From Candidatus Omnitrophota bacterium (GTDB lineage Bacteria > Omnitrophota > Gorgyraeia > JAFGGP01), in the NCBI GenBank assembly GCA_016930485.1, contig JAFGGP010000051.1, positions 1-56,984 on the forward strand: a DNA stretch of 56,984 nucleotides, in the 5' to 3' direction. The notes under the pieces are model-generated. The model was not told the origin of the DNA. It searched no databases and saw only the letters and a program-made list of their open reading frames with translations. This document shows positions 1 to 56,984 of the stretch, one piece after another (the first letter of the stretch is position 1; every line of letters starts with the position of its first letter). The translations under genes were made by a program, and so were the position numbers.

Positions 1-69
1 CCTCTTCTGTCACACTATCCTCACCAAGCAACGATTATCAACTAAGCAACATCCAAAAACGTGCATCAG

Positions 70-141
70 AGCCGGCGGAGGGATTTGAACCCCCGACCTG
101 AGGTTTACAAAACCCCTGCTCTACCCCTGAGCTACGCCGGC
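70..141 (-). tRNA. tRNA-Thr(UGU)
   Basis: Minus strand folds as a cloverleaf: acceptor GCCGGCG/CGCCGGC, anticodon loop TT-TGT-AA, T-loop TTCAAAT; CCA not encoded. Confidence 0.95.
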
Positions 142-173
142 AGACTTGCCTATCCGCTATAAAATGTAAAAGT

Positions 174-1043
174 TTAACTAAAAACTGTCTTAAAAGCAAG
201 AGGAATCTTTCCAAGTATATCGCCGGCAATCAGTCCGTAGGACCCTAGTTCTTGCTCGGCAAGATCGCCTGCCAAGCCGTGGATATAAACACCCATCCTT
301 GCTGAGTCGTACAGGGTAAACCCCTGCGCTAAAAGCCCCGCTATCACACCGGTCAACACATCGCCGCTGCCGGCAGTAGCCATACCCGAATTGCCTGTCT
401 GGTTGCAGTAGCTTGCCCCACAGGGAGAGGCAACAATTGTGTTGTGCCCCTTTAAAACAACCGTCGTTTCGTATGTTCGGGCAAAAGTAACGGCGCAGGA
501 GAGGCGATCGCGTTTGATAGACTCGATATCTTTCTTGAGCAATCGCGTCAGTTCTCCTGGGTGTGGTGTCACCGTAAGACTGCACGACTTTTTTAACAGG
601 ATATCGGTGGCTTCTTCGAGGGCGTTCAATCCATCTGCATCCAACACCACGGGTTTGCTGATTCTTGTAAGAAGAGATCTAACAAGGAGTTGTGTCGGCC
701 TGTGACGGGAAAGGCCGGGGCCGATAACAACGACATCGGACTCTTCAATGCACTCACAGATTTCTTCTTCTGCATCGGGTGATAAGACACCGCCGGCATC
801 CTCTCGCAACGGCCTTGTCATCACTTCTGTCAGTTTAGTCGCGCAAATAGCATTCAGAGAAGACGGAATCCCCAACTTTACTAGACCGCAACCCGACCTG
901 AGCGCCGCCTCACAGCAAAGACAGGCCGCACCAGTCATCCCCAGGGACCCTGCAACAACAAATACAGCACCTACATCACCCTTATGGGTATCGGGTTTCC
1001 GTTCCGGAATGACAATATCGGCAAGCGTCTTTGGTATCTTCAT
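174..1043 (-). CDS. nnrD: ADP-dependent NAD(P)H-hydrate dehydratase (YjeF C-terminal domain only)
   Basis: Motifs HKGDVG, GPGL, VLDADGL, TPHPGE, ATAGSGDVLTG; no epimerase (NnrE) domain. Confidence 0.92.
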   Translation of the reverse strand: MKIPKTLADIVIPERKPDTHKGDVGAVFVVAGSLGMTGAACLCCEAALRSGCGLVKLGIPSSLNAICATKLTEVMTRPLREDAGGVLSPDAEEEICECIEESDVVVIGPGLSRHRPTQLLVRSLLTRISKPVVLDADGLNALEEATDILLKKSCSLTVTPHPGELTRLLKKDIESIKRDRLSCAVTFARTYETTVVLKGHNTIVASPCGASYCNQTGNSGMATAGSGDVLTGVIAGLLAQGFTLYDSARMGVYIHGLAGDLAEQELGSYGLIAGDILGKIPLAFKTVFS

Positions 1044-1052
1044 GCGATAACG

Positions 1053-1442
1053 TTACACATCTTGCTGCACTAAACATACAGAAACAGCAAAATCATCGTT
1101 GTGCGAAATACTCAACGAAACCTGTCTTCCCTTTATGCAGTTAAGGGTATCACTAAAAAAGGGGCTTCCATCGCCACGTTTCAGCACCTCCAGTTGAGTA
1201 AGGCGCATTCCGCGCACATCTTTTCCCAGTGCCTTGACAAGGGCCTCTTTTGCCGCAAACCTACCGGCAAAAAACTGGTAAGGTTGGCGTATCTTTCTGG
1301 CGATCTTTAATTCATTCGCTGAATAGACACGTTTTAAAAAAAGATCTCCCCATCTGTCGATTATTTTTTCAATTTTGCTGACGCTAACGATATCTATCCC
1401 AATCCCCATATATTTCCCGTCAATACAATTATCGCTGTTCAA
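1053..1442 (-). CDS. acpS: Holo-[acyl-carrier-protein] synthase
   Basis: [22 protein letters not shown] motifs; follows pdxJ. Confidence 0.93.
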
Positions 1443-2154
1443 CGCAGACCAGATGCTTCATCTCCCGTACAGCACGCTCCAATCCAACAAGTATGGCGCG
1501 TGAGACAACAGAGTGGCCGATATTAAGCTCGTGTAGGCCTCCCAGTTGAGCAACGGCACCGACATTCCGATATGTCAGTCCATGGCCAGCATGAACAGTC
1601 AATCCAAGAGCCGTGCCGCAGGCAATGGCCTTTTTGAGTTTTTGTAATTGCCGGGTCCTTTGCTGTGCGGTTTTTGCCTGAGCGTACGATCCCGTGTGCA
1701 GTTCAACAGCAAGACACCCGGTCTCTTTGGCCTTTTCAATCTGCGGGGATTCCGGATCTACGAAAAGACTTACATTAATATGTGCCCCCCGTAACCTGCT
1801 CACCGCCTGCCGGATAGAACGAAAAAACCGAATCACATCCAACCCTCCTTCAGTAGTTAATTCCTGTCGTTTCTCGGGAACAAAGGTTGCCTGATCGGGT
1901 TTGTGCTTCAAGGCAAGTGCAACGATAGAGGGAGCTATCGACATCTCAAGATTCAGGCGCGTTGAAACAGTTTCTTTTAAAAGCCGAACGTCGCGTTCCT
2001 GTATATGCCTCCGGTCCTCCCGTAAATGAACAACAATGCTATCGGCACCGCCCAATTCGCAGAGTGCCGCAGCCCACACCGGATCGGGTTCGTCCGTTTG
2101 CCTGGCCTGGCGTACCGTTGCAACATGATCAATATTAACACCGAGTAACGGCAT
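1429..2154 (-). CDS. pdxJ: Pyridoxine 5'-phosphate synthase
   Basis: [42 protein letters not shown]. Confidence 0.97.
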
Positions 2155-2166
2155 ATATCTGCATTC

Positions 2167-2346
2167 CTATTTAATAAAGTCGATCCGGTCCACCTTTAGC
2201 TCCTCTACAGGTTCTTCCTTAAACGTCGGCATGGAAATCACGTCGCGTGATTTCATGAGTTCGGCGTCAATATAAAACCACGTCAGAATGGCCAGCACCA
2301 GAGAGACAAGTTTTAAGCCTATATTATAGGTAAAGACCCTTTTCAT
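2167..2346 (-). CDS. 59-aa CdaR/YbbR N-terminal-like membrane peptide (not in ORF track)
   Basis: Manual translation MKRVFTYNIGLKLVSLVLAILTWFYIDAELMKSRDVISMPTFKEEPVEELKVDRIDFIK*; its ATG overlaps the cdaA TGA (ATGA); N-x-x-LK-x-x-SL-x-LA-x-x-x-W resembles the CdaR membrane anchor. Confidence 0.75.
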   Translation of the reverse strand: MKRVFTYNIGLKLVSLVLAILTWFYIDAELMKSRDVISMPTFKEEPVEELKVDRIDFIK

Positions 2347-3158
2347 GTGCGAATTCTCCGCGTCGTTATACCTTGCGGGTTGAATACCTCGAAAAATGAA
2401 TGTTTAGTCTGTCCTACCTGATAGAACTTGTCAAGCGTCTCCTTTAACCTCATCTCGTCGGCGCCGCTATACAGTCGGCCATCTATGGCAAGAGAAATAT
2501 CTCCTGTCTCCTCCGAGACTACGATAACAAGTGCGTCACTTTCTTCCGAAAGCCCTATGCCCGCCCTATGCCGTGTTCCGAGCGTCTTCGAAACATTCGG
2601 ATTCTGGGTCAATGGAAAAAGGCAGCTGGCCGCCGCCACCCTCGCCCCCTCAATAATCACCCCGCCGTCATGCAAGGGGGTGTTTGGCATAAAAATCGTG
2701 GCGATCAGCTCGCTGGTGATTTTGGCATCAACCGGTATGCCGCTTTCAATAAACGGTTGGAGGGAGACCTCGCGTTGCACGGCTAGAAGAGCCCCGATCT
2801 TTTTCTTGGAAAGAATGGTAATCGCCTTGATCAGCTCGGTGGTTACATCCTCTCCCCGCAAGAAAAAACCAATGAATCTGCTCTGTCCCAACCGGGCAAG
2901 ACCCCGTCTTAGCTCTGGATGAAAAATGACCAACAGGGCAATAATGGAAATGGCGAACAGCCGGGACAGGATCCAGTTGATAACCTCGAGTTTCAGCTGA
3001 TGAGAGATAATAAAAAGAACCGCCAGCACAATCAATCCGCGCAATACCTCAAATGCCCTTGTATCTTTAATAAAGACAAGCAGATGATAGTAAATCACCC
3101 AGAGAATAAGAACTTCACATATCGGTTTCCACAGAGAAAGTATATGAGCTATATCCAT
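2343..3158 (-). CDS. cdaA: Membrane diadenylate cyclase
   Basis: Three N-terminal TM segments; PLHDGG and GTRHRA catalytic motifs; VSEETG. Confidence 0.95.
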   Translation of the reverse strand: MDIAHILSLWKPICEVLILWVIYYHLLVFIKDTRAFEVLRGLIVLAVLFIISHQLKLEVINWILSRLFAISIIALLVIFHPELRRGLARLGQSRFIGFFLRGEDVTTELIKAITILSKKKIGALLAVQREVSLQPFIESGIPVDAKITSELIATIFMPNTPLHDGGVIIEGARVAAASCLFPLTQNPNVSKTLGTRHRAGIGLSEESDALVIVVSEETGDISLAIDGRLYSGADEMRLKETLDKFYQVGQTKHSFFEVFNPQGITTRRIRT

Positions 3159-4018
3159 CTAGCCGTCCCCGCCTCTTTGTAATACCTCCAAGACCCTTAC
3201 AACCTGCCGCATCTGCGACACATCGTGAACGCGGACAATGCGTGCCCCCTTGATCACGGCAAAGGAAATGGCAGCGGCCGTGCCAAATATCCTTTGATCT
3301 ACTTCCAGGCCAAGTATCTCTCCTATAAATGATTTGCGCGAAAGCCCTGTTACTACCGGCCTTCCGAAAACATGAAATTCGTCAAGCCGGTTCAGAAGAA
3401 TGGCCGTGTGTTTCAGGCGCTTGGCAAATCCTATGCCCGGATCAATCGCCAGAGATTCCGGTGAAATGCCTGCCTTCTGAGCCGCCTGCAAGCGCTCAGT
3501 AAGTTCATATATAACATCGCTGACTACGTCTCCGTATACCGCTTCTTCCTGCATAGTCTGAGGCGTACCCCGCATATGCATAACGATGCAGCCACAGGCA
3601 GACTCCTTCACAACCTCGAGCATTCCCGGGTCTCGAACCAGACCGCTGACGTCATTAACAATATGCGCCCCGTGCTCAATGGCCTGGCGGGCCACCACCG
3701 CCTTTGTCGTATCTATCGAAATCGGCACGGAGACCGCATGGGAAAGCTCTGAGACAACCGGTATGGTCCTCTCAAGTTCTTCCGCGGCACTTACCGCACA
3801 GGCACCAGGGCGCGTAGATTCCCCGCCGATATCGATAATATCGGCCCCTTCCTCAACCATCTCCAACGCCCTCTTAACGGCCTCCTCCCTGCCCTGGTAT
3901 TTCCCCCCGTCACTGAATGAATCAGGGGTAACGTTAAGTACCCCCATGATCAGCACCTTTTTGGATACGTCGAGTACCCTATCCGTCAGCCTCCAGATAT
4001 GTGCCGTTTTGGTATAAT

Positions 4019-4022
<4 letters not shown>
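3159..4022 (-). CDS. folP: Dihydropteroate synthase
   Basis: MGVLNVTPDSFSDGG, IGGESTRPG, DPGIGFAK, SRKSF, RVHDV. Confidence 0.97.
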
Positions 4023-5998
<1,976 letters not shown>

Positions 5999-6003
5999 GT
6001 CTG

Positions 6004-7050
6004 CTACCTCGCACCGGGTATTGAGGCACGCTGTGCCTTTTTATGAAATACAAGCCGTTTCTCCTGTTTGCTAACCGCTATTCCGCCCGGAAGGTCGACG
6101 ACGGACAAACCGGGCCGCTCTGCGATGAGGGTTTCCACCTCTTCAAGATGACGTGATGTAATGCGTTTTAGATCTCCCTTTAACCGTTCGATCCCCATGC
6201 GCACGATATACCTCCGCAGGGCCGGGGTAATTTTTCTCATCCGATCACAATCCAGTGCAAAAGAGTCTCTACCCGGGCAGGCATCGGGCAGTTCTACGGT
6301 TTTCATCTTTCGCCGAGCGTGCTTTGCTATAAAATCAAGGTCGGCCCGCACAGTATCGGCCATATTCGCCAAGAGATCTTTAATGTTCGGATTAAACTCC
6401 GTCTCAAGGAGCGGAAGAACGCGATGGCGGACTTTATTCCGGGTAAATTCGGTGCCGAAATTAGTTATATCGGTTCGATATGCTATGTGCCCGGCAGCAA
6501 GAAACCGCTCTACGGTATCTTTTCTCGTCTTTAAAAGAGGCCGTATGATATAGATGCCATGAGGAGAGCACTCCCGTACCGGAGCCATCCCGCACAAGCC
6601 CTGTATTCCCGCGCCCCTCACCAGGCGCATAATCACTGTTTCGGCCTGGTCATCCAGTGTGTGTCCTAAGGCGATCTTGGTCGCGTTATGGATGCGGGCA
6701 CAATCGGTAAAAAAGGCAAGTCGTCTCTTTCGCGCCACATCCTCCAGCGACCCTTTCGTCTGTCTGTACAGAACGGCTATGTTTTCCTTCCGGCAAAAAA
6801 ACGGAACCTCACATTTTCGTGCAAGGTCTTCTACAAACGCGGCGTCCTCACCGGAATCACCGCGCAACATATGATCGAAATGCGCGACAGCGAGGCTAAA
6901 GGGGATATGCGCTCTTATATTCAGTAAGGCAAAAAGAAGGGCGACCGAATCAGGACCTCCGGAGACACCGGCAATAACCGTGTCTGTCGGCGTCAACATA
7001 TTGTGTCTTACCACAGTTGCTGACACTTCCCCATAAAAGGTGGTCTGCAT
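6004..7050 (-). CDS. tilS: tRNA(Ile)-lysidine synthetase
   Basis: SGGPDS PP-loop, AHFDH, GHTLDDQAET, RNKVR; ATG at 7050 chosen for its GAGAGGAG RBS (track ORF starts at 7074). Confidence 0.95.
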   Translation of the reverse strand: MQTTFYGEVSATVVRHNMLTPTDTVIAGVSGGPDSVALLFALLNIRAHIPFSLAVAHFDHMLRGDSGEDAAFVEDLARKCEVPFFCRKENIAVLYRQTKGSLEDVARKRRLAFFTDCARIHNATKIALGHTLDDQAETVIMRLVRGAGIQGLCGMAPVRECSPHGIYIIRPLLKTRKDTVERFLAAGHIAYRTDITNFGTEFTRNKVRHRVLPLLETEFNPNIKDLLANMADTVRADLDFIAKHARRKMKTVELPDACPGRDSFALDCDRMRKITPALRRYIVRMGIERLKGDLKRITSRHLEEVETLIAERPGLSVVDLPGGIAVSKQEKRLVFHKKAQRASIPGAR

Positions 7051-7124
7051 GTCTCCTCTCTGTTTCTTGCCCATGAATCACTGAGTTATTATCGCGGCGC
7101 TATCGCATCTGGCGCCCATCGACA

Positions 7125-7432
7125 AGCGTGCGCTCCTTACTCGTCGCACGTCGATTCCTTCGAACCCCGTTGACATCCTAACGCGCGCTCTACAAAGTCC
7201 ATAAACCCACATATTATGAGCGAAGTAGAGTGGCGGTGCAGGGACTCGGCGCCTTCCGTGCTTTGCACGTCAGGTCGGCCACCCGCCTCACCATCAGATG
7301 CTCCTATTCGTCGCATCTTGTAAGGCTCCCTTCGAGTCCTGCCGCTATCCTCCCTCATTGCAAAGAGCGCGCTCTACAACGTCCATAAACCCACATATTA
7401 TGAGCGAAGTAGAGTGGCGGTGCAGGGACTCG
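7125..7432. repeat. Tandem repeat (184-bp period) containing the last 18 nt of the tRNA-CAU
   Basis: 7183-7248 and 7367-7432 are 66-nt direct repeats with one mismatch (7196/7380); downstream halves share CCTTCGA and a hairpin with a related loop. Confidence 0.9.
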
Positions 7433-7488
7433 AACCCCGGACACGCGGATTATGATTCCGCTGCTCTAACCAACTGAGCTACACCGCC
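7415..7488 (-). tRNA. tRNA with CAU anticodon, probably elongator tRNA-Met
   Basis: Acceptor GGCGGTG/CACCGCC, anticodon arm GCGGA-AT CAT AA-TCCGC, T-loop TTCGAGT; G1:C72 paired and no triple G:C anticodon stem, so not initiator; CCA not encoded. Confidence 0.92.
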
Positions 7489-7533
7489 ATGCACCTTAAT
7501 TGCAATATTGGAAAAGGATTATTTGAAATGTTA

Positions 7534-7561
7534 ATTATAACACTTTTTCTACTTTTTGCAA
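7534..7561 (-). promoter_or_regulatory. Sigma70-type promoter for tRNA-CAU
   Basis: TTGCAA-N16-TATAAT with an extended -10 TG, in an AT-rich spacer about 45 nt upstream of the tRNA. Confidence 0.6.
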
Positions 7562-7570
7562 AATAATACC

Positions 7571-8041
7571 TTAGCGCCAAATCTTTAAAATACAGTACTT
7601 CTGAATACCGGACGGCACCTGGGCCTCAACCACATCCCCGACCCCATGACGCAAGAGCGCCTTGCCGACCGGTGAGGTCGTTGAGATTGTGCCGGTCTCT
7701 GAATCGGCCTCAAGGGGGCTCACTAGTCTGAATCCAGTCTCCTCTCCTGTTTTAATGTCTTTTACCGAAACAAAAGAGCCGATATAGACCAAGTCGTTAG
7801 GGATGTCCTGATCATCAATAATAACCACGTCGGAAAGGGCATCCTCCAAAAAACGGATCCTATCCTCTGTTAGGCCCTGGGCATCTTTTGCCGCATCATA
7901 TTCTGCATTTTCGCTTATATCGCCGTGGAGGCGCGCCTCCTCTAGTTGTTTCGAAATCTCCTGACGTCGTTCCTTGGTTAAATAATTAAGTTCCTTCTTT
8001 AGCCTCTCGTATCCCTCGCGAGTCAAATACTGCTGAGCCAT
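7571..8041 (-). CDS. greA: Transcription elongation factor GreA
   Basis: YLTREG, HGDISENAEY, ISTTSPVGKALL; ATG at 8041 has a GGAGG RBS. Confidence 0.96.
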   Translation of the reverse strand: MAQQYLTREGYERLKKELNYLTKERRQEISKQLEEARLHGDISENAEYDAAKDAQGLTEDRIRFLEDALSDVVIIDDQDIPNDLVYIGSFVSVKDIKTGEETGFRLVSPLEADSETGTISTTSPVGKALLRHGVGDVVEAQVPSGIQKYCILKIWR

Positions 8042-8068
8042 GGTCACCTCCGCATGTGTCTGTATTTC

Positions 8069-8929
8069 TTAAACGGCGCCCTGATCTGTCTTGTTAAAAG
8101 AAAGCCCGCTGGGCCTATAGCATTCTAAATCCAAAACAATAAAATGGAAACCTATTTTTTTTAATTGTGTTGTGACTTGTCTCCGCAATGAAGGATCGGC
8201 CAATTTATGCATCTCGTCCGCCTCCAGCTCGATGCGCGCCGTATCACCGTGCAGTCGTACCCGGACAAAACGAAACCCCAACCCCGTCAGTGCGGCCTCG
8301 GATTGCTCTATCTTTGCAAGCTTGTCGGTATCAATCGGCACCCCGAACGGTATCCGCGAGGAAAGACAGGCCGATTGCGGCTTATCCCAGCTTGGGAGGG
8401 AAAAGCGGCGGGATAAGGCACGGATCTCGCCCTTGGTCAGGCCCGCCTCCTTTAAAGGGCTCCTGACTCCATATTCGTCAATAGCCCCAAATCCCGGCCG
8501 ATAGTCGGACGCATCGTCCGCGTTGGAGCCTTCCACAATTGTCCGAATCGACCGTTCATCGGCGATAGCCGACAGTTTTTTAAATAGTTCTGCCTTGCAA
8601 AAATAGCACCGCCGGGCAGAATTTTCAACAAAAGAAACATCCTTCATTTCTTCTGTATGGACGATTATCTGCTCAGCATGGCACTCGAGCGCAAACTGCC
8701 CTGCCTCCTTGAGGTGTTCGCGCTGATATGTGGGGCTATCCGCCGTCACCGCCAGTACATTATGCGCCCCAAGGGTGCGTACGGCCATATAAAGTAAAAA
8801 ACTGCTGTCGACGCCTCCTGAAAAAGCAACCAGGATCGAATGGTATGCCCTAAGGATATCCTCGAGTCTCTGCACCTTTTCTTCCAGAAAAGACACACAG
8901 TCATGCTTGTCTATCTGTCGCAAATCCAC
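8069..8929 (-). CDS. larE: LarE-family ATP-dependent sulfur transferase
   Basis: AFSGGVDS PP-loop, RCYFCK, GSNADD-x-x-DYRPG, ACLSSRIP; GTG start with GGAGG RBS. Confidence 0.85.
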   Translation of the reverse strand: MDLRQIDKHDCVSFLEEKVQRLEDILRAYHSILVAFSGGVDSSFLLYMAVRTLGAHNVLAVTADSPTYQREHLKEAGQFALECHAEQIIVHTEEMKDVSFVENSARRCYFCKAELFKKLSAIADERSIRTIVEGSNADDASDYRPGFGAIDEYGVRSPLKEAGLTKGEIRALSRRFSLPSWDKPQSACLSSRIPFGVPIDTDKLAKIEQSEAALTGLGFRFVRVRLHGDTARIELEADEMHKLADPSLRRQVTTQLKKIGFHFIVLDLECYRPSGLSFNKTDQGAV

Positions 8930-10002
8930 CCTCCCCCCAGAACGGCAGTATCGTCATAAAATACGGCTGCCTGCCCTGGCGTAACCGCATATGCATCCTC
9001 ATTCAACAAAACATGCACCGTAGAAGGCTGTTCTATCGGACAACATATAGTCCCCGCAAGTTTCTGCTGGCGATAGCGGATTTTAATCAGGCAGGGGACC
9101 TTCTTACCGATGGGCAGCTCGGGGGCCATCCAGTTTAGGCGCTCGCAGTAAAATTCTCTTTTTCTGAGTGCCCCCCTCTCTCCAACAACAAGTCGGTTTC
9201 CCGGAATATCCTTTTTTACAACGTATAGCGGCCGCCTCGCCGCTACCCCAATGCCTCTTCTCTGTCCAATGGTGTATCGATAAAGTCCCCTGTGACGCCC
9301 CAAGAAAACCCCTTCTGCACTTACAATATCGCCCGAACTCGCCTGGTCGGATACATGTGCGCCCAAAAAAGTACCTGTATGCTCACCACACGTAAAACAG
9401 ACCTCCTGGGAAGAAGCTTTATCGTGCGTTACAAGACCGAGTTTTTGCGCGCACCGCCGCACCTCATCCTTTGTCATATCGGAAAGAGGAAGTATGGTGC
9501 GGGTAAGCTGCTCCTGTCCCAGAGAAAACAGAAAATACGACTGATCCTTTTTGCAGTCGCGCGCCTCCCTGAGTATATATCGTCCCTGCGCAGGGTAATG
9601 TATAACCCCTGCATAATGTCCGGTAGCAATATAAAAAGCACCCAATTCATCCGCTTTTCTTGCCAAGACACGGAACTTAACCCGCTCATTGCAGACGACG
9701 CATGGGTTAGGTGTCCTTCCGGACATATACTCATTGATAAAGTAATCGATGACCTCACGACGGAACTCCCTGCTCACGTCTATCACGTAAAACGGAATAT
9801 CCAGCTTGAAGGCAACGTTACGTGCGTCTTCGACGTCGTAATATGAACAGCAGCTTTTCTCCCATTTCTCGGCACACTGCTCCTTTGTCCAAAAACGCAG
9901 GGCGATGCCGGTTACCTCATACCCCTCCTGCCTGAGCTTGTATGCCGCCACAGAACTGTCAACCCCCCCGCTCATCCCCACAATAACCTTCTTTTCATCC
10001 AT
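8911..10002 (-). CDS. mnmA: tRNA 2-thiouridine(34) synthase, CxxC+C type
   Basis: MSGGVDS, TPNPCVVCN, ATGHYA, KDQSYFL, SQEVCF, YTIGQRRG, VTPGQAAVFY; start refined to ATG 10002. Confidence 0.96.
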   Translation of the reverse strand: MDEKKVIVGMSGGVDSSVAAYKLRQEGYEVTGIALRFWTKEQCAEKWEKSCCSYYDVEDARNVAFKLDIPFYVIDVSREFRREVIDYFINEYMSGRTPNPCVVCNERVKFRVLARKADELGAFYIATGHYAGVIHYPAQGRYILREARDCKKDQSYFLFSLGQEQLTRTILPLSDMTKDEVRRCAQKLGLVTHDKASSQEVCFTCGEHTGTFLGAHVSDQASSGDIVSAEGVFLGRHRGLYRYTIGQRRGIGVAARRPLYVVKKDIPGNRLVVGERGALRKREFYCERLNWMAPELPIGKKVPCLIKIRYRQQKLAGTICCPIEQPSTVHVLLNEDAYAVTPGQAAVFYDDTAVLGGGWICDR

Positions 10003-10056
10003 GCCAAAAACCTCGTCCGTTTTCAATCCCTGCATGCACATCCTGCGGCGGGTGCA

Positions 10057-11091
10057 TTACCTAAGAATGGTTACCCTATCGCCTATTCCGGAGCTTATTG
10101 CGATCTCTAGCTCATCGGAGCCCTTTTGTTCAGAGATAATAATACACTCAATATATGGAAGTGTCTCTATCAGTCGCATTCCTTCATCGGCCCCCATAAC
10201 AAATAAAGCCGTTGCCAGTCCGTCAGCGGTAACGCACTGAGGCGCAATGACGGTAACGCCGATTACCCGGGAGGACGAAGGCCTGCCGGTACGCGGGTCG
10301 ATAATATGCGAATAACGCTCGCCCCCAAAGGTCACAAAATTCTCATAATCTCCGGATGTGGCAACCGCCGTATCCACAAGTCGCAAAAGCCCGATTACCT
10401 TCTTTTGATTTCTGGGGTGCCGGATGCCAACCTTCCAGGGGTCCTGCTCACTCTTAGCCCCCAGACAGTAGATGTCGCCGCCGCAATTCACAAGGGCGCT
10501 GCGGACCCCATGCGCCCGAATCGCCTCTATCGCCCTGTCAACCGCATAGCCTTTCGCAAGTCCCGCCACATCGATCTCCATTCCGTCCTTCTCCAGATAA
10601 AAAGACTCTGTCTCAGGTTGCAATACGAGATACTTTGTTCCCACAACCTCCAGGGCCTTTTGAATCTCTTCTGCGTGCGGCAGTGAATGGACTATCTCCT
10701 GCGAATAAAACCCCCACTGTCTCACCAGAGGGCCCACCGTAATATCAAACGCCCCCTTTGTTAATGAATAAAGGCGGATCGCCTCACGAAATACGGCCAA
10801 GACATCGGGAGAAAGTTGTACCGGCGTCTCTCTCGGGGTCCTGTTTATACGGCTGATTACACTGTCTGCCCTGAAACTACTCATCAGATGATCAATCCGT
10901 TCGATCTCTCGAAAGGCCTCGTTTACAGCCTCTGTAACGTGCGGCTGGGCAAAATCCTCCTGCCGTATCGTGATATCCGCGTATGTCCCCATATGTGTCT
11001 GGCGAAATGTATGGGTATCATGTCTGCCACAGCCGGCAACGCAGACCAGTATGATAACGACAAGAGATATGTTCTTTGAAAAACTATTCAT
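10057..11091 (-). CDS. apbE: FAD:protein FMN transferase (lipoprotein)
   Basis: Lipobox VAGC, MGT, GAFDITVGPL, AKGYAVD, ATSGDYE, HIIDPRTG. Confidence 0.93.
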   Translation of the reverse strand: MNSFSKNISLVVIILVCVAGCGRHDTHTFRQTHMGTYADITIRQEDFAQPHVTEAVNEAFREIERIDHLMSSFRADSVISRINRTPRETPVQLSPDVLAVFREAIRLYSLTKGAFDITVGPLVRQWGFYSQEIVHSLPHAEEIQKALEVVGTKYLVLQPETESFYLEKDGMEIDVAGLAKGYAVDRAIEAIRAHGVRSALVNCGGDIYCLGAKSEQDPWKVGIRHPRNQKKVIGLLRLVDTAVATSGDYENFVTFGGERYSHIIDPRTGRPSSSRVIGVTVIAPQCVTADGLATALFVMGADEGMRLIETLPYIECIIISEQKGSDELEIAISSGIGDRVTILR

Positions 11092-11097
11092 TTATGG

Positions 11098-12573
11098 TTA
11101 CTCGTCGAGAGTCAGCGATCCTTTTTCTGATAACCGGATAACAACATCAACCAGATCAGCGTCAAATTGTGTTCTTTTGTGTTCCAACAGCTCTTCGCGC
11201 GCATTCTTTACGCCTATAATGCCGCGAAAAGGCCTCTTTGCCAGCATAGCCTCATAGGCATCCGCCACAACCATAATCCGCTCGCTCACCGACAGCATTC
11301 CTGCCTTAATGCCGTCAGGATACCCGAGTCCGTCCATCCGTTCGTGGTGATGCCGAATCAGGGGCCGCACATCACGCAAATAAGCAAGGGGAGCCAGCAT
11401 TTCATCGCCGATAACCGGATGTCTCTTAACCTGCTCGTATTCCTCAGGGGTCAGTGGGGCCGGTTTGATAAGGATATCTTCGCTGACACCTATCTTACCG
11501 ATATCATGCAACATCCCGCCCGCCTCTACCCGTTTGACCTCTTTTTCATCAAACCCCAATTCAAGCGCAATCAAACGGGCATACCGGGATACCCTCAGCG
11601 AGTGTCCGCTGGTATACGGACTTTTTGCCTCCAGAATAAGCACAAGCGATTGCAGCGTACTTACTGAGACCTGTTCCAAGTCTTTGATCAATCGAGAGTT
11701 TTCTATAGAAGTCCCTGCTTGATTCGAAAGTACGGCGAGGAGATCGCAGTCGCCTTCGCTGAAAGAATCCTGTGTCGTGTCCTTCTGTACTATCACGCAG
11801 CCAACCGTATCCTCCCTGCGCACCGTAATGGGACAGAGCACTGCGTCACCCGCTCCCGGCTCACCCGCAAACGGGAGTGTCTTCACACGTGGCATCTTTC
11901 CGATCAACGGATGTTTATCGTTGCGCGTTACCAACAGTCCATTTGCCCCTGAGAGAAGTTTTTCGATAGCCTTCTTTCCCAGATCGTTGTGCGAAGAGTC
12001 CAGTTCGAGGTCCCGCTTTAATACAGAAAGAGGGAGGTCGTTATTTTTGGCAAAAAGTACGATGGCCCCTTTTGGGGACTTTGTCTGATTCATAGCACTC
12101 ATCAGAATCAGTTCGAGCAACTGTTCGGACTCTCTTGTCTCTATCAGTCTATTGCTGATTTCAAAAAGAGGCATGATCGTTTTTAAACGCTCGTTTTCGA
12201 GATAGAGCCGCCTGCGTTCGGCCGCCTTTTTGATCGAACGGCGCACCCCCTCGATGTCGAAGGGTTTCATAAGGTAGTCATAGGCGCCCTCTTTGATGGC
12301 CTCTCTCGCAGTAGCCAGGGTAGCATATCCGGTCATCATAATGACGATTTTTTCGGGATCCCGTTCGATAATGGCATGCAGCAGCTTCAATCCATCCATA
12401 TCAGGCATCCTGATATCGCTCAGAATGATATCGCAGCCCTCTTCCTCCAATACGCCTAGCGCATCGACGCCGTTAGAGGCGGTATACACGTCGTGCCCCT
12501 CTGCCGATAAAACCTCCTTAAGGAGTGTGCACATAATCTCTTCGTCGTCCACGACAAGTATCTTAAAATTCAT
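11098..12573 (-). CDS. Response regulator with REC-GAF-HD-GYP domains
   Basis: ILVVDDE and SDIRMP receiver; GAF-like middle; HDIGKIG and HHERMDGLGYP; ATG 12573 overlaps the kinase stop. Confidence 0.9.
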   Translation of the reverse strand: MNFKILVVDDEEIMCTLLKEVLSAEGHDVYTASNGVDALGVLEEEGCDIILSDIRMPDMDGLKLLHAIIERDPEKIVIMMTGYATLATAREAIKEGAYDYLMKPFDIEGVRRSIKKAAERRRLYLENERLKTIMPLFEISNRLIETRESEQLLELILMSAMNQTKSPKGAIVLFAKNNDLPLSVLKRDLELDSSHNDLGKKAIEKLLSGANGLLVTRNDKHPLIGKMPRVKTLPFAGEPGAGDAVLCPITVRREDTVGCVIVQKDTTQDSFSEGDCDLLAVLSNQAGTSIENSRLIKDLEQVSVSTLQSLVLILEAKSPYTSGHSLRVSRYARLIALELGFDEKEVKRVEAGGMLHDIGKIGVSEDILIKPAPLTPEEYEQVKRHPVIGDEMLAPLAYLRDVRPLIRHHHERMDGLGYPDGIKAGMLSVSERIMVVADAYEAMLAKRPFRGIIGVKNAREELLEHKRTQFDADLVDVVIRLSEKGSLTLDE

Positions 12574-14261
12574 GCCGAGACCGCCTCTCCATGATCCGTC
12601 CCGATCTGTCCGCCGGCGGGAATCGGAAGCCAAACGGTAAAGGTGCTCCCTCGCCCCACCTCGCTCTCAACAGTAATAACACCGCTATGATCGCGAATAA
12701 TCGCATAACTTACCGAAAGCCCCAAACCCGTTCCCTCGCCCGGGCTGCTGGTGGTAAAAAACGGCTCAAAGATCCGCCCGACATCCCCGGCCCCTATTCC
12801 CATTCCCGTATCCTCTACATCGATAACCACATAATTCCCCTTCGTATCAAGTTGGGCGACTTCGACACGAAGCAACTGGCCTGTCTCCAGACGACTTCTA
12901 ATAGAGATTTCCCCGCCGTCGGGCATGGCCTTTTTCGCATTCAAAATAAGGTTCGTGAAGACCTGTTGCAGCTGGTTCGCATTGCCTTTAATAAAGGGGA
13001 GGGAATCCGCCAGTGTGAGGTTACAGCGAATATGTGCCCTCTCTAACTGATGAGAAACAACAAGAAGCGTCTCCTGAATAATATGATTGATGTCCACCTC
13101 GTGAAATACCTCATCCGAACGCCTTGAAAAACGGAGCAGTTTCTCCACAATCTCCTTGCATCGTTTTGTCTCTCGTTCGATAATCTCTACGTAGGACCGG
13201 GACTTGGTAAGGGCCTCCGCATCCGGAGCAGGCCTCTGAGAAAAAAGCTCTAATATCCTCTGGGAAAAACCGAGTATGCCTCCTAAGGGATTATTGAGCT
13301 CATGGGCAACGCCTGCGCCAAGTTGCCCCATCGCTGCCATCTTGCCTGCCTGAACCAGCTGTTCGTGCGTTTCCTTGAGCTGTCTATATGACTCCTCGAG
13401 CTCCCCGGTACGTTCCCGGACCTTTTTCTCCAGGGTCCTCGAATACTCCTCAATCTCGGCCCGTGACCGCTTGAGATCCTGCGACATCTTATTAAAAGAG
13501 CGGGCCAGCTCTCCTATCTCATCGCCTGAAGCAATAGTCATATGCTGCTCGAGATTCCCCTGGGCGATTTGTTCGGTCGCCCTCAGCAGTTCTTTAATCG
13601 GGCGGACGATAAATCGTACAAAAAATGCCGTTGCGATAATACCCATGGCGCTGACAAAGAGGGTAATAAAAATAACCGTGTTCCGGGCCTTTTGGATAGC
13701 CATACTCATCCGCTTAAGGCTTAAGCCCAGGCGTACAAATCCTATCTTTACCAATGGGGTGCCGCCCCTCGTTTCCTCATCGGCTGAGACAGACTCCTCA
13801 AATAGTAATACGCTGCCTTTTTCGATATTGTCCCGAAATGTCTTAACCGGCACCGCGATGTCATAAACCGGTTCTCCGTGTGCGTCTGTATACAGTTGAA
13901 TCAGCGGCTTCTCTGCCGCGCGGGCCTGGAGTGATATCTGATCTATATACCGGGTGCCTTTGTGAGTAGGATCGGTATGCGACAGCACCCGCCCTTCTAC
14001 ATTCAGAATCATTGCGTAGAGCACATCGTCTTCGCCCTTAATCCCTCTGACAAGCTCGGTAAGGATATAGTCATTTTTAACCAGTATGCCGTACTCGGCG
14101 TTAAACGCCAGATTTGTCGCAAGGGCAAGGCCCCGTTTTCTGAGCTCTGTCCTGAATAATTCATTCTCGTGGCCCAGGAGATAGAAACTGAGTGCCGACG
14201 ATATCAATAAGACGGCGACGACAAATCCGAGGGTTAATTTAAATCCGAGGGAATATTTCAT
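12570..14261 (-). CDS. Membrane sensor histidine kinase (periplasmic sensor, HAMP, HisKA, HATPase)
   Basis: Two TMs, DEIGELARSFN HAMP, H-box AHELNNPL, G boxes DTGMGI and GTGLGLS; start refined to ATG 14261. Confidence 0.92.
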   Translation of the reverse strand: MKYSLGFKLTLGFVVAVLLISSALSFYLLGHENELFRTELRKRGLALATNLAFNAEYGILVKNDYILTELVRGIKGEDDVLYAMILNVEGRVLSHTDPTHKGTRYIDQISLQARAAEKPLIQLYTDAHGEPVYDIAVPVKTFRDNIEKGSVLLFEESVSADEETRGGTPLVKIGFVRLGLSLKRMSMAIQKARNTVIFITLFVSAMGIIATAFFVRFIVRPIKELLRATEQIAQGNLEQHMTIASGDEIGELARSFNKMSQDLKRSRAEIEEYSRTLEKKVRERTGELEESYRQLKETHEQLVQAGKMAAMGQLGAGVAHELNNPLGGILGFSQRILELFSQRPAPDAEALTKSRSYVEIIERETKRCKEIVEKLLRFSRRSDEVFHEVDINHIIQETLLVVSHQLERAHIRCNLTLADSLPFIKGNANQLQQVFTNLILNAKKAMPDGGEISIRSRLETGQLLRVEVAQLDTKGNYVVIDVEDTGMGIGAGDVGRIFEPFFTTSSPGEGTGLGLSVSYAIIRDHSGVITVESEVGRGSTFTVWLPIPAGGQIGTDHGEAVSA

Positions 14262-14360
14262 TGGGTATGCCTGCGTAGCAGTGTTACTGAATTCCGATGC
14301 CCTGCTGCCGCCATGCACAAAAAACACACGGCAGTGCACAACACGAATAGAGATTTTCTC

Positions 14361-15206
14361 TTACTGGATCAGCTTCTGCAGCGCCTCTTTTTCTTCCGGG
14401 CTCATCGCGTAGCATTGTTCTTTTCCCGGAAACGCCCCTGAGCCCACCTCTTCTATAAACTGTGCTATCGCCGCCGCCGCTATCGCAGCAATATCGGCAT
14501 ACTGCTTGATGAACCGCGGCTTTATCTCGCCGTATAGCCCCAGAATATCGGGGGTGACAAGCACCTGGCCGTCACAATCGACCCCTGCACCAATACCGAT
14601 GGTCGGGATCGTAAGCCTCTCTGTAATAATCTCGCCGAGTTCCTGAGGAATGCATTCCAGTACTATGGAAAATGCCCCGGCGCCTTCAAGGGCAATCGCA
14701 TCTTCTATAAGTTGACGGGCGCGCACGGCCGTCTTTCCCTGAACCCGGTAGCCGCCAAGCTGACCCAGACTCTGAGGCGTCATACCGATGTGTGCCATCA
14801 CCGGGATGCCGCTGGCAACGACCTCCCTGACGATATGCACCATCCTCCCGGCCCCTTCCATTTTAACCGCATCGCACCCTGTCTCTTTTATCGCCCGCCC
14901 TGCATTGAGGATAGCGCTTTCAACCGAGGCCTGATAACTGAGAAAAGGCATATCGCAGACTACCAATGCACGTTCGACCCCTGTCTTAACGGCCTTGGTA
15001 TGATACAGCATCTGCTCAAGCGTAACCGGAATAGTTGTGGCGTAACCTGCAAAAACCATCCCCAGTGAATCGCCTACCAAAATGATATCAATACCCGCCC
15101 CATCAAGTATCCTTGCGAAAGAATATTCATAGGCAGTAAGCGCCGTTATCCTTTCCTTTTTTTTCTTTTTGTTGAGCAGCCCCGCTATCGTCATCTGTTG
15201 AGTCAT
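14361..15206 (-). CDS. panB: 3-methyl-2-oxobutanoate hydroxymethyltransferase
   Basis: LTAY, LVGDSLG, DMPF, VKMEG, HIGMTPQ, TIGIGAG. Confidence 0.96.
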   Translation of the reverse strand: MTQQMTIAGLLNKKKKKERITALTAYEYSFARILDGAGIDIILVGDSLGMVFAGYATTIPVTLEQMLYHTKAVKTGVERALVVCDMPFLSYQASVESAILNAGRAIKETGCDAVKMEGAGRMVHIVREVVASGIPVMAHIGMTPQSLGQLGGYRVQGKTAVRARQLIEDAIALEGAGAFSIVLECIPQELGEIITERLTIPTIGIGAGVDCDGQVLVTPDILGLYGEIKPRFIKQYADIAAIAAAAIAQFIEEVGSGAFPGKEQCYAMSPEEKEALQKLIQ

Positions 15207-15236
15207 TGAAACAAACCCCTCTTTAGGGACCGGCAA

Positions 15237-16316
15237 CTAACGGGAGTCCCACCAGTTTGTTACCTTTTCCCACACCTTCACAGGCATGAACTCGTCCTTG
15301 AACTTGACAATATCATTATAGCAGATAAAGGCGATCAGCAAGATAAGCATACTGAAACCCACCTGATTGACGGCCTCAAGCGTGCGTTTTGGGAGTGGGC
15401 GTCTGCGGATGCCCTCGATCAGAAAAAAAAGAATGTACCCCCCGTCCAATACCGGTATCGGCAGCAGGTTAAAGATGGCAAGACTCATACTGATGAGCCC
15501 GGTGAGATGGACCACAGAAAGCCAGCCAAGTTGAGCCGCATCCTTCGCTATATAAAAAATACCGATGGGACCGGTCAGGCTTTCCCTCACAGGAAGGCGT
15601 CCGATGGCCATCGCCCCGAGCGCTTTATACGTAATAACGGTAAGGCGCCACAGCTTCTTCACACCAAGATAAAAAAAGCGGCGTCGGCTTGTCATCTCGC
15701 CAGGGGTAATTCCGATCACCGCTATTGTCTTTTCGCTGCCAAACAGGTCCTTCACCTTTTCCTGACGAGGGGCAATCGTGAGTGAGGTCCTTGTATCGTC
15801 CCTCTCTATATCCAGAACAACCGTGTCGTCCGTTGTCGAACGGATAATAGTGGTGACCTGATCCCAATAGGTTACCTCGGCCCCGTTAACCCGTATAATG
15901 AGGTCCCCCGGCTCTACACCGACCGCCTGAGCCGGATACCCATCAAGGACCTCACCAACCTGTGTCAGGGGTTCGCCAACAACCGCGACAATCGCAACAA
16001 AAAGAAGTAAGGCAAACAGGTAGTTCATAACCGGACCTCCCAGCACAATGGCCAAACGGTCCTTGACGCCCCGCGAGTAAAATTCCCAGGGCTTGCCTGT
16101 TGCTGACTCAGGGTCCTCGCCGGCAAGCTTTACATACCCGCCGAAAGGTATGAGATTAAGACTATAGACTGTGAAACCGACCTTTGCCCGGATAAGCGAA
16201 GGGCCGAAACCGACCGAAAACCCCTCCACCCGAACCCCCTTCACCTTTGCCATAATAAAATGCCCTGATTCATGCACGATAATCAGAACGCCCAGAATGA
16301 CAATCGTTATCCACAT
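15237..16316 (-). CDS. rseP: Site-2 protease RseP with PDZ domain
   Basis: HESGH, GGYVK, PDZ segment, NLLPIPVLDGG; AGGAG RBS before ATG 16316. Confidence 0.95.
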   Translation of the reverse strand: MWITIVILGVLIIVHESGHFIMAKVKGVRVEGFSVGFGPSLIRAKVGFTVYSLNLIPFGGYVKLAGEDPESATGKPWEFYSRGVKDRLAIVLGGPVMNYLFALLLFVAIVAVVGEPLTQVGEVLDGYPAQAVGVEPGDLIIRVNGAEVTYWDQVTTIIRSTTDDTVVLDIERDDTRTSLTIAPRQEKVKDLFGSEKTIAVIGITPGEMTSRRRFFYLGVKKLWRLTVITYKALGAMAIGRLPVRESLTGPIGIFYIAKDAAQLGWLSVVHLTGLISMSLAIFNLLPIPVLDGGYILFFLIEGIRRRPLPKRTLEAVNQVGFSMLILLIAFICYNDIVKFKDEFMPVKVWEKVTNWWDSR

Positions 16317-16385
16317 AAGCACTCCTTTGTCTTGGCAATAGCCCTATTCACTGAAATCGCATGATTACATCGCGCATATGGCTTC

Positions 16386-17564
16386 TTACATCACTGCCCG
16401 TCTCCTGAGACGCGCGGCCGCCTCATACGCCTGAGAACGTGCCCATGTATCGAGCCGGAGAATCTCCTCAAGCGAACAGCCATCCTTCAGGATGTGTTTC
16501 TCCAGCACCTTTTCTATGACGGCCGGTATATCCATAAAACCTATCTTTTCGGTGAGAAAAAGATGTACCGCGACTTCATTGGCAGAGTTCAAGACGCAGC
16601 TTGCCGTCCCTCCCGCATAGAGCGCCTCTTTCGCAAGGCGAAGACACGGAAACCGTTCGGTATCCGGTTCCTCAAACGTCAATGACCGTATTGCGGAAAA
16701 ATCAAGCGTATCCACCAGGCTCGGAACCCGCTCAGGGTACGTCAGGGCATACTGAATCGGCAGGCGCATATCGCAGCTGGCAAGCTGTGCAAGAACCGAA
16801 CCATCGACAAACTCTACCATAGAATGAATAACTGCTTCAGGATGTATTACAACATCGGGAACTCCGGGCGACACATCAAAGAGCCAGCGGGCCTCAATGA
16901 GCTCGAGTCCTTTATTCATCAGCGTTGCCGAGTCAACGGTTATCTTCTTCCCCATTTTCCACTTGGGATGGGAAAGTGCCTCCTTGGGAGAAACGCCCTC
17001 CAGAAGTTCTTTCTTCCGCATCCTGAGGGCCCCGCCGCTTCCCGTAAGATAAATCTTTTTTATGGGATGGTCCCGGCCGCCCCCGTTAAGGCACTGAAAA
17101 ATAGCGCTGTGTTCTGAATCTACAGGGATAAGCGGGACATTGTATTGTTTTGCGTGCGCCGTAACTAAGGCACCAGCCATGACCAAGAGCTCCTTATTGG
17201 CAATGCAGATCTTTTTTTTATGTTCGATTGCGCAAAAAAGGGCCGAGAGTGAACTGACGCCACTGGTTGCAAAAACGACTATATCGACCTCATCGGATGA
17301 ACATATCTCCTCCAGACCTGAGGAGCCACGTAAAAGCCGCGTATCCCCGTCGGGCAGCGACTCGGCAAGCGCATTGTACGCGGTATCGTCGGTCGCTGCC
17401 GCAAAGCGGGGGCGATAGACGTTTATTTGAGAGGTCAGGAGTTCGTGATTTGAATGGGCAGAAAGGGCAATAACCGCAAAACGGTCTGCAAGGGAATCGA
17501 GGACCTGTAATGTGCTCGAACCGATCGAGCCCGTCGAACCAAGGATAGCAACGGCCTGTTTCAT
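16386..17564 (-). CDS. dxr: 1-deoxy-D-xylulose 5-phosphate reductoisomerase
   Basis: ILGSTGSIG, ANKE, PVDSEH, HPKWKMGKKITVDSA, NSANE. Confidence 0.97.
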   Translation of the reverse strand: MKQAVAILGSTGSIGSSTLQVLDSLADRFAVIALSAHSNHELLTSQINVYRPRFAAATDDTAYNALAESLPDGDTRLLRGSSGLEEICSSDEVDIVVFATSGVSSLSALFCAIEHKKKICIANKELLVMAGALVTAHAKQYNVPLIPVDSEHSAIFQCLNGGGRDHPIKKIYLTGSGGALRMRKKELLEGVSPKEALSHPKWKMGKKITVDSATLMNKGLELIEARWLFDVSPGVPDVVIHPEAVIHSMVEFVDGSVLAQLASCDMRLPIQYALTYPERVPSLVDTLDFSAIRSLTFEEPDTERFPCLRLAKEALYAGGTASCVLNSANEVAVHLFLTEKIGFMDIPAVIEKVLEKHILKDGCSLEEILRLDTWARSQAYEAAARLRRRAVM

Positions 17565-17577
17565 GGCGAAGACCTCG

Positions 17578-18390
17578 TTACAGAAGGCTATAACAATACA
17601 GATAGAATATCGGGGCGCCAAAAAGCACGCTGTCGATAAGATCGAGCGCCCCTCCAATCCCCGGCACAAGCGCACCCGAGTCTTTCAAACCGCAATCGCG
17701 TTTTAAGAGCGACTCCACCAGATCGCCGCTCTGGGCAAGTATGCCCAATCCGAGGCCGAGACCGATGAGGTGAACTATGTGTATACCACTCAAAAGCACC
17801 TTACAGAGCATAGCGGCAACAACGCTGAATAAAAGTCCGCCAACGGCCCCTTCTACCGATTTTTTGGGGCTAATATGTTTGATCAGCTGGCGAGTCCCGA
17901 ACTTCGAACCGATGATATAGGCCCCGACATCGCCCATCTTGCTGACAAGCAGAATAAATAGCACCAGATGCTTGCCGTTGGGCAAGAGACGTATGGCGAT
18001 TAAAAAACTCAAACACCAGCTGATATAGACAAAACCAAAGATGCTGGCGGCCAAAGAGAGAAGCGCAAAATCACTCTTTTTTTTAAGGGCATGGGCGATA
18101 AAAAGCAGGTAAAAGAGGGCTATAAAATAAAGATTCAGCAGATTCTCGTACTGTCCCCGCCTCAGGAACGCAACCAGAGGATACAGAAGCCCCATCACAA
18201 AAACAGGCCACCTTACTATCTCTATCCCCTTTCTTTCAACCATTCCAATGTATTCCCTGAGCGCCAAGAAAATAAAGACCATCCCGATGAACATAAAAAG
18301 TGGCACGGGGGCAACGTAGATAATCAGATAAAAGGCCGCTATCAGCACCAGTGAACTGATGGCGCGTTTGAAAAAAATATTACTTTCCAA
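17578..18390 (-). CDS. cdsA: Phosphatidate cytidylyltransferase
   Basis: Hydrophobic; ISPKKSVEG, GDLVESLLKRDCGLKDSG, PGIGGALD. Confidence 0.93.
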   Translation of the reverse strand: MESNIFFKRAISSLVLIAAFYLIIYVAPVPLFMFIGMVFIFLALREYIGMVERKGIEIVRWPVFVMGLLYPLVAFLRRGQYENLLNLYFIALFYLLFIAHALKKKSDFALLSLAASIFGFVYISWCLSFLIAIRLLPNGKHLVLFILLVSKMGDVGAYIIGSKFGTRQLIKHISPKKSVEGAVGGLLFSVVAAMLCKVLLSGIHIVHLIGLGLGLGILAQSGDLVESLLKRDCGLKDSGALVPGIGGALDLIDSVLFGAPIFYLYCYSLL

Positions 18391-19102
18391 ATTTCCTCTC
18401 CCTTTTGTTAAACTCCTCTATGGCCGCCTTAAGGTGCTCTTCGGTAAAATCGGGCCACAGCACATCGCTAAAATAGAGCTCTGCGTATGAAAGTTGCCAG
18501 AGCAAAAAATTGCTGAGCCGCATCTCTCCGCTGGTGCGAATCAAAAGATCGGGATCAGGAACTCCCGAGGTATAGAGGTGTGATGCGAAGACTTCTTCAT
18601 TGATGTCGTCGATCCCCAGCACCCCTTTTTGCACCTCCTGCGCCACCGCCCTTGCCGCATCCACGATCTCCCACCGGCCCCCATAGCTCAGTGCCAGGTA
18701 GAGCATCAGGCGCCTACCGCCGGCCGTCTCTTCCTCTGCCCGGGCAACCTGTTTTTGGAGACCGGGGGGAAGCATATCCCTTCTACCGATTACCCGCAGG
18801 CGAATACCTTCTTTTTTCATCGCCGCCAATTCAGCCTGTATCTTGCGGGACAAAAGCAGCATAAGCGCCTGTACCTCCAGGGACGAGCGCCGCCAATTCT
18901 CGGCACTGAAGGTGTAGAGGGTAAGCACCCTGATACCTAATGCCTTTGCCGCCTCAATAACGCGCTTTACCGTTTTCACTCCCTGTGCATGCCCCATAAT
19001 CCGCGGCATATGGCGCCTCTTCGCCCACCTCCCATTGCCATCCATGATAATGGCGACATGCTCTGGTATCGTGTACGTCTCGCTTCCTGTATTCATGGCC
19101 AT
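18380..19102 (-). CDS. uppS: Undecaprenyl diphosphate synthase
   Basis: HVAIIMDGNGRWA, FSAENW, DPDLLIRTSGEMRLSNFLLWQ. Confidence 0.97.
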   Translation of the reverse strand: MAMNTGSETYTIPEHVAIIMDGNGRWAKRRHMPRIMGHAQGVKTVKRVIEAAKALGIRVLTLYTFSAENWRRSSLEVQALMLLLSRKIQAELAAMKKEGIRLRVIGRRDMLPPGLQKQVARAEEETAGGRRLMLYLALSYGGRWEIVDAARAVAQEVQKGVLGIDDINEEVFASHLYTSGVPDPDLLIRTSGEMRLSNFLLWQLSYAELYFSDVLWPDFTEEHLKAAIEEFNKRERKFGK

Positions 19103-19112
19103 CTATGCGAAA

Positions 19113-19137
19113 CCCCGCCTGACAGCGGCGGGGCTAC
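19113..19137 (-). repeat. GTAG-tagged REP-like palindrome
   Basis: Minus strand GTAG-CCCCGCC-GCTGTCA-GGCGGGG: a perfect 7-bp GC stem preceded by GTAG. Confidence 0.55.
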
Positions 19138-19218
19138 GCATTGCTAGAGTCTGTGTTCGCGCTCAATACAGCACGATGTCCGGATATGTGTCCTGCTCGG
19201 TATACCAGATAACCTCTT

Positions 19219-19950
19219 TTATTTTTTACTCTGAGTAGGGGCCGCCGCACCTTCCTGAAAGGGGACCCGGCTGATCTGTTCGGGAAGAATGACAATCTCT
19301 ACCCTTCTATTCTGCTGTCTGCCCTCGGTCGTTTCATTGTCTGCAACCGGCCGGAACTCTCCATACCCTGTCGCCTGGAGACGCATTGGATCAATGCTTG
19401 CCTCATCAACAAGATAATGCAGTACGCTCGTCGCCCTGGCAGTCGACAGTTCCCAATTCGATCGCCAGCCAGAGTATTTAATAGGTTCGTTGTCTGTATG
19501 CCCTTCGATCGCGATATTTTTCTCTCTCAGTTCATCATTTAAGACCCGGGCGACTTTGTCCAATGCCTCAAATGCCTCCGACCGAATCTCGTCCTTCCCA
19601 GAGTCAAACAGAACTTCGGCAAGAAAAGTAATAACGATGCCGCGGTCCTCAAGGGCCACCTTTACACCTTTTTCACCCGCCAGCCTCTGTGCCAGTAAAT
19701 CACGGGTCTTTGCCAGCTCCTGTGTCTCGAGGGCCCTGAGCTTATTCATCATCTCCAGTTCCTCGCTCAGTTTACTGACCTCCCCCTTTAATTCCTTTAT
19801 CTCCGAAAGATCCTGTCCGGACTGGATGACCTGCACAGGTCTGCCTTTGGTTGTCTTTTTAAAAGCAAGCGTGCATCCGCTCAATGTGAGAGCAACCGCC
19901 ACAAGCATGATGCATCCATACACCCAAGAACGCGTGACACAATGATTCAT
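19219..19950 (-). CDS. OmpA/MotB-family peptidoglycan-binding lipoprotein
   Basis: Lipobox LSGC, coiled coil, LFDSGK, IEGHTDN, NWELSTARA, NRRVEI; GGAGG RBS before ATG 19950. Confidence 0.88.
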   Translation of the reverse strand: MNHCVTRSWVYGCIMLVAVALTLSGCTLAFKKTTKGRPVQVIQSGQDLSEIKELKGEVSKLSEELEMMNKLRALETQELAKTRDLLAQRLAGEKGVKVALEDRGIVITFLAEVLFDSGKDEIRSEAFEALDKVARVLNDELREKNIAIEGHTDNEPIKYSGWRSNWELSTARATSVLHYLVDEASIDPMRLQATGYGEFRPVADNETTEGRQQNRRVEIVILPEQISRVPFQEGAAAPTQSKK

Positions 19951-20146
19951 GGACCCCTCCTTTTTTAATAGCAGCATATAGATTACTATAGGGAAGTAAA
20001 CGAGATTGAAAGGTGAACAACCGGAAACCGCACACTTTTCTCCATTACTTTATCAGATAACATCTGCACTTGCAAGTGAAAAAAAATATCGAAACTCTTT
20101 TTAAACAGGAAAGTTACGAAACTTTTCCGCGGGCGGGAGCAAAAAA

Positions 20147-21424
20147 TCAGTCAACCATGAATATTTGCGTACGCTCTGAACCTACGGAAATCATCGAAAT
20201 CTTCACGCCAACAAGCTCTTCGATTCGGCCGAGGTACTCCTTGCATTTCCCGGGCAGCATATCAAAGGAATTGACATTGCTCGTATCCTGGAGCCACCCG
20301 TCCATCTCTTCATACACCGGCTGCGCCTCCCAGAGTAATTCGATATCAGAAGGAATAACATCTACCCTCCTGCCCCGTATCGTATACCCCACACATATCT
20401 GTATCTTTTTCATTTCATCCAGTACATCCAGTTTTGTCAAAGCAACGAAGTTCATGCCGTTCACCATCGCTGCATACCTAACCACAACCGCATCAAACCA
20501 GCCGCACCGGCGGGGTCTGCCGGTGGTCGCCCCGAATTCACGTCCCTTCTCCCGCAAAAACTCCATATCTGAGGCGGCCAGCTCCGTAGGAAACGGCCCT
20601 TCCCCTACCCGTGTCGTATATGCCTTAACCACGCCGATGACCTGATCAATCTTTGTCGGCCCAATACCGCAGCCGATAGTAGCACCGCCCGCGGTAGAAT
20701 TCGATGAGGTAACAAAGGGGTACGTCCCGAAGTCAATATCAAGCATAGTGCCCTGGGCCCCTTCAAAGAGTATGCTCGCACCCTCACTCATCGCCTGGTT
20801 CAGAAGAACCGAGCAGTTGCAGCTGTACTGCCTAAGGCTGCTGGCATACCCCCTATATTTCTTAAATACCTCATCAAAGGAAAACGGCGGATAGTCGTAG
20901 ACCTTTGTAAAAAGTTCGTTTTTCTCGGCCAGATTTTCCTTGAGTTTTTTCTCAAAAAGCCGTTCATCGAAAATATCGGCAAACCGGATGCCGCATCTCC
21001 CCATTTTATCGACGTAACACGGACCGATACCGCGCCCCGTTGTCCCGATCTTTCCTTTCCCCATCCGGGACTCCTTGATTTTATCCATCGCCTTGTGGTA
21101 CGGGAAAATAACGTGTGCCTGATCGGAGACAAACAGGCGCCCTTCAACCGTTATATTCCGGGCGCGGAGATGATCGATCTCCTCCAGAAGAATGGCGGGG
21201 TCAACGACAACGCCATTGCCGATGACGCATTTCTTTCCCCTATGAAAAATACCTGACGGGATAAGGTGTAGGATAAAGGTCTCTTCACCGATAACAACGG
21301 TGTGACCCGCATTATTGCCGCCCTGATACCGGACAACGTAGTCGGCGTCCCGGGTCAGCACGTCGATTATCTTACCCTTTCCCTCATCGCCCCACTGAGC
21401 GCCAACAACAACAAAATTGGACAT
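20147..21424 (-). CDS. purA: Adenylosuccinate synthetase
   Basis: QWGDEGKGK, GGNNAGHT, FEGAQG, TTGRPRRCGW. Confidence 0.98.
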   Translation of the reverse strand: MSNFVVVGAQWGDEGKGKIIDVLTRDADYVVRYQGGNNAGHTVVIGEETFILHLIPSGIFHRGKKCVIGNGVVVDPAILLEEIDHLRARNITVEGRLFVSDQAHVIFPYHKAMDKIKESRMGKGKIGTTGRGIGPCYVDKMGRCGIRFADIFDERLFEKKLKENLAEKNELFTKVYDYPPFSFDEVFKKYRGYASSLRQYSCNCSVLLNQAMSEGASILFEGAQGTMLDIDFGTYPFVTSSNSTAGGATIGCGIGPTKIDQVIGVVKAYTTRVGEGPFPTELAASDMEFLREKGREFGATTGRPRRCGWFDAVVVRYAAMVNGMNFVALTKLDVLDEMKKIQICVGYTIRGRRVDVIPSDIELLWEAQPVYEEMDGWLQDTSNVNSFDMLPGKCKEYLGRIEELVGVKISMISVGSERTQIFMVD

Positions 21425-21433
21425 GCCTCTTCC

Positions 21434-23017
21434 TTAGATTTTAATTACCTTCAGACACTTGATATGCTGCGCCTTTCCCAACTCCTGCTGCGCCTCTTGG
21501 GAGACAGAGCCGTCGACGTTAAGTACGGTAATGGCCTCGCCGCCCGGGGTCTCTCTGCCGAACGTCATCCCGGCAATGTTAATCCCGTACTTTCCCAAGA
21601 TAGTCCCGATCTGCCCGACGATGCCCGGCTTATCGAGGTTTCGTATGACAATCATATACCCGGAAGGCACTACATCCACATAGTATCCGTCAATCTTTAC
21701 GATGCGCGGTTTCCTGTCGGCATAGAGGCTGCCCATGGCGTTCATTGTTTGTTTGCCGGCGGTCACCTCGACAAATATCATATTGGCAAATTCCTCTACT
21801 TCGTCCGTCTTTACCTCGATGACCTTGATGCCCCGTTCCTTTGCAATGACCGAGGCATTCACGTAATTAACCGTTTCCTGCAGGACCGGCAGCATCAGCC
21901 CTCTGAGCACCGCAATCGTCAGCGGCGACAGCTCATATGCGGTAACCTCTCCCTGATACTTTATCTTTACCTCTTTGATATCTGCGTCTATCAGCTGGCC
22001 CAGAAGACCACCCAGTTTCTCGGCAAGCTCAAAATACGGGCCGATCTTTTTCATGACCTCTCCGCTGACAGACGGGAAGTTAACGGCGTTCCGGATCCCC
22101 TTGTCCAAGAGCGCGTCGACCACCTGATACGCCACCTCAACCGCAACGGTATCCTGCGCCTCCTCGGTAGCAGCCCCCAGGTGAGGTGTCGTCACTACCT
22201 TGCTTGAGCGGATAATCGGGAGGTCTCCGGGTGGCTCTTTCTCGTAGACGTCGAATGCCGCGCCGGCAACCTTGCCTTCTTCGATCGCCGCAAGAAGCGC
22301 GGCTTCATCGACGATGCCGCCGCGGGCGCAATTGATAATTCGTACACCCTTCTTCATCTTCTTGAAGGCACTTTCGTTCAGAAGATGCTTTGTGTCATCG
22401 GTGAGCGGCGTGTGCACCGTAATAAAATCGGCCGTGGAAAGTACCTCATCCAGATCAGCCAGCTGGATATCGAGCTGCATCGCCCGTTCGGGAGAGAGAA
22501 ACGGGTCATAGGCGATAATCTTCATATCAAAGGCCCGGGCCCGCTTGGCAACCTCGGTACCGATCCTCCCTACCCCGATAATGCCCAGTGTCTTATTGTA
22601 AAGTTCTACGCCGCGGTAAGTCTTCCTGTCCCACTTACCTTCTCTAAGTGAGGCATCTGCCTGGGGGATGTTGCGGGCACAGGCGAGAATCAAGCTCATC
22701 GTGTGTTCGGCCGTCGCTATCGTATTGCCGCCCGGCGTATTCATAACGATGATGCCTTTTTTTGAAGCCGCCTCGACGTCAACGTTGTCAATCCCGACCC
22801 CCGCCCTGCCGATAACCTTCAACTTGTCCGCCGCCTCTATAATGTCTCTGGTTACCTTTGTGCCGCTCCGGATAATCAGGGCATCGTAATCTTTGATAGC
22901 GGCGCGCAATTCGTCCGGGGTAAGCTTCGTATTGACATCGACGCTGAAATCGGACTGGGATTTAAAAATCCCCAATCCCTTTTCAGAAAGATTGTCGCTG
23001 ACCAGAATTTTTAACAT
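21434..23017 (-). CDS. serA: D-3-phosphoglycerate dehydrogenase (long form with ACT domain)
   Basis: GRAGVGIDNVD, GVGRIG, INCARGG, TPHLGAAT, C-terminal DKPGIVG ACT; start refined to ATG 23017. Confidence 0.95.
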   Translation of the reverse strand: MLKILVSDNLSEKGLGIFKSQSDFSVDVNTKLTPDELRAAIKDYDALIIRSGTKVTRDIIEAADKLKVIGRAGVGIDNVDVEAASKKGIIVMNTPGGNTIATAEHTMSLILACARNIPQADASLREGKWDRKTYRGVELYNKTLGIIGVGRIGTEVAKRARAFDMKIIAYDPFLSPERAMQLDIQLADLDEVLSTADFITVHTPLTDDTKHLLNESAFKKMKKGVRIINCARGGIVDEAALLAAIEEGKVAGAAFDVYEKEPPGDLPIIRSSKVVTTPHLGAATEEAQDTVAVEVAYQVVDALLDKGIRNAVNFPSVSGEVMKKIGPYFELAEKLGGLLGQLIDADIKEVKIKYQGEVTAYELSPLTIAVLRGLMLPVLQETVNYVNASVIAKERGIKVIEVKTDEVEEFANMIFVEVTAGKQTMNAMGSLYADRKPRIVKIDGYYVDVVPSGYMIVIRNLDKPGIVGQIGTILGKYGINIAGMTFGRETPGGEAITVLNVDGSVSQEAQQELGKAQHIKCLKVIKI

Positions 23018-23054
23018 AACTCTCACCCCTCCTTCGTAGTATACGCCTTTCTGT

Positions 23055-24197
23055 TTATCTTTGGGCACACCCCATAATTTCTTCGGCAACCCGGACGGTC
23101 TCGCCCTTCTTGAAAGAATACCCCAGTGACGAGAGCACATCCTCGAACTCGGGCAGGAGTGCCAGTATGTCTTCCTGGTCGATAAAACCCATATGGGCTA
23201 TCCTGAATATCTTTCCCTTAAGATCTCCCTGTCCTCCCGCAATGCTCATTCCGCGCTCGGTTCTGAGTTTTTTGGTAAGCTGGCCCGTGTCTACGCCCTC
23301 AGGCCCCCGTACTGCGGTAACGCCGTTCGATGGACTGGCGGCAAAGATATCCAGACCAATGGCCTTCATAGCCTCACGCACCGCCCGCGCCTGAAGTGCA
23401 TGTTTCTTAACGAGATTTTCCACACCCTCGGCAAGAATCATATCAAGGGCCGCCTTAAGCGCAAACATAAGGGAGACGCTGGGCGTATAGGGAAAATCGT
23501 CCTTGGCGTAAGATTTGCGGTAGAGGAGCCAGTCAAAGTAATACCGTGGCGCGGTGGCATTCTCGGCAACCTTCCACGCGCGTTCACTAACGCTGACAAA
23601 TCCAAGGCCCGGCGGCATCATAAAACCCTTCTGGCTTCCTGAGACAACCACGTCAACACCCCATTCATCCGTCAACAGTTTATCCGAAAGAAGACCGCTG
23701 ACCGCATCGACAACCAGAATGGCATCGTACTTCCGGGCAAGTCCGGCCAGGTTCCGAACGTCATTGACAACGCCGGTCGAGGTTTCACAGAGGGTCGCGT
23801 AGATAACCTTGATCTGAGGGTCCTTCTTTAGCAGTTGTTCTACGTCTGCGACGTCCACGCCCTTACCCCACTCGACCTCCAGGAGAACCGCATCAAAACC
23901 GTACGCTGCGCAGAGCTCTCCCCACCGCTCACCGAACTTGCCGCCGTTAATAACCAACGCCTTTGTCCCCGGCACCTTGAGATTGCTCACGGCAGACTCC
24001 ATGGCACCGGTGCCGCTTGAGGCGAAAATCAAGACGGGATTCTCCGTCAAAAACGCCTTTTTCATCTTCTGATTTACTTCCTTGGCAATCGCGGTAAACT
24101 CGCTGGTCCGATGGTGAATAATCGGCTGGGCCATATCATCCAGCACCGTCTTCGGTACCGGCGTGGGCCCCGGTGTCATCAAATAACCCTTTTTCAT
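23055..24197 (-). CDS. Class V PLP aminotransferase (serine-pyruvate/alanine-glyoxylate type; probable phosphoserine aminotransferase role)
   Basis: MTPGPTPVP, SSGTGAME, ETSTGV, VDAVS, GSQKG; role inferred from adjacency to serA. Confidence 0.85.
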   Translation of the reverse strand: MKKGYLMTPGPTPVPKTVLDDMAQPIIHHRTSEFTAIAKEVNQKMKKAFLTENPVLIFASSGTGAMESAVSNLKVPGTKALVINGGKFGERWGELCAAYGFDAVLLEVEWGKGVDVADVEQLLKKDPQIKVIYATLCETSTGVVNDVRNLAGLARKYDAILVVDAVSGLLSDKLLTDEWGVDVVVSGSQKGFMMPPGLGFVSVSERAWKVAENATAPRYYFDWLLYRKSYAKDDFPYTPSVSLMFALKAALDMILAEGVENLVKKHALQARAVREAMKAIGLDIFAASPSNGVTAVRGPEGVDTGQLTKKLRTERGMSIAGGQGDLKGKIFRIAHMGFIDQEDILALLPEFEDVLSSLGYSFKKGETVRVAEEIMGCAQR

Positions 24198-24215
24198 ACC
24201 AATGCCTCCTCGCGG

Positions 24216-24812
24216 TTACTGACTCTCTTTTTTCGTGACAATCACCTCATCAACAAGACCGTATTCCTTCGCCTCATCGGCCGACATGAAATAATCCCTG
24301 TCGGTATCGGCCTCGATCTTCTCCAGTGGTTTATCGGTATGCTTGGCGAGAATCTGATTTATCTTTTCCTTGAGGCGGAGAATCTCGTTTGCCTGAATCC
24401 TGATATCGCTTGCCTGCCCCTGTACCCCTCCCCAGGGCTGGTGAATCATGATGCGGGAATGCGGCAATGCATAGCGCTTGCCCTTCGTGCCGGCGGCGAG
24501 GAGCATCGCCCCCATACTGGCCGCCTGACCGACACAGTAGGTGGCCACGGCGGGTTTTAAAAACTGCATGGTATCGTAAATGGCGAGCCCGCTCGTTACC
24601 GATCCCCCGGGAGAATTGATGTAGACCGAGATCTCCTTCGAAGGGTCTTCCATCTGGAGAAAGAGCATCTGGGCTATGATTAAGTTTGCAACGATGTCAT
24701 CGACGGCCGTTCCGATAAAGACAATCCGGTCCTTGAGCAGGCGGGAATAAATATCATACGCCCGCTCTCCCCGTGCCGTCTGCTCGACCACAATCGGTAC
24801 TAACATAGACAT
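24216..24812 (-). CDS. clpP: ATP-dependent Clp protease proteolytic subunit
   Basis: [39 protein letters not shown]. Confidence 0.98.
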
Positions 24813-24893
24813 GATGTGCCTCCTTTTTGGGCTTTCAGCCTTCGGCTCTCAGCAAATAAAAAGTAATGATATGTAGCATTATTACTACGGGTG

Positions 24894-25799
24894 TCAGGTG
24901 ACCTGTGACGTATGTCCTGCAATTTTCTCCATGAGAAAATCCATCACCTTCTCTATCTCAATGTGCTCATCCTGGGAAATCTTTTCAAGGATAAAGGAGA
25001 CGCGGATCTGCCGTTCGGCAATTTCTCGCAGTTTTTCATCCAGCTTCTCCTGGCTGTCCCCCTGGACGCCGCCAAACATTCGCGAGAGCTCCTGGAGACG
25101 GCGGACAACCATAGACTCGGGCACCTCAAAACTTGCCATATCAAGGAGCGCGTCGATAACGGCCTCCTCCCTGAGAGACTTATACTGCTGTTCTTTTCTC
25201 TGCTTAAGCGAACCTGCGATTCCTTCTTTCAGTTTCGCAAGGCCATCAAACCCCAGGTCCTTTGCAAACGCATCGTCTATCTCAGGCAATACCTCTTTTT
25301 TTTCGGCATCCGGCGCCTGCCCATCGCCGGCGGGAACAAGCCGTGCGTTTTGCCTCTGAAGCTGCCTGAGCACCTCATCCACGTCTTTTTCTTCGATCTC
25401 CCCGGGCCTCTCTGGAAGTTTCGGCTTAAGTTGTTTAATCGGCTTCATCCTGACCTCGGGCCGGATATCAACTGCCGCCTTAAATGAAACTTTTTCCGGC
25501 CTCTCAAAATGCACGTCAGTGATATCGGGAAAACTCACCGGATCCAGCACGAGCTCCCGTATCGCATCCTGATAGGCGCTGCTGATGAGGACCTTGAGCA
25601 TTTCTTCCTCGAGCTCAGCCTGGTAATGGCGTACCACCGCATCCAGCGGTGCCTTCCCCCGCCTGTACCCGGGCACACTCACCTTTTTGCGCAGCTCTTT
25701 ATAGGCACCGCTCCGGGCATCGTCAAACCTCTGACCGGAAGACACTTCTATCTCGAGGACCCTTCGACACCCGTTCTTCTTCACAACCTTACTCTTCAT
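24894..25799 (-). CDS. tig: Trigger factor, shortened (no PPIase domain)
   Basis: Ribosome-binding signature VPGYRRGKAP, LPEIDDAFAKDLG; upstream of clpP; about 300 aa. Confidence 0.88.
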   Translation of the reverse strand: MKSKVVKKNGCRRVLEIEVSSGQRFDDARSGAYKELRKKVSVPGYRRGKAPLDAVVRHYQAELEEEMLKVLISSAYQDAIRELVLDPVSFPDITDVHFERPEKVSFKAAVDIRPEVRMKPIKQLKPKLPERPGEIEEKDVDEVLRQLQRQNARLVPAGDGQAPDAEKKEVLPEIDDAFAKDLGFDGLAKLKEGIAGSLKQRKEQQYKSLREEAVIDALLDMASFEVPESMVVRRLQELSRMFGGVQGDSQEKLDEKLREIAERQIRVSFILEKISQDEHIEIEKVMDFLMEKIAGHTSQVT

Positions 25800-26121
25800 C
25801 AGGTTCAAACCCCTCTGTTTTCTCTTTATGCCGTTTAGACCTCACCTTATCTTTATGCCGCCGCAGAATTTTACTAATCCTGTCAACGGCACCGTCTATC
25901 GCCGCATACATATCCTCAGACTCCTCTTTGATCACCACATCAAACCGTCTGGAATGCAGATTGATCTCGACGATGTGACGGTATTTCTTTTCAACCGTTA
26001 TCGTAATGTGTATTTCGGTAATCCTCGGTTCATACTTACTCAACTTCTCCAGTCTTTTTTGAATGTAATTCCGGATAGCGTCGGTAAGATCGATGTGCCG
26101 TGCGGTAATAGTAAAGACCAT
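25789..26121 (-). CDS. hpf: Ribosome hibernation factor HPF/RaiA (short form)
   Basis: ITARHIDLTDAIRNY, DMYAAID, LRRHKDK. Confidence 0.92.
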   Translation of the reverse strand: MVFTITARHIDLTDAIRNYIQKRLEKLSKYEPRITEIHITITVEKKYRHIVEINLHSRRFDVVIKEESEDMYAAIDGAVDRISKILRRHKDKVRSKRHKEKTEGFEPDEE

Positions 26122-26177
26122 ACTCTCCGTTCTCCTTCATAAAAACAGTTAATGGACGTAGTGTATTAGGACTAGAA

Positions 26178-26206
26178 ATTATACTGAAAATATAGCAGAA
26201 AGGCAA
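26178..26206 (-). promoter_or_regulatory. Sigma70-type promoter upstream of hpf
   Basis: TTGCCT-N17-TATAAT on the minus strand. Confidence 0.65.
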
Positions 26207-26251
26207 TTTTTTATTTATCGCCCTATTTACGGTCGATGCATTCGGGGCCGA

Positions 26252-26986
26252 TTACATGCTGAACTTCTCGCCGAGATAAATCTCACGTGCCTTTGGATCG
26301 GCAATCAGATCGGAAGAAGTCCCGCTGATGAGAATTTTCCCCTCGCACATCAGATAGGCCCTGTCGGTAATTGCCAGGGTCTCGCGGACGTTGTGGTCGG
26401 TCAACAAAATGCCGATGCCCTTGCTCTTCAGTTCGATAATAAGTTTCTGGGCATCTCCCACGGCAATCGGATCAATCCCGCTGAAGGGTTCGTCCAACAG
26501 GATAAACAGCGGATTTGTGACAAGTGCGCGGGTTATCTCAAGCCGTCTGCGCTCCCCCCCGGAAAGGGTATAGGCCTTGCTCTTTGCGAGACGGGCTATC
26601 CCCAGTTCATTCAGCAGTACATCAAGCCGCTGCCTCATCTGGCTGCGCGGCATAGACAGTGTTTCCAGGATAGCCATGATGTTCTCTTCAACGGTCAGCT
26701 TTCTGAAAACCGAGCTTTCTTGCGGAAGATATCCCACACCATTCCTGGCCCGTTCATGCATGGGTAACCGCGTAATATCCTTATTGTCGAAGAAAATCCT
26801 TCCTTTATCAGGCCTGATAATCCCGACGATCATATAAAATGTCGTCGTCTTCCCGGCGCCGTTCGGCCCTAGGAGCCCGACAATCTCTCCCCGCCCAACC
26901 GAAAGATTCACCTCATTAACCACCTTCCTGGAGCGATAACTTTTTACAAGCGACTCTGTCATAAGGAGATGGTTTTCTGGTGTCAT
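26252..26986 (-). CDS. lptB: LPS export ABC transporter ATPase
   Basis: [39 protein letters not shown]. Confidence 0.96.
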
Positions 26987-27798
26987 TACTGGGCCTCCGC
27001 CTTCGGGGTCTGCTGAGTCATAGAAGAAATGATAAGCCTCGGTTTCTCGGTAATCAGGATTTTATTCTCACGGGGGAAGTAATCGACGCGCTCGCTATAG
27101 GCCTTGTTCTTCCCCTGCTTGATCGTAACCGCACCGGTCGCAACAAACTTGGCGATATCGTTCCCCGTCTCATCGAGGTACGCGACCATCCGGGAGGCGC
27201 TCAGCTCTTTATCGCCGTGGACAAGGATAACATCATTGTTGAAGGTAGCGGTATTATCTCCCTCATTGAAATGGGCCGGTCCTGCACACACTATCGTCAA
27301 CGAGGAGGCTACCATTTGTATATGCGGCCTCTCCAAAAGCGTAATCTCTTTGAACCCCTTTTTCGCCAAGGCCCCCTCGGCCTCGGCAATGACATTTCCC
27401 TTTTTGAGCCGGACATACGCATCAGAGCTCAGGACCCCCTCTTTGGCATACCAGAACAGATGGTCCGTCGAGAGCGCCATTCCCCGGGAGGAATGGATTT
27501 CGATGTCCTTTTCAAGAAGGACATTCTCTGCCGGCATCTGAAGCGCCCCCCTTCTCGCGATCAGCGTCAGCTCCTGGTCCGGATATCTCCCTCTGGCCTC
27601 GACATCCGTAATCATGATGTCTTTGTCATTGACAAAGGCGGTTTTCCCTTCGATGACCCAGGTACCCTGAGACCCTTCAAGATCGGTCGAGGTAAACACA
27701 AAATGTTCGATTATCTGATCCGCATTCTCACTTGCCTGGCAGACAGGAGCAGCGATGAGAAAAATCACGGCCCATATTATGAGAAAGTTATATTTCAT
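26986..27798 (-). CDS. LptC-like plus LptA/OstA-like beta-jellyroll fusion protein
   Basis: N half resembles LptC (W-x-I-x-G, LSTDHLFW); C half resembles LptA ([20 protein letters not shown]); it alone fills the lptC-lptA slot before lptB. Confidence 0.75.
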
Positions 27799-27808
27799 CT
27801 TTAATCAC

Positions 27809-27912
27809 TGGATTCCGTATCGTAGTACGGAGTGACATGGAAGTTTTTATTTTTGAATTTTGATTTGGCATTTTGATATTTGCATTTACTTGTTACTTGG
27901 TGTCCTGTGACG
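27809..27912. repeat. REP-like half palindrome plus heptamer-periodic array
   Basis: TGGA-TTCCGTA-TCGTAG-TACGGAG-TGACA (27809-27837), then TTTTGAA TTTTGAT TTGGCAT TTTGATA TTTGCAT units and ACTTGTT ACTTGGT...GTGAC. Confidence 0.65.
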
Positions 27913-28822
27913 TCAAAAAACGCCATCTCTCATGCATCCATATCCACTGGTCGGGATACTGCCGTATATATCTCTCAACGACACTCACCCAATGCTGGGT
28001 ATATCGCCTGAGCATCTCCACCCTATCACCGGTATCCTCTATACAGATCGGCTCTTCTATAGTAAAACGGTAACGCCCAGCCTCCAGCACCATAAAAACC
28101 GGGATGATCGGACTCTTGCTCAAAAGGGCCAGCTGAACCGGCCCAGTAACAACCTCTGTCTTCTGCCCCAGAAACACAACCGGCACTGTATCGACGTCCT
28201 TGATGTCTACATCCGGAAGCACGCCGACCAGTTTGTTTTCCCTGAGCGCCCGCAGCATCCGGCGCACGCCTTCATCCCGATAGATAAGGGTTGCGCCATG
28301 CGAGGTACGCAGTGTGTGCACAAAGCGGTCAAACCGTCCGTCGCGTAACCGGCGGGCGACGGCATTTATAGGATAGCCTCTGACAGCAAGGTAGAGTAAC
28401 GCCAGCTCCCAGTTGCCAAAGTGTCCTGTCAGTAGAAGCGCGCCGCGCCGCTTCTCCAAAACACGGTCAATCTTATCGAGTCCCTCTGAGGTAACAAGTC
28501 CTGCTACTGCCTCGCGAGAAAACGACGGGACCTTCAAAATGACCGCGGCATTTCTCCCCAGATTCCGGAAAACACCGCGCGCCAGAAGTCGCCTTTCCCT
28601 CTCAGAGTGGATATCCGTCAATACCTCACGGATATTGCTGAGTGCCCGGTCCCTTTCCCTGCGTACCACAGCAAATGCCATGCTGCCTAACGCAGCGCCT
28701 AAAGAAATGGCCGCCGATAAAGGAAGCGCCCGGCAGACAAAAAAACATATTTTGAGGACGAGGTAGATTAAAAAATTCCGTACCGGCCGGATAACTTTTT
28801 TTCTAAGCGTTGTATACCGCAA
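27893..28822 (-). CDS. lpxL: Lipid A biosynthesis acyltransferase (LpxL/HtrB family)
   Basis: LTGHFGNWE, VGVLPD, YPDQWIWMHERW; sits in the kds-lpt locus. Confidence 0.88.
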   Translation of the reverse strand: MRYTTLRKKVIRPVRNFLIYLVLKICFFVCRALPLSAAISLGAALGSMAFAVVRRERDRALSNIREVLTDIHSERERRLLARGVFRNLGRNAAVILKVPSFSREAVAGLVTSEGLDKIDRVLEKRRGALLLTGHFGNWELALLYLAVRGYPINAVARRLRDGRFDRFVHTLRTSHGATLIYRDEGVRRMLRALRENKLVGVLPDVDIKDVDTVPVVFLGQKTEVVTGPVQLALLSKSPIIPVFMVLEAGRYRFTIEEPICIEDTGDRVEMLRRYTQHWVSVVERYIRQYPDQWIWMHERWRFLTSQDTK

Positions 28823-29339
28823 GAATCTGATCCCACTTCCCCTGAGATTTGAGTATCAGCTCGACCGTCTCCCTGACCGCCCCCCGGCCGCCGCGCCGGG
28901 CGGTAACGTAGTGCGCCGCCTGCTTCACTTCGCTGGCGGCATTCTCCACCGCCACCGCCAGTCCCGCTCTCTTCATGGGACCGAGATCAACCAGGTCGTC
29001 ACCGATAAAGCATATCTCTTTATCGGTGAGGCGAAGACGCCGCATAATCCTCTGATACGCCTTGAGCTTGTGGGGAAAGTTCTGGAAAAGGAGTTTGACC
29101 TGCATGTCCTTGGCGCGGCGGGTAATGGTCCGTGAGGCCCGCGCGCTGATAATCGCGGCGGCAAGCCCGGCCCGCTGGGCGAGCATCACGCCAAGGCCGT
29201 CGGCAACGTCAAAGAACTTCAGCTCATCGCCGTAGATGTCGTAGACGATCCTTCCGTCGGTCAGGACCCCGTCGACGTCCATAATCACTACCTTAATCTT
29301 TGCGGCCTTCTCTTTTACTTCGGCTAAATTGTTATCCAA
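28803..29339 (-). CDS. kdsC: KDO 8-phosphate phosphatase (HAD)
   Basis: MDVDGVLTDG, FIGDDLVD, GGRGAVRE; TTG start with AAGGAG RBS. Confidence 0.94.
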   Translation of the reverse strand: MDNNLAEVKEKAAKIKVVIMDVDGVLTDGRIVYDIYGDELKFFDVADGLGVMLAQRAGLAAAIISARASRTITRRAKDMQVKLLFQNFPHKLKAYQRIMRRLRLTDKEICFIGDDLVDLGPMKRAGLAVAVENAASEVKQAAHYVTARRGGRGAVRETVELILKSQGKWDQILAVYNA

Positions 29340-29416
29340 TGTAATCTCCTTTAAAAGTCACCAGGTCACCAGTCACATGTCACAAGTAAAAACCACAAAC
29401 CTAATCTTGAACCTTT

Positions 29417-29487
29417 TGTGTCATCCTCGGGCTTGACCCGGGGATCCATTCTTTTTTGTGGATTTCCGCTTCCGCGGGAATGACACA
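29417..29487. repeat. Composite REP-like palindrome (double hairpin)
   Basis: TGTGTCAT...ATGACACA 8-bp terminal IR enclosing CCTCGGG/CCCGGGG, ATCCA/TGGAT and TTCCGC/GCGGGA stems. Confidence 0.75.
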
Positions 29488-29493
29488 TTTATG

Positions 29494-29985
29494 TCATCCG
29501 CCGAGACCAAATTTCTGTATCGCTGTCCTTGAAACCAAACCCAAACAGAAACAAGCAAAATAAAAAAGCGCCTGCCCACTATCGTTGTGCCTAACATAAA
29601 ATCCCCAATAAATAAAATAGACTATGAGAAAAAGCATAACGGGAAAAAAGATAAGAGAACCTATAAGATTTGGTCGGTTAGGTTTTTTCTCAAAATAGGG
29701 ACCAGCTTTTGCCCCAGCATAACATACTGTTATTATGCTGTATCCGAAAATAGTATATGTATAAGAAATAAGAAACCGGGCAATAAGGGGCCGTAAACCA
29801 TAAAAAAATCCAACAAACATCAAAGACGCTGCAAAAACACCGAATATCAAAGAGGAAATATACATAATCGATTGCATATTTTTATCTGTCAGTTCTCCTT
29901 CGTCATCTTTTTTTACAATCCTAACAAATACAGGGTTGTTATCAGCACTCACAATTTTTACCGACTTGGATCTTTCTATCGTCAT
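29494..29985 (-). CDS. Hypothetical multi-pass membrane protein
   Basis: 163-aa ORF with about four hydrophobic segments, visibly AT-rich; no family recognised. Confidence 0.7.
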   Translation of the reverse strand: MTIERSKSVKIVSADNNPVFVRIVKKDDEGELTDKNMQSIMYISSLIFGVFAASLMFVGFFYGLRPLIARFLISYTYTIFGYSIITVCYAGAKAGPYFEKKPNRPNLIGSLIFFPVMLFLIVYFIYWGFYVRHNDSGQALFYFACFCLGLVSRTAIQKFGLGG

Positions 29986-30103
29986 CTCATCTTCTGCAGT
30001 TTTTTAATTTGGGATTTGGGTTTTGGAATTTATTTGTCATTTGGATTTTGTCATTTGTCATTATATGCACCGGTGACCTGGTGACTTTGTGACTCGCTGC
30101 ACG

Positions 30104-31105
30104 CTACACCAACCCCGCCTTTAAGAGGTCCTGCACATCGATCAACCCGACAGGGGCACCGTTCTCATCAACAACAGGGATTTCGTCGATCTTCTTCTCC
30201 CGCAGGATAGTCAGCGCCTCCTGGGCAAGCGTATCGCCCGAGATCGTTATCGGATGTGGTGTCATAACCCTGGAGATCGGGATATTCGAGATATCACCCT
30301 CTTTTTCGAAGTGACGCCTGAGGTCGCCGTCGGTAAAGATGCCGGCGAGCCTGCCTTTACCGTCCACAACCGTGACAGACCCGGCGCGCGCGGTGGTTAC
30401 CGCAATCAGGGCTTCCTTGACCTGGGCATCCTCGGAGACAATCGGATTATCGCTGCCTGAGCGCATAATATCCCTCACCCTGAGGAGGAGCCTTTTACCC
30501 AGCGCACCGCCGGGATGATAAAACGCAAAGTCCTCGGGCCGGAAATCGTGCATAAATGCGAGCGCGATCGCAAGGGCATCGCCGAGGGCGAGCATGGCCG
30601 TTGTTGAGGAAGTTGGCGCCAGCCCCAGATAGCACGCCTCTGACGTAACCTCCATATCAAGAAGGATGTCGCTTGAGGTAGCCAGCGTAGAATTGGCATT
30701 ATTAGTAATCGCTATCAGTTTTGCGCCGATCCGTTTAATCAGTGGAATCAACCGGACAATCTCCTCGGTCTCCCCGCTGTTCGAAAGGGCCAGAACGATG
30801 TCCTCTTTGGTAACGCGGCCCAGGTCTCCGTGAATCGCCTCGGCCGGATGCAAATACAGGCTAGGGGTGCCGGTAGAAGAAAGGGTCGCTGATATCTTCT
30901 GCGCAATAAAACCAGGTTTACCCATGCCGGTGACCACCACCCTGCCGGTAGCCTCAAAGATCGTCCGACAGGCCTCGTAGAAATTGTCCCCTACCTTCTT
31001 TACCGCCTGCGAAATCGCCTCCGCCTCGACGGTAAGGGTCTTCCTGCCGAGTGCGACAATCGTCTTGATATCCTCTTTTCTCTCCAGTTCTTTACGTAGT
31101 GACAT
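30104..31105 (-). CDS. kdsD: Arabinose 5-phosphate isomerase (SIS + CBS)
   Basis: TGMGKPG, LHPAEAIHGDLG, APTSSTT, HPGGALG, CBS pair. Confidence 0.96.
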   Translation of the reverse strand: MSLRKELERKEDIKTIVALGRKTLTVEAEAISQAVKKVGDNFYEACRTIFEATGRVVVTGMGKPGFIAQKISATLSSTGTPSLYLHPAEAIHGDLGRVTKEDIVLALSNSGETEEIVRLIPLIKRIGAKLIAITNNANSTLATSSDILLDMEVTSEACYLGLAPTSSTTAMLALGDALAIALAFMHDFRPEDFAFYHPGGALGKRLLLRVRDIMRSGSDNPIVSEDAQVKEALIAVTTARAGSVTVVDGKGRLAGIFTDGDLRRHFEKEGDISNIPISRVMTPHPITISGDTLAQEALTILREKKIDEIPVVDENGAPVGLIDVQDLLKAGLV

Positions 31106-31928
31106 GATCTAATGCCTTTCGTATCGCGAGTGCCTCGGTAAGAAGCGTCTCGACTTCATCAAGCGGGAGCATGTTCGCCCCGTCGCTCAGCCCTTTATCA
31201 GGGTCCGGGTGCACCTCGAGAAACACGCCGTCGCAGCCGACCGCAACCGCAGCCCGGACCAGATGCGGGATGAACCGCCGTTCGCCCCCCGAGCTTTCCC
31301 CTTTTCCGCCGGGGGCCTGCACCGAGTGCGTCGCATCAAAGATTACCGGATACCCGAATTCCCGCATAATGGGGAGCGCCCGGAAATCGGTGATCAGCTG
31401 ATTGTATCCGAACGAGGTCCCGCGCTCTGTCAGGATAAGCCTTTCACAGCCAGAGGCAGCACACTTCTCGATAATGTTCTTTACGTCCCAAGGGGCAAGG
31501 AACTGCCCTTTTTTCACATTAACCGCCCGGCCGCTCTGTGAGGCGGCAATTAAAAGGTCGGTCTGGCGCGACAGAAAGGCCGGGATCTGCAGGACGTCGG
31601 CCACCAGGCTAACCTCTTTGACCTGTGCAACGTCGTGTACATCCGTCGTGACCGGCACCGCGTATTCCTTTTTTATCTTTTCAAGAATCCTGAGCCCCTC
31701 TTTCATGCCGGGTCCGCGGTATGAACGAAGTGACGAGCGGTTTGCCTTATCAAAACTTGCCTTGAAGACAAAAGGAAGGGAAAGTCTCCCGGCGATTTCC
31801 TTGAGGCTAGCGGCAATATCCCGGACAAGCGCCTCATCTTCGATAACGCACGGTCCGGCGATGAGTGCTGGCGGACCTTCGCCCCCTAGAATAACGTCTT
31901 CTGTAACAGCGATACGTTTTATCGTCAT
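31092..31928 (-). CDS. kdsA: KDO 8-phosphate synthase
   Basis: IAGPCVIE, KASFDKANRSS, QIPAFLSRQTDL, ERGTSFGY, DATHSVQ. Confidence 0.97.
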   Translation of the reverse strand: MTIKRIAVTEDVILGGEGPPALIAGPCVIEDEALVRDIAASLKEIAGRLSLPFVFKASFDKANRSSLRSYRGPGMKEGLRILEKIKKEYAVPVTTDVHDVAQVKEVSLVADVLQIPAFLSRQTDLLIAASQSGRAVNVKKGQFLAPWDVKNIIEKCAASGCERLILTERGTSFGYNQLITDFRALPIMREFGYPVIFDATHSVQAPGGKGESSGGERRFIPHLVRAAVAVGCDGVFLEVHPDPDKGLSDGANMLPLDEVETLLTEALAIRKALDHVTT

Positions 31929-32674
31929 CGTCCTTCCTCCTCCATGAGAAGCCGGCGCACCCGCGCAAGGTCATCTTCGGTGTCGATGCCGACGGAATCG
32001 CCCGGGGAAATCCCCACCTTAATCCGCACCCCCGCGCCAAGCCAGCGCAACTGCTCAAGTGACTCTGCCTCTTCTAACCGCGTGGGCAGAAGTCCGGCGA
32101 TGCGCGCGAAAACCTCTTTTCTGTATCCATACATCCCGATATGCTTCAAGTAGGCCGACTCACCTGCCGGAGGCACCGTCCTGTAATAGGGTATCGGGCT
32201 CCTTGAAAAATAGAGCGCAAACCGTTCGTTATCGCACACTGCCTTTACCACGTTCGGATTGTTGGCCTGTTCGGAGGAGATTATGGGAAAGACAAGTGTC
32301 GCCACCTCTGCGCGCGGGTCTTCATCAAAAAGACCCACAAGGGTATCCACCATCTCCCCGGTCACCAGGGGTTCATCGCCCTGGATATTCACCACAATGC
32401 GGGCGTCTTTCGAGCAGGTCGCCTCGTATGCACGCTCGGTGCCGGAGCGGCACGTCTGAGACGTCATCACGGCCCGGGCCCCGAATGAGGCCGCGTGCTG
32501 TATTATCCGCTCATCGTCGGTTGCAATGAGCAGTTCGTCCAAAAGCCGTGAGCTCCTCGCCCCTTCATAGACGCGTCTGATGAGTGATTTGCCGCAGATA
32601 TCCGCGAGCGGCTTTGCCTTGAGACGTGTCGAACCGTAACGCGCAGGGATGACACCGATCACAGCACCCGACAT
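31925..32674 (-). CDS. kdsB: CMP-KDO synthetase
   Basis: IPARYGSTRL-x-x-KPL, SGTER, NIQGDEP, ESLEQLR. Confidence 0.97.
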   Translation of the reverse strand: MSGAVIGVIPARYGSTRLKAKPLADICGKSLIRRVYEGARSSRLLDELLIATDDERIIQHAASFGARAVMTSQTCRSGTERAYEATCSKDARIVVNIQGDEPLVTGEMVDTLVGLFDEDPRAEVATLVFPIISSEQANNPNVVKAVCDNERFALYFSRSPIPYYRTVPPAGESAYLKHIGMYGYRKEVFARIAGLLPTRLEEAESLEQLRWLGAGVRIKVGISPGDSVGIDTEDDLARVRRLLMEEEGR

Positions 32675-33654
32675 TACCCCTCCAGTATTCTCTTCATGAG
32701 CTCTTCTGACTCGGCAACAGAGATCCCGACCTTTTCGACCACAAGACCGGCCGCGTAATTCGCGATATGTGCCGCCTCTGTCATGCTCGCCCCCGCACCC
32801 ACCGCAAGGGCAAACGCGGAGATAACCGTATCGCCTGCCCCGGAGACATCAAATACCTCGCGGGCAAACGTCGGGATTTCCACCGGACCCTCTCCCTGCT
32901 CAAAAAGGCACATACCGTCTTCGCCCAACGTTACCAAGACGGCTTGACAGTTCAAATTCTCAAGGAGCGTCCGTCCCGCTTTATAGAGGCCTTCTTTATC
33001 CTTGATGCGCACGTTGCTGCCCTCGCCCGCCTCTTTGCGGTTTGGGGTGATTGCGGTCACGCCTTTATAGCAGTGAAAATTTTCGATTTTCGGGTCGACG
33101 AAAATGAGTTTGTTATTTTTAACACAGAGCGGCACCAGCCTGTCCAGAAGCGGGGCGTTCACCACGCCCTTGCCATAGTCCTCTATGACCACCACATCCG
33201 TATCGGCAATGCGATCCTCCACCACAGAGAGAATCTGTGATCCGATCGGGTCGGAAATGGGGTTTACGTCCTCTGTATCAAACCGTACTACCTGCTGGTG
33301 ATGGGCAATAACGCGCGTCTTGACGGTTGTGGGCCGCGCCTTGTCGACGATGATGCCGTCGGTTAGGACACTGCGCACCTCCAGCTGTTGCCGAAGCGTC
33401 TTTCCTTCGTCATCGTCCCCGGTCACCCCGCAGAGGGTGACCTGCCCTTTCAGCGTGGCGATATTGTTGGCAACATTCGCCGCTCCCCCCGGCATAAAAC
33501 TCTCTGAGGTAACCCAGACCACCGGAACCGGGGCCTCGGGAGAAATCCGCTCAACCTGTCCCCACAGAAACTTATCAAAGATAAGATCCCCGATAACCAG
33601 CACGCGCACCTTATGAAAATTCTTGATCGCTGACACCAGCACTTTTTTATCCAT
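32674..33654 (-). CDS. hldE: D-glycero-D-manno-heptose-7-phosphate kinase (RfaE domain I)
   Basis: RISPEAPVPV, GGAANVA, DYGKG, DVSGAGDT; kinase domain only; start refined to ATG 33654. Confidence 0.92.
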   Translation of the reverse strand: MDKKVLVSAIKNFHKVRVLVIGDLIFDKFLWGQVERISPEAPVPVVWVTSESFMPGGAANVANNIATLKGQVTLCGVTGDDDEGKTLRQQLEVRSVLTDGIIVDKARPTTVKTRVIAHHQQVVRFDTEDVNPISDPIGSQILSVVEDRIADTDVVVIEDYGKGVVNAPLLDRLVPLCVKNNKLIFVDPKIENFHCYKGVTAITPNRKEAGEGSNVRIKDKEGLYKAGRTLLENLNCQAVLVTLGEDGMCLFEQGEGPVEIPTFAREVFDVSGAGDTVISAFALAVGAGASMTEAAHIANYAAGLVVEKVGISVAESEELMKRILEG

Positions 33655-34612
33655 GTCGTCTCCCCTTTTCCATCGCCTCAAGAATGCCGTAGGCAAAGAG
33701 AGGCAGCATAATCTCGTGATGTCCGGTAATCGACATGCCCCGGGCCCGCGGACCCGATAGCGGTCGCCTCACGATATTCTCGGTCGGACGGTACTGTCTG
33801 AGCATATCAAAATCGGCGGCGGTAAAATTTCTGACCGGCCTGCCGAGATTCCTGCTGATACTCACCGCCTTCAGAAAAACCTCGGGCAGGATAACCGCCG
33901 AACCGAAATTAATAACCACGCCGCCCTCGTTAAGACCCGGCACCTGTGCGCAGAGGATGTGAAAATCCCTGAGCGAGGCCGCACCGATGCTTGCCCCGTC
34001 ACACTCGGGGTGCTGATGGATAATGTCGGTACCGAGCGCGACATGCACGGTGGCCGGCACCTGCCTCCTGTATGCGCACCCGAGGAGGCTGATGTCGCGG
34101 TAGGGCAGCTTTTTTGTATGGATCATCCTGCCGATCGCATACCCCATGCCCTCTCCTTTTTGGGCGCCTTTTCTGACAGCCTGGTTCAAAAAACGCGAGG
34201 TCTCGATGCTCATGCCGAACGCCCCGTCCTGTATGGCGCTGGCAACATGTTCGGAGGTTGCCCCGGCATAGGAAAGCTCAAAGTCATGAATAGCCCCGGC
34301 ACCATTAAGGGCAATAGCGGTTACTATATTCTTTTCTAACAGCTCTATAATAAATCTACTAAGGCCGCATTTAATGACATGGGCACCACACATCAGAAGC
34401 ACCGTCTTTTTCTTTTTACGGGCCTTGATGACCGAATCGATGAGATAATGTAGGTCGCGTGCCGCAAGGACCTCAGGAAGCGACCCCAGAAATTCCGAAA
34501 AAGAGAGGCCGTGCGGGGCAACACGGGCTATATTCTCCTGCCGGAACTGACTCTTCCTCACCTTCAGGGAGACACGCTTGAGTTGTTTAAGGTTGGGGAA
34601 ACTCTTTTTCAT
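33647..34612 (-). CDS. Conserved hypothetical protein with deoxyhypusine-synthase-like features
   Basis: GAHVIKCG, NGAGAIHDFE, G-x-x-x-ET, ATVHVALGTDIIH, GSAVILPEVFLKA; fold assignment from remembered family pattern only. Confidence 0.65.
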   Translation of the reverse strand: MKKSFPNLKQLKRVSLKVRKSQFRQENIARVAPHGLSFSEFLGSLPEVLAARDLHYLIDSVIKARKKKKTVLLMCGAHVIKCGLSRFIIELLEKNIVTAIALNGAGAIHDFELSYAGATSEHVASAIQDGAFGMSIETSRFLNQAVRKGAQKGEGMGYAIGRMIHTKKLPYRDISLLGCAYRRQVPATVHVALGTDIIHQHPECDGASIGAASLRDFHILCAQVPGLNEGGVVINFGSAVILPEVFLKAVSISRNLGRPVRNFTAADFDMLRQYRPTENIVRRPLSGPRARGMSITGHHEIMLPLFAYGILEAMEKGRRHG

Positions 34613-34649
34613 GGTATGCCCGTATAATCATCACAAGTTATTGATTTTA

Positions 34650-35474
34650 TCACTCTTGGGAAGTATCGTCAATCTTTTCTATCGAGTCAAGACAGGCGAT
34701 AACCTTGCCCATGATAGGCGCCTCGGTCTGGACGGTCAGGGGATACCGGTGTTCATCGCTGCTGACCCAGGCAATCATCCGCCCCTTTCTGATGATAACC
34801 CCCTGCATCTCGGTGACCGGCTCGATCATGACCGCTTCATATTCACCGAGGCCCCGGATGGCAACCCGGGCGCCCTCGAGAATATCGACCCTGACCTCCC
34901 AGTTCTTTTCATCAGAGCTGACATTCACAAATACCGGCTTGCCGATCTCAAGCTTGAGCGTCCGGAAATAGTAGAGACAGCTCAGGGTGTCCTGGGTAAA
35001 CCGGGTGATCTTAAATTCCTTCTCGGATCCGTTTGTCAGGGATTTGTAATACCCTATCCCCTTTTCGTGGTCAAACTCCACTACCTCATGCGCACGGTAC
35101 CTGCCCTCCCGTTGATCCTTAATAAATTTAAGCGCATATAGGCCTTTTACGTCGATAAACGTCTCTACCCGGTCTTCGATTTTATAGATAGGGTTCAGTA
35201 TCTTATTTGATCTGGCCTCGGCGATAACATGGTATGCCTCCTGTCCGTTTACCGTCACTATCTCTTTGATCCACAGGGTCCCCTCCCCGACCGTCATGCC
35301 GAGCCATCGTATTTTATAGAGCAGCTTTTCCCCGACAGGCAGCTTTTTGGACGGCACCTCAACAACCATCTCCTCCTGTGGCACCTCTTCTGTTTTGACC
35401 CGCCGGCCGACCCCGCTGCATCCGCTGCATACCCCGATTATCAAAACGAAAAAAATAAGATATCGTCTTCTCAT
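34650..35474 (-). CDS. DUF3108-like exported protein
   Basis: Signal/lipobox-like N-terminus (CSGC), GEKLLYKIRW, QDTLS, WVSSDEHRYPL. Confidence 0.75.
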   Translation of the reverse strand: MRRRYLIFFVLIIGVCSGCSGVGRRVKTEEVPQEEMVVEVPSKKLPVGEKLLYKIRWLGMTVGEGTLWIKEIVTVNGQEAYHVIAEARSNKILNPIYKIEDRVETFIDVKGLYALKFIKDQREGRYRAHEVVEFDHEKGIGYYKSLTNGSEKEFKITRFTQDTLSCLYYFRTLKLEIGKPVFVNVSSDEKNWEVRVDILEGARVAIRGLGEYEAVMIEPVTEMQGVIIRKGRMIAWVSSDEHRYPLTVQTEAPIMGKVIACLDSIEKIDDTSQE

Positions 35475-35480
35475 CCGTAT

Positions 35481-36548
35481 CTACCCCTCATCCGTGAAGC
35501 GCGCCTCGCGCACAAGTTCCTCAACCTTTTCATAAACCTCATCAGGTGTAATTAACCGGAGGCATTCGAATCCGCGGGTGCAGTCATGGGCATAGCATAC
35601 CTCACACCCCGCGTCTTTATGAAAGACTGCATCGCGTTCCCCGACAGGGCCCCATCGCGCAGGACTCAACCCATCCTGTCTCCTCCCGAAAAGGGCGATG
35701 CAGGGGGTAGTAACGGCTGCGCTGATATGCACCGGTCCGGAATCGTTGGACACAAAAAGCCTGGCCCATTTTAACACCCATCCCAATTCACCGAGCGAGA
35801 GCCTTCCGGTAAAATCAATAACCGATCCCGCACATTCGGATGCAAGGGCGGCAGTCAATGCAGTGTCGCGCGCCCCACCAACAATAGCCACCTTGAGCCC
35901 GAGCTCCGTTACGATCCGGTGTATAAGGGTGCGGAAGTGCTCCAGGGGCCAGCACTTTGACGGACAGCTCGCCTGGGCATGAACGGCGACGTACCGTTTT
36001 CGTTCAAGGCCTGTTTCGCGAAATCGTTTTCTGACCGCGTCTCTTGTCTCCTGACGAAGCGGGAAGTACAGGCAGGTGTACCGGAGGTCCTCGATCCCCA
36101 GCCCCTTCCTGATGAGTTCGAGATTGCCGTCTATCTCATGCATTAGGCCGGTCTTTTTGATGTCGGCAAAACGTCTGGTCAGCAGAAATGAAAGCCGCCT
36201 TTCATACCCGATCCGCACGGGAATGCCGGCAAGATACGACAACAGCACCACCCGGTTGGTCGAGTGCAGGATAAGGGCTATATCAAATTTTTTATGCCGC
36301 AACATCCGGGAAAAAAGAAACGATCCCCATAAGGAGCGGTGAGCGCCCTCTTTGTCATATATCAGGACCTCATTAATAAACGGGTTTCCCTCGACGGTCT
36401 CGCGTGTCTTCGGTGTCACCAGGACCGAAATGTGCGCGGTGGGAAAATGCCTCCTGAGCACCTCAAAGACCGGTGTCGAGAGGACCACATCGCCGATCCG
36501 GTCGGTACGTGTTACTAAAATCCTGCTGATGGTAGTGCGGTTACTCAT
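35481..36548 (-). CDS. GT9 LPS heptosyltransferase-like
   Basis: RTDRIGDVVLSTP, KCWP, SNDSGPVHI, LFG. Confidence 0.9.
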   Translation of the reverse strand: MSNRTTISRILVTRTDRIGDVVLSTPVFEVLRRHFPTAHISVLVTPKTRETVEGNPFINEVLIYDKEGAHRSLWGSFLFSRMLRHKKFDIALILHSTNRVVLLSYLAGIPVRIGYERRLSFLLTRRFADIKKTGLMHEIDGNLELIRKGLGIEDLRYTCLYFPLRQETRDAVRKRFRETGLERKRYVAVHAQASCPSKCWPLEHFRTLIHRIVTELGLKVAIVGGARDTALTAALASECAGSVIDFTGRLSLGELGWVLKWARLFVSNDSGPVHISAAVTTPCIALFGRRQDGLSPARWGPVGERDAVFHKDAGCEVCYAHDCTRGFECLRLITPDEVYEKVEELVREARFTDEG

Positions 36549-37561
36549 CGGTTTTCGCGAATGCCATCAGGCGTTCTACGGGAGGCAAGATACGCCCTGG
36601 CGTGAAAAAATACCTCCTCAGGGGTCACCGACCTGAGGCACTCGAGATGATGCCGGCAGCGCGCCTGCTCGCACGGTATGCAGTCGAGTCTCTTCTGCAG
36701 AGAAATACCGTATCCCTCAAGCGGGCCGTACTTAGCCGGATCTGTCGGTCCGAAAATGCCGATCGCAAACGTGTCGACGGCACAGGCCATGTGGAGTGGC
36801 GCGCTGTCGTTAGTAATCAAAAGGGATGAGCGACGAATGAGTGCGGCAAGCTCACCGAGTGATGTCCTGCCGCAGAGATTCGCCACACCGCTACCCACCC
36901 ATGAGGCAATGGCCTTGCCGAGTTGCCCGTCGCGGACATCGCCCAGCAAAACCGACCTGATACCAAGTTCTTCAAAGATACGCTTAATAAGTGCCACAAA
37001 GTGCAACGCGGGCCACTTCTTTGTATCGCTCTTTGACCCCGGTGCAACGGCAATAAACTCCTCAGATCCCTCTATCCCCGACCCGGCCAGGAGGATGCTT
37101 GCACGGGTCTCATCGCCGGAAGAGACCCACAGGGCCGGCTTTATACGGAAGAGATCGGATATACCGAGTCTTGTCAGCTTCCACAGGTGCCTTTCATGCA
37201 TATGGCGTATCCTGCGGGGGGACCTGTGAAGGGCGCCGATTTTGTGCCTTCCTCGCAGGAGAAACGGAAACAGGCTTTCTCTGAAATCAATGATAACGTC
37301 GTACCTCTTTTCTCTGAGCCGTTTAATAAGCGCTATCTTGGTCTCAAGCCGGGAAAATTTATCATAGATAAAAACCGTTGCAATCCGCGGATCCCCTGCG
37401 AATAGCCCTGCTGCATTCGGGCCTACCACAATATCAATCTGTGCTGAGGGGGCATGCTTCCTGAGCCCCACAATGGCCGATGTCGTCAATACCACATCAC
37501 CGATATTGGTGAGTGAAATAAGTAGCACGCGTCTGATGTCGTCTTGATTGATTCTATTCAT
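36545..37561 (-). CDS. GT9 LPS heptosyltransferase-like
   Basis: NIGDVVLT, KKWP, TNDSAPLHMA, IFGPT. Confidence 0.9.
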   Translation of the reverse strand: MNRINQDDIRRVLLISLTNIGDVVLTTSAIVGLRKHAPSAQIDIVVGPNAAGLFAGDPRIATVFIYDKFSRLETKIALIKRLREKRYDVIIDFRESLFPFLLRGRHKIGALHRSPRRIRHMHERHLWKLTRLGISDLFRIKPALWVSSGDETRASILLAGSGIEGSEEFIAVAPGSKSDTKKWPALHFVALIKRIFEELGIRSVLLGDVRDGQLGKAIASWVGSGVANLCGRTSLGELAALIRRSSLLITNDSAPLHMACAVDTFAIGIFGPTDPAKYGPLEGYGISLQKRLDCIPCEQARCRHHLECLRSVTPEEVFFHARAYLASRRTPDGIRENR

Positions 37562-38597
37562 TGCAAGAAGCCGCCCCTCCCTTTATCAGACGTTTAATCG
37601 CGGCTAGCACGTCATTCACCGCGATTGCCTCCATGCACCTGTTCTTCGGGCAGTCGAGATCATAGCATGGTTCGCTGTTACACTCGATCTCGTTTCTGAG
37701 GACCACTGTATTCGGGTGGCGCGGATGGTAGGGACCGGTGATATCGGTATGGGTAGGGCCGAAGAGCGCAACCACCGGCACACCGAGGGCGCAGGCAATA
37801 TGCATAGGGCCTGAGTCGGCCGACACCATACAGGCACTCAGCGTAAAAAGCGCACCGACCTCCCCGAGTGTCGTTTTTCCGGCCAGTGAAACAGGTCTTC
37901 GCGTCGCCCTGGCAATAATCTCCTCTGTCCTGATCCTATCTGTTGCGGCCCCGGTAAAAATTACCTGTAGCCCCGTTTCATCCGCCACCCGATCAGCCAG
38001 CCGGGCGAACGAGGCTACCGGCCACCTCTTTAAACTCCAGTTGGCACCGGCATGCATCACACAGAAGGATTCCCCTTCGGCGACACCGCTGTCCCGAAGC
38101 AATGCCCTCGCCCTTTCGATCTCCCTCTCGGTTACAAAAAAATCACACCCCTTGCCGTCGGCGGCGATACCCAGCTGTCTTAAAAGTTCCAGATACATGT
38201 CGGCGCGATGCACCGGCTCTTCCGGATAGGAAATGCGCCGTGTCAGGAGCCATCCGCTCTTCGATGTATCAAAACCTATGCGCTCGGGAATTCCGGCAAA
38301 TACGGCAAGCGCGGTCCTTGTCAACGATGGGCGCAAGAAAAAAACCGTCTCAAACTGCCGGCCCCTCAACTCCCTGACAAAAGAGGCCTTCCCACCAAGC
38401 GATGCCTCAGCACCGTCCTCATCATACAGAATCACCTCACCGATGTAAGGATTGTTCATAAGGACCGGGTGCGTCCGCGGCACGACAAAAGAGGTAATTG
38501 CGCCGTCGGGATAGGCCCTCTTAAGGTTTCGGATGAAGGGCGTCGAAAAAATGACATCGCCCAACCAGTTTGGATGTATGACGAGGATGTTGTCCAT
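37554..38597 (-). CDS. waaF: LPS heptosyltransferase II-like (GT9)
   Basis: PNWLGDVIFSTP, KRWP, DSGPMHIA, LFGPT; PNW-x-GD pattern typical of WaaF. Confidence 0.85.
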   Translation of the reverse strand: MDNILVIHPNWLGDVIFSTPFIRNLKRAYPDGAITSFVVPRTHPVLMNNPYIGEVILYDEDGAEASLGGKASFVRELRGRQFETVFFLRPSLTRTALAVFAGIPERIGFDTSKSGWLLTRRISYPEEPVHRADMYLELLRQLGIAADGKGCDFFVTEREIERARALLRDSGVAEGESFCVMHAGANWSLKRWPVASFARLADRVADETGLQVIFTGAATDRIRTEEIIARATRRPVSLAGKTTLGEVGALFTLSACMVSADSGPMHIACALGVPVVALFGPTHTDITGPYHPRHPNTVVLRNEIECNSEPCYDLDCPKNRCMEAIAVNDVLAAIKRLIKGGAASCNE

Positions 38598-38605
38598 TGT
38601 CAGCG

Positions 38606-38786
38606 TGTTCTGGTTCCGCGGGTTCTTCGAGTTGCTCGGGTTCGAAAATGGTTCTTCGGGTTAACGAGTCACTCGGGTTACTCGAGTTCAAAAAAAGAAT
38701 TCGCGAATTCGTAGAACTGGCGAACTCGCTAACCATTTTAAACTCATGAACTCGCAAACTCGCAGAACCCGTTCAACTCGCGAACT
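38606..38786. repeat. Head-to-head arrays of 8-9-bp units around a 14-bp palindrome
   Basis: Left units RGTTnnTCG; right units CGnnAACY (the reverse complement); GAATTCGCGAATTC at 38697-38710; AAAATGGTT (38645-38653) / AACCATTTT (38731-38739). Confidence 0.8.
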
Positions 38787-38794
38787 ATATTGTG

Positions 38795-39904
38795 TCATTC
38801 TTCCCCCAAAACCCGCCGGTAGACCTCTTCGGTTTTGCGGACCATGCTGTCAATATCAAAGGTCTGCCTGACGGTTTCCCGGGCCATTGTGCTGAGCTTG
38901 TTGGCGAGGGATTTATTGTCAAGCAGTTCCACAATTGCCGCATAGATCGCCTCGTCGCTCTTCGGCTTAATAAGCAGGCCATTCTGCGTATCTTTGATGA
39001 TCGACTTGATGCCCCCAACCTCAGAGGCAATAACCGGCAGCCCCGCCGCCATCGCCTCAAGCAGTGAAAGTCCCAACCCCTCCTGTGTTGAAGGCAGCAC
39101 AAAAATATCGATCGCCGCCAGCGCGATGTGGATATCCAGAAGACCCGGGATAAAAATAACCTTGTTCGCGATGTTCAGTTTGGTAGCGCGCGTATCCAAA
39201 AGCCTCCTGTACTCAGACCGGCCATCACCTACAATAACTAATGTTGCCTCGGGACGCCTCTTAAGTAGCTTTGCCATCGCATCGATCAAATAGATATGCC
39301 CCTTGACCTGAGAGAGGCGGCTAATAATCCCTATGACAGGACCCCCGCTGATACCATAGGTAGATTTAAACCTGCGTACATCGTTCTCTGAGACGGCTTG
39401 AGAAAAAAAATCGACATCGATGCCGTTATTAATAACGGTGATGCGCTCCCCGGCTATCTGAAAGACATCGACAAGATGTTGCCCCACCTCCTCGCTAATC
39501 GCTATGGTCCGGTCGCCCCAAAGGGCAAAAAGCCTCCGTCCGATCCTCCTCTTGAAAAATCCATGTGCGGTCACTATGTATGGCGTTTTTGTAAAATGGC
39601 AATACAGTCTCGCCACCATCTGGGTAATCCTGGTCTGGGCATGAACCACATCGACCCGCTCCTCACCAAGGGCCCCCAGAAGCCTGCAGAGTGACAGGAA
39701 AACCCTGGGGCTTATTTCATTTTTGGTATAAAGCGGAAGCATTATATGACGGGCACCAAAAGCGGTGAGGCGGTCGACCAGAGGTCCACCGCGGGAGGCC
39801 ACAATCACCTCATGGCCACGGGCAATGAGCCCGCCGGTCAGTGTAGTGACGTAGTTCGGAATGCCCCCGACATCCAGATGGGTCGTGATTATTAAGATCT
39901 TCAT
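38795..39904 (-). CDS. GT4 glycosyltransferase
   Basis: GGIPNY, HAQ, KGH, EGLGLSLLEAMAAG. Confidence 0.92.
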   Translation of the reverse strand: MKILIITTHLDVGGIPNYVTTLTGGLIARGHEVIVASRGGPLVDRLTAFGARHIMLPLYTKNEISPRVFLSLCRLLGALGEERVDVVHAQTRITQMVARLYCHFTKTPYIVTAHGFFKRRIGRRLFALWGDRTIAISEEVGQHLVDVFQIAGERITVINNGIDVDFFSQAVSENDVRRFKSTYGISGGPVIGIISRLSQVKGHIYLIDAMAKLLKRRPEATLVIVGDGRSEYRRLLDTRATKLNIANKVIFIPGLLDIHIALAAIDIFVLPSTQEGLGLSLLEAMAAGLPVIASEVGGIKSIIKDTQNGLLIKPKSDEAIYAAIVELLDNKSLANKLSTMARETVRQTFDIDSMVRKTEEVYRRVLGEE

Positions 39905-40273
39905 ATCGTCTTTGTCTATTGAGGGTGAATAACGTAACGCTATGTATGGAGTGTCTGCGTGCTTATTATATACTGTTTTTTAAAAAGAGGTATTGAAAAA
40001 TATATAGTTACGATAAAATATGTGCACCCACATGCAGCGCCCCTTTTTCTCATCGAACCACAAATAAGCGCGCAAGACCTGCAGGCAACAGGTACCTTGT
40101 GCTTATTTTGTTAATATAGGGCCTTCAACCTCTGCATTGCTCTTAGGTGCAGGAAGACCGCCGGAGGGACGTTCTCTGATAAGTTTTAACTCATTTATTT
40201 ATAGCACGTTAAGATAGATATATGCGCGGCCTGACCTCTCCTTTAATGCGGTATGGCGCGTATGTCATTATTC

Positions 40274-40311
40274 AAAAAAATGTCCGAGAGCCATTTCTTG
40301 ATCTCTCAGAC
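40274..40311 (-). terminator. Intrinsic terminator after miaB
   Basis: 9-bp stem GTCTGAGAG/CTCTCGGAC (one G:U) followed by A-T7 on the minus strand. Confidence 0.6.
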
Positions 40312-40331
40312 GGTTGTTAGAACCGTGGTTC

Positions 40332-41648
40332 TCAAAATGCACGGTGCGCGCGGCCGGTCAATGTGAAATCGCCCTGCCCGGTAATCTCTACCGGGATATA
40401 CTCACCGATACAGTTTCCGTTTGCCGCAAAGACCACCTTCTTGTGGGCGCGGCTCCTCCCCATGACCTCTCCCCTGCTTTTTTTTGCCGGTGTCTCGACG
40501 AGCACCTCAAGGGTGGTGCCGATAAGGCACTGGTTATTGGCCGCGGTTATCTCTTTCTGGAGGCTAAGAAGGATTTGATTTCTCTCTTCCTTTACCTTTT
40601 TTGGGACGTCATCCGTCAAAGCGGCCGCTTTCGTTTTCTCACGCGGCGAATACTTGAAGATAAAGCTGTCATCGAATTGGATTTTTTTCATCACGTTCAC
40701 GGTCGCCTGAAAATCCTCCTCTGACTCACCCGGGAACCCAACGATAACATCCGTCGTCAGACTGCCGGCAGGGATATTCTCTTTAAAGGAGCGCGCGATA
40801 TCAAGAAAGTGTCCGACTGCATAGCCCCGTCCCATCGTCTCCAGTATTCTGTCCGAACCCGACTGAATCGGCAGGTGCAGGTGCTCGCACACGCTCTCGA
40901 GGTCGCGCATGGCACTGATGAGGTCGGGCGAGATATCCTTTGGGTGAGACGTGAGAAAGCGGATTCTTTTTTTATAGGGCAGGCTGTCCAACCTCTCCAA
41001 AAGACGTGCTATAGTGATGCCGTCTGCCAAATTCTTCCCGTAGGAATTAACATTCTGGCCAAGGAGGGTTATCTCCTTTACCCCGTTATCTAAAAGCTGG
41101 GCCACCTCGTTTACAATATCGGTGACCTCACGGCTGCGTTCCCTGCCCCTGACATAGGGTACCACGCAGTACGTACAGAAGTTGTCGCACCCGCGCATAA
41201 TCGCGACATACGCCTTGAGTCTCTTTTTCTGTCCCGTGACACTCTTCCCTGCTCTCCCGTCTAGCTCGCAGGCGATAACCGGCCCGCGCCCCCCCCTGAT
41301 CTCTTCAACAAAGGCAGGGATATCCCACATCCGGTCAGGGCCACAGATGAGGTCGACAAACGGTGCCTTCTCAAGAAGGGCCTCGCCATAGTTCTGGGCC
41401 ATGCATCCGATAATGCCGATTATTTTTTCAGGGTGTTTCTCTTTAAGGGGACGCAAGGCCATAACATTGCCGAAGGCACGCTCCTCGGCGTGTGCCCTGA
41501 CACTGCAGGTATTAAAGAGGATGATATCGGCCTCATCTGGGGTGCCGGCCGGCATATATCCCGCCTTCCCCAGCATCGCCTCCACTATCTCTGAGTCGTA
41601 GGCGTTCATCTGACAGCCAAAAACTTTCAGGTAAACTTTTTTATGCAT
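40332..41648 (-). CDS. miaB: tRNA-2-methylthio-N6-dimethylallyladenosine synthase
   Basis: FGCQMN, NTCSVR, GCMAQ, radical SAM GCDNFCTYC, LLGQNVNSYG, C-terminal TRAM. Confidence 0.95.
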   Translation of the reverse strand: MHKKVYLKVFGCQMNAYDSEIVEAMLGKAGYMPAGTPDEADIILFNTCSVRAHAEERAFGNVMALRPLKEKHPEKIIGIIGCMAQNYGEALLEKAPFVDLICGPDRMWDIPAFVEEIRGGRGPVIACELDGRAGKSVTGQKKRLKAYVAIMRGCDNFCTYCVVPYVRGRERSREVTDIVNEVAQLLDNGVKEITLLGQNVNSYGKNLADGITIARLLERLDSLPYKKRIRFLTSHPKDISPDLISAMRDLESVCEHLHLPIQSGSDRILETMGRGYAVGHFLDIARSFKENIPAGSLTTDVIVGFPGESEEDFQATVNVMKKIQFDDSFIFKYSPREKTKAAALTDDVPKKVKEERNQILLSLQKEITAANNQCLIGTTLEVLVETPAKKSRGEVMGRSRAHKKVVFAANGNCIGEYIPVEITGQGDFTLTGRAHRAF

Positions 41649-41651
41649 TTT

Positions 41652-42134
41652 TTATTCCAATTTTACTCGCTTTGGTAGTTTTCCGCTTTTAAAATGCTTA
41701 TCCAGCCAACCATTTTTCACATTCTCCCTTGAGTCAAAATGTGAAATATAGGGTTTAATATCCAACAGGGGTGTGCCATCTAATATATCAACTTCTGAAA
41801 AAGTAATTATATTTTTCTCAAGCTTCACTAACTTCACAATAGAAATACCAATATGATTTGGCCTATGGGGGCTTCTTATGGCAAATATACCGTGCGTTTC
41901 ATCTTCAAGGAAGGGTTTGCTAATAAGCGTCTCCTTTGTAGATCTATCAAAATAATAGATTAGAATAATATGCGAAAACTCTTTAATATCTTTAAGACCC
42001 TGTTGGTATTCTAGAAATACCTCCGTCTGCCCTGTAATGTCTTTTTCAAACTTACCCTGAATAGGTATGCCTTTTGGTTCTTTATATGGCGTATGAATTA
42101 TACCTATGGGTTTTATTCTAATGTCGTTTTTCAT
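41652..42134 (-). CDS. tsaA: TsaA/TrmO-family tRNA methyltransferase
   Basis: PIGIIHTPY, GIFAIRSPHRPNHIG, DGTPLLDIKPY. Confidence 0.9.
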   Translation of the reverse strand: MKNDIRIKPIGIIHTPYKEPKGIPIQGKFEKDITGQTEVFLEYQQGLKDIKEFSHIILIYYFDRSTKETLISKPFLEDETHGIFAIRSPHRPNHIGISIVKLVKLEKNIITFSEVDILDGTPLLDIKPYISHFDSRENVKNGWLDKHFKSGKLPKRVKLE

Positions 42135-42135
42135 A

Positions 42136-42456
42136 TTAGAACGTCACAACCTTATCAGTTTCCTTAATGATATCGTACATATCCTTCATAGTAGAAATCG
42201 GGCACATATTCGATTCTTCTTGCTCTCTCGATTTCATACAGCTTCCGCAAGCATAGATTTTTCCACTTGACTGTATAAACTGTGCAGCCTGATCAACAGT
42301 GTTAAACTTCTCTGTGCTGACCTTCTGATACTCAACACCTTTGCTCATGAAAAATACCCTAACCTCGTCACCCTGCCCGAGAGCGAAATTGCCATAACGC
42401 AAAGCGTTCCAGCAGGTCTCAGCGTCGTTGCTTGAGATAACGATTCCTATTTTCAT
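42136..42456 (-). CDS. DsrE-family protein
   Basis: 106 aa; WNALR, V-x-VF-x-M-x-x-GV, ACGSC, KVVTF. Confidence 0.8.
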   Translation of the reverse strand: MKIGIVISSNDAETCWNALRYGNFALGQGDEVRVFFMSKGVEYQKVSTEKFNTVDQAAQFIQSSGKIYACGSCMKSREQEESNMCPISTMKDMYDIIKETDKVVTF

Positions 42457-42473
42457 GTTACCCCCTTTTTTAT

Positions 42474-43274
42474 CTAAACATTATTTTTGTTAAGAAAAAT
42501 ATCGCTCCGCAGTATCCCATATTTTGTAAAACATGCACGTGATGTCATTAAAATTGTCAAAAGAACACTTATTATCGTACTCACGACAATACTGATCATG
42601 ATCATTATCTGATACTTAATAGCGACCTCCGGGCTTGCTCCGCCAAGAATAACCCCGGTCATCATGCCGGGAAGCGCCACAATTCCTATGGTAGCCATCG
42701 AGGCAATCGTTGGTTTCAGCGCAAGGCGGATGCTTTCTTTCATGTACGGCCGCGCGGCTTCATGACAAGTGGCTCCCAGCGAAAGTACATAAAGATACTT
42801 TTTCGCGTCTTTCCAGAGACTTTTATAGAAAGTGTCAATACCCACAATATTGCCTCTTAAAGAATTACCCAACAGCATTCCGCCAAGGACGATCAAATAT
42901 CTGGCATCAAAAATATGATCAAGCCGTATGACAAATATATTGACGTAAAAGATAACCGCGAATGTTGCAAAAGCGAACGACACAAAAACCGGTACAAGGA
43001 TTTTACCCGGCTTCATCGACGACCCGCGAATGGCTGAAAAAACCGCGACCAGTATCATCACAACAAGCCACAAAAAATTGATGAGCGCGTTATTCCATAA
43101 AAACAGATATTTCAAGAAAATGCCGATAAGAACAAGCTGAATAGTCATTCTTCCCGCGGAAGTCAAAAGTGGCTTTATAAGGCCAAGGCGATAAACCCAG
43201 CTTAAAATAACCGGCACTGCCAGCAATAAAAACACTAATAAAAGTGAATAAACAGAAATGTCTATTGTTTCCAC
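42474..43274 (-). CDS. ABC transporter permease, UPF0014/FetB-like
   Basis: RMTIQLVLIG, GMLLGNS, GIVALPGMMTGVILGG. Confidence 0.85.
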   Translation of the reverse strand: METIDISVYSLLLVFLLLAVPVILSWVYRLGLIKPLLTSAGRMTIQLVLIGIFLKYLFLWNNALINFLWLVVMILVAVFSAIRGSSMKPGKILVPVFVSFAFATFAVIFYVNIFVIRLDHIFDARYLIVLGGMLLGNSLRGNIVGIDTFYKSLWKDAKKYLYVLSLGATCHEAARPYMKESIRLALKPTIASMATIGIVALPGMMTGVILGGASPEVAIKYQIMIMISIVVSTIISVLLTILMTSRACFTKYGILRSDIFLNKNNV

Positions 43275-43900
43275 GCTTTTTTCTCCAGATCAAAAACTTT
43301 CACATTAGGATTATCCAGCCATACAGCGTCATGCGAGATGCTAACAACCGTCCAGTCTTCACGCCCTATAAAAAAATCAGCGGTCTTTTTCTTGAGATTT
43401 TTATCCAACGCCGATGTAACCTCATCCAGAAGGAAAACTCTCCGACTCAATAAAACTGAAACTATAATAGCGACCCTCTGTCTTTCGCCGCCTGAGAGTG
43501 CAGAAATATCTTTATCAAGCAGATCATGACTTAATTCAAAAAAATCCATTAATTCGTTGACCCTTTCCTCACCGAAATTCAAAGAATGATTCGATTTTAT
43601 CCCGGCAACAAAAGAAAACCAATCCGACACTTTATAATCACCGATACTGACATCTTGATCGACAAACGCTACATTTTGTCTCACGTGCCAGATCGTGTGT
43701 TCATCAACAGGTGCCCCATCGAAAAGCACTTTCCCGCTTTTAGGCTGAATAAACCCAAGAATAAGTCCAAAAAGTGAGGACTTTCCAAGGCCGGATTTTC
43801 CCAAAAGAACAACCTTCTCACCTTTAACAATCTCAAGGGAGAAATCGTTAAAAATCGCCCTATCGTCAAAATCTAATTTTATTTTGTTATATTTGATCAT
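43262..43900 (-). CDS. ABC transporter ATP-binding protein, FetA-like
   Basis: GKSGLGKS, LSGGERQR, LLDEVTSALD. Confidence 0.9.
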   Translation of the reverse strand: MIKYNKIKLDFDDRAIFNDFSLEIVKGEKVVLLGKSGLGKSSLFGLILGFIQPKSGKVLFDGAPVDEHTIWHVRQNVAFVDQDVSIGDYKVSDWFSFVAGIKSNHSLNFGEERVNELMDFFELSHDLLDKDISALSGGERQRVAIIVSVLLSRRVFLLDEVTSALDKNLKKKTADFFIGREDWTVVSISHDAVWLDNPNVKVFDLEKKAWKQ

Positions 43901-44169
43901 AATAAGAACTCACATAATTCGTCTAGCAAGCTATTTTGTAACACATTGATTTATAATGAGTTATATGCTACATAATATTGCTGAGATAACCAATGATGCT
44001 CGTATAATACTGCGTCCATCGGTCAGCTGAATGTCCTCATATAAAGACGTTTTGATATCATGCCTGCCCTCCCCGTCTTAGATTTCGCAGAAATCTGGGG
44101 AGGATCCGAGCCGTCTCGTCCTGAGAGACTGCTTGTCAGCGTTTACCCCGCATGTCTTGACCTGCACAG

Positions 44170-44661
44170 TCATCCCCGAAGCAGCATGAGCAATAAAACC
44201 GAGGTTAAAAAAATAACTGTGGATATACGCCATTTTTTATAATAGGCAAGGCCTTCCTCAGTCAATATCTCTTTCGATGGCATTGGAATTCTTCTTATGT
44301 TTTTAGCATGGCCTATTTCTTTGAATTTTTCTTCCGATATGCAATTCCTGACTTTTGCTTGACAGTGAAGGCCGTAGGCAAAACTCGAGGCGGTTAAAAG
44401 TGTTAAAGGTAATGAAGCTGAATTAAGCGCCGCCCATTTCTGCAATAGTTCTTTTCCACCTGTAAAGACAATAAGAATTCCAAGGATAACAAACATTCCT
44501 ATAAAAGATACGATAAATATCCCGGAGCGATTATATTTTTTATAGTAGGCTTCTTTATCTTCCTTTGCCTCTTTTAAAAACCTAAAAACCAAAAATAAAG
44601 TCGTTGGAAAAATAATAACGATTAAAAAAAGCGTAAATATGACAGCTAGTTTATCGGCCAT
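44170..44661 (-). CDS. Hypothetical membrane protein
   Basis: 163-aa ORF with 3-4 hydrophobic segments and a GGAGG RBS; AT-rich. Confidence 0.65.
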   Translation of the reverse strand: MADKLAVIFTLFLIVIIFPTTLFLVFRFLKEAKEDKEAYYKKYNRSGIFIVSFIGMFVILGILIVFTGGKELLQKWAALNSASLPLTLLTASSFAYGLHCQAKVRNCISEEKFKEIGHAKNIRRIPMPSKEILTEEGLAYYKKWRISTVIFLTSVLLLMLLRG

Positions 44662-44682
44662 TTTCCCTCCTTTTATCTTTCT

Positions 44683-45444
44683 TCATTTCTCCGCTACAAC
44701 CAGCATCTCGAAATCCTCTGGAGTCAGTTTATCCTTCCTTGAGTATGCCCCCAATTTGACCCCAAAAATTTCTATTTTCTTATACCCCAGTGTTTTCAAA
44801 AGCCATCTTATCTCACTCGGCACGTAATACCGTTCATTGCATTTTAGTTCTTTTTTATTGCCTAAATCATCTTCAAACACAACAGTATTATAATCACGGA
44901 ACGTCATCAGATCAAAGGAGCAATCCTTGCACTGAGACTGCCCTTCTTTCTGTGCCGACTCATAAAATTCTTTAACCGAATGGAACAGCGGAAACAATCC
45001 GTTTAATGCGGTGAAAATGAGCTTGCCTTTATCTTTCAGTGCTTTTGTTACGTTTTTGAGTATCTCAAAGTTCATCTCGTCCGTTTCCATAAGAGAAAAA
45101 CCGCCTTCACAGAGCATGATCGCCAAATCAAACTCACCTTCAAACGGAAGATTCCGGGCGTCTTGTGTTTGGAAATCGATCGCCAACCCGGCTTCTTGTG
45201 CTTTTTCTTTTGCCCTTTTGATCTGATTATCGGATAAATCAACACCAGTTACGCTATATCCCCTTTTCGTTAATTCAATCGCGTGACGGCCGGTACCGCA
45301 ACCGATATCTAGTATCTCCAGGGAGTTATCCTGCGTTATTTCTTGTTCAATAAAATCGCATTCTCCCAGAGTCCCTTGAACAAAACACTCCTGATCATAC
45401 TTCTTCGCATAACTTTCAAATAATGCCTCATACCATTGTTTCAT
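44683..45444 (-). CDS. Class I SAM-dependent methyltransferase
   Basis: ILDIGCGTGRH, GVDLS; GGAAGGAG RBS before ATG 45444. Confidence 0.9.
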   Translation of the reverse strand: MKQWYEALFESYAKKYDQECFVQGTLGECDFIEQEITQDNSLEILDIGCGTGRHAIELTKRGYSVTGVDLSDNQIKRAKEKAQEAGLAIDFQTQDARNLPFEGEFDLAIMLCEGGFSLMETDEMNFEILKNVTKALKDKGKLIFTALNGLFPLFHSVKEFYESAQKEGQSQCKDCSFDLMTFRDYNTVVFEDDLGNKKELKCNERYYVPSEIRWLLKTLGYKKIEIFGVKLGAYSRKDKLTPEDFEMLVVAEK

Positions 45445-45542
45445 TGTTATCTCCTTCCATTTAGCAAAAATAATGCAGATAGTTGGCAATGGTTGTTAAT
45501 GGTTCACCTATCTGCTAACCAAAACTGCGAAAGTAAAATTTT

Positions 45543-46961
45543 TCAAATATCTTCCTCGCATACCCATAACACTACCTTATGTTCATTATACTTATTTTTA
45601 TACTGTCTCTGGAGTAATGTCTCTTGCATTTTTTCATAATCGAATTTATCTTTATCGGTATATTTCACAATGCAAACGAAACGTGGCAACTCTCTTTTAA
45701 CAAAAATGTCAGGTTCCTTATTAGAGAAAACGAGTGTTTCGATACCAGAATAAAAACTGACAGGAGAAACTGTGTTCGTATACAGAATGTCTTTCGGCGA
45801 AGCCATCTTCGCAATCTGCATGCCAGCCTGATATGGCCCCGGAAATCTAAAAATATGTAACTTAGCGAAATAACCCAAACCGAATAACACAAACGATGCG
45901 GTCAGAATAATCTGCCACTGTTTTTTGAGTCGCCCGACAACCAAAGCGGCAATCAATGCCATCGCGGGAGTCAGATATTGCAGTGTCCAAACGTGGATAT
46001 AAGCTGCGTGAGGGGTCATGAGGGGCAATGCGGCACCAAATAGCAATAGCATACGTGCTACCAGATTGACCTCGTCGGTCATTCGAATCTTTTTTTTGCG
46101 CACCATATGTATCCATAATGCCAAACACAGAACGCCGCAGGGAGTAAAATTTAAAATAACATTTTTTATTAACGTCCGATAGAATCCGATATGTAATAGA
46201 AGAGAACGGTGCTGGCAGTGATAGAAAAATCCGCTTAACTGTCTGTTGAGTGAAAACGGGACAGTTTTAATAAAAAATAAAAAAATGCCGACAATAGTTA
46301 AAACTGCCAAAAGCATTAATCCGGCATAAGCGGCAGCGCCTTTCTTTTTATAACGAATATATAACGCCGGGGACAACAAAAACAAAACAAACGGCCAATC
46401 GCTCAATACGCCTAAGACGGAAATAAAGGCGAGCATAAGGGCGAAAAACAGTTTCCCGGTGTGAATGAATTGTACAAATAGATAGAGGAAAACTATAGAT
46501 AGACCAAGAGTAATTGCTTCATAATTAACAATACGTCCATAATAATTGAACATCGGCATAAGAGACATAAAAAACATGCTTAATAAAGCGGTTTTTCTGT
46601 CGGCAATGCCTTTGACCAATAAAAAGAAAAATATGAGGCCCGATAATGAAAAAACGATCGGGATCAGGCGGGCGCTCCATTCATGAATGCCAAAAAATTT
46701 AAAAGATAACGCTAAGAGGAGCGGCACAAGAGGCGGGTGCAAAATATAATAATTTGGTCTACCGCCCAACATATCCATTATCGGCAATCCCCTGCTTATT
46801 TTGAGACCATATAAAAGATGGTGTTTCGCAAAAAGTTCAAGAATCCCCACTTCCCAGGCTTTAACATATGGCAAAAATAAACCCCAACATAGGAGGACGC
46901 CCGCCAGAATCGTGATAGCGCCTGCGATTTTTATCTCTTGGGTCAGAACGTATTTTTTCAT
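45543..46961 (-). CDS. ArnT/PMT-like (GT-C) membrane glycosyltransferase
   Basis: HPPL, EWSARL, multiple TMs, YEA, LSDWP. Confidence 0.8.
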   Translation of the reverse strand: MKKYVLTQEIKIAGAITILAGVLLCWGLFLPYVKAWEVGILELFAKHHLLYGLKISRGLPIMDMLGGRPNYYILHPPLVPLLLALSFKFFGIHEWSARLIPIVFSLSGLIFFFLLVKGIADRKTALLSMFFMSLMPMFNYYGRIVNYEAITLGLSIVFLYLFVQFIHTGKLFFALMLAFISVLGVLSDWPFVLFLLSPALYIRYKKKGAAAYAGLMLLAVLTIVGIFLFFIKTVPFSLNRQLSGFFYHCQHRSLLLHIGFYRTLIKNVILNFTPCGVLCLALWIHMVRKKKIRMTDEVNLVARMLLLFGAALPLMTPHAAYIHVWTLQYLTPAMALIAALVVGRLKKQWQIILTASFVLFGLGYFAKLHIFRFPGPYQAGMQIAKMASPKDILYTNTVSPVSFYSGIETLVFSNKEPDIFVKRELPRFVCIVKYTDKDKFDYEKMQETLLQRQYKNKYNEHKVVLWVCEEDI

Positions 46962-47132
46962 TTCGAATACCGGCCCTTCACACTGCAGGTATCAAAAAAG
47001 ATAACGTCTACCTCTTGAGGCTTGGACGCAACCATATACCCCGCCTCTCCCACCAGTATCACCTCAACTATCTCTGAGTCGCGGCTGTTTATTTGACATC
47101 CAAATGTTTTTGATAAAACGTTTGGTTGTCAC
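46958..47132 (-). pseudogene. miaB: Degenerate miaB 5' fragment
   Basis: VTTKRFIK, a +1 shift in an A5 run, then TFGCQINSRDSEIVEVILVGEAGYMVASKPQEVDVIFFDTCSVKGRYSK*; aligns to the MiaB N-terminus; exact blocks 47067-47081=41584-41598 and 46980-46992=41500-41512. Confidence 0.88.
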
Positions 47133-47169
47133 GTCTTCACCGCCCTATACCCCTGGCAAATCACTCCCC

Positions 47170-47304
47170 TTACTTCTTATCCTCGCACTTGTTGCAGAGC
47201 TCGGGATCCTTGGCCGACGGGCGCACGCCGAATAGCCGTGTTGCAATCAACCGGTAGAGGATCCCCTCAAGCGGAACCCTGCATTTCTTGCATCGCCTCG
47301 TCAT
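47170..47304 (-). CDS. 44-aa small protein with two CxxC motifs (not in ORF track)
   Basis: MTRRCKKCRVPLEGILYRLIATRLFGVRPSAKDPELCNKCEDKK*; GGAGG RBS; co-directional between the GIY-YIG gene and the miaB fragment. Confidence 0.75.
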   Translation of the reverse strand: MTRRCKKCRVPLEGILYRLIATRLFGVRPSAKDPELCNKCEDKK

Positions 47305-47335
47305 AACCCCTCCGTCCTCTTATGGATGTCACGTT

Positions 47336-47644
47336 CTACTTCCCCGCCAGCGCCAATACCTTATCAAACCTCATCCCGTTAATCAATTTTTCCTTCTCTA
47401 GCCTCGTCAGCCGCTTTATCCTGTGTTCGGCACTCATCGCATAATGCAAATACCTATATTCCTTATACCAGACCAAGCAAACCGGCCCCTTTCCTCGCAC
47501 GTACTTCGCGCCGCGTTTGCCCGCGTTATGTTCCCTGAGGCGCCTCTCGAGGTTAGCTGTATAGCCGGCGTAATAGGTGCCGTTCTTGCATGTTACCAGA
47601 TACACACAATAATGATTCCGACGCCTGATCTTCCTTTTCATCAA
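47336..47644 (-). CDS. GIY-YIG nuclease, UPF0213 (YazA/YhbQ-like)
   Basis: VYLVTC-x-x-GTYYAGYT, RRLREHNAG, GAKY, AMSAEHRIK. Confidence 0.9.
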   Translation of the reverse strand: MMKRKIRRRNHYCVYLVTCKNGTYYAGYTANLERRLREHNAGKRGAKYVRGKGPVCLVWYKEYRYLHYAMSAEHRIKRLTRLEKEKLINGMRFDKVLALAGK

Positions 47645-48153
47645 AAGAGTCGCTGTTCTTTATCAAATCCTGGATATCTTCTGGTAAACCAAACATATAA
47701 AATAGCCGCGGGGATAAAAAACAATATGCATAACCGATACATCATAGCCGCCGAAACTAATCCATACAACGGATTAATCTTTAAGGGGTAAAACGGTTGG
47801 ATATCAGTGTATATTGGCGCATCACATAGGACATGCAGACATCCACCGGCCGCGCCTGAAAGAATGTCCGCCTTTAGTGAAGGAGAATAGGGCAATCGCA
47901 AAAAACGCATTAATCTTCCTAACGGTTGCCTCAATGCATAAGCCATGCCTCCCCATAACGAACCCACGATAAAACTACCTATAAACGTATGTACATAGCC
48001 GTGTACTGGATAATGTACATTAAAAAGCATAACAAGCAAAGGTTCGATATCGATTATGATATTGGCTAAAATAAAAGTTGGGACATCAAGTTTTCTCTGT
48101 AGCGGCAGCGCTACACACGCATGAACCCCGACATGAAATGGTGTAAACGGCAT
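47641..48153 (-). CDS. Membrane-bound metal-dependent hydrolase-like protein
   Basis: MPFTPFH, DIEP, H-x-x-x-HT, HVLCD, QPFYP. Confidence 0.7.
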   Translation of the reverse strand: MPFTPFHVGVHACVALPLQRKLDVPTFILANIIIDIEPLLVMLFNVHYPVHGYVHTFIGSFIVGSLWGGMAYALRQPLGRLMRFLRLPYSPSLKADILSGAAGGCLHVLCDAPIYTDIQPFYPLKINPLYGLVSAAMMYRLCILFFIPAAILYVWFTRRYPGFDKEQRLF

Positions 48154-48308
48154 AACCTGTGTACCCCTGATGATGGGTTATACGGTCGTCACGTCGCCGT
48201 ATTATTTCGTCACTACGCAATAATGAAACTGCATTAGTCCGCCTGGCGCCCGACAACACTGGTTGCATCCTGCTGCCGGTCAGCCAAAAGAGCTCAAAAA
48301 AATAGACG

Positions 48309-49847
48309 TTATATTAATAATCCCCTGCCGATACGGCGGTCTGTCGGCACGGCGGGATTGCACGCTTTTTCAGGTGTGGTCTTCTGGGAAAGCGATGTGT
48401 GAAGAGTGCCCAGCTTTTGCGTTCCGCGCCTGAAAAGTGTACGATATACATAGGGAAAATAATACCTGTTTATTTTCATAGGGGTTATTTTTGTTGAAAA
48501 AACCAGCCCTTTTAATAGTACATGAATAAACCTGTACATATTTTTGAGTGGCAGTTTGATTAAGACAAACATGCACTTCTTTAAAAACGAATATCGAACA
48601 ATACAATAAAAGAGTGCCTGCAAATTTTCTATTTCTTTTTTTGAGGTAAGCGCCAGACACGTCGTTTCGTGAAAATCTCCTATCTTTTCATAATCCCCGT
48701 CCCATTCTCTGGTCCCCAGCGCCATCGCAGACAACGCTGTGCCGGGATACGGCTGGTAGATCGAAGAATCGACATATGCCGGCTTCCATTTCATGCAGAA
48801 TTCGAGCGATTCCAGATCATTGTGTATGGTGGATGCCGGCAGACCGATCATTATCTCGAATACATAGTTGATCTCATGCCTTGCCAAGTGCCCAACCGCC
48901 GCATCGATTTGCCGGTCGGTAATATTTCTGTTTAATATTTTTTTTCTTATCTCTTCATTTTTGGATTCGATGCCCACCCAGACCGAAATGCATCCCGCCG
49001 CCTTTAACAACGCCGCTGTTTCTGCCGTAATGAGCTCCGGTCTCATATTGCAAATAAAAGGGAGCCCGACACGCTGCGGGTATTGCTGTTGAAATTCAAT
49101 AAGCCAGTCTGTGGAACTGCCAAAGATATCATCTTCAAATTGCACGATATCAAAAGGGCTCTTGCGCCTTTCCTCTTCTATCTCCTCCAGTACGTTATCG
49201 ACTCCTCTCCGTCTCAGTCTCCTGCCCTTGTTTTCATAAATAGAAAAGTACGGTTCATTAAAACAATAGCTACAACTGTACGGGCATCCTCGGGAGGCAA
49301 TAAAATTTCGTATACGGAAATGTCTCACAGACTTATACTCCTTCAGCAGATCCCTGTCGGGAAAGAGGACGGCATCTATAGCATCGATTAATGGCCGCAC
49401 ACCATTTCTGTAAATCTCACCGTCCTCTTTTACCCAAAAATTCTCTGTTTTTCGATAATCTTCCTCTTTTTCTTTTTTATGCAAAAAATCTGCCAGGGCG
49501 CCCTCGCCCTCTCCCCTGCATATGGCGTCAATGCCGTCCTCATTGATAATCTCGGGTGAAAATGTGGCATGCGGCCCCCCAAATACAGAATAGAGATTAC
49601 CAAATTCGTCCTTAAGTCTTTTGTTTAATGCACGATAATAGTGATGAAAGCCCGTTCTTGTGCTGAAAAGAAGCGCCTCCGGATGATACTTTTTTATGCA
49701 TCTCTTGACCCTGCCATAGTCGCACGCATCGACCAATTTTACCTCATGACCGGATTGCTTCAGGCTGGAGGAAAGATACAGGCACCCCAAAGGCATCCTT
49801 CCCACGCTGTCCCTATCCAGTATCTTATTTATAAATAAAACCCTCAT
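48309..49847 (-). CDS. Cobalamin-binding radical SAM protein
   Basis: PLG-x-x-YL-x-S N-terminus, GGPHAT, SRGCPYSCSYC, GIES. Confidence 0.9.
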   Translation of the reverse strand: MRVLFINKILDRDSVGRMPLGCLYLSSSLKQSGHEVKLVDACDYGRVKRCIKKYHPEALLFSTRTGFHHYYRALNKRLKDEFGNLYSVFGGPHATFSPEIINEDGIDAICRGEGEGALADFLHKKEKEEDYRKTENFWVKEDGEIYRNGVRPLIDAIDAVLFPDRDLLKEYKSVRHFRIRNFIASRGCPYSCSYCFNEPYFSIYENKGRRLRRRGVDNVLEEIEEERRKSPFDIVQFEDDIFGSSTDWLIEFQQQYPQRVGLPFICNMRPELITAETAALLKAAGCISVWVGIESKNEEIRKKILNRNITDRQIDAAVGHLARHEINYVFEIMIGLPASTIHNDLESLEFCMKWKPAYVDSSIYQPYPGTALSAMALGTREWDGDYEKIGDFHETTCLALTSKKEIENLQALFYCIVRYSFLKKCMFVLIKLPLKNMYRFIHVLLKGLVFSTKITPMKINRYYFPYVYRTLFRRGTQKLGTLHTSLSQKTTPEKACNPAVPTDRRIGRGLLI

Positions 49848-49877
49848 TCTTCTTTACCTCTTTTTGCTGCAAGGGGC

Positions 49878-50186
49878 CTAAAACTGGTGAAATAAAAAAC
49901 TGTAATACTCCTCCATCATCTTCATCGCTCTGACGGAGGCAACCGCCAGATAATAGCTCATGACCAGGACAATGACGGTTACGATAATTTTTTTCTTCGG
50001 GCTATATCGGGGATTAATCCAGAGTAGCGGCAATGCCAGGGGGCCGATGCAAAGGAAGGCAATGACCAGCCAATACGTCTTATAGTACCATGCAGTCTCC
50101 GTCTCCTTGTTGAGGAATTCTCCGCAGTACCTGCATTTTATCGCGTCACCCTGTATCTCTTCCGCGCAGTAAGGGCATTTTTTCAT
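49878..50186 (-). CDS. Zinc-ribbon membrane protein
   Basis: KCPYCAEEI...KCRYCGE followed by two TM segments. Confidence 0.8.
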
Positions 50187-50217
50187 CCGCGCCCTCCTTT
50201 TCATGTGGTAATCCTGT

Positions 50218-51450
50218 TTATATTTCTCCGGCTTTTTTCAGGGCTATCTTCGCGCTGATCGGTCCGATAAACTCATGCACAATCGTTGCCCCGATAATCA
50301 CGCTCATAATCAACTGTGACAGATGGGAAAAAGCAGGGTCCTGCTGAATTAAAAGCACCAGACCGACAACAATCCCGCCCTGGGGAATCAGTCCACCTGC
50401 TGTATATCTGCGCACCTTTCTTTCAGCGCCTGACAGCACTGCCCCGGTATACGTCCCAAGAAACTTGCCGATGGTCCGGAATATGAAAAATAAAAAAATG
50501 AGAACGCCCGCCGCCGGCAGGACGGAAAACGTAAGAAGCATACCGCTCACGGTGAAAAAAAGCACGAATATGAACTCTTCTGTATATCTCTCAAGCATGG
50601 TAAATATCCTATTGCTGTGCCGGTTAAAATTGACCACTACCGCGCCCATGCTCATGGTGGCAAGAAGTTCATCGAAGTCAAAGTATTTTGCCAGTCCAAA
50701 ACAAATGAATAGGAGCGCAAAGATAACGACTATCAGCGCCCCTTCCGTCTCTTTATTAAAAAACTCGGTGAGGGCATTGAAGACCACCCCGAGGATTATC
50801 CCTAAGAAAACCGCGCCGACGATCATGCCGCCGGGCTTCAGGACAGATGCGGAGAGGCTAAAGGGTTCGCGGGTAATCAACGCAACGGCGGCAACCGTGG
50901 CAAAGCTGTAATTAATAATGCCGAGTACGTCGTCAAATGCCGCAACGTTCATTATCGTTGAGGAGACCCTTCCCTTTGCCTTGTACTCATGGACCACGGC
51001 CAGGGTAGCCGAAGGGTCTGTCGGGGAGGCCAGGGATGCGATCAATAAACTGAGCGGGATAAAGGTTGCGACTGCGGTAGCACCGTCGATGTGGGTAAGA
51101 AATGGCACTGTACCGAAAAACCCCAGAAATACCAAGAGAAAGGCAAACTCTGCCTCGAGAATAGTGATGAAGAGAATGGTCTTGCCGAGCTTCTTGATCT
51201 CCGGGAAAAGCAGCGCCCCCCCTACAGAAAAAGTGATAAAACTGAGAGAGATATTGGTAATAAGGCCTGTGTGTGAGACGAAATCATAGGGGACGATTTT
51301 AAAAAGTCCGGGATTCAGGAGGACGCCCCCGAGGATGTAGCCCGTTACCTTGGGCAGACCAAAGTGCCTCAGAAGTTCCCCGCATATAAACCCGACAAAA
51401 ATAATAATTCCGACTATTAATATCGACGGCATATCGTCTCCTGTGTGCAA
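50218..51450 (-). CDS. Cation:proton antiporter (CPA family)
   Basis: LPKVTGYIL-x-G, PTDPSAT, AAFDD, PQGG; about 12 TMs. Confidence 0.88.
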
Positions 51451-51477
51451 TATATCCCAGCCTAAACACCTTATATC

Positions 51478-53121
51478 TTATAAGGTGGTCCTTCTGCCTT
51501 TATCGGTTACCCGGAACTCCATATATCTGCCAAATAGCAGTCTTGTCTGCGCGTCCAAAGCGGGTAATGCACTCAATAATACCAACACAAAAGGAATTGT
51601 CAGCCATTCAAAGATATGCTTTACTTTTTTCAGCCATCCGTACTTCTTTCTCACAGCCGGCAAGAGCAGCATACCCAGAAAAACAGAAACTATCAAAGAA
51701 AAAGAAGAGAGGTGGAAAATTGTCCGGGTTATATGAGGTTCGTTGTAATAGACAACGGACTTGTGAAACTCACGGCCCGCCAGTACCGCCGGCAACCACC
51801 CGAGCGTGGTCAGAAGAAACCCCCAGGTAGCCCAGGACACCTGGTTTTCAAGCATCTTAAACGCATGCCCCATCTTCTCTCGTAAGGGTATTTTTTTTGA
51901 CGCGATAAAGCCTCTTACCAAAATCGGAAAGTTTTCCGCGCCGTATGCCCAGCGCCGCCTCTGCCTATAAATGCTTTTCAATGTCCGCCACCAGTTCTCC
52001 GACACGGTGGCATCCATGGACACGGTTATAAATAAAGGCACGGCGCGGTAGTTGCCATCATAATAGAGATACGCCTTCCAGAAAATGGCGGAATCATCAG
52101 AAACTATGTCTTTTGGCCAGTAGCCGATATCGGTCAGGGCCTTAAAACTCATGCTGTGGCTTGAAAAAACGACGAGTTTCTCCGGGTGCGTGACTTCGAT
52201 TAACTGGAAAAAGGACGACCCTATCTCCATGACCCGCACAAACCACGGGGCATCCCAGATATTGTTATTGTAAACAGGGATCGGTTGGAAGCTTGCCCGC
52301 GTCCGATCGGGAGTTACGATGAAATTGTAGGTAAGGCACGCGAAATAGCTCTTGTCGACAACGGTATCGGCGTCAAGGCAGGAGACAATGATATGTTCGA
52401 AGGCTATTGCTCTGGCGGCAAAAAACTCCGCTGCCCGTCTGGCAGCGTACGAGGCATTTGCCCCCTTGGTCCTTGTCTCTCCGGGAAGATTGTCCGGATG
52501 AACAATCATGAAAACATCGAGAAATTCTTTCTTGTATTCCGCGATCAGCCTCTCGACGACGTTTTTGGTGTCCTGCGGGGCCCTCTCCTCAACGGCATAT
52601 ACAACCAACATCTGCCTGTGTGGGAAAGGCTGGTGCAACAATGCCTCGAGGCCGGGCCGGATGACATCCTCTGACTCTTTGGCGACAGGAAATATAATAA
52701 GGTGGTAGATATCGCCCGAGGCAGGAAATGCTATCTGTTTATCCCGAAGAAACCTGAGTTCTTTTTTGTGAATATACAGCGAGAAACGTTCATTCAGGGT
52801 GCGGGCCTTTCTTGTGCCGAGTTCTCCGAGATAAGCATTCAGCCTATCGATGCCCCTGACCCTTAACATCCAGTCCGTTTCGGTCTCTGCCTCGAGCCGC
52901 ATAAAAGAACAAATCAGAAATATCGTCATATAAATCAATCGCAAAAACCAGTAAAAGATGAAAGCGATAGCTACTGCCGAAGCCGCAACGGGATTGATAA
53001 GGGACAGCGCGACAATCCCCAGTAAAATGCCCCAGCTCAATAATCCCGGGAGCATTTCGAACAATCGCTGCTTCTTCTTTTCCAGACCTGTCAGGTTTTG
53101 TTTGGCGTACTGGAACTGCAT
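51478..53121 (-). CDS. Membrane GT2 glycosyltransferase with processive-type motifs
   Basis: TKASN, DADT, SDD, QRRRW; N- and C-terminal TMs. Confidence 0.85.
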   Translation of the reverse strand: MQFQYAKQNLTGLEKKKQRLFEMLPGLLSWGILLGIVALSLINPVAASAVAIAFIFYWFLRLIYMTIFLICSFMRLEAETETDWMLRVRGIDRLNAYLGELGTRKARTLNERFSLYIHKKELRFLRDKQIAFPASGDIYHLIIFPVAKESEDVIRPGLEALLHQPFPHRQMLVVYAVEERAPQDTKNVVERLIAEYKKEFLDVFMIVHPDNLPGETRTKGANASYAARRAAEFFAARAIAFEHIIVSCLDADTVVDKSYFACLTYNFIVTPDRTRASFQPIPVYNNNIWDAPWFVRVMEIGSSFFQLIEVTHPEKLVVFSSHSMSFKALTDIGYWPKDIVSDDSAIFWKAYLYYDGNYRAVPLFITVSMDATVSENWWRTLKSIYRQRRRWAYGAENFPILVRGFIASKKIPLREKMGHAFKMLENQVSWATWGFLLTTLGWLPAVLAGREFHKSVVYYNEPHITRTIFHLSSFSLIVSVFLGMLLLPAVRKKYGWLKKVKHIFEWLTIPFVLVLLSALPALDAQTRLLFGRYMEFRVTDKGRRTTL

Positions 53122-53125
53122 ACTA

Positions 53126-54613
53126 TCAGAGGCTTTCCTTCCTGTTTATGGAATCGGGTGCTGCAAACTGCACCAGTCCATGCTCGGGAATAACGGTTAA
53201 CGAAATAAGGTTATCCGCGTCTTTATCGACGAAAAAAACTTTTCCCAGAGGATCGGAGTAGACAATCGCACCCTGCGCCTTCCTTACTTCAAAGACCGAA
53301 GGGCCTGCCGCATGCGAACCGAGCTCAATAAGCTCAATCCGATCTTTATCCTGTAAAAGGACGTGTGAGCCATCATTGACCCAGAAGGCCTGCTGTATGT
53401 CTCTGGCATCCGTAACTATCCATGCTATCTTTGGCCCTGCCTCGAATATACCTTCACGTTTCATCTCCGCGAAATCAACATACCCGAGCTGCGTTTTCGT
53501 CCATACAAGAATTCTATCGCCGCTTGCCCTGCCGATACCGGAAACTTTCGACGGGATCAATTCATAAGGGAGATAGTTTGAGAGCAATTTCCCCACCTCA
53601 TCGATGAATAGAATCAGTTTTTCCGATATGATGTACATCTCCAGACTGGTGGGGGTTTCAAAAACGCCGGGCATGCGGCCCCAGTCACCCATGAGCGACT
53701 TGCTGGTATTATTCAGGTAATCGATTTCTTCAAATTGTCTGTCATTGCTCATCACCAGAAGTCTCTTATGGAAAAGCCCGAAGCTCTTCACATTGCCTGC
53801 TATCCGGGGGTACACCGCGTTTTCTTTTACGCTAATGCGGTTGATGTCCTTTTCTGAAATGTAAAAGATATTTTCGCTATCTTCATACTGCCAAAAGATC
53901 TCGCCCACCGCCCCCACAAAAAGATGGCTGACATCCACAATGGATCCACCCGAACTCTTAAGATCAGCCCACAGATACCAGTTTCTGTCATTTTGTCTGG
54001 CCAGTACTAAGGCAAAGGGGCTTTTTGGCATGAGCAGCACTGATGAGATACGCAACGCATTATATGCGCCACCCCCGGGAAAAAGTCGCCTGACCGGCTC
54101 TTCCTTAGAATGTTGAAAGCCGCTTTTAAGACTGGTAATAATGGGGTCGTTCATCTTATAGACATAGACATCCTGAAGCAGCGTGCCCCTGCACAGCACT
54201 ATAAAGGGATTATCATCTCTGCAGAATACCTGTGTAACGTCCCTTGAAGATAGAATATCCTCGGGCCAGTTGTTGGGAATAAGAATAATGTCTTCGAGGG
54301 CAGTTGCCTGTTCTTTGACTACCCGGACGGACTTCTCCCAAGGATGATACTGGTCCAGGGTAACGCGTACGGCGTATATTCCTTCCGGAAGATTGCGAAT
54401 AACGGTGGGCGACTTCTGATCGTGCGGCTCGCCGTTGATAAAAACGGAGGCACCTTCAGGAATCGTTGCCAGGGATATAAGGCCGGTTGATTGAATCATC
54501 TCCTTCTGATCCGGCCGAAAAACAATGCCCAGTGCATTGAGGATAATGATCGGACACCCGATCAGGTATATCAGGATAAACAAATAGAAAAGAATCTTCC
54601 GAAATAATAGCAC
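53126..54613 (-). CDS. Membrane-anchored PEGA-domain protein with beta-rich C-terminal region
   Basis: N-terminal TM, TIPEGASVFING...LPEGIYAVRVTLDQYHPWEK (PEGA-like); repeated beta-strand character downstream. Confidence 0.7.
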   Translation of the reverse strand: MLLFRKILFYLFILIYLIGCPIIILNALGIVFRPDQKEMIQSTGLISLATIPEGASVFINGEPHDQKSPTVIRNLPEGIYAVRVTLDQYHPWEKSVRVVKEQATALEDIILIPNNWPEDILSSRDVTQVFCRDDNPFIVLCRGTLLQDVYVYKMNDPIITSLKSGFQHSKEEPVRRLFPGGGAYNALRISSVLLMPKSPFALVLARQNDRNWYLWADLKSSGGSIVDVSHLFVGAVGEIFWQYEDSENIFYISEKDINRISVKENAVYPRIAGNVKSFGLFHKRLLVMSNDRQFEEIDYLNNTSKSLMGDWGRMPGVFETPTSLEMYIISEKLILFIDEVGKLLSNYLPYELIPSKVSGIGRASGDRILVWTKTQLGYVDFAEMKREGIFEAGPKIAWIVTDARDIQQAFWVNDGSHVLLQDKDRIELIELGSHAAGPSVFEVRKAQGAIVYSDPLGKVFFVDKDADNLISLTVIPEHGLVQFAAPDSINRKESL

Positions 54614-54641
54614 GTGTTACCTGTCTTGATTATCCCTGTTT

Positions 54642-55745
54642 CTATCTCAGACGCTTCTGGAACTTGAGAATACTGGACGATAAAATGACGAAAGCGATGC
54701 AAAAAAGGATCGTTGCCTGCGGCCATAAATCTCCAATTCCCAGACCCTTTAATACGATCCCCCTTACGATTTTCAAAAAATGCGTCAGTGGGATAACATT
54801 GCCGATTTGATAAATAATCACAGGCATGCCCTCTCTGGGAAAAATAAAGCCTGAAAGAAGAATGGACGGCATGGCAAAGAACATGACAATTTGCGCCGCC
54901 TGCTGTTGATTCTGAGCAACCGTTGAGGCAAACAGCCCTATCCCTAAACACACGATCAGGAATAAAAGCGTCAGGGAAAACAGGAGAAAAAGATTGCCGC
55001 GTATAGGAACCTGAAAAAGGAAATGCGCCGTTGAAATGACCAGAAGGGCAATCATCATTCCGATACATATGTACGGGATGATTTTTCCGATAATAAGTTC
55101 GTGACTCTTAATAGGCGTTACCAGCAGCTGCTCAATATTCCCTCTTTCTTTTTCCCGTACAATCGCAGATGCCGTAATCATGGGAATTAAAAACTGAATT
55201 AGCAGGCCGACTAACCCCGGAATCATAAAAAAGGTGGTTTTTAAATCCGGGTTATACCACATGCGGGGCCGAAAATCAATCGGTGCCACCTGCGCGGGGA
55301 CGAGTGTCTCTTTCTGCATAAAGGCAGCGACAACGGCCTGAGCCGTATTCAGGGCGACATTTGCGGGATTGGAATCCGTGCCGTCTATAATCAGCTGCAA
55401 CTGGGCCTGCCGCCCTGCCAGGACATCTTTGGCAAAATTGGACGGTATATGCAATCCGGCCTTCGCATCCCCTCTGTCAATGAAATGCCGCAACTCCTCG
55501 AATGACCGGACGTGATACTTCATGTCAAAATAAGCCGACTGCTCGAACGACTCGACGAGCCGCCGGCTTAAGGACGAGTAGTCTTCGTTGTATAAAGCAG
55601 TGGCCAGATGTTTGACGTCCGTATTGATGCCGTATCCGTACATAATCAGTTGAATCAGCGGCATAAGGATAATTAAAATTAACGTCCTGCTGTCGCGGAT
55701 AATATGTAAAAATTCCTTTCGCACAATAGCGGAAATGTTTTTCAT
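54642..55745 (-). CDS. ABC-2 type permease (YbhR/YbhS-like)
   Basis: KEFLHI-x-RD, RMWYNP, IVREKERGNIEQLLVTP, SGFIFP. Confidence 0.9.
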   Translation of the reverse strand: MKNISAIVRKEFLHIIRDSRTLILIILMPLIQLIMYGYGINTDVKHLATALYNEDYSSLSRRLVESFEQSAYFDMKYHVRSFEELRHFIDRGDAKAGLHIPSNFAKDVLAGRQAQLQLIIDGTDSNPANVALNTAQAVVAAFMQKETLVPAQVAPIDFRPRMWYNPDLKTTFFMIPGLVGLLIQFLIPMITASAIVREKERGNIEQLLVTPIKSHELIIGKIIPYICIGMMIALLVISTAHFLFQVPIRGNLFLLFSLTLLFLIVCLGIGLFASTVAQNQQQAAQIVMFFAMPSILLSGFIFPREGMPVIIYQIGNVIPLTHFLKIVRGIVLKGLGIGDLWPQATILFCIAFVILSSSILKFQKRLR

Positions 55746-55747
55746 CT

Positions 55748-56671
55748 TTATTCCTCGGAGATCGTGGCAAACAAATCTTCCAACGAAGCGGAAATAGGCC
55801 TTACGGCAAGGATCGCAACGTCTTCTTTTTCGGCTATCCGGTACATCGTCTTTTCAAAATCACTGTCATCGGAAACATTGACATGCAAATTCGTCCCGTA
55901 TGCCATAATACCATTGACGCCCCGCATTTTTCTGAAAACCCTTGACGCCTTCATGAGCGGCCGGCAGTTTACTTCGAAGATCTTGCCCGGAACCTTTTTC
56001 CTGAGACTATCCGGCGAGCCCTTGCTTAATATCTTTCCCCTGGAAAGAACGGCTATCTGGTGGCAGCGTTCGGCCTCCTCCATATAGTGAGTCGTGACAA
56101 AAAGCGTCACCCCCTCATCAGCTAACTGGTAAAACAATTCCCATAACGTCCGCCTGGAAACAGGATCAATTCCTGCGGTGGGTTCATCAAGAAAAATAAT
56201 TCTGGGTTTATGTAAAATCGCATTAGCCACCGCCAGCCTCTGTTTCCATCCTCCGGATAAAACACCCGCCAGCGTATTGGTCCACCGGTCGAGACCTGTT
56301 GTTTGAAGTGTAGCGCGCATCCGGTTCTTTAAATCAGCATTCCTGAGCCCGTAAATCTGCCCGAAGAACGAGAGATTCTCCTTCACCGTAAGGTCATCAT
56401 AAAGACTGAATCTCTGCGAAACATACCCTATCGACTTCTTAATATCTTCGGGATTCCTGACGACATCAAATCCGGCAATAGTTCCCGTGCCGCTGGTTGG
56501 GGCGAGGATGCCGCAGAGCATTCTGATGGTGGTGCTTTTACCCGCGCCGTTCGCCCCCAGATAGCCGAATATCTCTCCGTAACGGATAGCGAAGGTAATG
56601 GCATCAACCGCAACCAGCTCTCCAAAATGACGGGTCAGGTTATTTACCTCAATGGCAATATCACTACTCAT
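55748..56671 (-). CDS. ABC transporter ATP-binding protein (YbhF-like)
   Basis: GANGAGKST, LSGGWKQR, FLDEPTAG, TTHYMEEA. Confidence 0.93.
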   Translation of the reverse strand: MSSDIAIEVNNLTRHFGELVAVDAITFAIRYGEIFGYLGANGAGKSTTIRMLCGILAPTSGTGTIAGFDVVRNPEDIKKSIGYVSQRFSLYDDLTVKENLSFFGQIYGLRNADLKNRMRATLQTTGLDRWTNTLAGVLSGGWKQRLAVANAILHKPRIIFLDEPTAGIDPVSRRTLWELFYQLADEGVTLFVTTHYMEEAERCHQIAVLSRGKILSKGSPDSLRKKVPGKIFEVNCRPLMKASRVFRKMRGVNGIMAYGTNLHVNVSDDSDFEKTMYRIAEKEDVAILAVRPISASLEDLFATISEE

Positions 56672-56984
56672 CTACTTTTCCCTGTTCAAAATAGACATCG
56701 GCCGCAACCCCGGGATATAACGATATCTGTGTGTTGTCGGGACTGACCTTAACCGCGAATGTCTGCGTAGCGCGCTCTTCCGGCGTCTGAATATTGCGCG
56801 GTGTAAATTCGGCGCTTGTCGCGATGTACCTCACGCGCCCCGGCACATCTTTATCAAGGCCATCCACGCGTATGCGCGCCTGCTGATCCACAGTAACCTG
56901 GCTGATTAAATCTTCCGGAATGTACACCTTGACCCACAGTCTTGTTGGATCCCCCATAATCACAACCGGCGCCCCCGCAGCGAC
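56664..56984 (-). CDS. HlyD-family membrane fusion protein, C-terminal part (5' end beyond window)
   Basis: WVKVYIPE, AEFTPRNIQT, L-x-PG-x-x-ADV; upstream of the ABC ATPase and permease. Confidence 0.85.
   Translation of the reverse strand, partial: VAAGAPVVIMGDPTRLWVKVYIPEDLISQVTVDQQARIRVDGLDKDVPGRVRYIATSAEFTPRNIQTPEERATQTFAVKVSPDNTQISLYPGVAADVYFEQGKVDE

Follow-up and report, generated by a model that had tools for sequence, protein, structure and literature searches.

The window analysed here, a stretch of 56,984 nucleotides from a Candidatus Omnitrophota bacterium, carries an essential Kdo/LPS operon on its minus strand. In this operon, kdsB (32674..31925) overlaps kdsA (31928..31092) by 4 nt, kdsA overlaps kdsD (30104..31105) by 14 nt, and kdsC (28803..29339) overlaps lpxL (28822..27893) by 20 nt. 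The product of kdsD is an arabinose-5-phosphate isomerase with SIS and two CBS domains (Pfam SIS 1.4e-28, CBS 1.5e-23), and that of kdsC is a Kdo-8-phosphate phosphatase of the HAD family (Pfam Hydrolase_3 2.8e-11), whose homologues are annotated as KDO 8-P phosphatase in their sources. Among these otherwise overlapping genes, the junction between kdsD and kdsC is opened, as the initial annotation had pointed out; the gap is 764 nt, and the insert, with kdsD upstream and kdsC downstream of it, measures 735 nt from one end of its inverted repeat to the other. The insert consists of an exact 17-bp inverted repeat (IR), T-rich heptamer arrays, an AT-rich open reading frame of 163 aa (ORF163) and a doubled REP palindrome. 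For kdsC, a Shine-Dalgarno sequence was read as AAAGGAG at 29346..29352 of the minus strand; it lies 6 nt 5' of the TTG start codon and immediately outside the kdsC-side arm. An assembly chimera is unlikely, as in an independent assembly, L031, kdsD, the arrays, the ORF and the REP follow one another in this order too. The adjacency of kdsD and kdsC is kept in nearly all examined relatives of the class, and because the junction is tight in most families of the class, ORF163 was evidently inserted at some point.

The IR (29354-29370 and 30072-30088), which had been described as exact and built of GTCAC words, is indeed exact over 17 nt and 95% identical over 20 nt; by our own arithmetic, about 3e-5 inverted matches of 17 nt would be expected by chance in ~950 nt. 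Its two partners lie inside two outer arrays. On the kdsC side, an array of GTCAC words (AAAGTCAC CAGGTCAC CAGTCAC ATGTCAC AAG) occupies 29354..29387 and contains the partner 29354-29370, with TRF giving 4.4 copies of period 7 at 29356-29387. On the kdsD side, an array of GTGAC words (GGTGACCT GGTGACTT TGTGACT) occupies 30072..30094 and contains the partner 30072-30088, with TRF giving 2.9 copies of period 8 over the same interval; its terminal word string is also found at C36:237-258, C39:13060-13081 and C53:9336-9357. Both arms are made of degenerate words and have no sharp boundary, and additional GTGACTT units lie outside the IR. The T-rich heptamer array seen earlier upstream of the ORF was recovered by TRF at 30007..30062 as ATTTGGG x3.6 and ATTTGTC x4.4 (30007-30031 and 30032-30062); these inner arrays form the 5' leader of ORF163, and on the ORF strand they are A-rich words of the CAAAT type. 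Their weak partner is the spacer at 29385..29410, in which degenerate T-rich words were read directly on the ORF strand (GATTAGG TTTGTGG TTTTTAC), and which belongs to an 88-nt stretch 91% identical to C44:98530-98616. Neither of the two spacers flanking ORF163 holds a complete hairpin; each contributes one of the complementary halves of a single hairpin, and the gene lies in its loop.

ORF163 (29494..29985, minus strand) encodes an orphan protein with four predicted transmembrane helices and a conserved C-terminus, GLVSRTAIQKFGLGG, and its GC content is 0.36 versus 0.55-0.62 in the flanks, which agrees with the AT-rich membrane ORF of the initial annotation. The AlphaFold2 model likewise contains 4 helices (pLDDT 64.8), and a Foldseek search against the PDB returned generic helical bundles only, at E>0.1. 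Searches of Pfam, NCBIfam, PHROG and PADLOC gave no match above threshold, Pfam yielding sub-threshold DUF matches only, and no member of the family was matched in phage, plasmid and viral collections. Among ~15 billion proteins only two full-length homologues were found, with 42-44% identity, and when 400 genomes of the class were searched in six frames, a single distant relative was added, L159, which matches the C-terminal half only and stands in an unrelated context. Two further candidates were set aside: P0003 (2580 aa, 17 matched stretches) is a repetitive, non-homologous match, and a tblastn match on C12 is spurious and falls in another frame of an oxidoreductase gene. The three family proteins are roughly equidistant (identity 0.40-0.46); in all three pairs identity by codon position follows the order position 2 > position 1 > position 3, and saturation (0.45-0.52) has been reached at the synonymous sites of the host genes kdsD, mtnA and thiL. 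The GC content of the three ORFs is 0.355-0.362, while that of the host genes is 0.47-0.57. A spurious ORF is ruled out by the conserved homologues and the coding substitution pattern, and as judged from its sequence ORF163 is a real protein-coding gene. Its family seems to be tiny, fast-evolving, AT-rich and confined to this Omnitrophota lineage. Because the gene is not tied to one pathway context, we regard its product as an accessory passenger and not as an enzyme partner of the Kdo/LPS pathway.

Starting at the stop codon of ORF163 is a REP doublet (29411..29494, minus strand), the composite palindrome noted previously, whose GC-rich stem-loops at 29459-29480 and 29423-29445 lie within TGTGTCAT...ATGACACA. 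A genome-wide nhmmer search with this doublet gave 37 matches at E<=0.01, partial and overlapping ones included, and 27 at E<1e-4. The copies are scattered singly through the genome without clustering, and the present one, on C10, is the sole doublet that exactly abuts the stop of an ORF. According to the ORF list no recombinase is encoded inside the insert, in agreement with the initial annotation, and the remaining frames span only 58-70 aa. In addition, sequence reading revealed no direct repeat common to the flanks ...TCTCCTTTA and GTGACTCGCT... that could represent a target-site duplication. The genome contains two PF01797 genes (Y1/HUH transposase-like), at C44:52687 and C55:1243, which are flanked by other, mutually different small REP palindromes (GGTCACATTTAAGTGTGACC and TAACCTACGAGGTTGAAC); a RAYT link of the doublet was rejected, since neither Y1_Tnp gene is flanked by the same REP.

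A scan of the genome for the IR word and for 7-bp periodicity, as had been proposed at the outset, places these repeats in a wider family. The 16-mer core of the IR, AAAGTCACCAGGTCAC, occurs with at most 2 mismatches at 28 genomic sites compared with 1-2 in shuffled sequences, and at period 7 the genome has 222 runs of three identical 5-mers, versus 1-68 at periods 5, 6, 8, 9 and 10. There are 63 GWCAC arrays in the genome; pairing of arrays by TRF consensus units proved too strict, as the words are degenerate. The same order of modules recurs without a gene at other junctions of the genome. For instance, a gene-less copy at C44:98530-98674 is 88-91% identical to positions 29354-29487 of the window, covering arm, spacer and REP doublet, and continues directly into ATTTG arrays. 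Similarly, the spacer between lpxL and lptC-A (27809..27912, minus strand) is a gene-less site with the same repeat order, running from GWCAC words through CAAAT words and half a REP to the start codon. Elements with the same termini form a size series, from hairpins of ~90 nt on C24 and C42 through a 240-nt gene-less composite on C39 to the 735-nt, gene-bearing insert on C10, and pairs of arrays with these termini are spaced by ~50, 60, 206 and 703 nt. Arrays are found in 122 of 533 co-directional spacers (about a quarter) versus 4 of 60 divergent (promoter) spacers, and many ordinary genes of the genome likewise sit between array-bearing spacers. Contig ends are ten-fold enriched for arrays (41/114 ends versus 5% of internal bins). 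Polarity of the arms is uniform in all adjacent or paired examples inspected, whether GTCAC-first, TCAGC-first, TAGCG-first or CAAAT-first. It can be seen that the 17-bp IR is simply the two outer arrays, an ordinary intergenic repeat that is not private to the kdsD-kdsC junction, and that dozens of gene-less spacers share the repeat construction of the insert. The main outcome of the analysis is that the "cassette IR" is re-classed among the ordinary repeats of the genome. Of the earlier cassette reading, the hairpin-armed format stands, but its arms are genome-wide repeats. Nor do these have any specificity for envelope operons, as had been supposed, for GTCAC arms also adjoin genes with products starting like dihydroxy-acid dehydratase or prepilins, as well as other junctions.

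Both full-length homologues come from one metagenome (ERZ23498388, SAMN22703512), so that the family evidence consists of three genes from two samples, with one near relative covering the kdsD site. In this near relative, L031, whose kdsD is 86% identical, the ORF163 homologue stands at the same place after kdsD and is followed by a REP doublet after its stop; its arrays differ, being made of GACCnnA, TAGCG and AAATCAA words, of which the AAATCAA type precedes the ORF. In L157, the homologue lies between mtnA and thiL and is preceded by the same inner array type as ORF163. The corresponding mtnA-thiL junction of the present genome is a 176-nt gene-less repeat spacer, and the flanking genes mtnA and thiL of the two are only 70-78% identical; as a possible remnant of the insert, this spacer holds only a 14-nt match, GATTCCGGGTCAAG (E 0.15), which is not convincing. 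KdsC and KdsD were also used to look for closer relatives among JGI metagenomes, GTDB genomes and 5.8 billion protein clusters; apart from the partial L031, none exceeded 67% identity. All three copies of the family have an A-rich array 5' and a REP doublet 3' of the stop codon (3/3). Going by sequence arrangement, the family occupies one and the same position within the repeat order at two different operon junctions of related genomes. The likeness of the 5' arm in the window to that of L157 may not mean common descent, because arrays built from one word family resemble each other in any case; likewise, the orthology of the two kdsD-site copies is not proven, because the three proteins are about equally distant.

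Taken together, a reading that we hold to be somewhat more probable than its negation is that the insert represents a real membrane-protein gene together with the standard intergenic repeat order of this genome, and that the gene and its REP doublet have been relocated or differentially lost. In this repeat order, outer GTCAC-word arrays enclose inner CAAAT/ATTTG-word arrays and the REP doublet, and the gene keeps a constant slot, preceded by the A-rich array and immediately followed by the doublet. Because the gene always occupies the same slot, what is conserved as a unit would be the gene with its REP doublet, and the outer arrays would be subject to turnover. At least once, this unit would have been relocated, or lost so as to leave a repeat-only spacer, most likely by recombination or gene conversion via the ubiquitous arrays and REPs and not through a dedicated recombinase. 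With only three family members and one near relative covering the site, an ancient duplication with later differential loss would look the same as relocation. Also counting against this reading, neither a target-site duplication nor a recombinase is present, and no close relative offers an empty allele.

It is also possible, if on the unlikely side, that ORF163 is an ordinary vertically inherited accessory gene that was already part of the kds operon when the L031 organism split off and whose flanking spacers were colonised by arrays and REPs, so that no mobile cassette is involved and the mtnA-thiL copy is an old paralogue lost in the present genome. The initial annotation had itself held that the same ORF standing at this site in relatives by vertical descent would refute its cassette; one half of this is seen, as the sole near relative has the same family at the kdsD site. 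Vertical inheritance would also fit the frequency of arrays in co-directional spacers, by which ordinary genes are often bracketed, the dissimilarity of the outer arms between the two kdsD-site copies, and the lack of both target-site duplication and recombinase. It is harder to reconcile with spacers that hold complementary halves of a single hairpin around the gene, with the same slot and abutting REP doublet being kept at an unrelated operon junction, with a GC content constant at 0.36 across three host contexts, and with the tight kdsD-kdsC junction of most families of the class.

Very improbable, in our view, is an actively trans-mobilised cassette with GTCAC arms as terminal inverted repeats, in which varied cargo is moved at operon junctions by an enzyme encoded elsewhere, e.g., one of the two Y1 (HUH) transposase-like genes or an array-binding protein. 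Such mobility is suggested by the terminal string AAAGTCACC...GGTGACTTT, which recurs at several elements of differing size, by the single arm polarity of each example inspected, by the 88-91% identity of the arm and REP module between C10 and C44, by the enrichment of arrays at contig ends and by the presence of two PF01797 genes. Against this, there is no target-site duplication, the arms are degenerate and run on beyond the IR, the two Y1 genes are each flanked by a small REP family other than the present one, GTCAC arms enclosing a second type of cargo were not found in this genome, and phage, plasmid and viral collections contain no member of the ORF163 family. The swapping of cargo between the same arms, which had been suggested for this locus, is contradicted by the opposite pattern, in which the near relative keeps the same family at the same site between different outer arrays, and nothing shows an active cargo-swapping system.

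At the RNA level, it is well known that 23S rRNA intervening sequences (IVS) are excised by RNase III, and an IVS-like insulator has to be considered, in which RNase III would cut the arm stem, the ORF loop would be removed or stabilised, and kdsC would keep its own ribosome binding site. In the predicted MFE fold, the arms close the whole insert in a stem of ~25 bp and leave the Shine-Dalgarno sequence of kdsC single-stranded; the lone mismatch beside the 17-mer is a G-U pair in the transcribed strand, where the opposite strand has A-C; and the depletion of arrays in divergent spacers points the same way. Such a mechanism would account for the tolerance of an insert inside an essential operon. 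However, when 122 array-bearing co-directional spacers were folded in sense and antisense, the sense strand gave the better fold in 52 and the antisense strand in 70 (p=0.39), whereas array-free spacers do fold better in sense (p=1.6e-4), and we regard the insulator as distinctly unlikely. Within the favoured reading of a relocated or differentially lost gene and REP doublet, ORF163 would be co-transcribed with the kds-lpx-lpt operon, and the arms would leave the kdsC Shine-Dalgarno sequence free. A broader proposal, which we consider unlikely, is that the heptamer-armed hairpins of Omnitrophota constitute a general recombinase-less gene-cassette system, in which ORF163 and its REP doublet would hop between junctions by array-guided recombination or a trans-acting enzyme, cargo would extend beyond four-helix-bundle genes, and the arms would insulate essential operons. 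Thin as the case is, the locus offers a small test case for whether genes are inserted or exchanged at such hairpins and whether the hairpins act at the DNA or RNA level, and it also bears on how an insert is tolerated inside the Kdo/LPS operon.

Several known systems share parts of this architecture. Integron cassettes also contain one promoterless ORF followed immediately by an imperfect palindrome of ~85 nt, but the palindrome here is a dispersed, mostly gene-less REP, with neither a cassette array nor an integrase evident nearby; no RYYYAAC/GTTRRRY cores were read by eye in the REP doublet, and an attC site was rejected. With MITE/IS elements the locus shares terminal inverted repeats, namely the exact 17-bp IR, whose termini recur at other loci, and differs from them in the absence of a target-site duplication. 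The GC-rich hairpin doublet (GTCATTCCCGCGG..., ...CCGAGGATGAC) and its dispersed copies resemble REP/REPIN elements and the Francisella sRNA FtrB (RF02748), which Rfam matched over the full model length with 41.3 bits (E 8e-6), below the gathering score of 66; unlike in REPIN systems, this REP does not flank a RAYT gene. In 23S rRNA IVS and PF05635 cassettes, inverted arms likewise close a stem around a small ORF, whereas the cargo here is a four-helix membrane protein outside PF05635, as the initial annotation had recognised in calling the payload unrelated, and the site is an mRNA operon junction instead of an rRNA. Its statement that heptamer-periodic flanks surround four-helix-bundle genes is matched in this genome by one example, a PF05635 gene that contains an internal TGA and lies between inverted 8-mer word arrays (C9:72339-72715), PF05635 matches being found on C9 and C55 only.

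The closest counterparts are the heptamer repeats themselves. Cyanobacterial STRR sequences are bacterial heptamer tandem repeats, and paired heptamer arrays have long been reported in Geobacter, cyanobacteria and Beggiatoaceae with no accepted function or origin. TAACTGA heptamer repeats have been described in Beggiatoaceae, Cyanobacteria and Bacteroidetes (MacGregor 2015, PMC4679880); like the present arrays, TAACTGA and STRR repeats are abundant intergenic heptamer arrays that often lie right before start codons, as the CAAAT array does before ORF163, but the TAACTGA repeats are nearly all direct, of a single word and with no cassette enclosed, and the arrays here form hairpin pairs. In Geobacter metallireducens, paired inverted arrays of 7-8-nt units were reported as 'putative global regulator binding sites' of classes 1-3, with the proB-proA operon junction as an example (Aklujkar et al. 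2009, PMC2700814). There as here, four or five tandem hepta- or octanucleotide units pair with the opposite strand at variable distance between the genes of operons, and the arrays of this genome have at least 3-5 tandem 7-8-nt units sharing a core as well as opposite-strand pairing, in the manner of Gmet_I/STRR-like hairpins. The words differ, being GTTGCTYN, MTYCTGA and GGGACCG in Geobacter versus GTCACnn and CAAATnn here, with the consensus not matched; function is unproven for both, and no enclosed gene was described in Geobacter. The present locus shows that a heptamer hairpin can enclose a protein-coding gene unrelated to the four-helix-bundle family.

The source genome, which falls in Omnitrophota by the source names attached to homologues, is a metagenome-assembled genome of 1.9 Mb in 57 contigs with 50% GC, and the window (contig C10) carries a tightly packed minus-strand operon consisting of an rfaE-like gene, kdsB, kdsA, kdsD, kdsC, lpxL, an apparent lptC-lptA fusion, lptB, and hpf. 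The kdsB/kdsA, kdsA/kdsD, and kdsC/lpxL pairs overlap by 4, 14, and 20 nt, respectively, whereas kdsD and kdsC are separated by 764 nt. All contents of this gap listed in the initial annotation were recovered: an exact 17-bp inverted repeat (29354–29370/30072–30088; 20 nt at 95%), whose arms are arrays of GTCAC words (tandem units with a shared core) with a period of 7–8; two T-rich heptamer arrays (30007–30062); ORF163, a 163-aa membrane-protein gene on the minus strand (29985..29494) with a GC of 0.36 compared with 0.55–0.62 outside; and a composite palindrome of two GC-rich stem-loops, the REP doublet, which starts at the ORF163 stop codon (29411–29494). The kdsC Shine-Dalgarno sequence, AAAGGAG, lies directly outside the arm. 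Elsewhere in the operon, a single 270-aa ORF (26986–27798) matches the Pfam models of LptC (residues 6–157) and LptA/LptD_N (residues 175–255) and is apparently a fusion of the two.

Among ~15 billion proteins, searched both with a word index and with full HMMER, only two full-length true homologues of ORF163 were found, P0002 (169 aa, 42% identity) and P0004 (180 aa, 44% where matched); a third match was rejected as a repetitive false positive. The three proteins share GPxFE, LIGxLxxFP, and YFI motifs and a nearly invariant C-terminus, GLVSRTxIxKxGxGG; their pairwise distances are about equal, and the GC of all three ORFs is 0.355–0.362 irrespective of the host genes. In all three pairs, identity is highest at the second codon position and lowest at the third (e.g., 0.63/0.66/0.49 for positions 1/2/3), while the housekeeping genes on either side have reached saturation at their third positions (0.45–0.52), which indicates that the ORF163 frame is kept by purifying selection. 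ORF163 is a genuine gene, and its family is very small. AlphaFold2 predicted four membrane helices (34–61, 67–92, 104–128, and 135–158; pLDDT 64.8), and family libraries and solved structures gave no meaningful match. In 400 genomes of the class, searched in six frames, the C-terminal half has a single distant relative, a zinc-ribbon and transmembrane protein in an unrelated context that ends in IDKFGIG (hhalign probability 90%).

In a class-wide comparison of 29 other Omnitrophota families, with KdsC identities of 41–57%, kdsD and kdsC are nearly always neighbours, with a gap that is usually 0–60 nt. Gene-less word-array hairpins of ~100–190 nt occupy the junction in four families (contigs L004, L018, L019, and L027). 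Two paralogous genes for small secreted proteins of ~130 aa lie upstream of kdsC in one family (L022:662–1501), and a GspE/PilB-type ATPase gene is found directly upstream of kdsC in two families (L011:2013–3409 and L012:1–1498); beyond it, the kdsD 3′ end is seen in L011, and the L012 contig stops short of kdsD. The sole near relative is L031, a 1.4-kb contig of metagenome ERZ23498388 in which the C-terminal 195 residues of KdsD are 86% identical; no closer KdsC or KdsD was present in the collections searched. In L031, kdsD is followed by GACCnnA, TAGCG, and AAATCAA arrays, the P0002 gene, a REP doublet after its stop codon, T-rich arrays, and the contig end. It had been proposed that cargo is swapped within a fixed inverted repeat; L031 contradicts this, with the same gene family and REP doublet among other word arrays.

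A second site was found in the same metagenome, where the P0004 gene (contig L157) sits between mtnA and thiL-tsaE, preceded by GTCAC and CAAAT words much like those of the window, with a REP doublet and CGCTA words, in that order, behind it. If the annotated start is used, P0004 takes its N-terminal tail (NDKSQNPNEFQNPNDK) from the CAAAT-word heptamer array (L157:530–600), which is then read in frame as protein. In the source genome, the mtnA/thiL junction (C25:17730–17905) is a 176-nt gene-less repeat spacer, the flanking proteins being 78% and 70% identical. What is conserved is a unit of gene plus REP doublet behind an A-rich array; the outer arms are drawn interchangeably from the word families of the genome. 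In related genomes, this unit occurs at two operon junctions unrelated to each other, both of which also exist in a gene-less, repeat-only form.

Genome-wide, triple runs of identical 5-mers number 222 at a spacing of 7, compared with 1, 23, 36, 68, and 27 at spacings of 5, 6, 8, 9, and 10; their main cores are TCAGC, TAGCG, CAAAT, and GTCAC, and 63 GWCAC arrays were counted. The 16-mer AAAGTCACCAGGTCAC has 28 copies (≤2 mismatches) versus 1–2 in shuffled sequences, and the inverted repeat is a member of this word family, not a private cassette boundary. Elements sharing its termini form a size series, from hairpins of ~90 nt (C24:6571–6664 and C42:3067–3158), through a 240-nt composite that lacks a gene and has CAAAT/ATTTG arrays nested inside it (C39:12838–13081), to the 735-nt version carrying ORF163. 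At C44:98530–98674, a sequence 88–91% identical to window 29354–29487 (arm, spacer, and REP doublet) runs straight into ATTTG arrays, which are followed by GTGAC words, and is thus the cassette's gene-less equivalent within this genome. The lpxL/lptC-A spacer (27809–27912) has the module order of the cassette without the gene: GWCAC words overlapping the lpxL 3′ end, CAAAT-type words, half a REP hairpin (GTCACTCCGTA...TACGGAATCC), and the start codon. A special tie to envelope operons does not hold, since the outer arms are interchangeable and such elements also adjoin genes outside the envelope operon, among them, as judged from ORF translations only, genes whose products start out like a dihydroxy-acid dehydratase or like prepilins. 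By simple ORF calling, arrays occur in 122/533 co-directional, 11/59 convergent, and only 4/60 divergent spacers. An array of period 7, 8, or 14 lies within 300 nt of 41/114 contig ends (36%), versus 5% of internal 300-nt bins (odds ratio 10.5); such assembly breaks suggest repetition or strain heterogeneity at these sites.

The gene at the kdsD site is flanked by the two halves of a single hairpin, neither spacer having a complete one, which fits insertion into a single element or arms growing around one. Together with the occurrence of the unit at two junctions, each also gene-less, this split hairpin favors relocation or differential loss: the unit would move, or drop out, by way of the ubiquitous arrays and REPs, between which recombination or gene conversion would take place. 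We lean towards this statement as a whole, its descriptive part being much firmer than its mechanism, on a base of three family members, two samples, and one truncated near relative. Purely vertical inheritance, with arrays colonizing the junctions independently, is a serious rival that we consider rather unlikely. Active trans-mobilization with exchange of cargo, as originally envisaged, lacks the signs it should leave: the locus has no target-site duplication, the termini have no sharp ends, no second cargo was found, and there is no cognate enzyme, both Y1 transposase-like genes of the genome carrying other REPs. A predicted closing stem of ~25 bp, the free kdsC Shine-Dalgarno sequence, and one mismatch that is G-U-compatible on the transcribed strand suggest a role in the RNA like that of an intervening sequence; a genome-wide test argues against it, as array-bearing spacers fold no better as sense than as antisense RNA (52 vs. 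70, p = 0.39), and array-free co-directional spacers do (225 vs. 181, p = 1.6e-4).

The REP doublet has 37 nhmmer matches in the genome at E ≤ 0.01, partial and overlapping ones included. At 29395–29497 (−), it aligns with the full-length Rfam model of FtrB (Francisella sRNA B) at 41.3 bits, below the threshold of 66, and membership was rejected; the resemblance suggests that FtrB-like sRNAs and the widespread GTCATTCCCGCG-type REP are elements of one kind. The two Y1_Tnp (PF01797) genes (C44:52547–53258 and C55:977–1757) each lie between direct copies of a private palindrome (GGTCACATTTAAGTGTGACC for the first gene, TAACCTACGAGGTTGAAC for the second; about five genome copies each), an arrangement that looks RAYT-like. 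The GGTCACATTTAAGTGTGACC palindrome shares a GTCAC/GTGAC core with the heptamer words.

It has been reported that Geobacter metallireducens has paired inverted octa-/heptanucleotide tandem arrays at variable distance, also between operon genes, as putative global-regulator sites (PMC2700814), and that heptamer arrays lie upstream of start codons in Beggiatoaceae, Cyanobacteria, and Bacteroidetes (PMC4679880). The array flanks described in the initial annotation around four-helix-bundle genes agree with one PF05635 gene in the source genome (C9:72200–72790), which has an internal TGA and is bracketed by inverted 8-mer arrays (nnATTGnT/AACAnTnn). A probable radical-SAM gene, judged by a CNFNC motif in the sequence, follows shortly downstream of it. 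PF05635 cassettes, RAYT/REPIN systems, integron cassettes, and FtrB each have a defining feature that the present locus was found to lack, so that it belongs to none of them; set beside the PF05635 four-helix-bundle cassette, it is a variant with different cargo.

Follow-up and report, generated by a model that had tools for sequence, protein, structure and literature searches.

Why does an intact miaB gene have a second, decayed copy of its own 5' end stranded on the far side of a 5.3-kb block of seven genes? We addressed this question in the window, by which we mean the whole 56,984-nucleotide stretch of Candidatus Omnitrophota DNA that was analysed. The gene encodes the tRNA-modifying ms2i6A37 methylthiotransferase. 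The block, hereafter the island, lies between intact miaB (40332-41648) and the stranded miaB start (46980-47132). The features of the locus are as follows.

40332-41648, minus strand: intact miaB, 438 aa, with UPF0004, Radical_SAM and TRAM domains (Pfam)
41500-41512: 13-nt exact repeat, intact-miaB copy, codons 46-50 (NTCSV)
41584-41598: 15-nt exact block in common with the fragment, intact-miaB copy, codons 13-18 (DSEIV)
41614-41651, minus strand: element-borne replacement start ("P arm"), including the 3-nt spacer after the TrmO stop (L127 comparison)
41652-42134, minus strand: TrmO/TsaA-like cargo gene (TrmO_N, Pfam), the last before the P arm
42136-42456, minus strand: DsrE-like cargo protein (Pfam)
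42474-43900, minus strand: cargo FetB-like permease (UPF0014, 42474-43274) and ABC ATPase (43262-43900) (Pfam)
44170-44661, minus strand: cargo membrane protein, 163 aa, with no Pfam match or family
44683-45444, minus strand: cargo class I SAM methyltransferase, probably starting at Met16 of the ORF as listed
45543-46961, minus strand: cargo PMT_2/ArnT-like glycosyltransferase (Pfam)
46980-47132, minus strand: stranded miaB 5' pseudo-fragment, GTG start, codons 1-50, with a +1 frameshift and one extra codon
46980-46992: second copy of the 13-nt exact repeat, closing the stranded fragment
47094-47131, minus strand: native-type leader hairpin of the stranded copy
47170-47644, minus strand: host-like upstream flank, comprising a 44-aa CxxC ORF (47170-47304) and a GIY-YIG gene (47336-47644)

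The island is a compositional outlier. Its GC content is 39.6%, versus 50.1% for the genome, at the 0.6th percentile among the genome's 5.3-kb windows. GC3 is 0.31-0.50, compared with 0.58 +/- 0.065 in long ORFs of the genome. In the upstream flank, GC3 is 0.76 for the CxxC ORF and 0.66 for the GIY-YIG gene. The latter gene is found directly upstream of an uninterrupted miaB in three other genomes (G145, G041 and G349).

Two copies of the miaB 5' end

The stranded piece encodes a MiaB N-terminus. Positions 46941-47160 (minus strand) match the miaB 5' end (41500-41621) with 73.6% nucleotide identity over 125 nt (E 1e-13, whole 1.9-Mb genome). As protein, the fragment is 60% identical to the window's miaB over 48 aa (E 3e-14). 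It contains the MiaB signature of the N-terminal UPF0004 domain with the first two cluster cysteines (FGCQxN ... TCSV) and scores 43 bits with PF00919. Of the NCBIfam models, TIGR01574 (MiaB) scored 42.1 bits, MtaB 24.5 and RimO 23.2. These lower scores, and the identity of just 27-33% to two paralogous methylthiotransferases (contig C27), rule out a RimO or MtaB fragment.

In one reading frame the fragment reads QPNVLSKTFGCQINSRDSEIVEVILVGEAGYMVASKPQEVDVIFFDTCSVKG. It starts with GTG at 47132-47130. One additional A in the A-run (about 47107-47111) causes the +1 frameshift, and a 3-nt insertion accounts for the extra codon. Near-invariant MiaB positions are changed (M to I, A to V, L to F and N to D), and substitutions are biased GC-to-AT (22 versus 9). 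The leader hairpin has its 5' arm, TGACAACCAAACG, at 47119-47131 and its 3' arm, CATTTGGATGTCA, at 47094-47106, where it encodes K-T-F-G-C-Q. Two of its 13 pairs are broken. Native miaB starts of relatives have the same inverted repeat, 5 of 14 pairs showing compensatory changes, and the intact miaB start of the window lacks it. On the tentative broader model given below, this conserved hairpin might serve in site recognition, or in miaB regulation that the elements bypass. At its other end, the fragment stops 18 nt short of the glycosyltransferase ATG.

Judged by nucleotide identity, the two copies in the window are related alleles. They are each other's closest relatives, at 74% versus at most 68% to 197 loci. 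No miaB relative closer than about 50% identity was found among 5.8 billion proteins or the genomes compared. The only exact blocks between the copies are of 15 nt and 13 nt. The 13-nt match, ACACTGCAGGTAT, occupies 41500-41512 and 46980-46992, and homology stops right after it. The 15-nt block, ACTATCTCTGAGTCG, at 41584-41598 and 47067-47081, is not mentioned in an earlier sequence-only reading of this DNA and is a candidate region for homologous crossover. Together, the blocks would offer little to RecA-type recombination unless much of the decay came later.

The ATG of the intact gene follows the TrmO/TsaA-like stop by 3 nt (TAA AAA ATG). The P arm reads ATG CAT AAA AAA GTT TAC CTG AAA GTT TTT GGC TG, to the TG of Cys12 (41614-41648). 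Another Omnitrophota genome, L127, has the same order, DsrE-TrmO-stop-AAA-ATG-miaB, and the start M(H/T)KKVY(L/I)KVFGCQMN, as in the window. Nucleotide identity to L127 is 74-87% across TrmO and 79% across miaB codons 1-14, and drops to 50% across codons 15-28; similarity falls off after codon 15. The KVFGCQ start is rare (1 of 120 homologues), and P arms related to that of the window lie in L121 (3784-3825) and L133 (3330-3365). By these alignments, the first 14 or so codons of intact miaB and the abutting TrmO gene are one unit common to the window and L127. The abutment could reflect cassette design or deletion of a large serine recombinase (LSR) gene.

GC3 along the whole of intact miaB is host-like (0.62-0.68; codons 1-50, 0.64). 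By hand count, codons 15-50 have a GC3 of 0.73, like the rest of the gene, versus 0.41 for the island. Because these codons are host-like, the incoming start probably comprised about 12-15 codons rather than 46, and from Cys12 or Gln13 onwards the intact gene is most likely resident.

Much of this agrees with the sequence-only reading. It had described the decayed MiaB N-terminus with its frameshift and extra codon, the stop in homology after the 13-nt match and the 3-nt gap before miaB, and each is as described. It had also proposed an insertion into the miaB 5' end that brought a replacement start. The L127 unit upholds this proposal, except for the extent of 46 codons. The fragment is of MiaB type, as that reading held, and relatives do have the uninterrupted GIY-YIG-miaB order (G145 and G041).

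LSR elements at miaB across the class

Variable cargo at this position of miaB, which the sequence-only reading had proposed to look for, recurs across the class together with stranded miaB starts. Homologues of one family of large serine recombinases (LSRs; 38-90% identical) occur in 48 of the 401 class genomes sampled. Wherever this could be checked, the LSR gene abuts the miaB start; it lies directly upstream of miaB in G007, G019, G025, G028, G032 and G035, and FGCQMN comes after it in 10 of the 20 loci fetched. Genome G224 has a complete element of 12.6 kb, running from the stranded start (..TFGC/AAGATGG) through cargo to the LSR gene. The G224 protein (547 aa) has Resolvase, Recombinase and Zn_ribbon_recom domains, and the 3' end of its gene overlaps the new miaB start. 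Leaders and first codons beside the LSR gene are nearly identical across different families (L011, L029 and L017; L016 and L024), so that element-borne starts are, on this comparison, common to different families. Typical short scars end ..FG(C/W), in 8 of 401 genomes and several further loci. The crossover of the LSR family falls on the TG within miaB's first Cys codon.

The island's cargo also has counterparts in relatives. TrmO is 70-81% identical in Omnitrophota genomes and lies directly before miaB in L127. The DsrE-TrmO pair recurs (L064, L068, L122, L124, L127, L139, L141 and L143), and in L124, L136 and L122 it directly precedes an intact or decayed LSR gene. In L130 the order is FetA (77%), FetB (86%), DsrE, TrmO. 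Amino acid identity of the methyltransferase is 75-86% in 78 of 401 class genomes, against only about 48% for miaB. In many other genomes, miaB-start scars, P' tails and P arms border the methyltransferase gene, which behaves as a widespread cassette gene. The nearest homologues of the glycosyltransferase are just 46-49% identical and lie in unrelated contexts.

Stranded pieces longer than a typical scar end at about codon 44 in G073 and codon 35 in G250, with no common core at codon 50. At sequence level, G073 documents a homology-dependent step. Compared with same-genus G041, its stranded copy is native to about codon 19 and foreign beyond, with the two origins swapped in its intact copy (max-chi2 permutation p = 0.002); the crossover maps just past the DSE codons. 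G250 combines a stranded piece and leader of foreign, G029-like type with an intact N-terminus that matches same-genus G145.

Origin of the island

The island resembles the recombinase-bearing elements at its target side. Its P arm ends at the TG of Cys12, as in L127, L121 and L133, and this island-borne 5' sequence keeps miaB intact, with the remnant 5' end left on the other side. We found no LSR gene (Resolvase, Recombinase, Zn_ribbon_recom) inside the island, such as relatives' elements have at the same site (e.g. G224), and tblastn against the window detected no LSR remnant. A short far-side scar and P' tail were not found; miaB instead runs to codon 50, followed by the glycosyltransferase gene. 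Pfam identified no integrase domain in the seven island proteins, Phage_integrase included, and Rfam had no match within 40200-48300. Modules end in coding P arms and P' tails rather than in attC, and integron features are likewise missing from the island. The window has no recombinase, P' tail or typical short scar; the island's right end and cargo are its only ties to the LSR family. The sequence-only reading was correct that the window has no integrase; the cognate LSR family is identifiable in relatives. The sole LSR gene of the window's genome is on contig C44, in a separate element.

The island is probably, though by no means certainly, a recombinase-less remnant of LSR-driven elements or cassettes that entered miaB at its first Cys codon, followed by a homology-dependent second step. 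The P arm, the links of the cargo to LSR elements and the class-wide site are established by comparison of genomes; the second step and the place of its crossover we infer. Elements of this family bear at their miaB-proximal end a P arm of ATG and about 11 codons ending ..TTYGGNTG. This would join resident miaB in frame and leave the native start stranded at the far end. Because the fusion is in frame, miaB would stay whole and be co-transcribed with the cargo. The piece at 46980-47132 would be such a native start, with its native-type leader hairpin kept and now decaying. A normal LSR scar would span about 12 codons and the window's piece runs to codon 50; therefore, this copy of the island was probably not placed by the recombinase itself. 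Rather, DNA from a related genome that already carried a cassette array may have recombined with the resident miaB 5' end; this DNA would have happened to end at donor codon 50. The event could have been a Campbell-type single crossover or homology-facilitated illegitimate recombination, the latter being an alternative raised in the sequence-only reading that is probably needed for the left junction. Two diverged, possibly mosaic, copies of codons 13-50 would result. Plain decay of a resident copy that had been duplicated would explain the fragment's changes at invariant positions and its GC-to-AT bias just as well. On this account the island is a fairly ordinary genomic island, being a worn-down, recombinase-less member of an LSR family that uses this site in many Omnitrophota-like genomes.

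A broader model is tentative. The miaB starts of the class may form an integron-like docking platform run by the LSR, into which small modules (P' tail, one or a few genes, P arm), mostly without a recombinase, would be inserted in trans. Since the P arm encodes a MiaB start, each insertion would rebuild a usable attB, and arrays would grow, as seen in L121, G250 and G222. Homologous recombination through the repeated miaB 5' ends would then pass arrays from lineage to lineage. The window's island would be one such array and its 50-codon stranded piece the footprint of this second route.

Could the 13-nt match itself mark the crossover, as the sequence-only reading had suggested? A circular element bearing miaB codons 1-46 would then have integrated at the core ACACTGCAGGTAT, site-specifically or by single crossover, with intact codons 1-46 incoming and the whole stranded piece resident. 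Homology ends exactly after the block, both copies have there an unusual AGT Ser codon (TCN in relatives), and the stranded copy has the native-type hairpin. However, the GC3 of intact codons 15-50 (0.73, hand count) resembles that of the rest of the gene and not that of the island (0.41), and the L127 unit is similar only as far as codon 15. The LSR family crosses over at the first Cys codon rather than at codons 46-50, the pieces in G073 and G250 end at about codons 44 and 35, and an integrase is absent. We consider this model unlikely, and the 13-nt block is probably not a recombinase crossover.

Less likely again is a duplication, made by the insertion, of some 170 nt at the 5' end of resident miaB, with two identical resident copies at first and neutral decay of the upstream one thereafter. 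With one copy neutral, dN/dS should be about 0.55 or more on a rough expectation, and the two copies give 0.32. The broken hairpin pairs (2 of 13) and single frameshift suggest modest decay, against a divergence of 26-28%. Furthermore, the first 14 codons of the intact copy belong to the element P-arm family and are no copy of the stranded start. The model does explain why the copies are each other's nearest relatives, and the changes at invariant positions with the GC-to-AT excess. Differences by codon position (11/11/20) also agree with it, not being significantly uneven (chi-square p about 0.15).

Equally improbable is a fragment that was a donor-genome scar, transferred with the cargo, so that the resident gene merely received a new start. 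G250 offers a precedent, with its foreign, G029-like piece and leader and an intact N-terminus as in same-genus G145. In the window, a second junction would be needed within the only 40 nt or so between the host-like CxxC gene and the fragment's leader. GC3 of fragment codons 11-50 is about 0.61 (hand count), host-like and unlike the island, and the fragment's nearest relative is the window's own miaB. An assembly artefact is very improbable: the genome is a metagenome-assembled genome of 57 contigs, in which a chimeric contig could arise, but with both flanks host-like two switches are needed, an assembler would not be misled by shared repeats as short as 13-15 nt, and the right junction is reproduced in the independent genome L127.

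Related systems and implications

Our preferred reading, LSR-driven entry and a later homology-dependent step, has parallels. SXT/R391 in prfC, and e14 or phage 21 in icd, also combine a protein-coding target, an element-borne replacement end and a displaced pseudo-end. These are complete elements with tyrosine integrases, and icd is replaced at its 3' end. As with integron cassettes, a fixed docking site gathers small, often single-gene, recombinase-less modules, and cargo is read towards the resident gene or from the platform. Here, however, there are no IntI tyrosine recombinase, attC hairpins or attI; each module closes with a coding P arm from which the target gene is rebuilt, and mobilisation in trans is only putative for miaB modules.

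Experimentally studied close analogues exist in phage JC1 and the dusA islands. Serine-recombinase integration of Burkholderia phage JC1 (Bcep22-like) into the rimO 5' end is proven by experiment (PMC9144972). As in LSR elements, the recombinase gene adjoins attP, the first codons of a MiaB-family methylthiotransferase gene are hit, and an ATG supplied by the phage preserves the reading frame and alters the N-terminus (PMC9144972). JC1 differs in being a complete temperate phage that targets rimO in a proteobacterium (PMC9144972), rather than miaB in an uncultivated lineage; its stranded piece is a few codons instead of 50, and the window copy has no recombinase. PCR demonstrated the excision of islands and prophages with dusA-specific integrases (Farrugia et al. 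2015; PMC4482086). There too, island sequence replaces the 5' end of a tRNA-modification gene, a remnant lies at the far side and cargo varies, but the integrases (DAI) are of the tyrosine family (PMC4482086), whereas here the family recombinase is an LSR and the window copy has none.

These results account for both a pseudogene fragment and a compositional island in this genome, where foreign genes now precede miaB and its expression proceeds from a foreign start. They also lend weight to the view that, through a single recombinase family, the first Cys codon of miaB has become one of the main points at which accessory genes enter the genomes of a large uncultivated class. Such genes include defence genes, toxin-antitoxin pairs, the very conserved methyltransferase, and DsrE, TrmO and FetAB modules. 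As tools for genome integration, LSRs whose attB is defined and conserved have practical interest, and the definition of the miaB site and of its P-arm and P'-tail sequences is now sufficient for a plasmid assay.

The duplicated miaB 5' end and its cargo

A second copy of the miaB 5' end lies ~5.3 kb upstream of intact miaB, on the same strand. The two copies bound an island of seven genes, all in that orientation. The features are:

40332-41648, minus: intact miaB (UPF0004, Radical_SAM and TRAM domains)
41500-41512 and 46980-46992: 13-nt exact block, directly after which miaB homology ends
41584-41598 and 47067-47081: second exact block of 15 nt, common to both miaB copies
46980-47132, minus: stranded miaB 5' fragment
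44683-45444, minus: island gene, SAM methyltransferase
Island gene: TrmO/TsaA-like protein
Island gene: DsrE-like protein
Island gene: FetB-like permease
Island gene: ABC ATPase
Island gene: membrane protein without a Pfam match
Island gene: PMT_2 glycosyltransferase

A search of the whole 1.9-Mb genome matched the stranded fragment to the intact miaB 5' end (73.6% nucleotide identity over 125 nt, E 1e-13). At the protein level, identity to intact miaB is 60% over 48 residues (E 3e-14), and only 27-33% to two paralogous methylthiotransferases on contig C27. NCBIfam scores were best for MiaB (42 bits), followed by MtaB (24.5) and RimO (23). The duplication noticed in the sequence-only reading is real. 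One reading frame of the fragment gives QPNVLSKTFGCQINSRDSEIVEVILVGEAGYMVASKPQEVDVIFFDTCSVKG. Read from the GTG at 47132, the fragment requires a +1 shift within an A-run and carries a 3-nt insertion.

The two copies are mutual closest nucleotide relatives (74%, versus at most 68% to 197 loci). Protein trees and identities of the corresponding 46-codon pieces did not discriminate (60% to each other, 57-63% to others). Between the copies, dN/dS is 0.32 and dS is 0.89. Substitutions at near-invariant positions and an excess of GC-to-AT changes show that the stranded copy is decaying. Codons 15-50 of intact miaB are host-like (GC3 0.73, hand count). Whole-fragment GC3 (0.48) was rejected as a sign that the stranded copy is foreign; the low value sits in the first 10 codons (0/10), as at many gene starts, and codons 11-50 give 0.61 (hand count).

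Island GC is 39.6%, versus 50.1% for the genome, which is the 0.6th percentile among 5.3-kb windows. Island GC3 is 0.31-0.50, versus 0.58 +/- 0.065 in the genome's long ORFs. A domain search of the seven island proteins detected no integrase domain, bearing out the earlier statement that none is present. Homologues of the PMT_2 glycosyltransferase pointed to no donor; the nearest are 46-49% identical, in unrelated contexts.

All comparison genomes (401 sampled) are related to the window's genome at the level of class only. No close relative with an empty site was found; the best miaB match among 5.8 billion proteins is 51% identical. The island methyltransferase (also at loci L033-L061) has 75-86% identical counterparts in 78 of the 401 genomes, while housekeeping miaB is only ~48% identical. 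Its nucleotide identity is only ~74%, indicating old divergence under very strong constraint. In relatives, it usually precedes miaB closely, in the same orientation, and a GIY-YIG gene is often present too. Genes for DsrE, TrmO, hemerythrin, TauE and CrcB are also frequent companions. Scanning methyltransferase loci for miaB N-termini identified many further stranded starts upstream of intact miaB. The cargo between stranded and intact starts differs at every such locus.

A large serine recombinase family at miaB

Replacement of the 5' end of a tRNA-modification or related gene has precedents. Phage JC1 integrates into the rimO 5' end by means of a serine recombinase, and a phage-borne ATG preserves the frame (PMC9144972). 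Islands specific for dusA replace the dusA 5' end and leave a remnant, and the same paper names a MiaB-like gene as one of the few tRNA-modification genes that mobile elements target (PMC4482086). Our literature search returned no description of miaB as a serine-recombinase target in Omnitrophota.

In 8 of the 401 genomes, a miaB start is cut at ..TFGC. This short scar is followed by a conserved element end, the P' tail, and then by variable cargo. The tail begins NNNG(A/T)TGG and has the layout ..GTTACA(A/T)ACCGATTTTACAATT, 16 nt, TATAAT, ~65 nt, GGAACCGAACGTAAGTGAAA. It contains a promoter-like stretch (TTTACA, 16-17 nt, TATAAT), with the GGAACCGAACGTAAGTGAAA block ~65 nt downstream, and is kept across genomes of eight families despite different cargo (L083, L084, L086, L088, L089 and L082, about 1500-1650 each). 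No Rfam family matches it.

Genome G224 contains a complete element of 12.6 kb. Its left end is a ..TFGC-cut miaB start with the conserved tail. The cargo includes Vsr, Dcm, a LexA-like repressor, DUF3854 and DUF3631 proteins and a small serine recombinase. The last gene encodes a 547-aa large serine recombinase (LSR) with Resolvase, Recombinase and Zn_ribbon_recom domains, and its 3' end overlaps the new miaB start MSVKPSKTQDAHKGLRVYVRTFGCQMN in another frame. Homologues of this LSR (38-90% identical) occur in 48 of the 401 genomes. The gene is directly upstream of miaB in G007, G019, G025, G028, G032 and G035, and FGCQMN follows the LSR within a few tens of bases at 10 of 20 fetched loci. 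Next to the LSR, genomes of different families have near-identical leaders and first codons, as expected if these belong to the element. Comparison of scars with restored starts maps the crossover to the first Cys codon, at its TG. The second Cys codon (ACCTGCAG) was dropped as a secondary site because it resembles the primary site too weakly.

Locus L121 has two serial scars before miaB with different modules between them (3784-3825, 6314-6352, 8846-), which is evidence that insertions accumulate at the miaB site. One scar is of the P-arm type (the P arm is the element-borne replacement miaB start); the other has the native leader hairpin. Their order departs from the prediction of simple serial insertion. 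Separately, contig C44 of the window's genome carries a low-GC, prophage-like element (35127-45540). Its 576-aa LSR, which abuts a comM/yifB-like gene, shares only 33% identity with the recombinase of the miaB site; a tyrosine-integrase-like gene lies at 44275-45540.

The two ends of the window island

The sequence-only reading proposed that incoming DNA supplied a new miaB 5' end. A GTDB genome search with the TrmO-like protein identified L127, an Omnitrophota MAG with the same junction as the window (DsrE-TrmO-stop-AAA-ATG-miaB). Nucleotide identity between the two is 74-87% in TrmO, 79% in miaB codons 1-14 and 50% in codons 15-28. The common start is M(H/T)KKVY(L/I)KVFGCQMN. The Val preceding FGCQ is otherwise absent among 120 homologues. 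L121 and L133 have scars with related starts. In L127, a short scar of the usual kind (KIYLKNFG|WPMVA) also precedes DsrE by 75 nt. An intact or decayed recombinase gene directly follows DsrE-TrmO in L124, L136 and L122, and L130 has the order FetA-FetB-DsrE-TrmO. Given these shared junctions, starts and cargo contexts, the island is assigned to the LSR element family by its cargo as well as by the end next to miaB. The first ~12-14 codons of intact miaB are probably element-borne, and this part of the earlier proposal is supported.

At other loci, scars or P' tails precede the methyltransferase and P arms follow it. In the window, the methyltransferase stop is followed by the apparent remnant of such a P arm, its first six codons. 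This stretch, ATGAAGAAAGATAAAAGG (about 44662-44687, minus), lies directly 3' of the stop, resembles the first codons of downstream P arms at other loci (ATGAAAGAAGATAAGAAAAAAG..) and ends abruptly ahead of the next gene, possibly as an internal scar that has been truncated. No LSR remnant or P' tail was found in the window. We conclude that the locus is a decayed, recombinase-less island of an already known type.

The left end is different. A scar of the miaB-site recombinase should stop at the Cys codon. The stranded copy continues to codon 50, and the PMT_2 glycosyltransferase ATG is 18 nt further. Hence, this junction was not made by that recombinase. Long stranded pieces also occur in G073 (ending at ~codon 44) and G250 (~codon 35). 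Each was compared with an insertion-free genome of the same genus, an outgroup that the window does not have. In G250, the intact N-terminus is of the genus type, and the stranded piece and leader are foreign. In G073, the informative sites read sssssisiisss|iiiiiiisiiiiiiiiiisi (permutation p = 0.002); the stranded copy is native to ~codon 19 and, beyond this, the intact copy is native. Such a pattern is what a reciprocal single crossover leaves when incoming DNA with a miaB-like 5' segment recombines with the resident gene.

In the window, DNA of a related genome that carried the cassette array and ended at donor codon 50 would have recombined with the resident miaB 5' end. Candidate crossover points are the 15-nt block (DSEIV) and the 13-nt block, neither of them favoured. 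The long stranded piece is the unusual feature of this island and implies a homology-dependent step. Overall, the earlier interpretation is supported in part.

Neighbouring genes and the miaB leader

A homing-endonuclease role for the GIY-YIG neighbour found no support. The protein is ~100 aa, has the catalytic domain only and occurs beside uninterrupted miaB. Its divergence (47-58% identity) is that of a resident gene. The small gene often directly adjoins miaB (L062, L069, L078, L096, L097) and, in one 517-aa protein (P0011), GIY-YIG is fused to MiaB. A second stretch of low GC3 (47641-49847, minus) lies upstream of the host-like GIY-YIG and CxxC genes; it encodes a membrane protein of 170 aa (GC3 0.37) and a radical SAM protein of the B12 type (GC3 0.49) and may be another acquired segment.

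In relatives, a TPR-like gene, miaA and hflX follow miaB; here, LPS-core glycosyltransferase genes do (window 1-39904). The miaA-hflX pair is on contig C25 (33674-42398), where it follows kdtA, lpxK and further LPS genes that share its orientation. miaB and miaA may be separated by a large LPS cluster.

Native miaB starts in the class have a 13-14-bp inverted repeat, in which the K-T-F-G-C-Q codons pair with a 5' arm located in the leader or the first codons (window 47094-47131, minus; L010, L078, L079, L069, L002, L062, L080, L034; L121 6290-6340). Element-borne starts are without it. No Rfam family matches this region, and an IS200/IS605, integron or Xer origin was rejected as no matching recombinase or site features were present. 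Compensatory changes affect 5 of 14 pairs, a count biased by picking sequences by eye; for example, Gly GGT/GGA/GGC is matched by ACC/TCC/GCC. In the window's stranded copy, only 2 of 13 hairpin pairs are broken.
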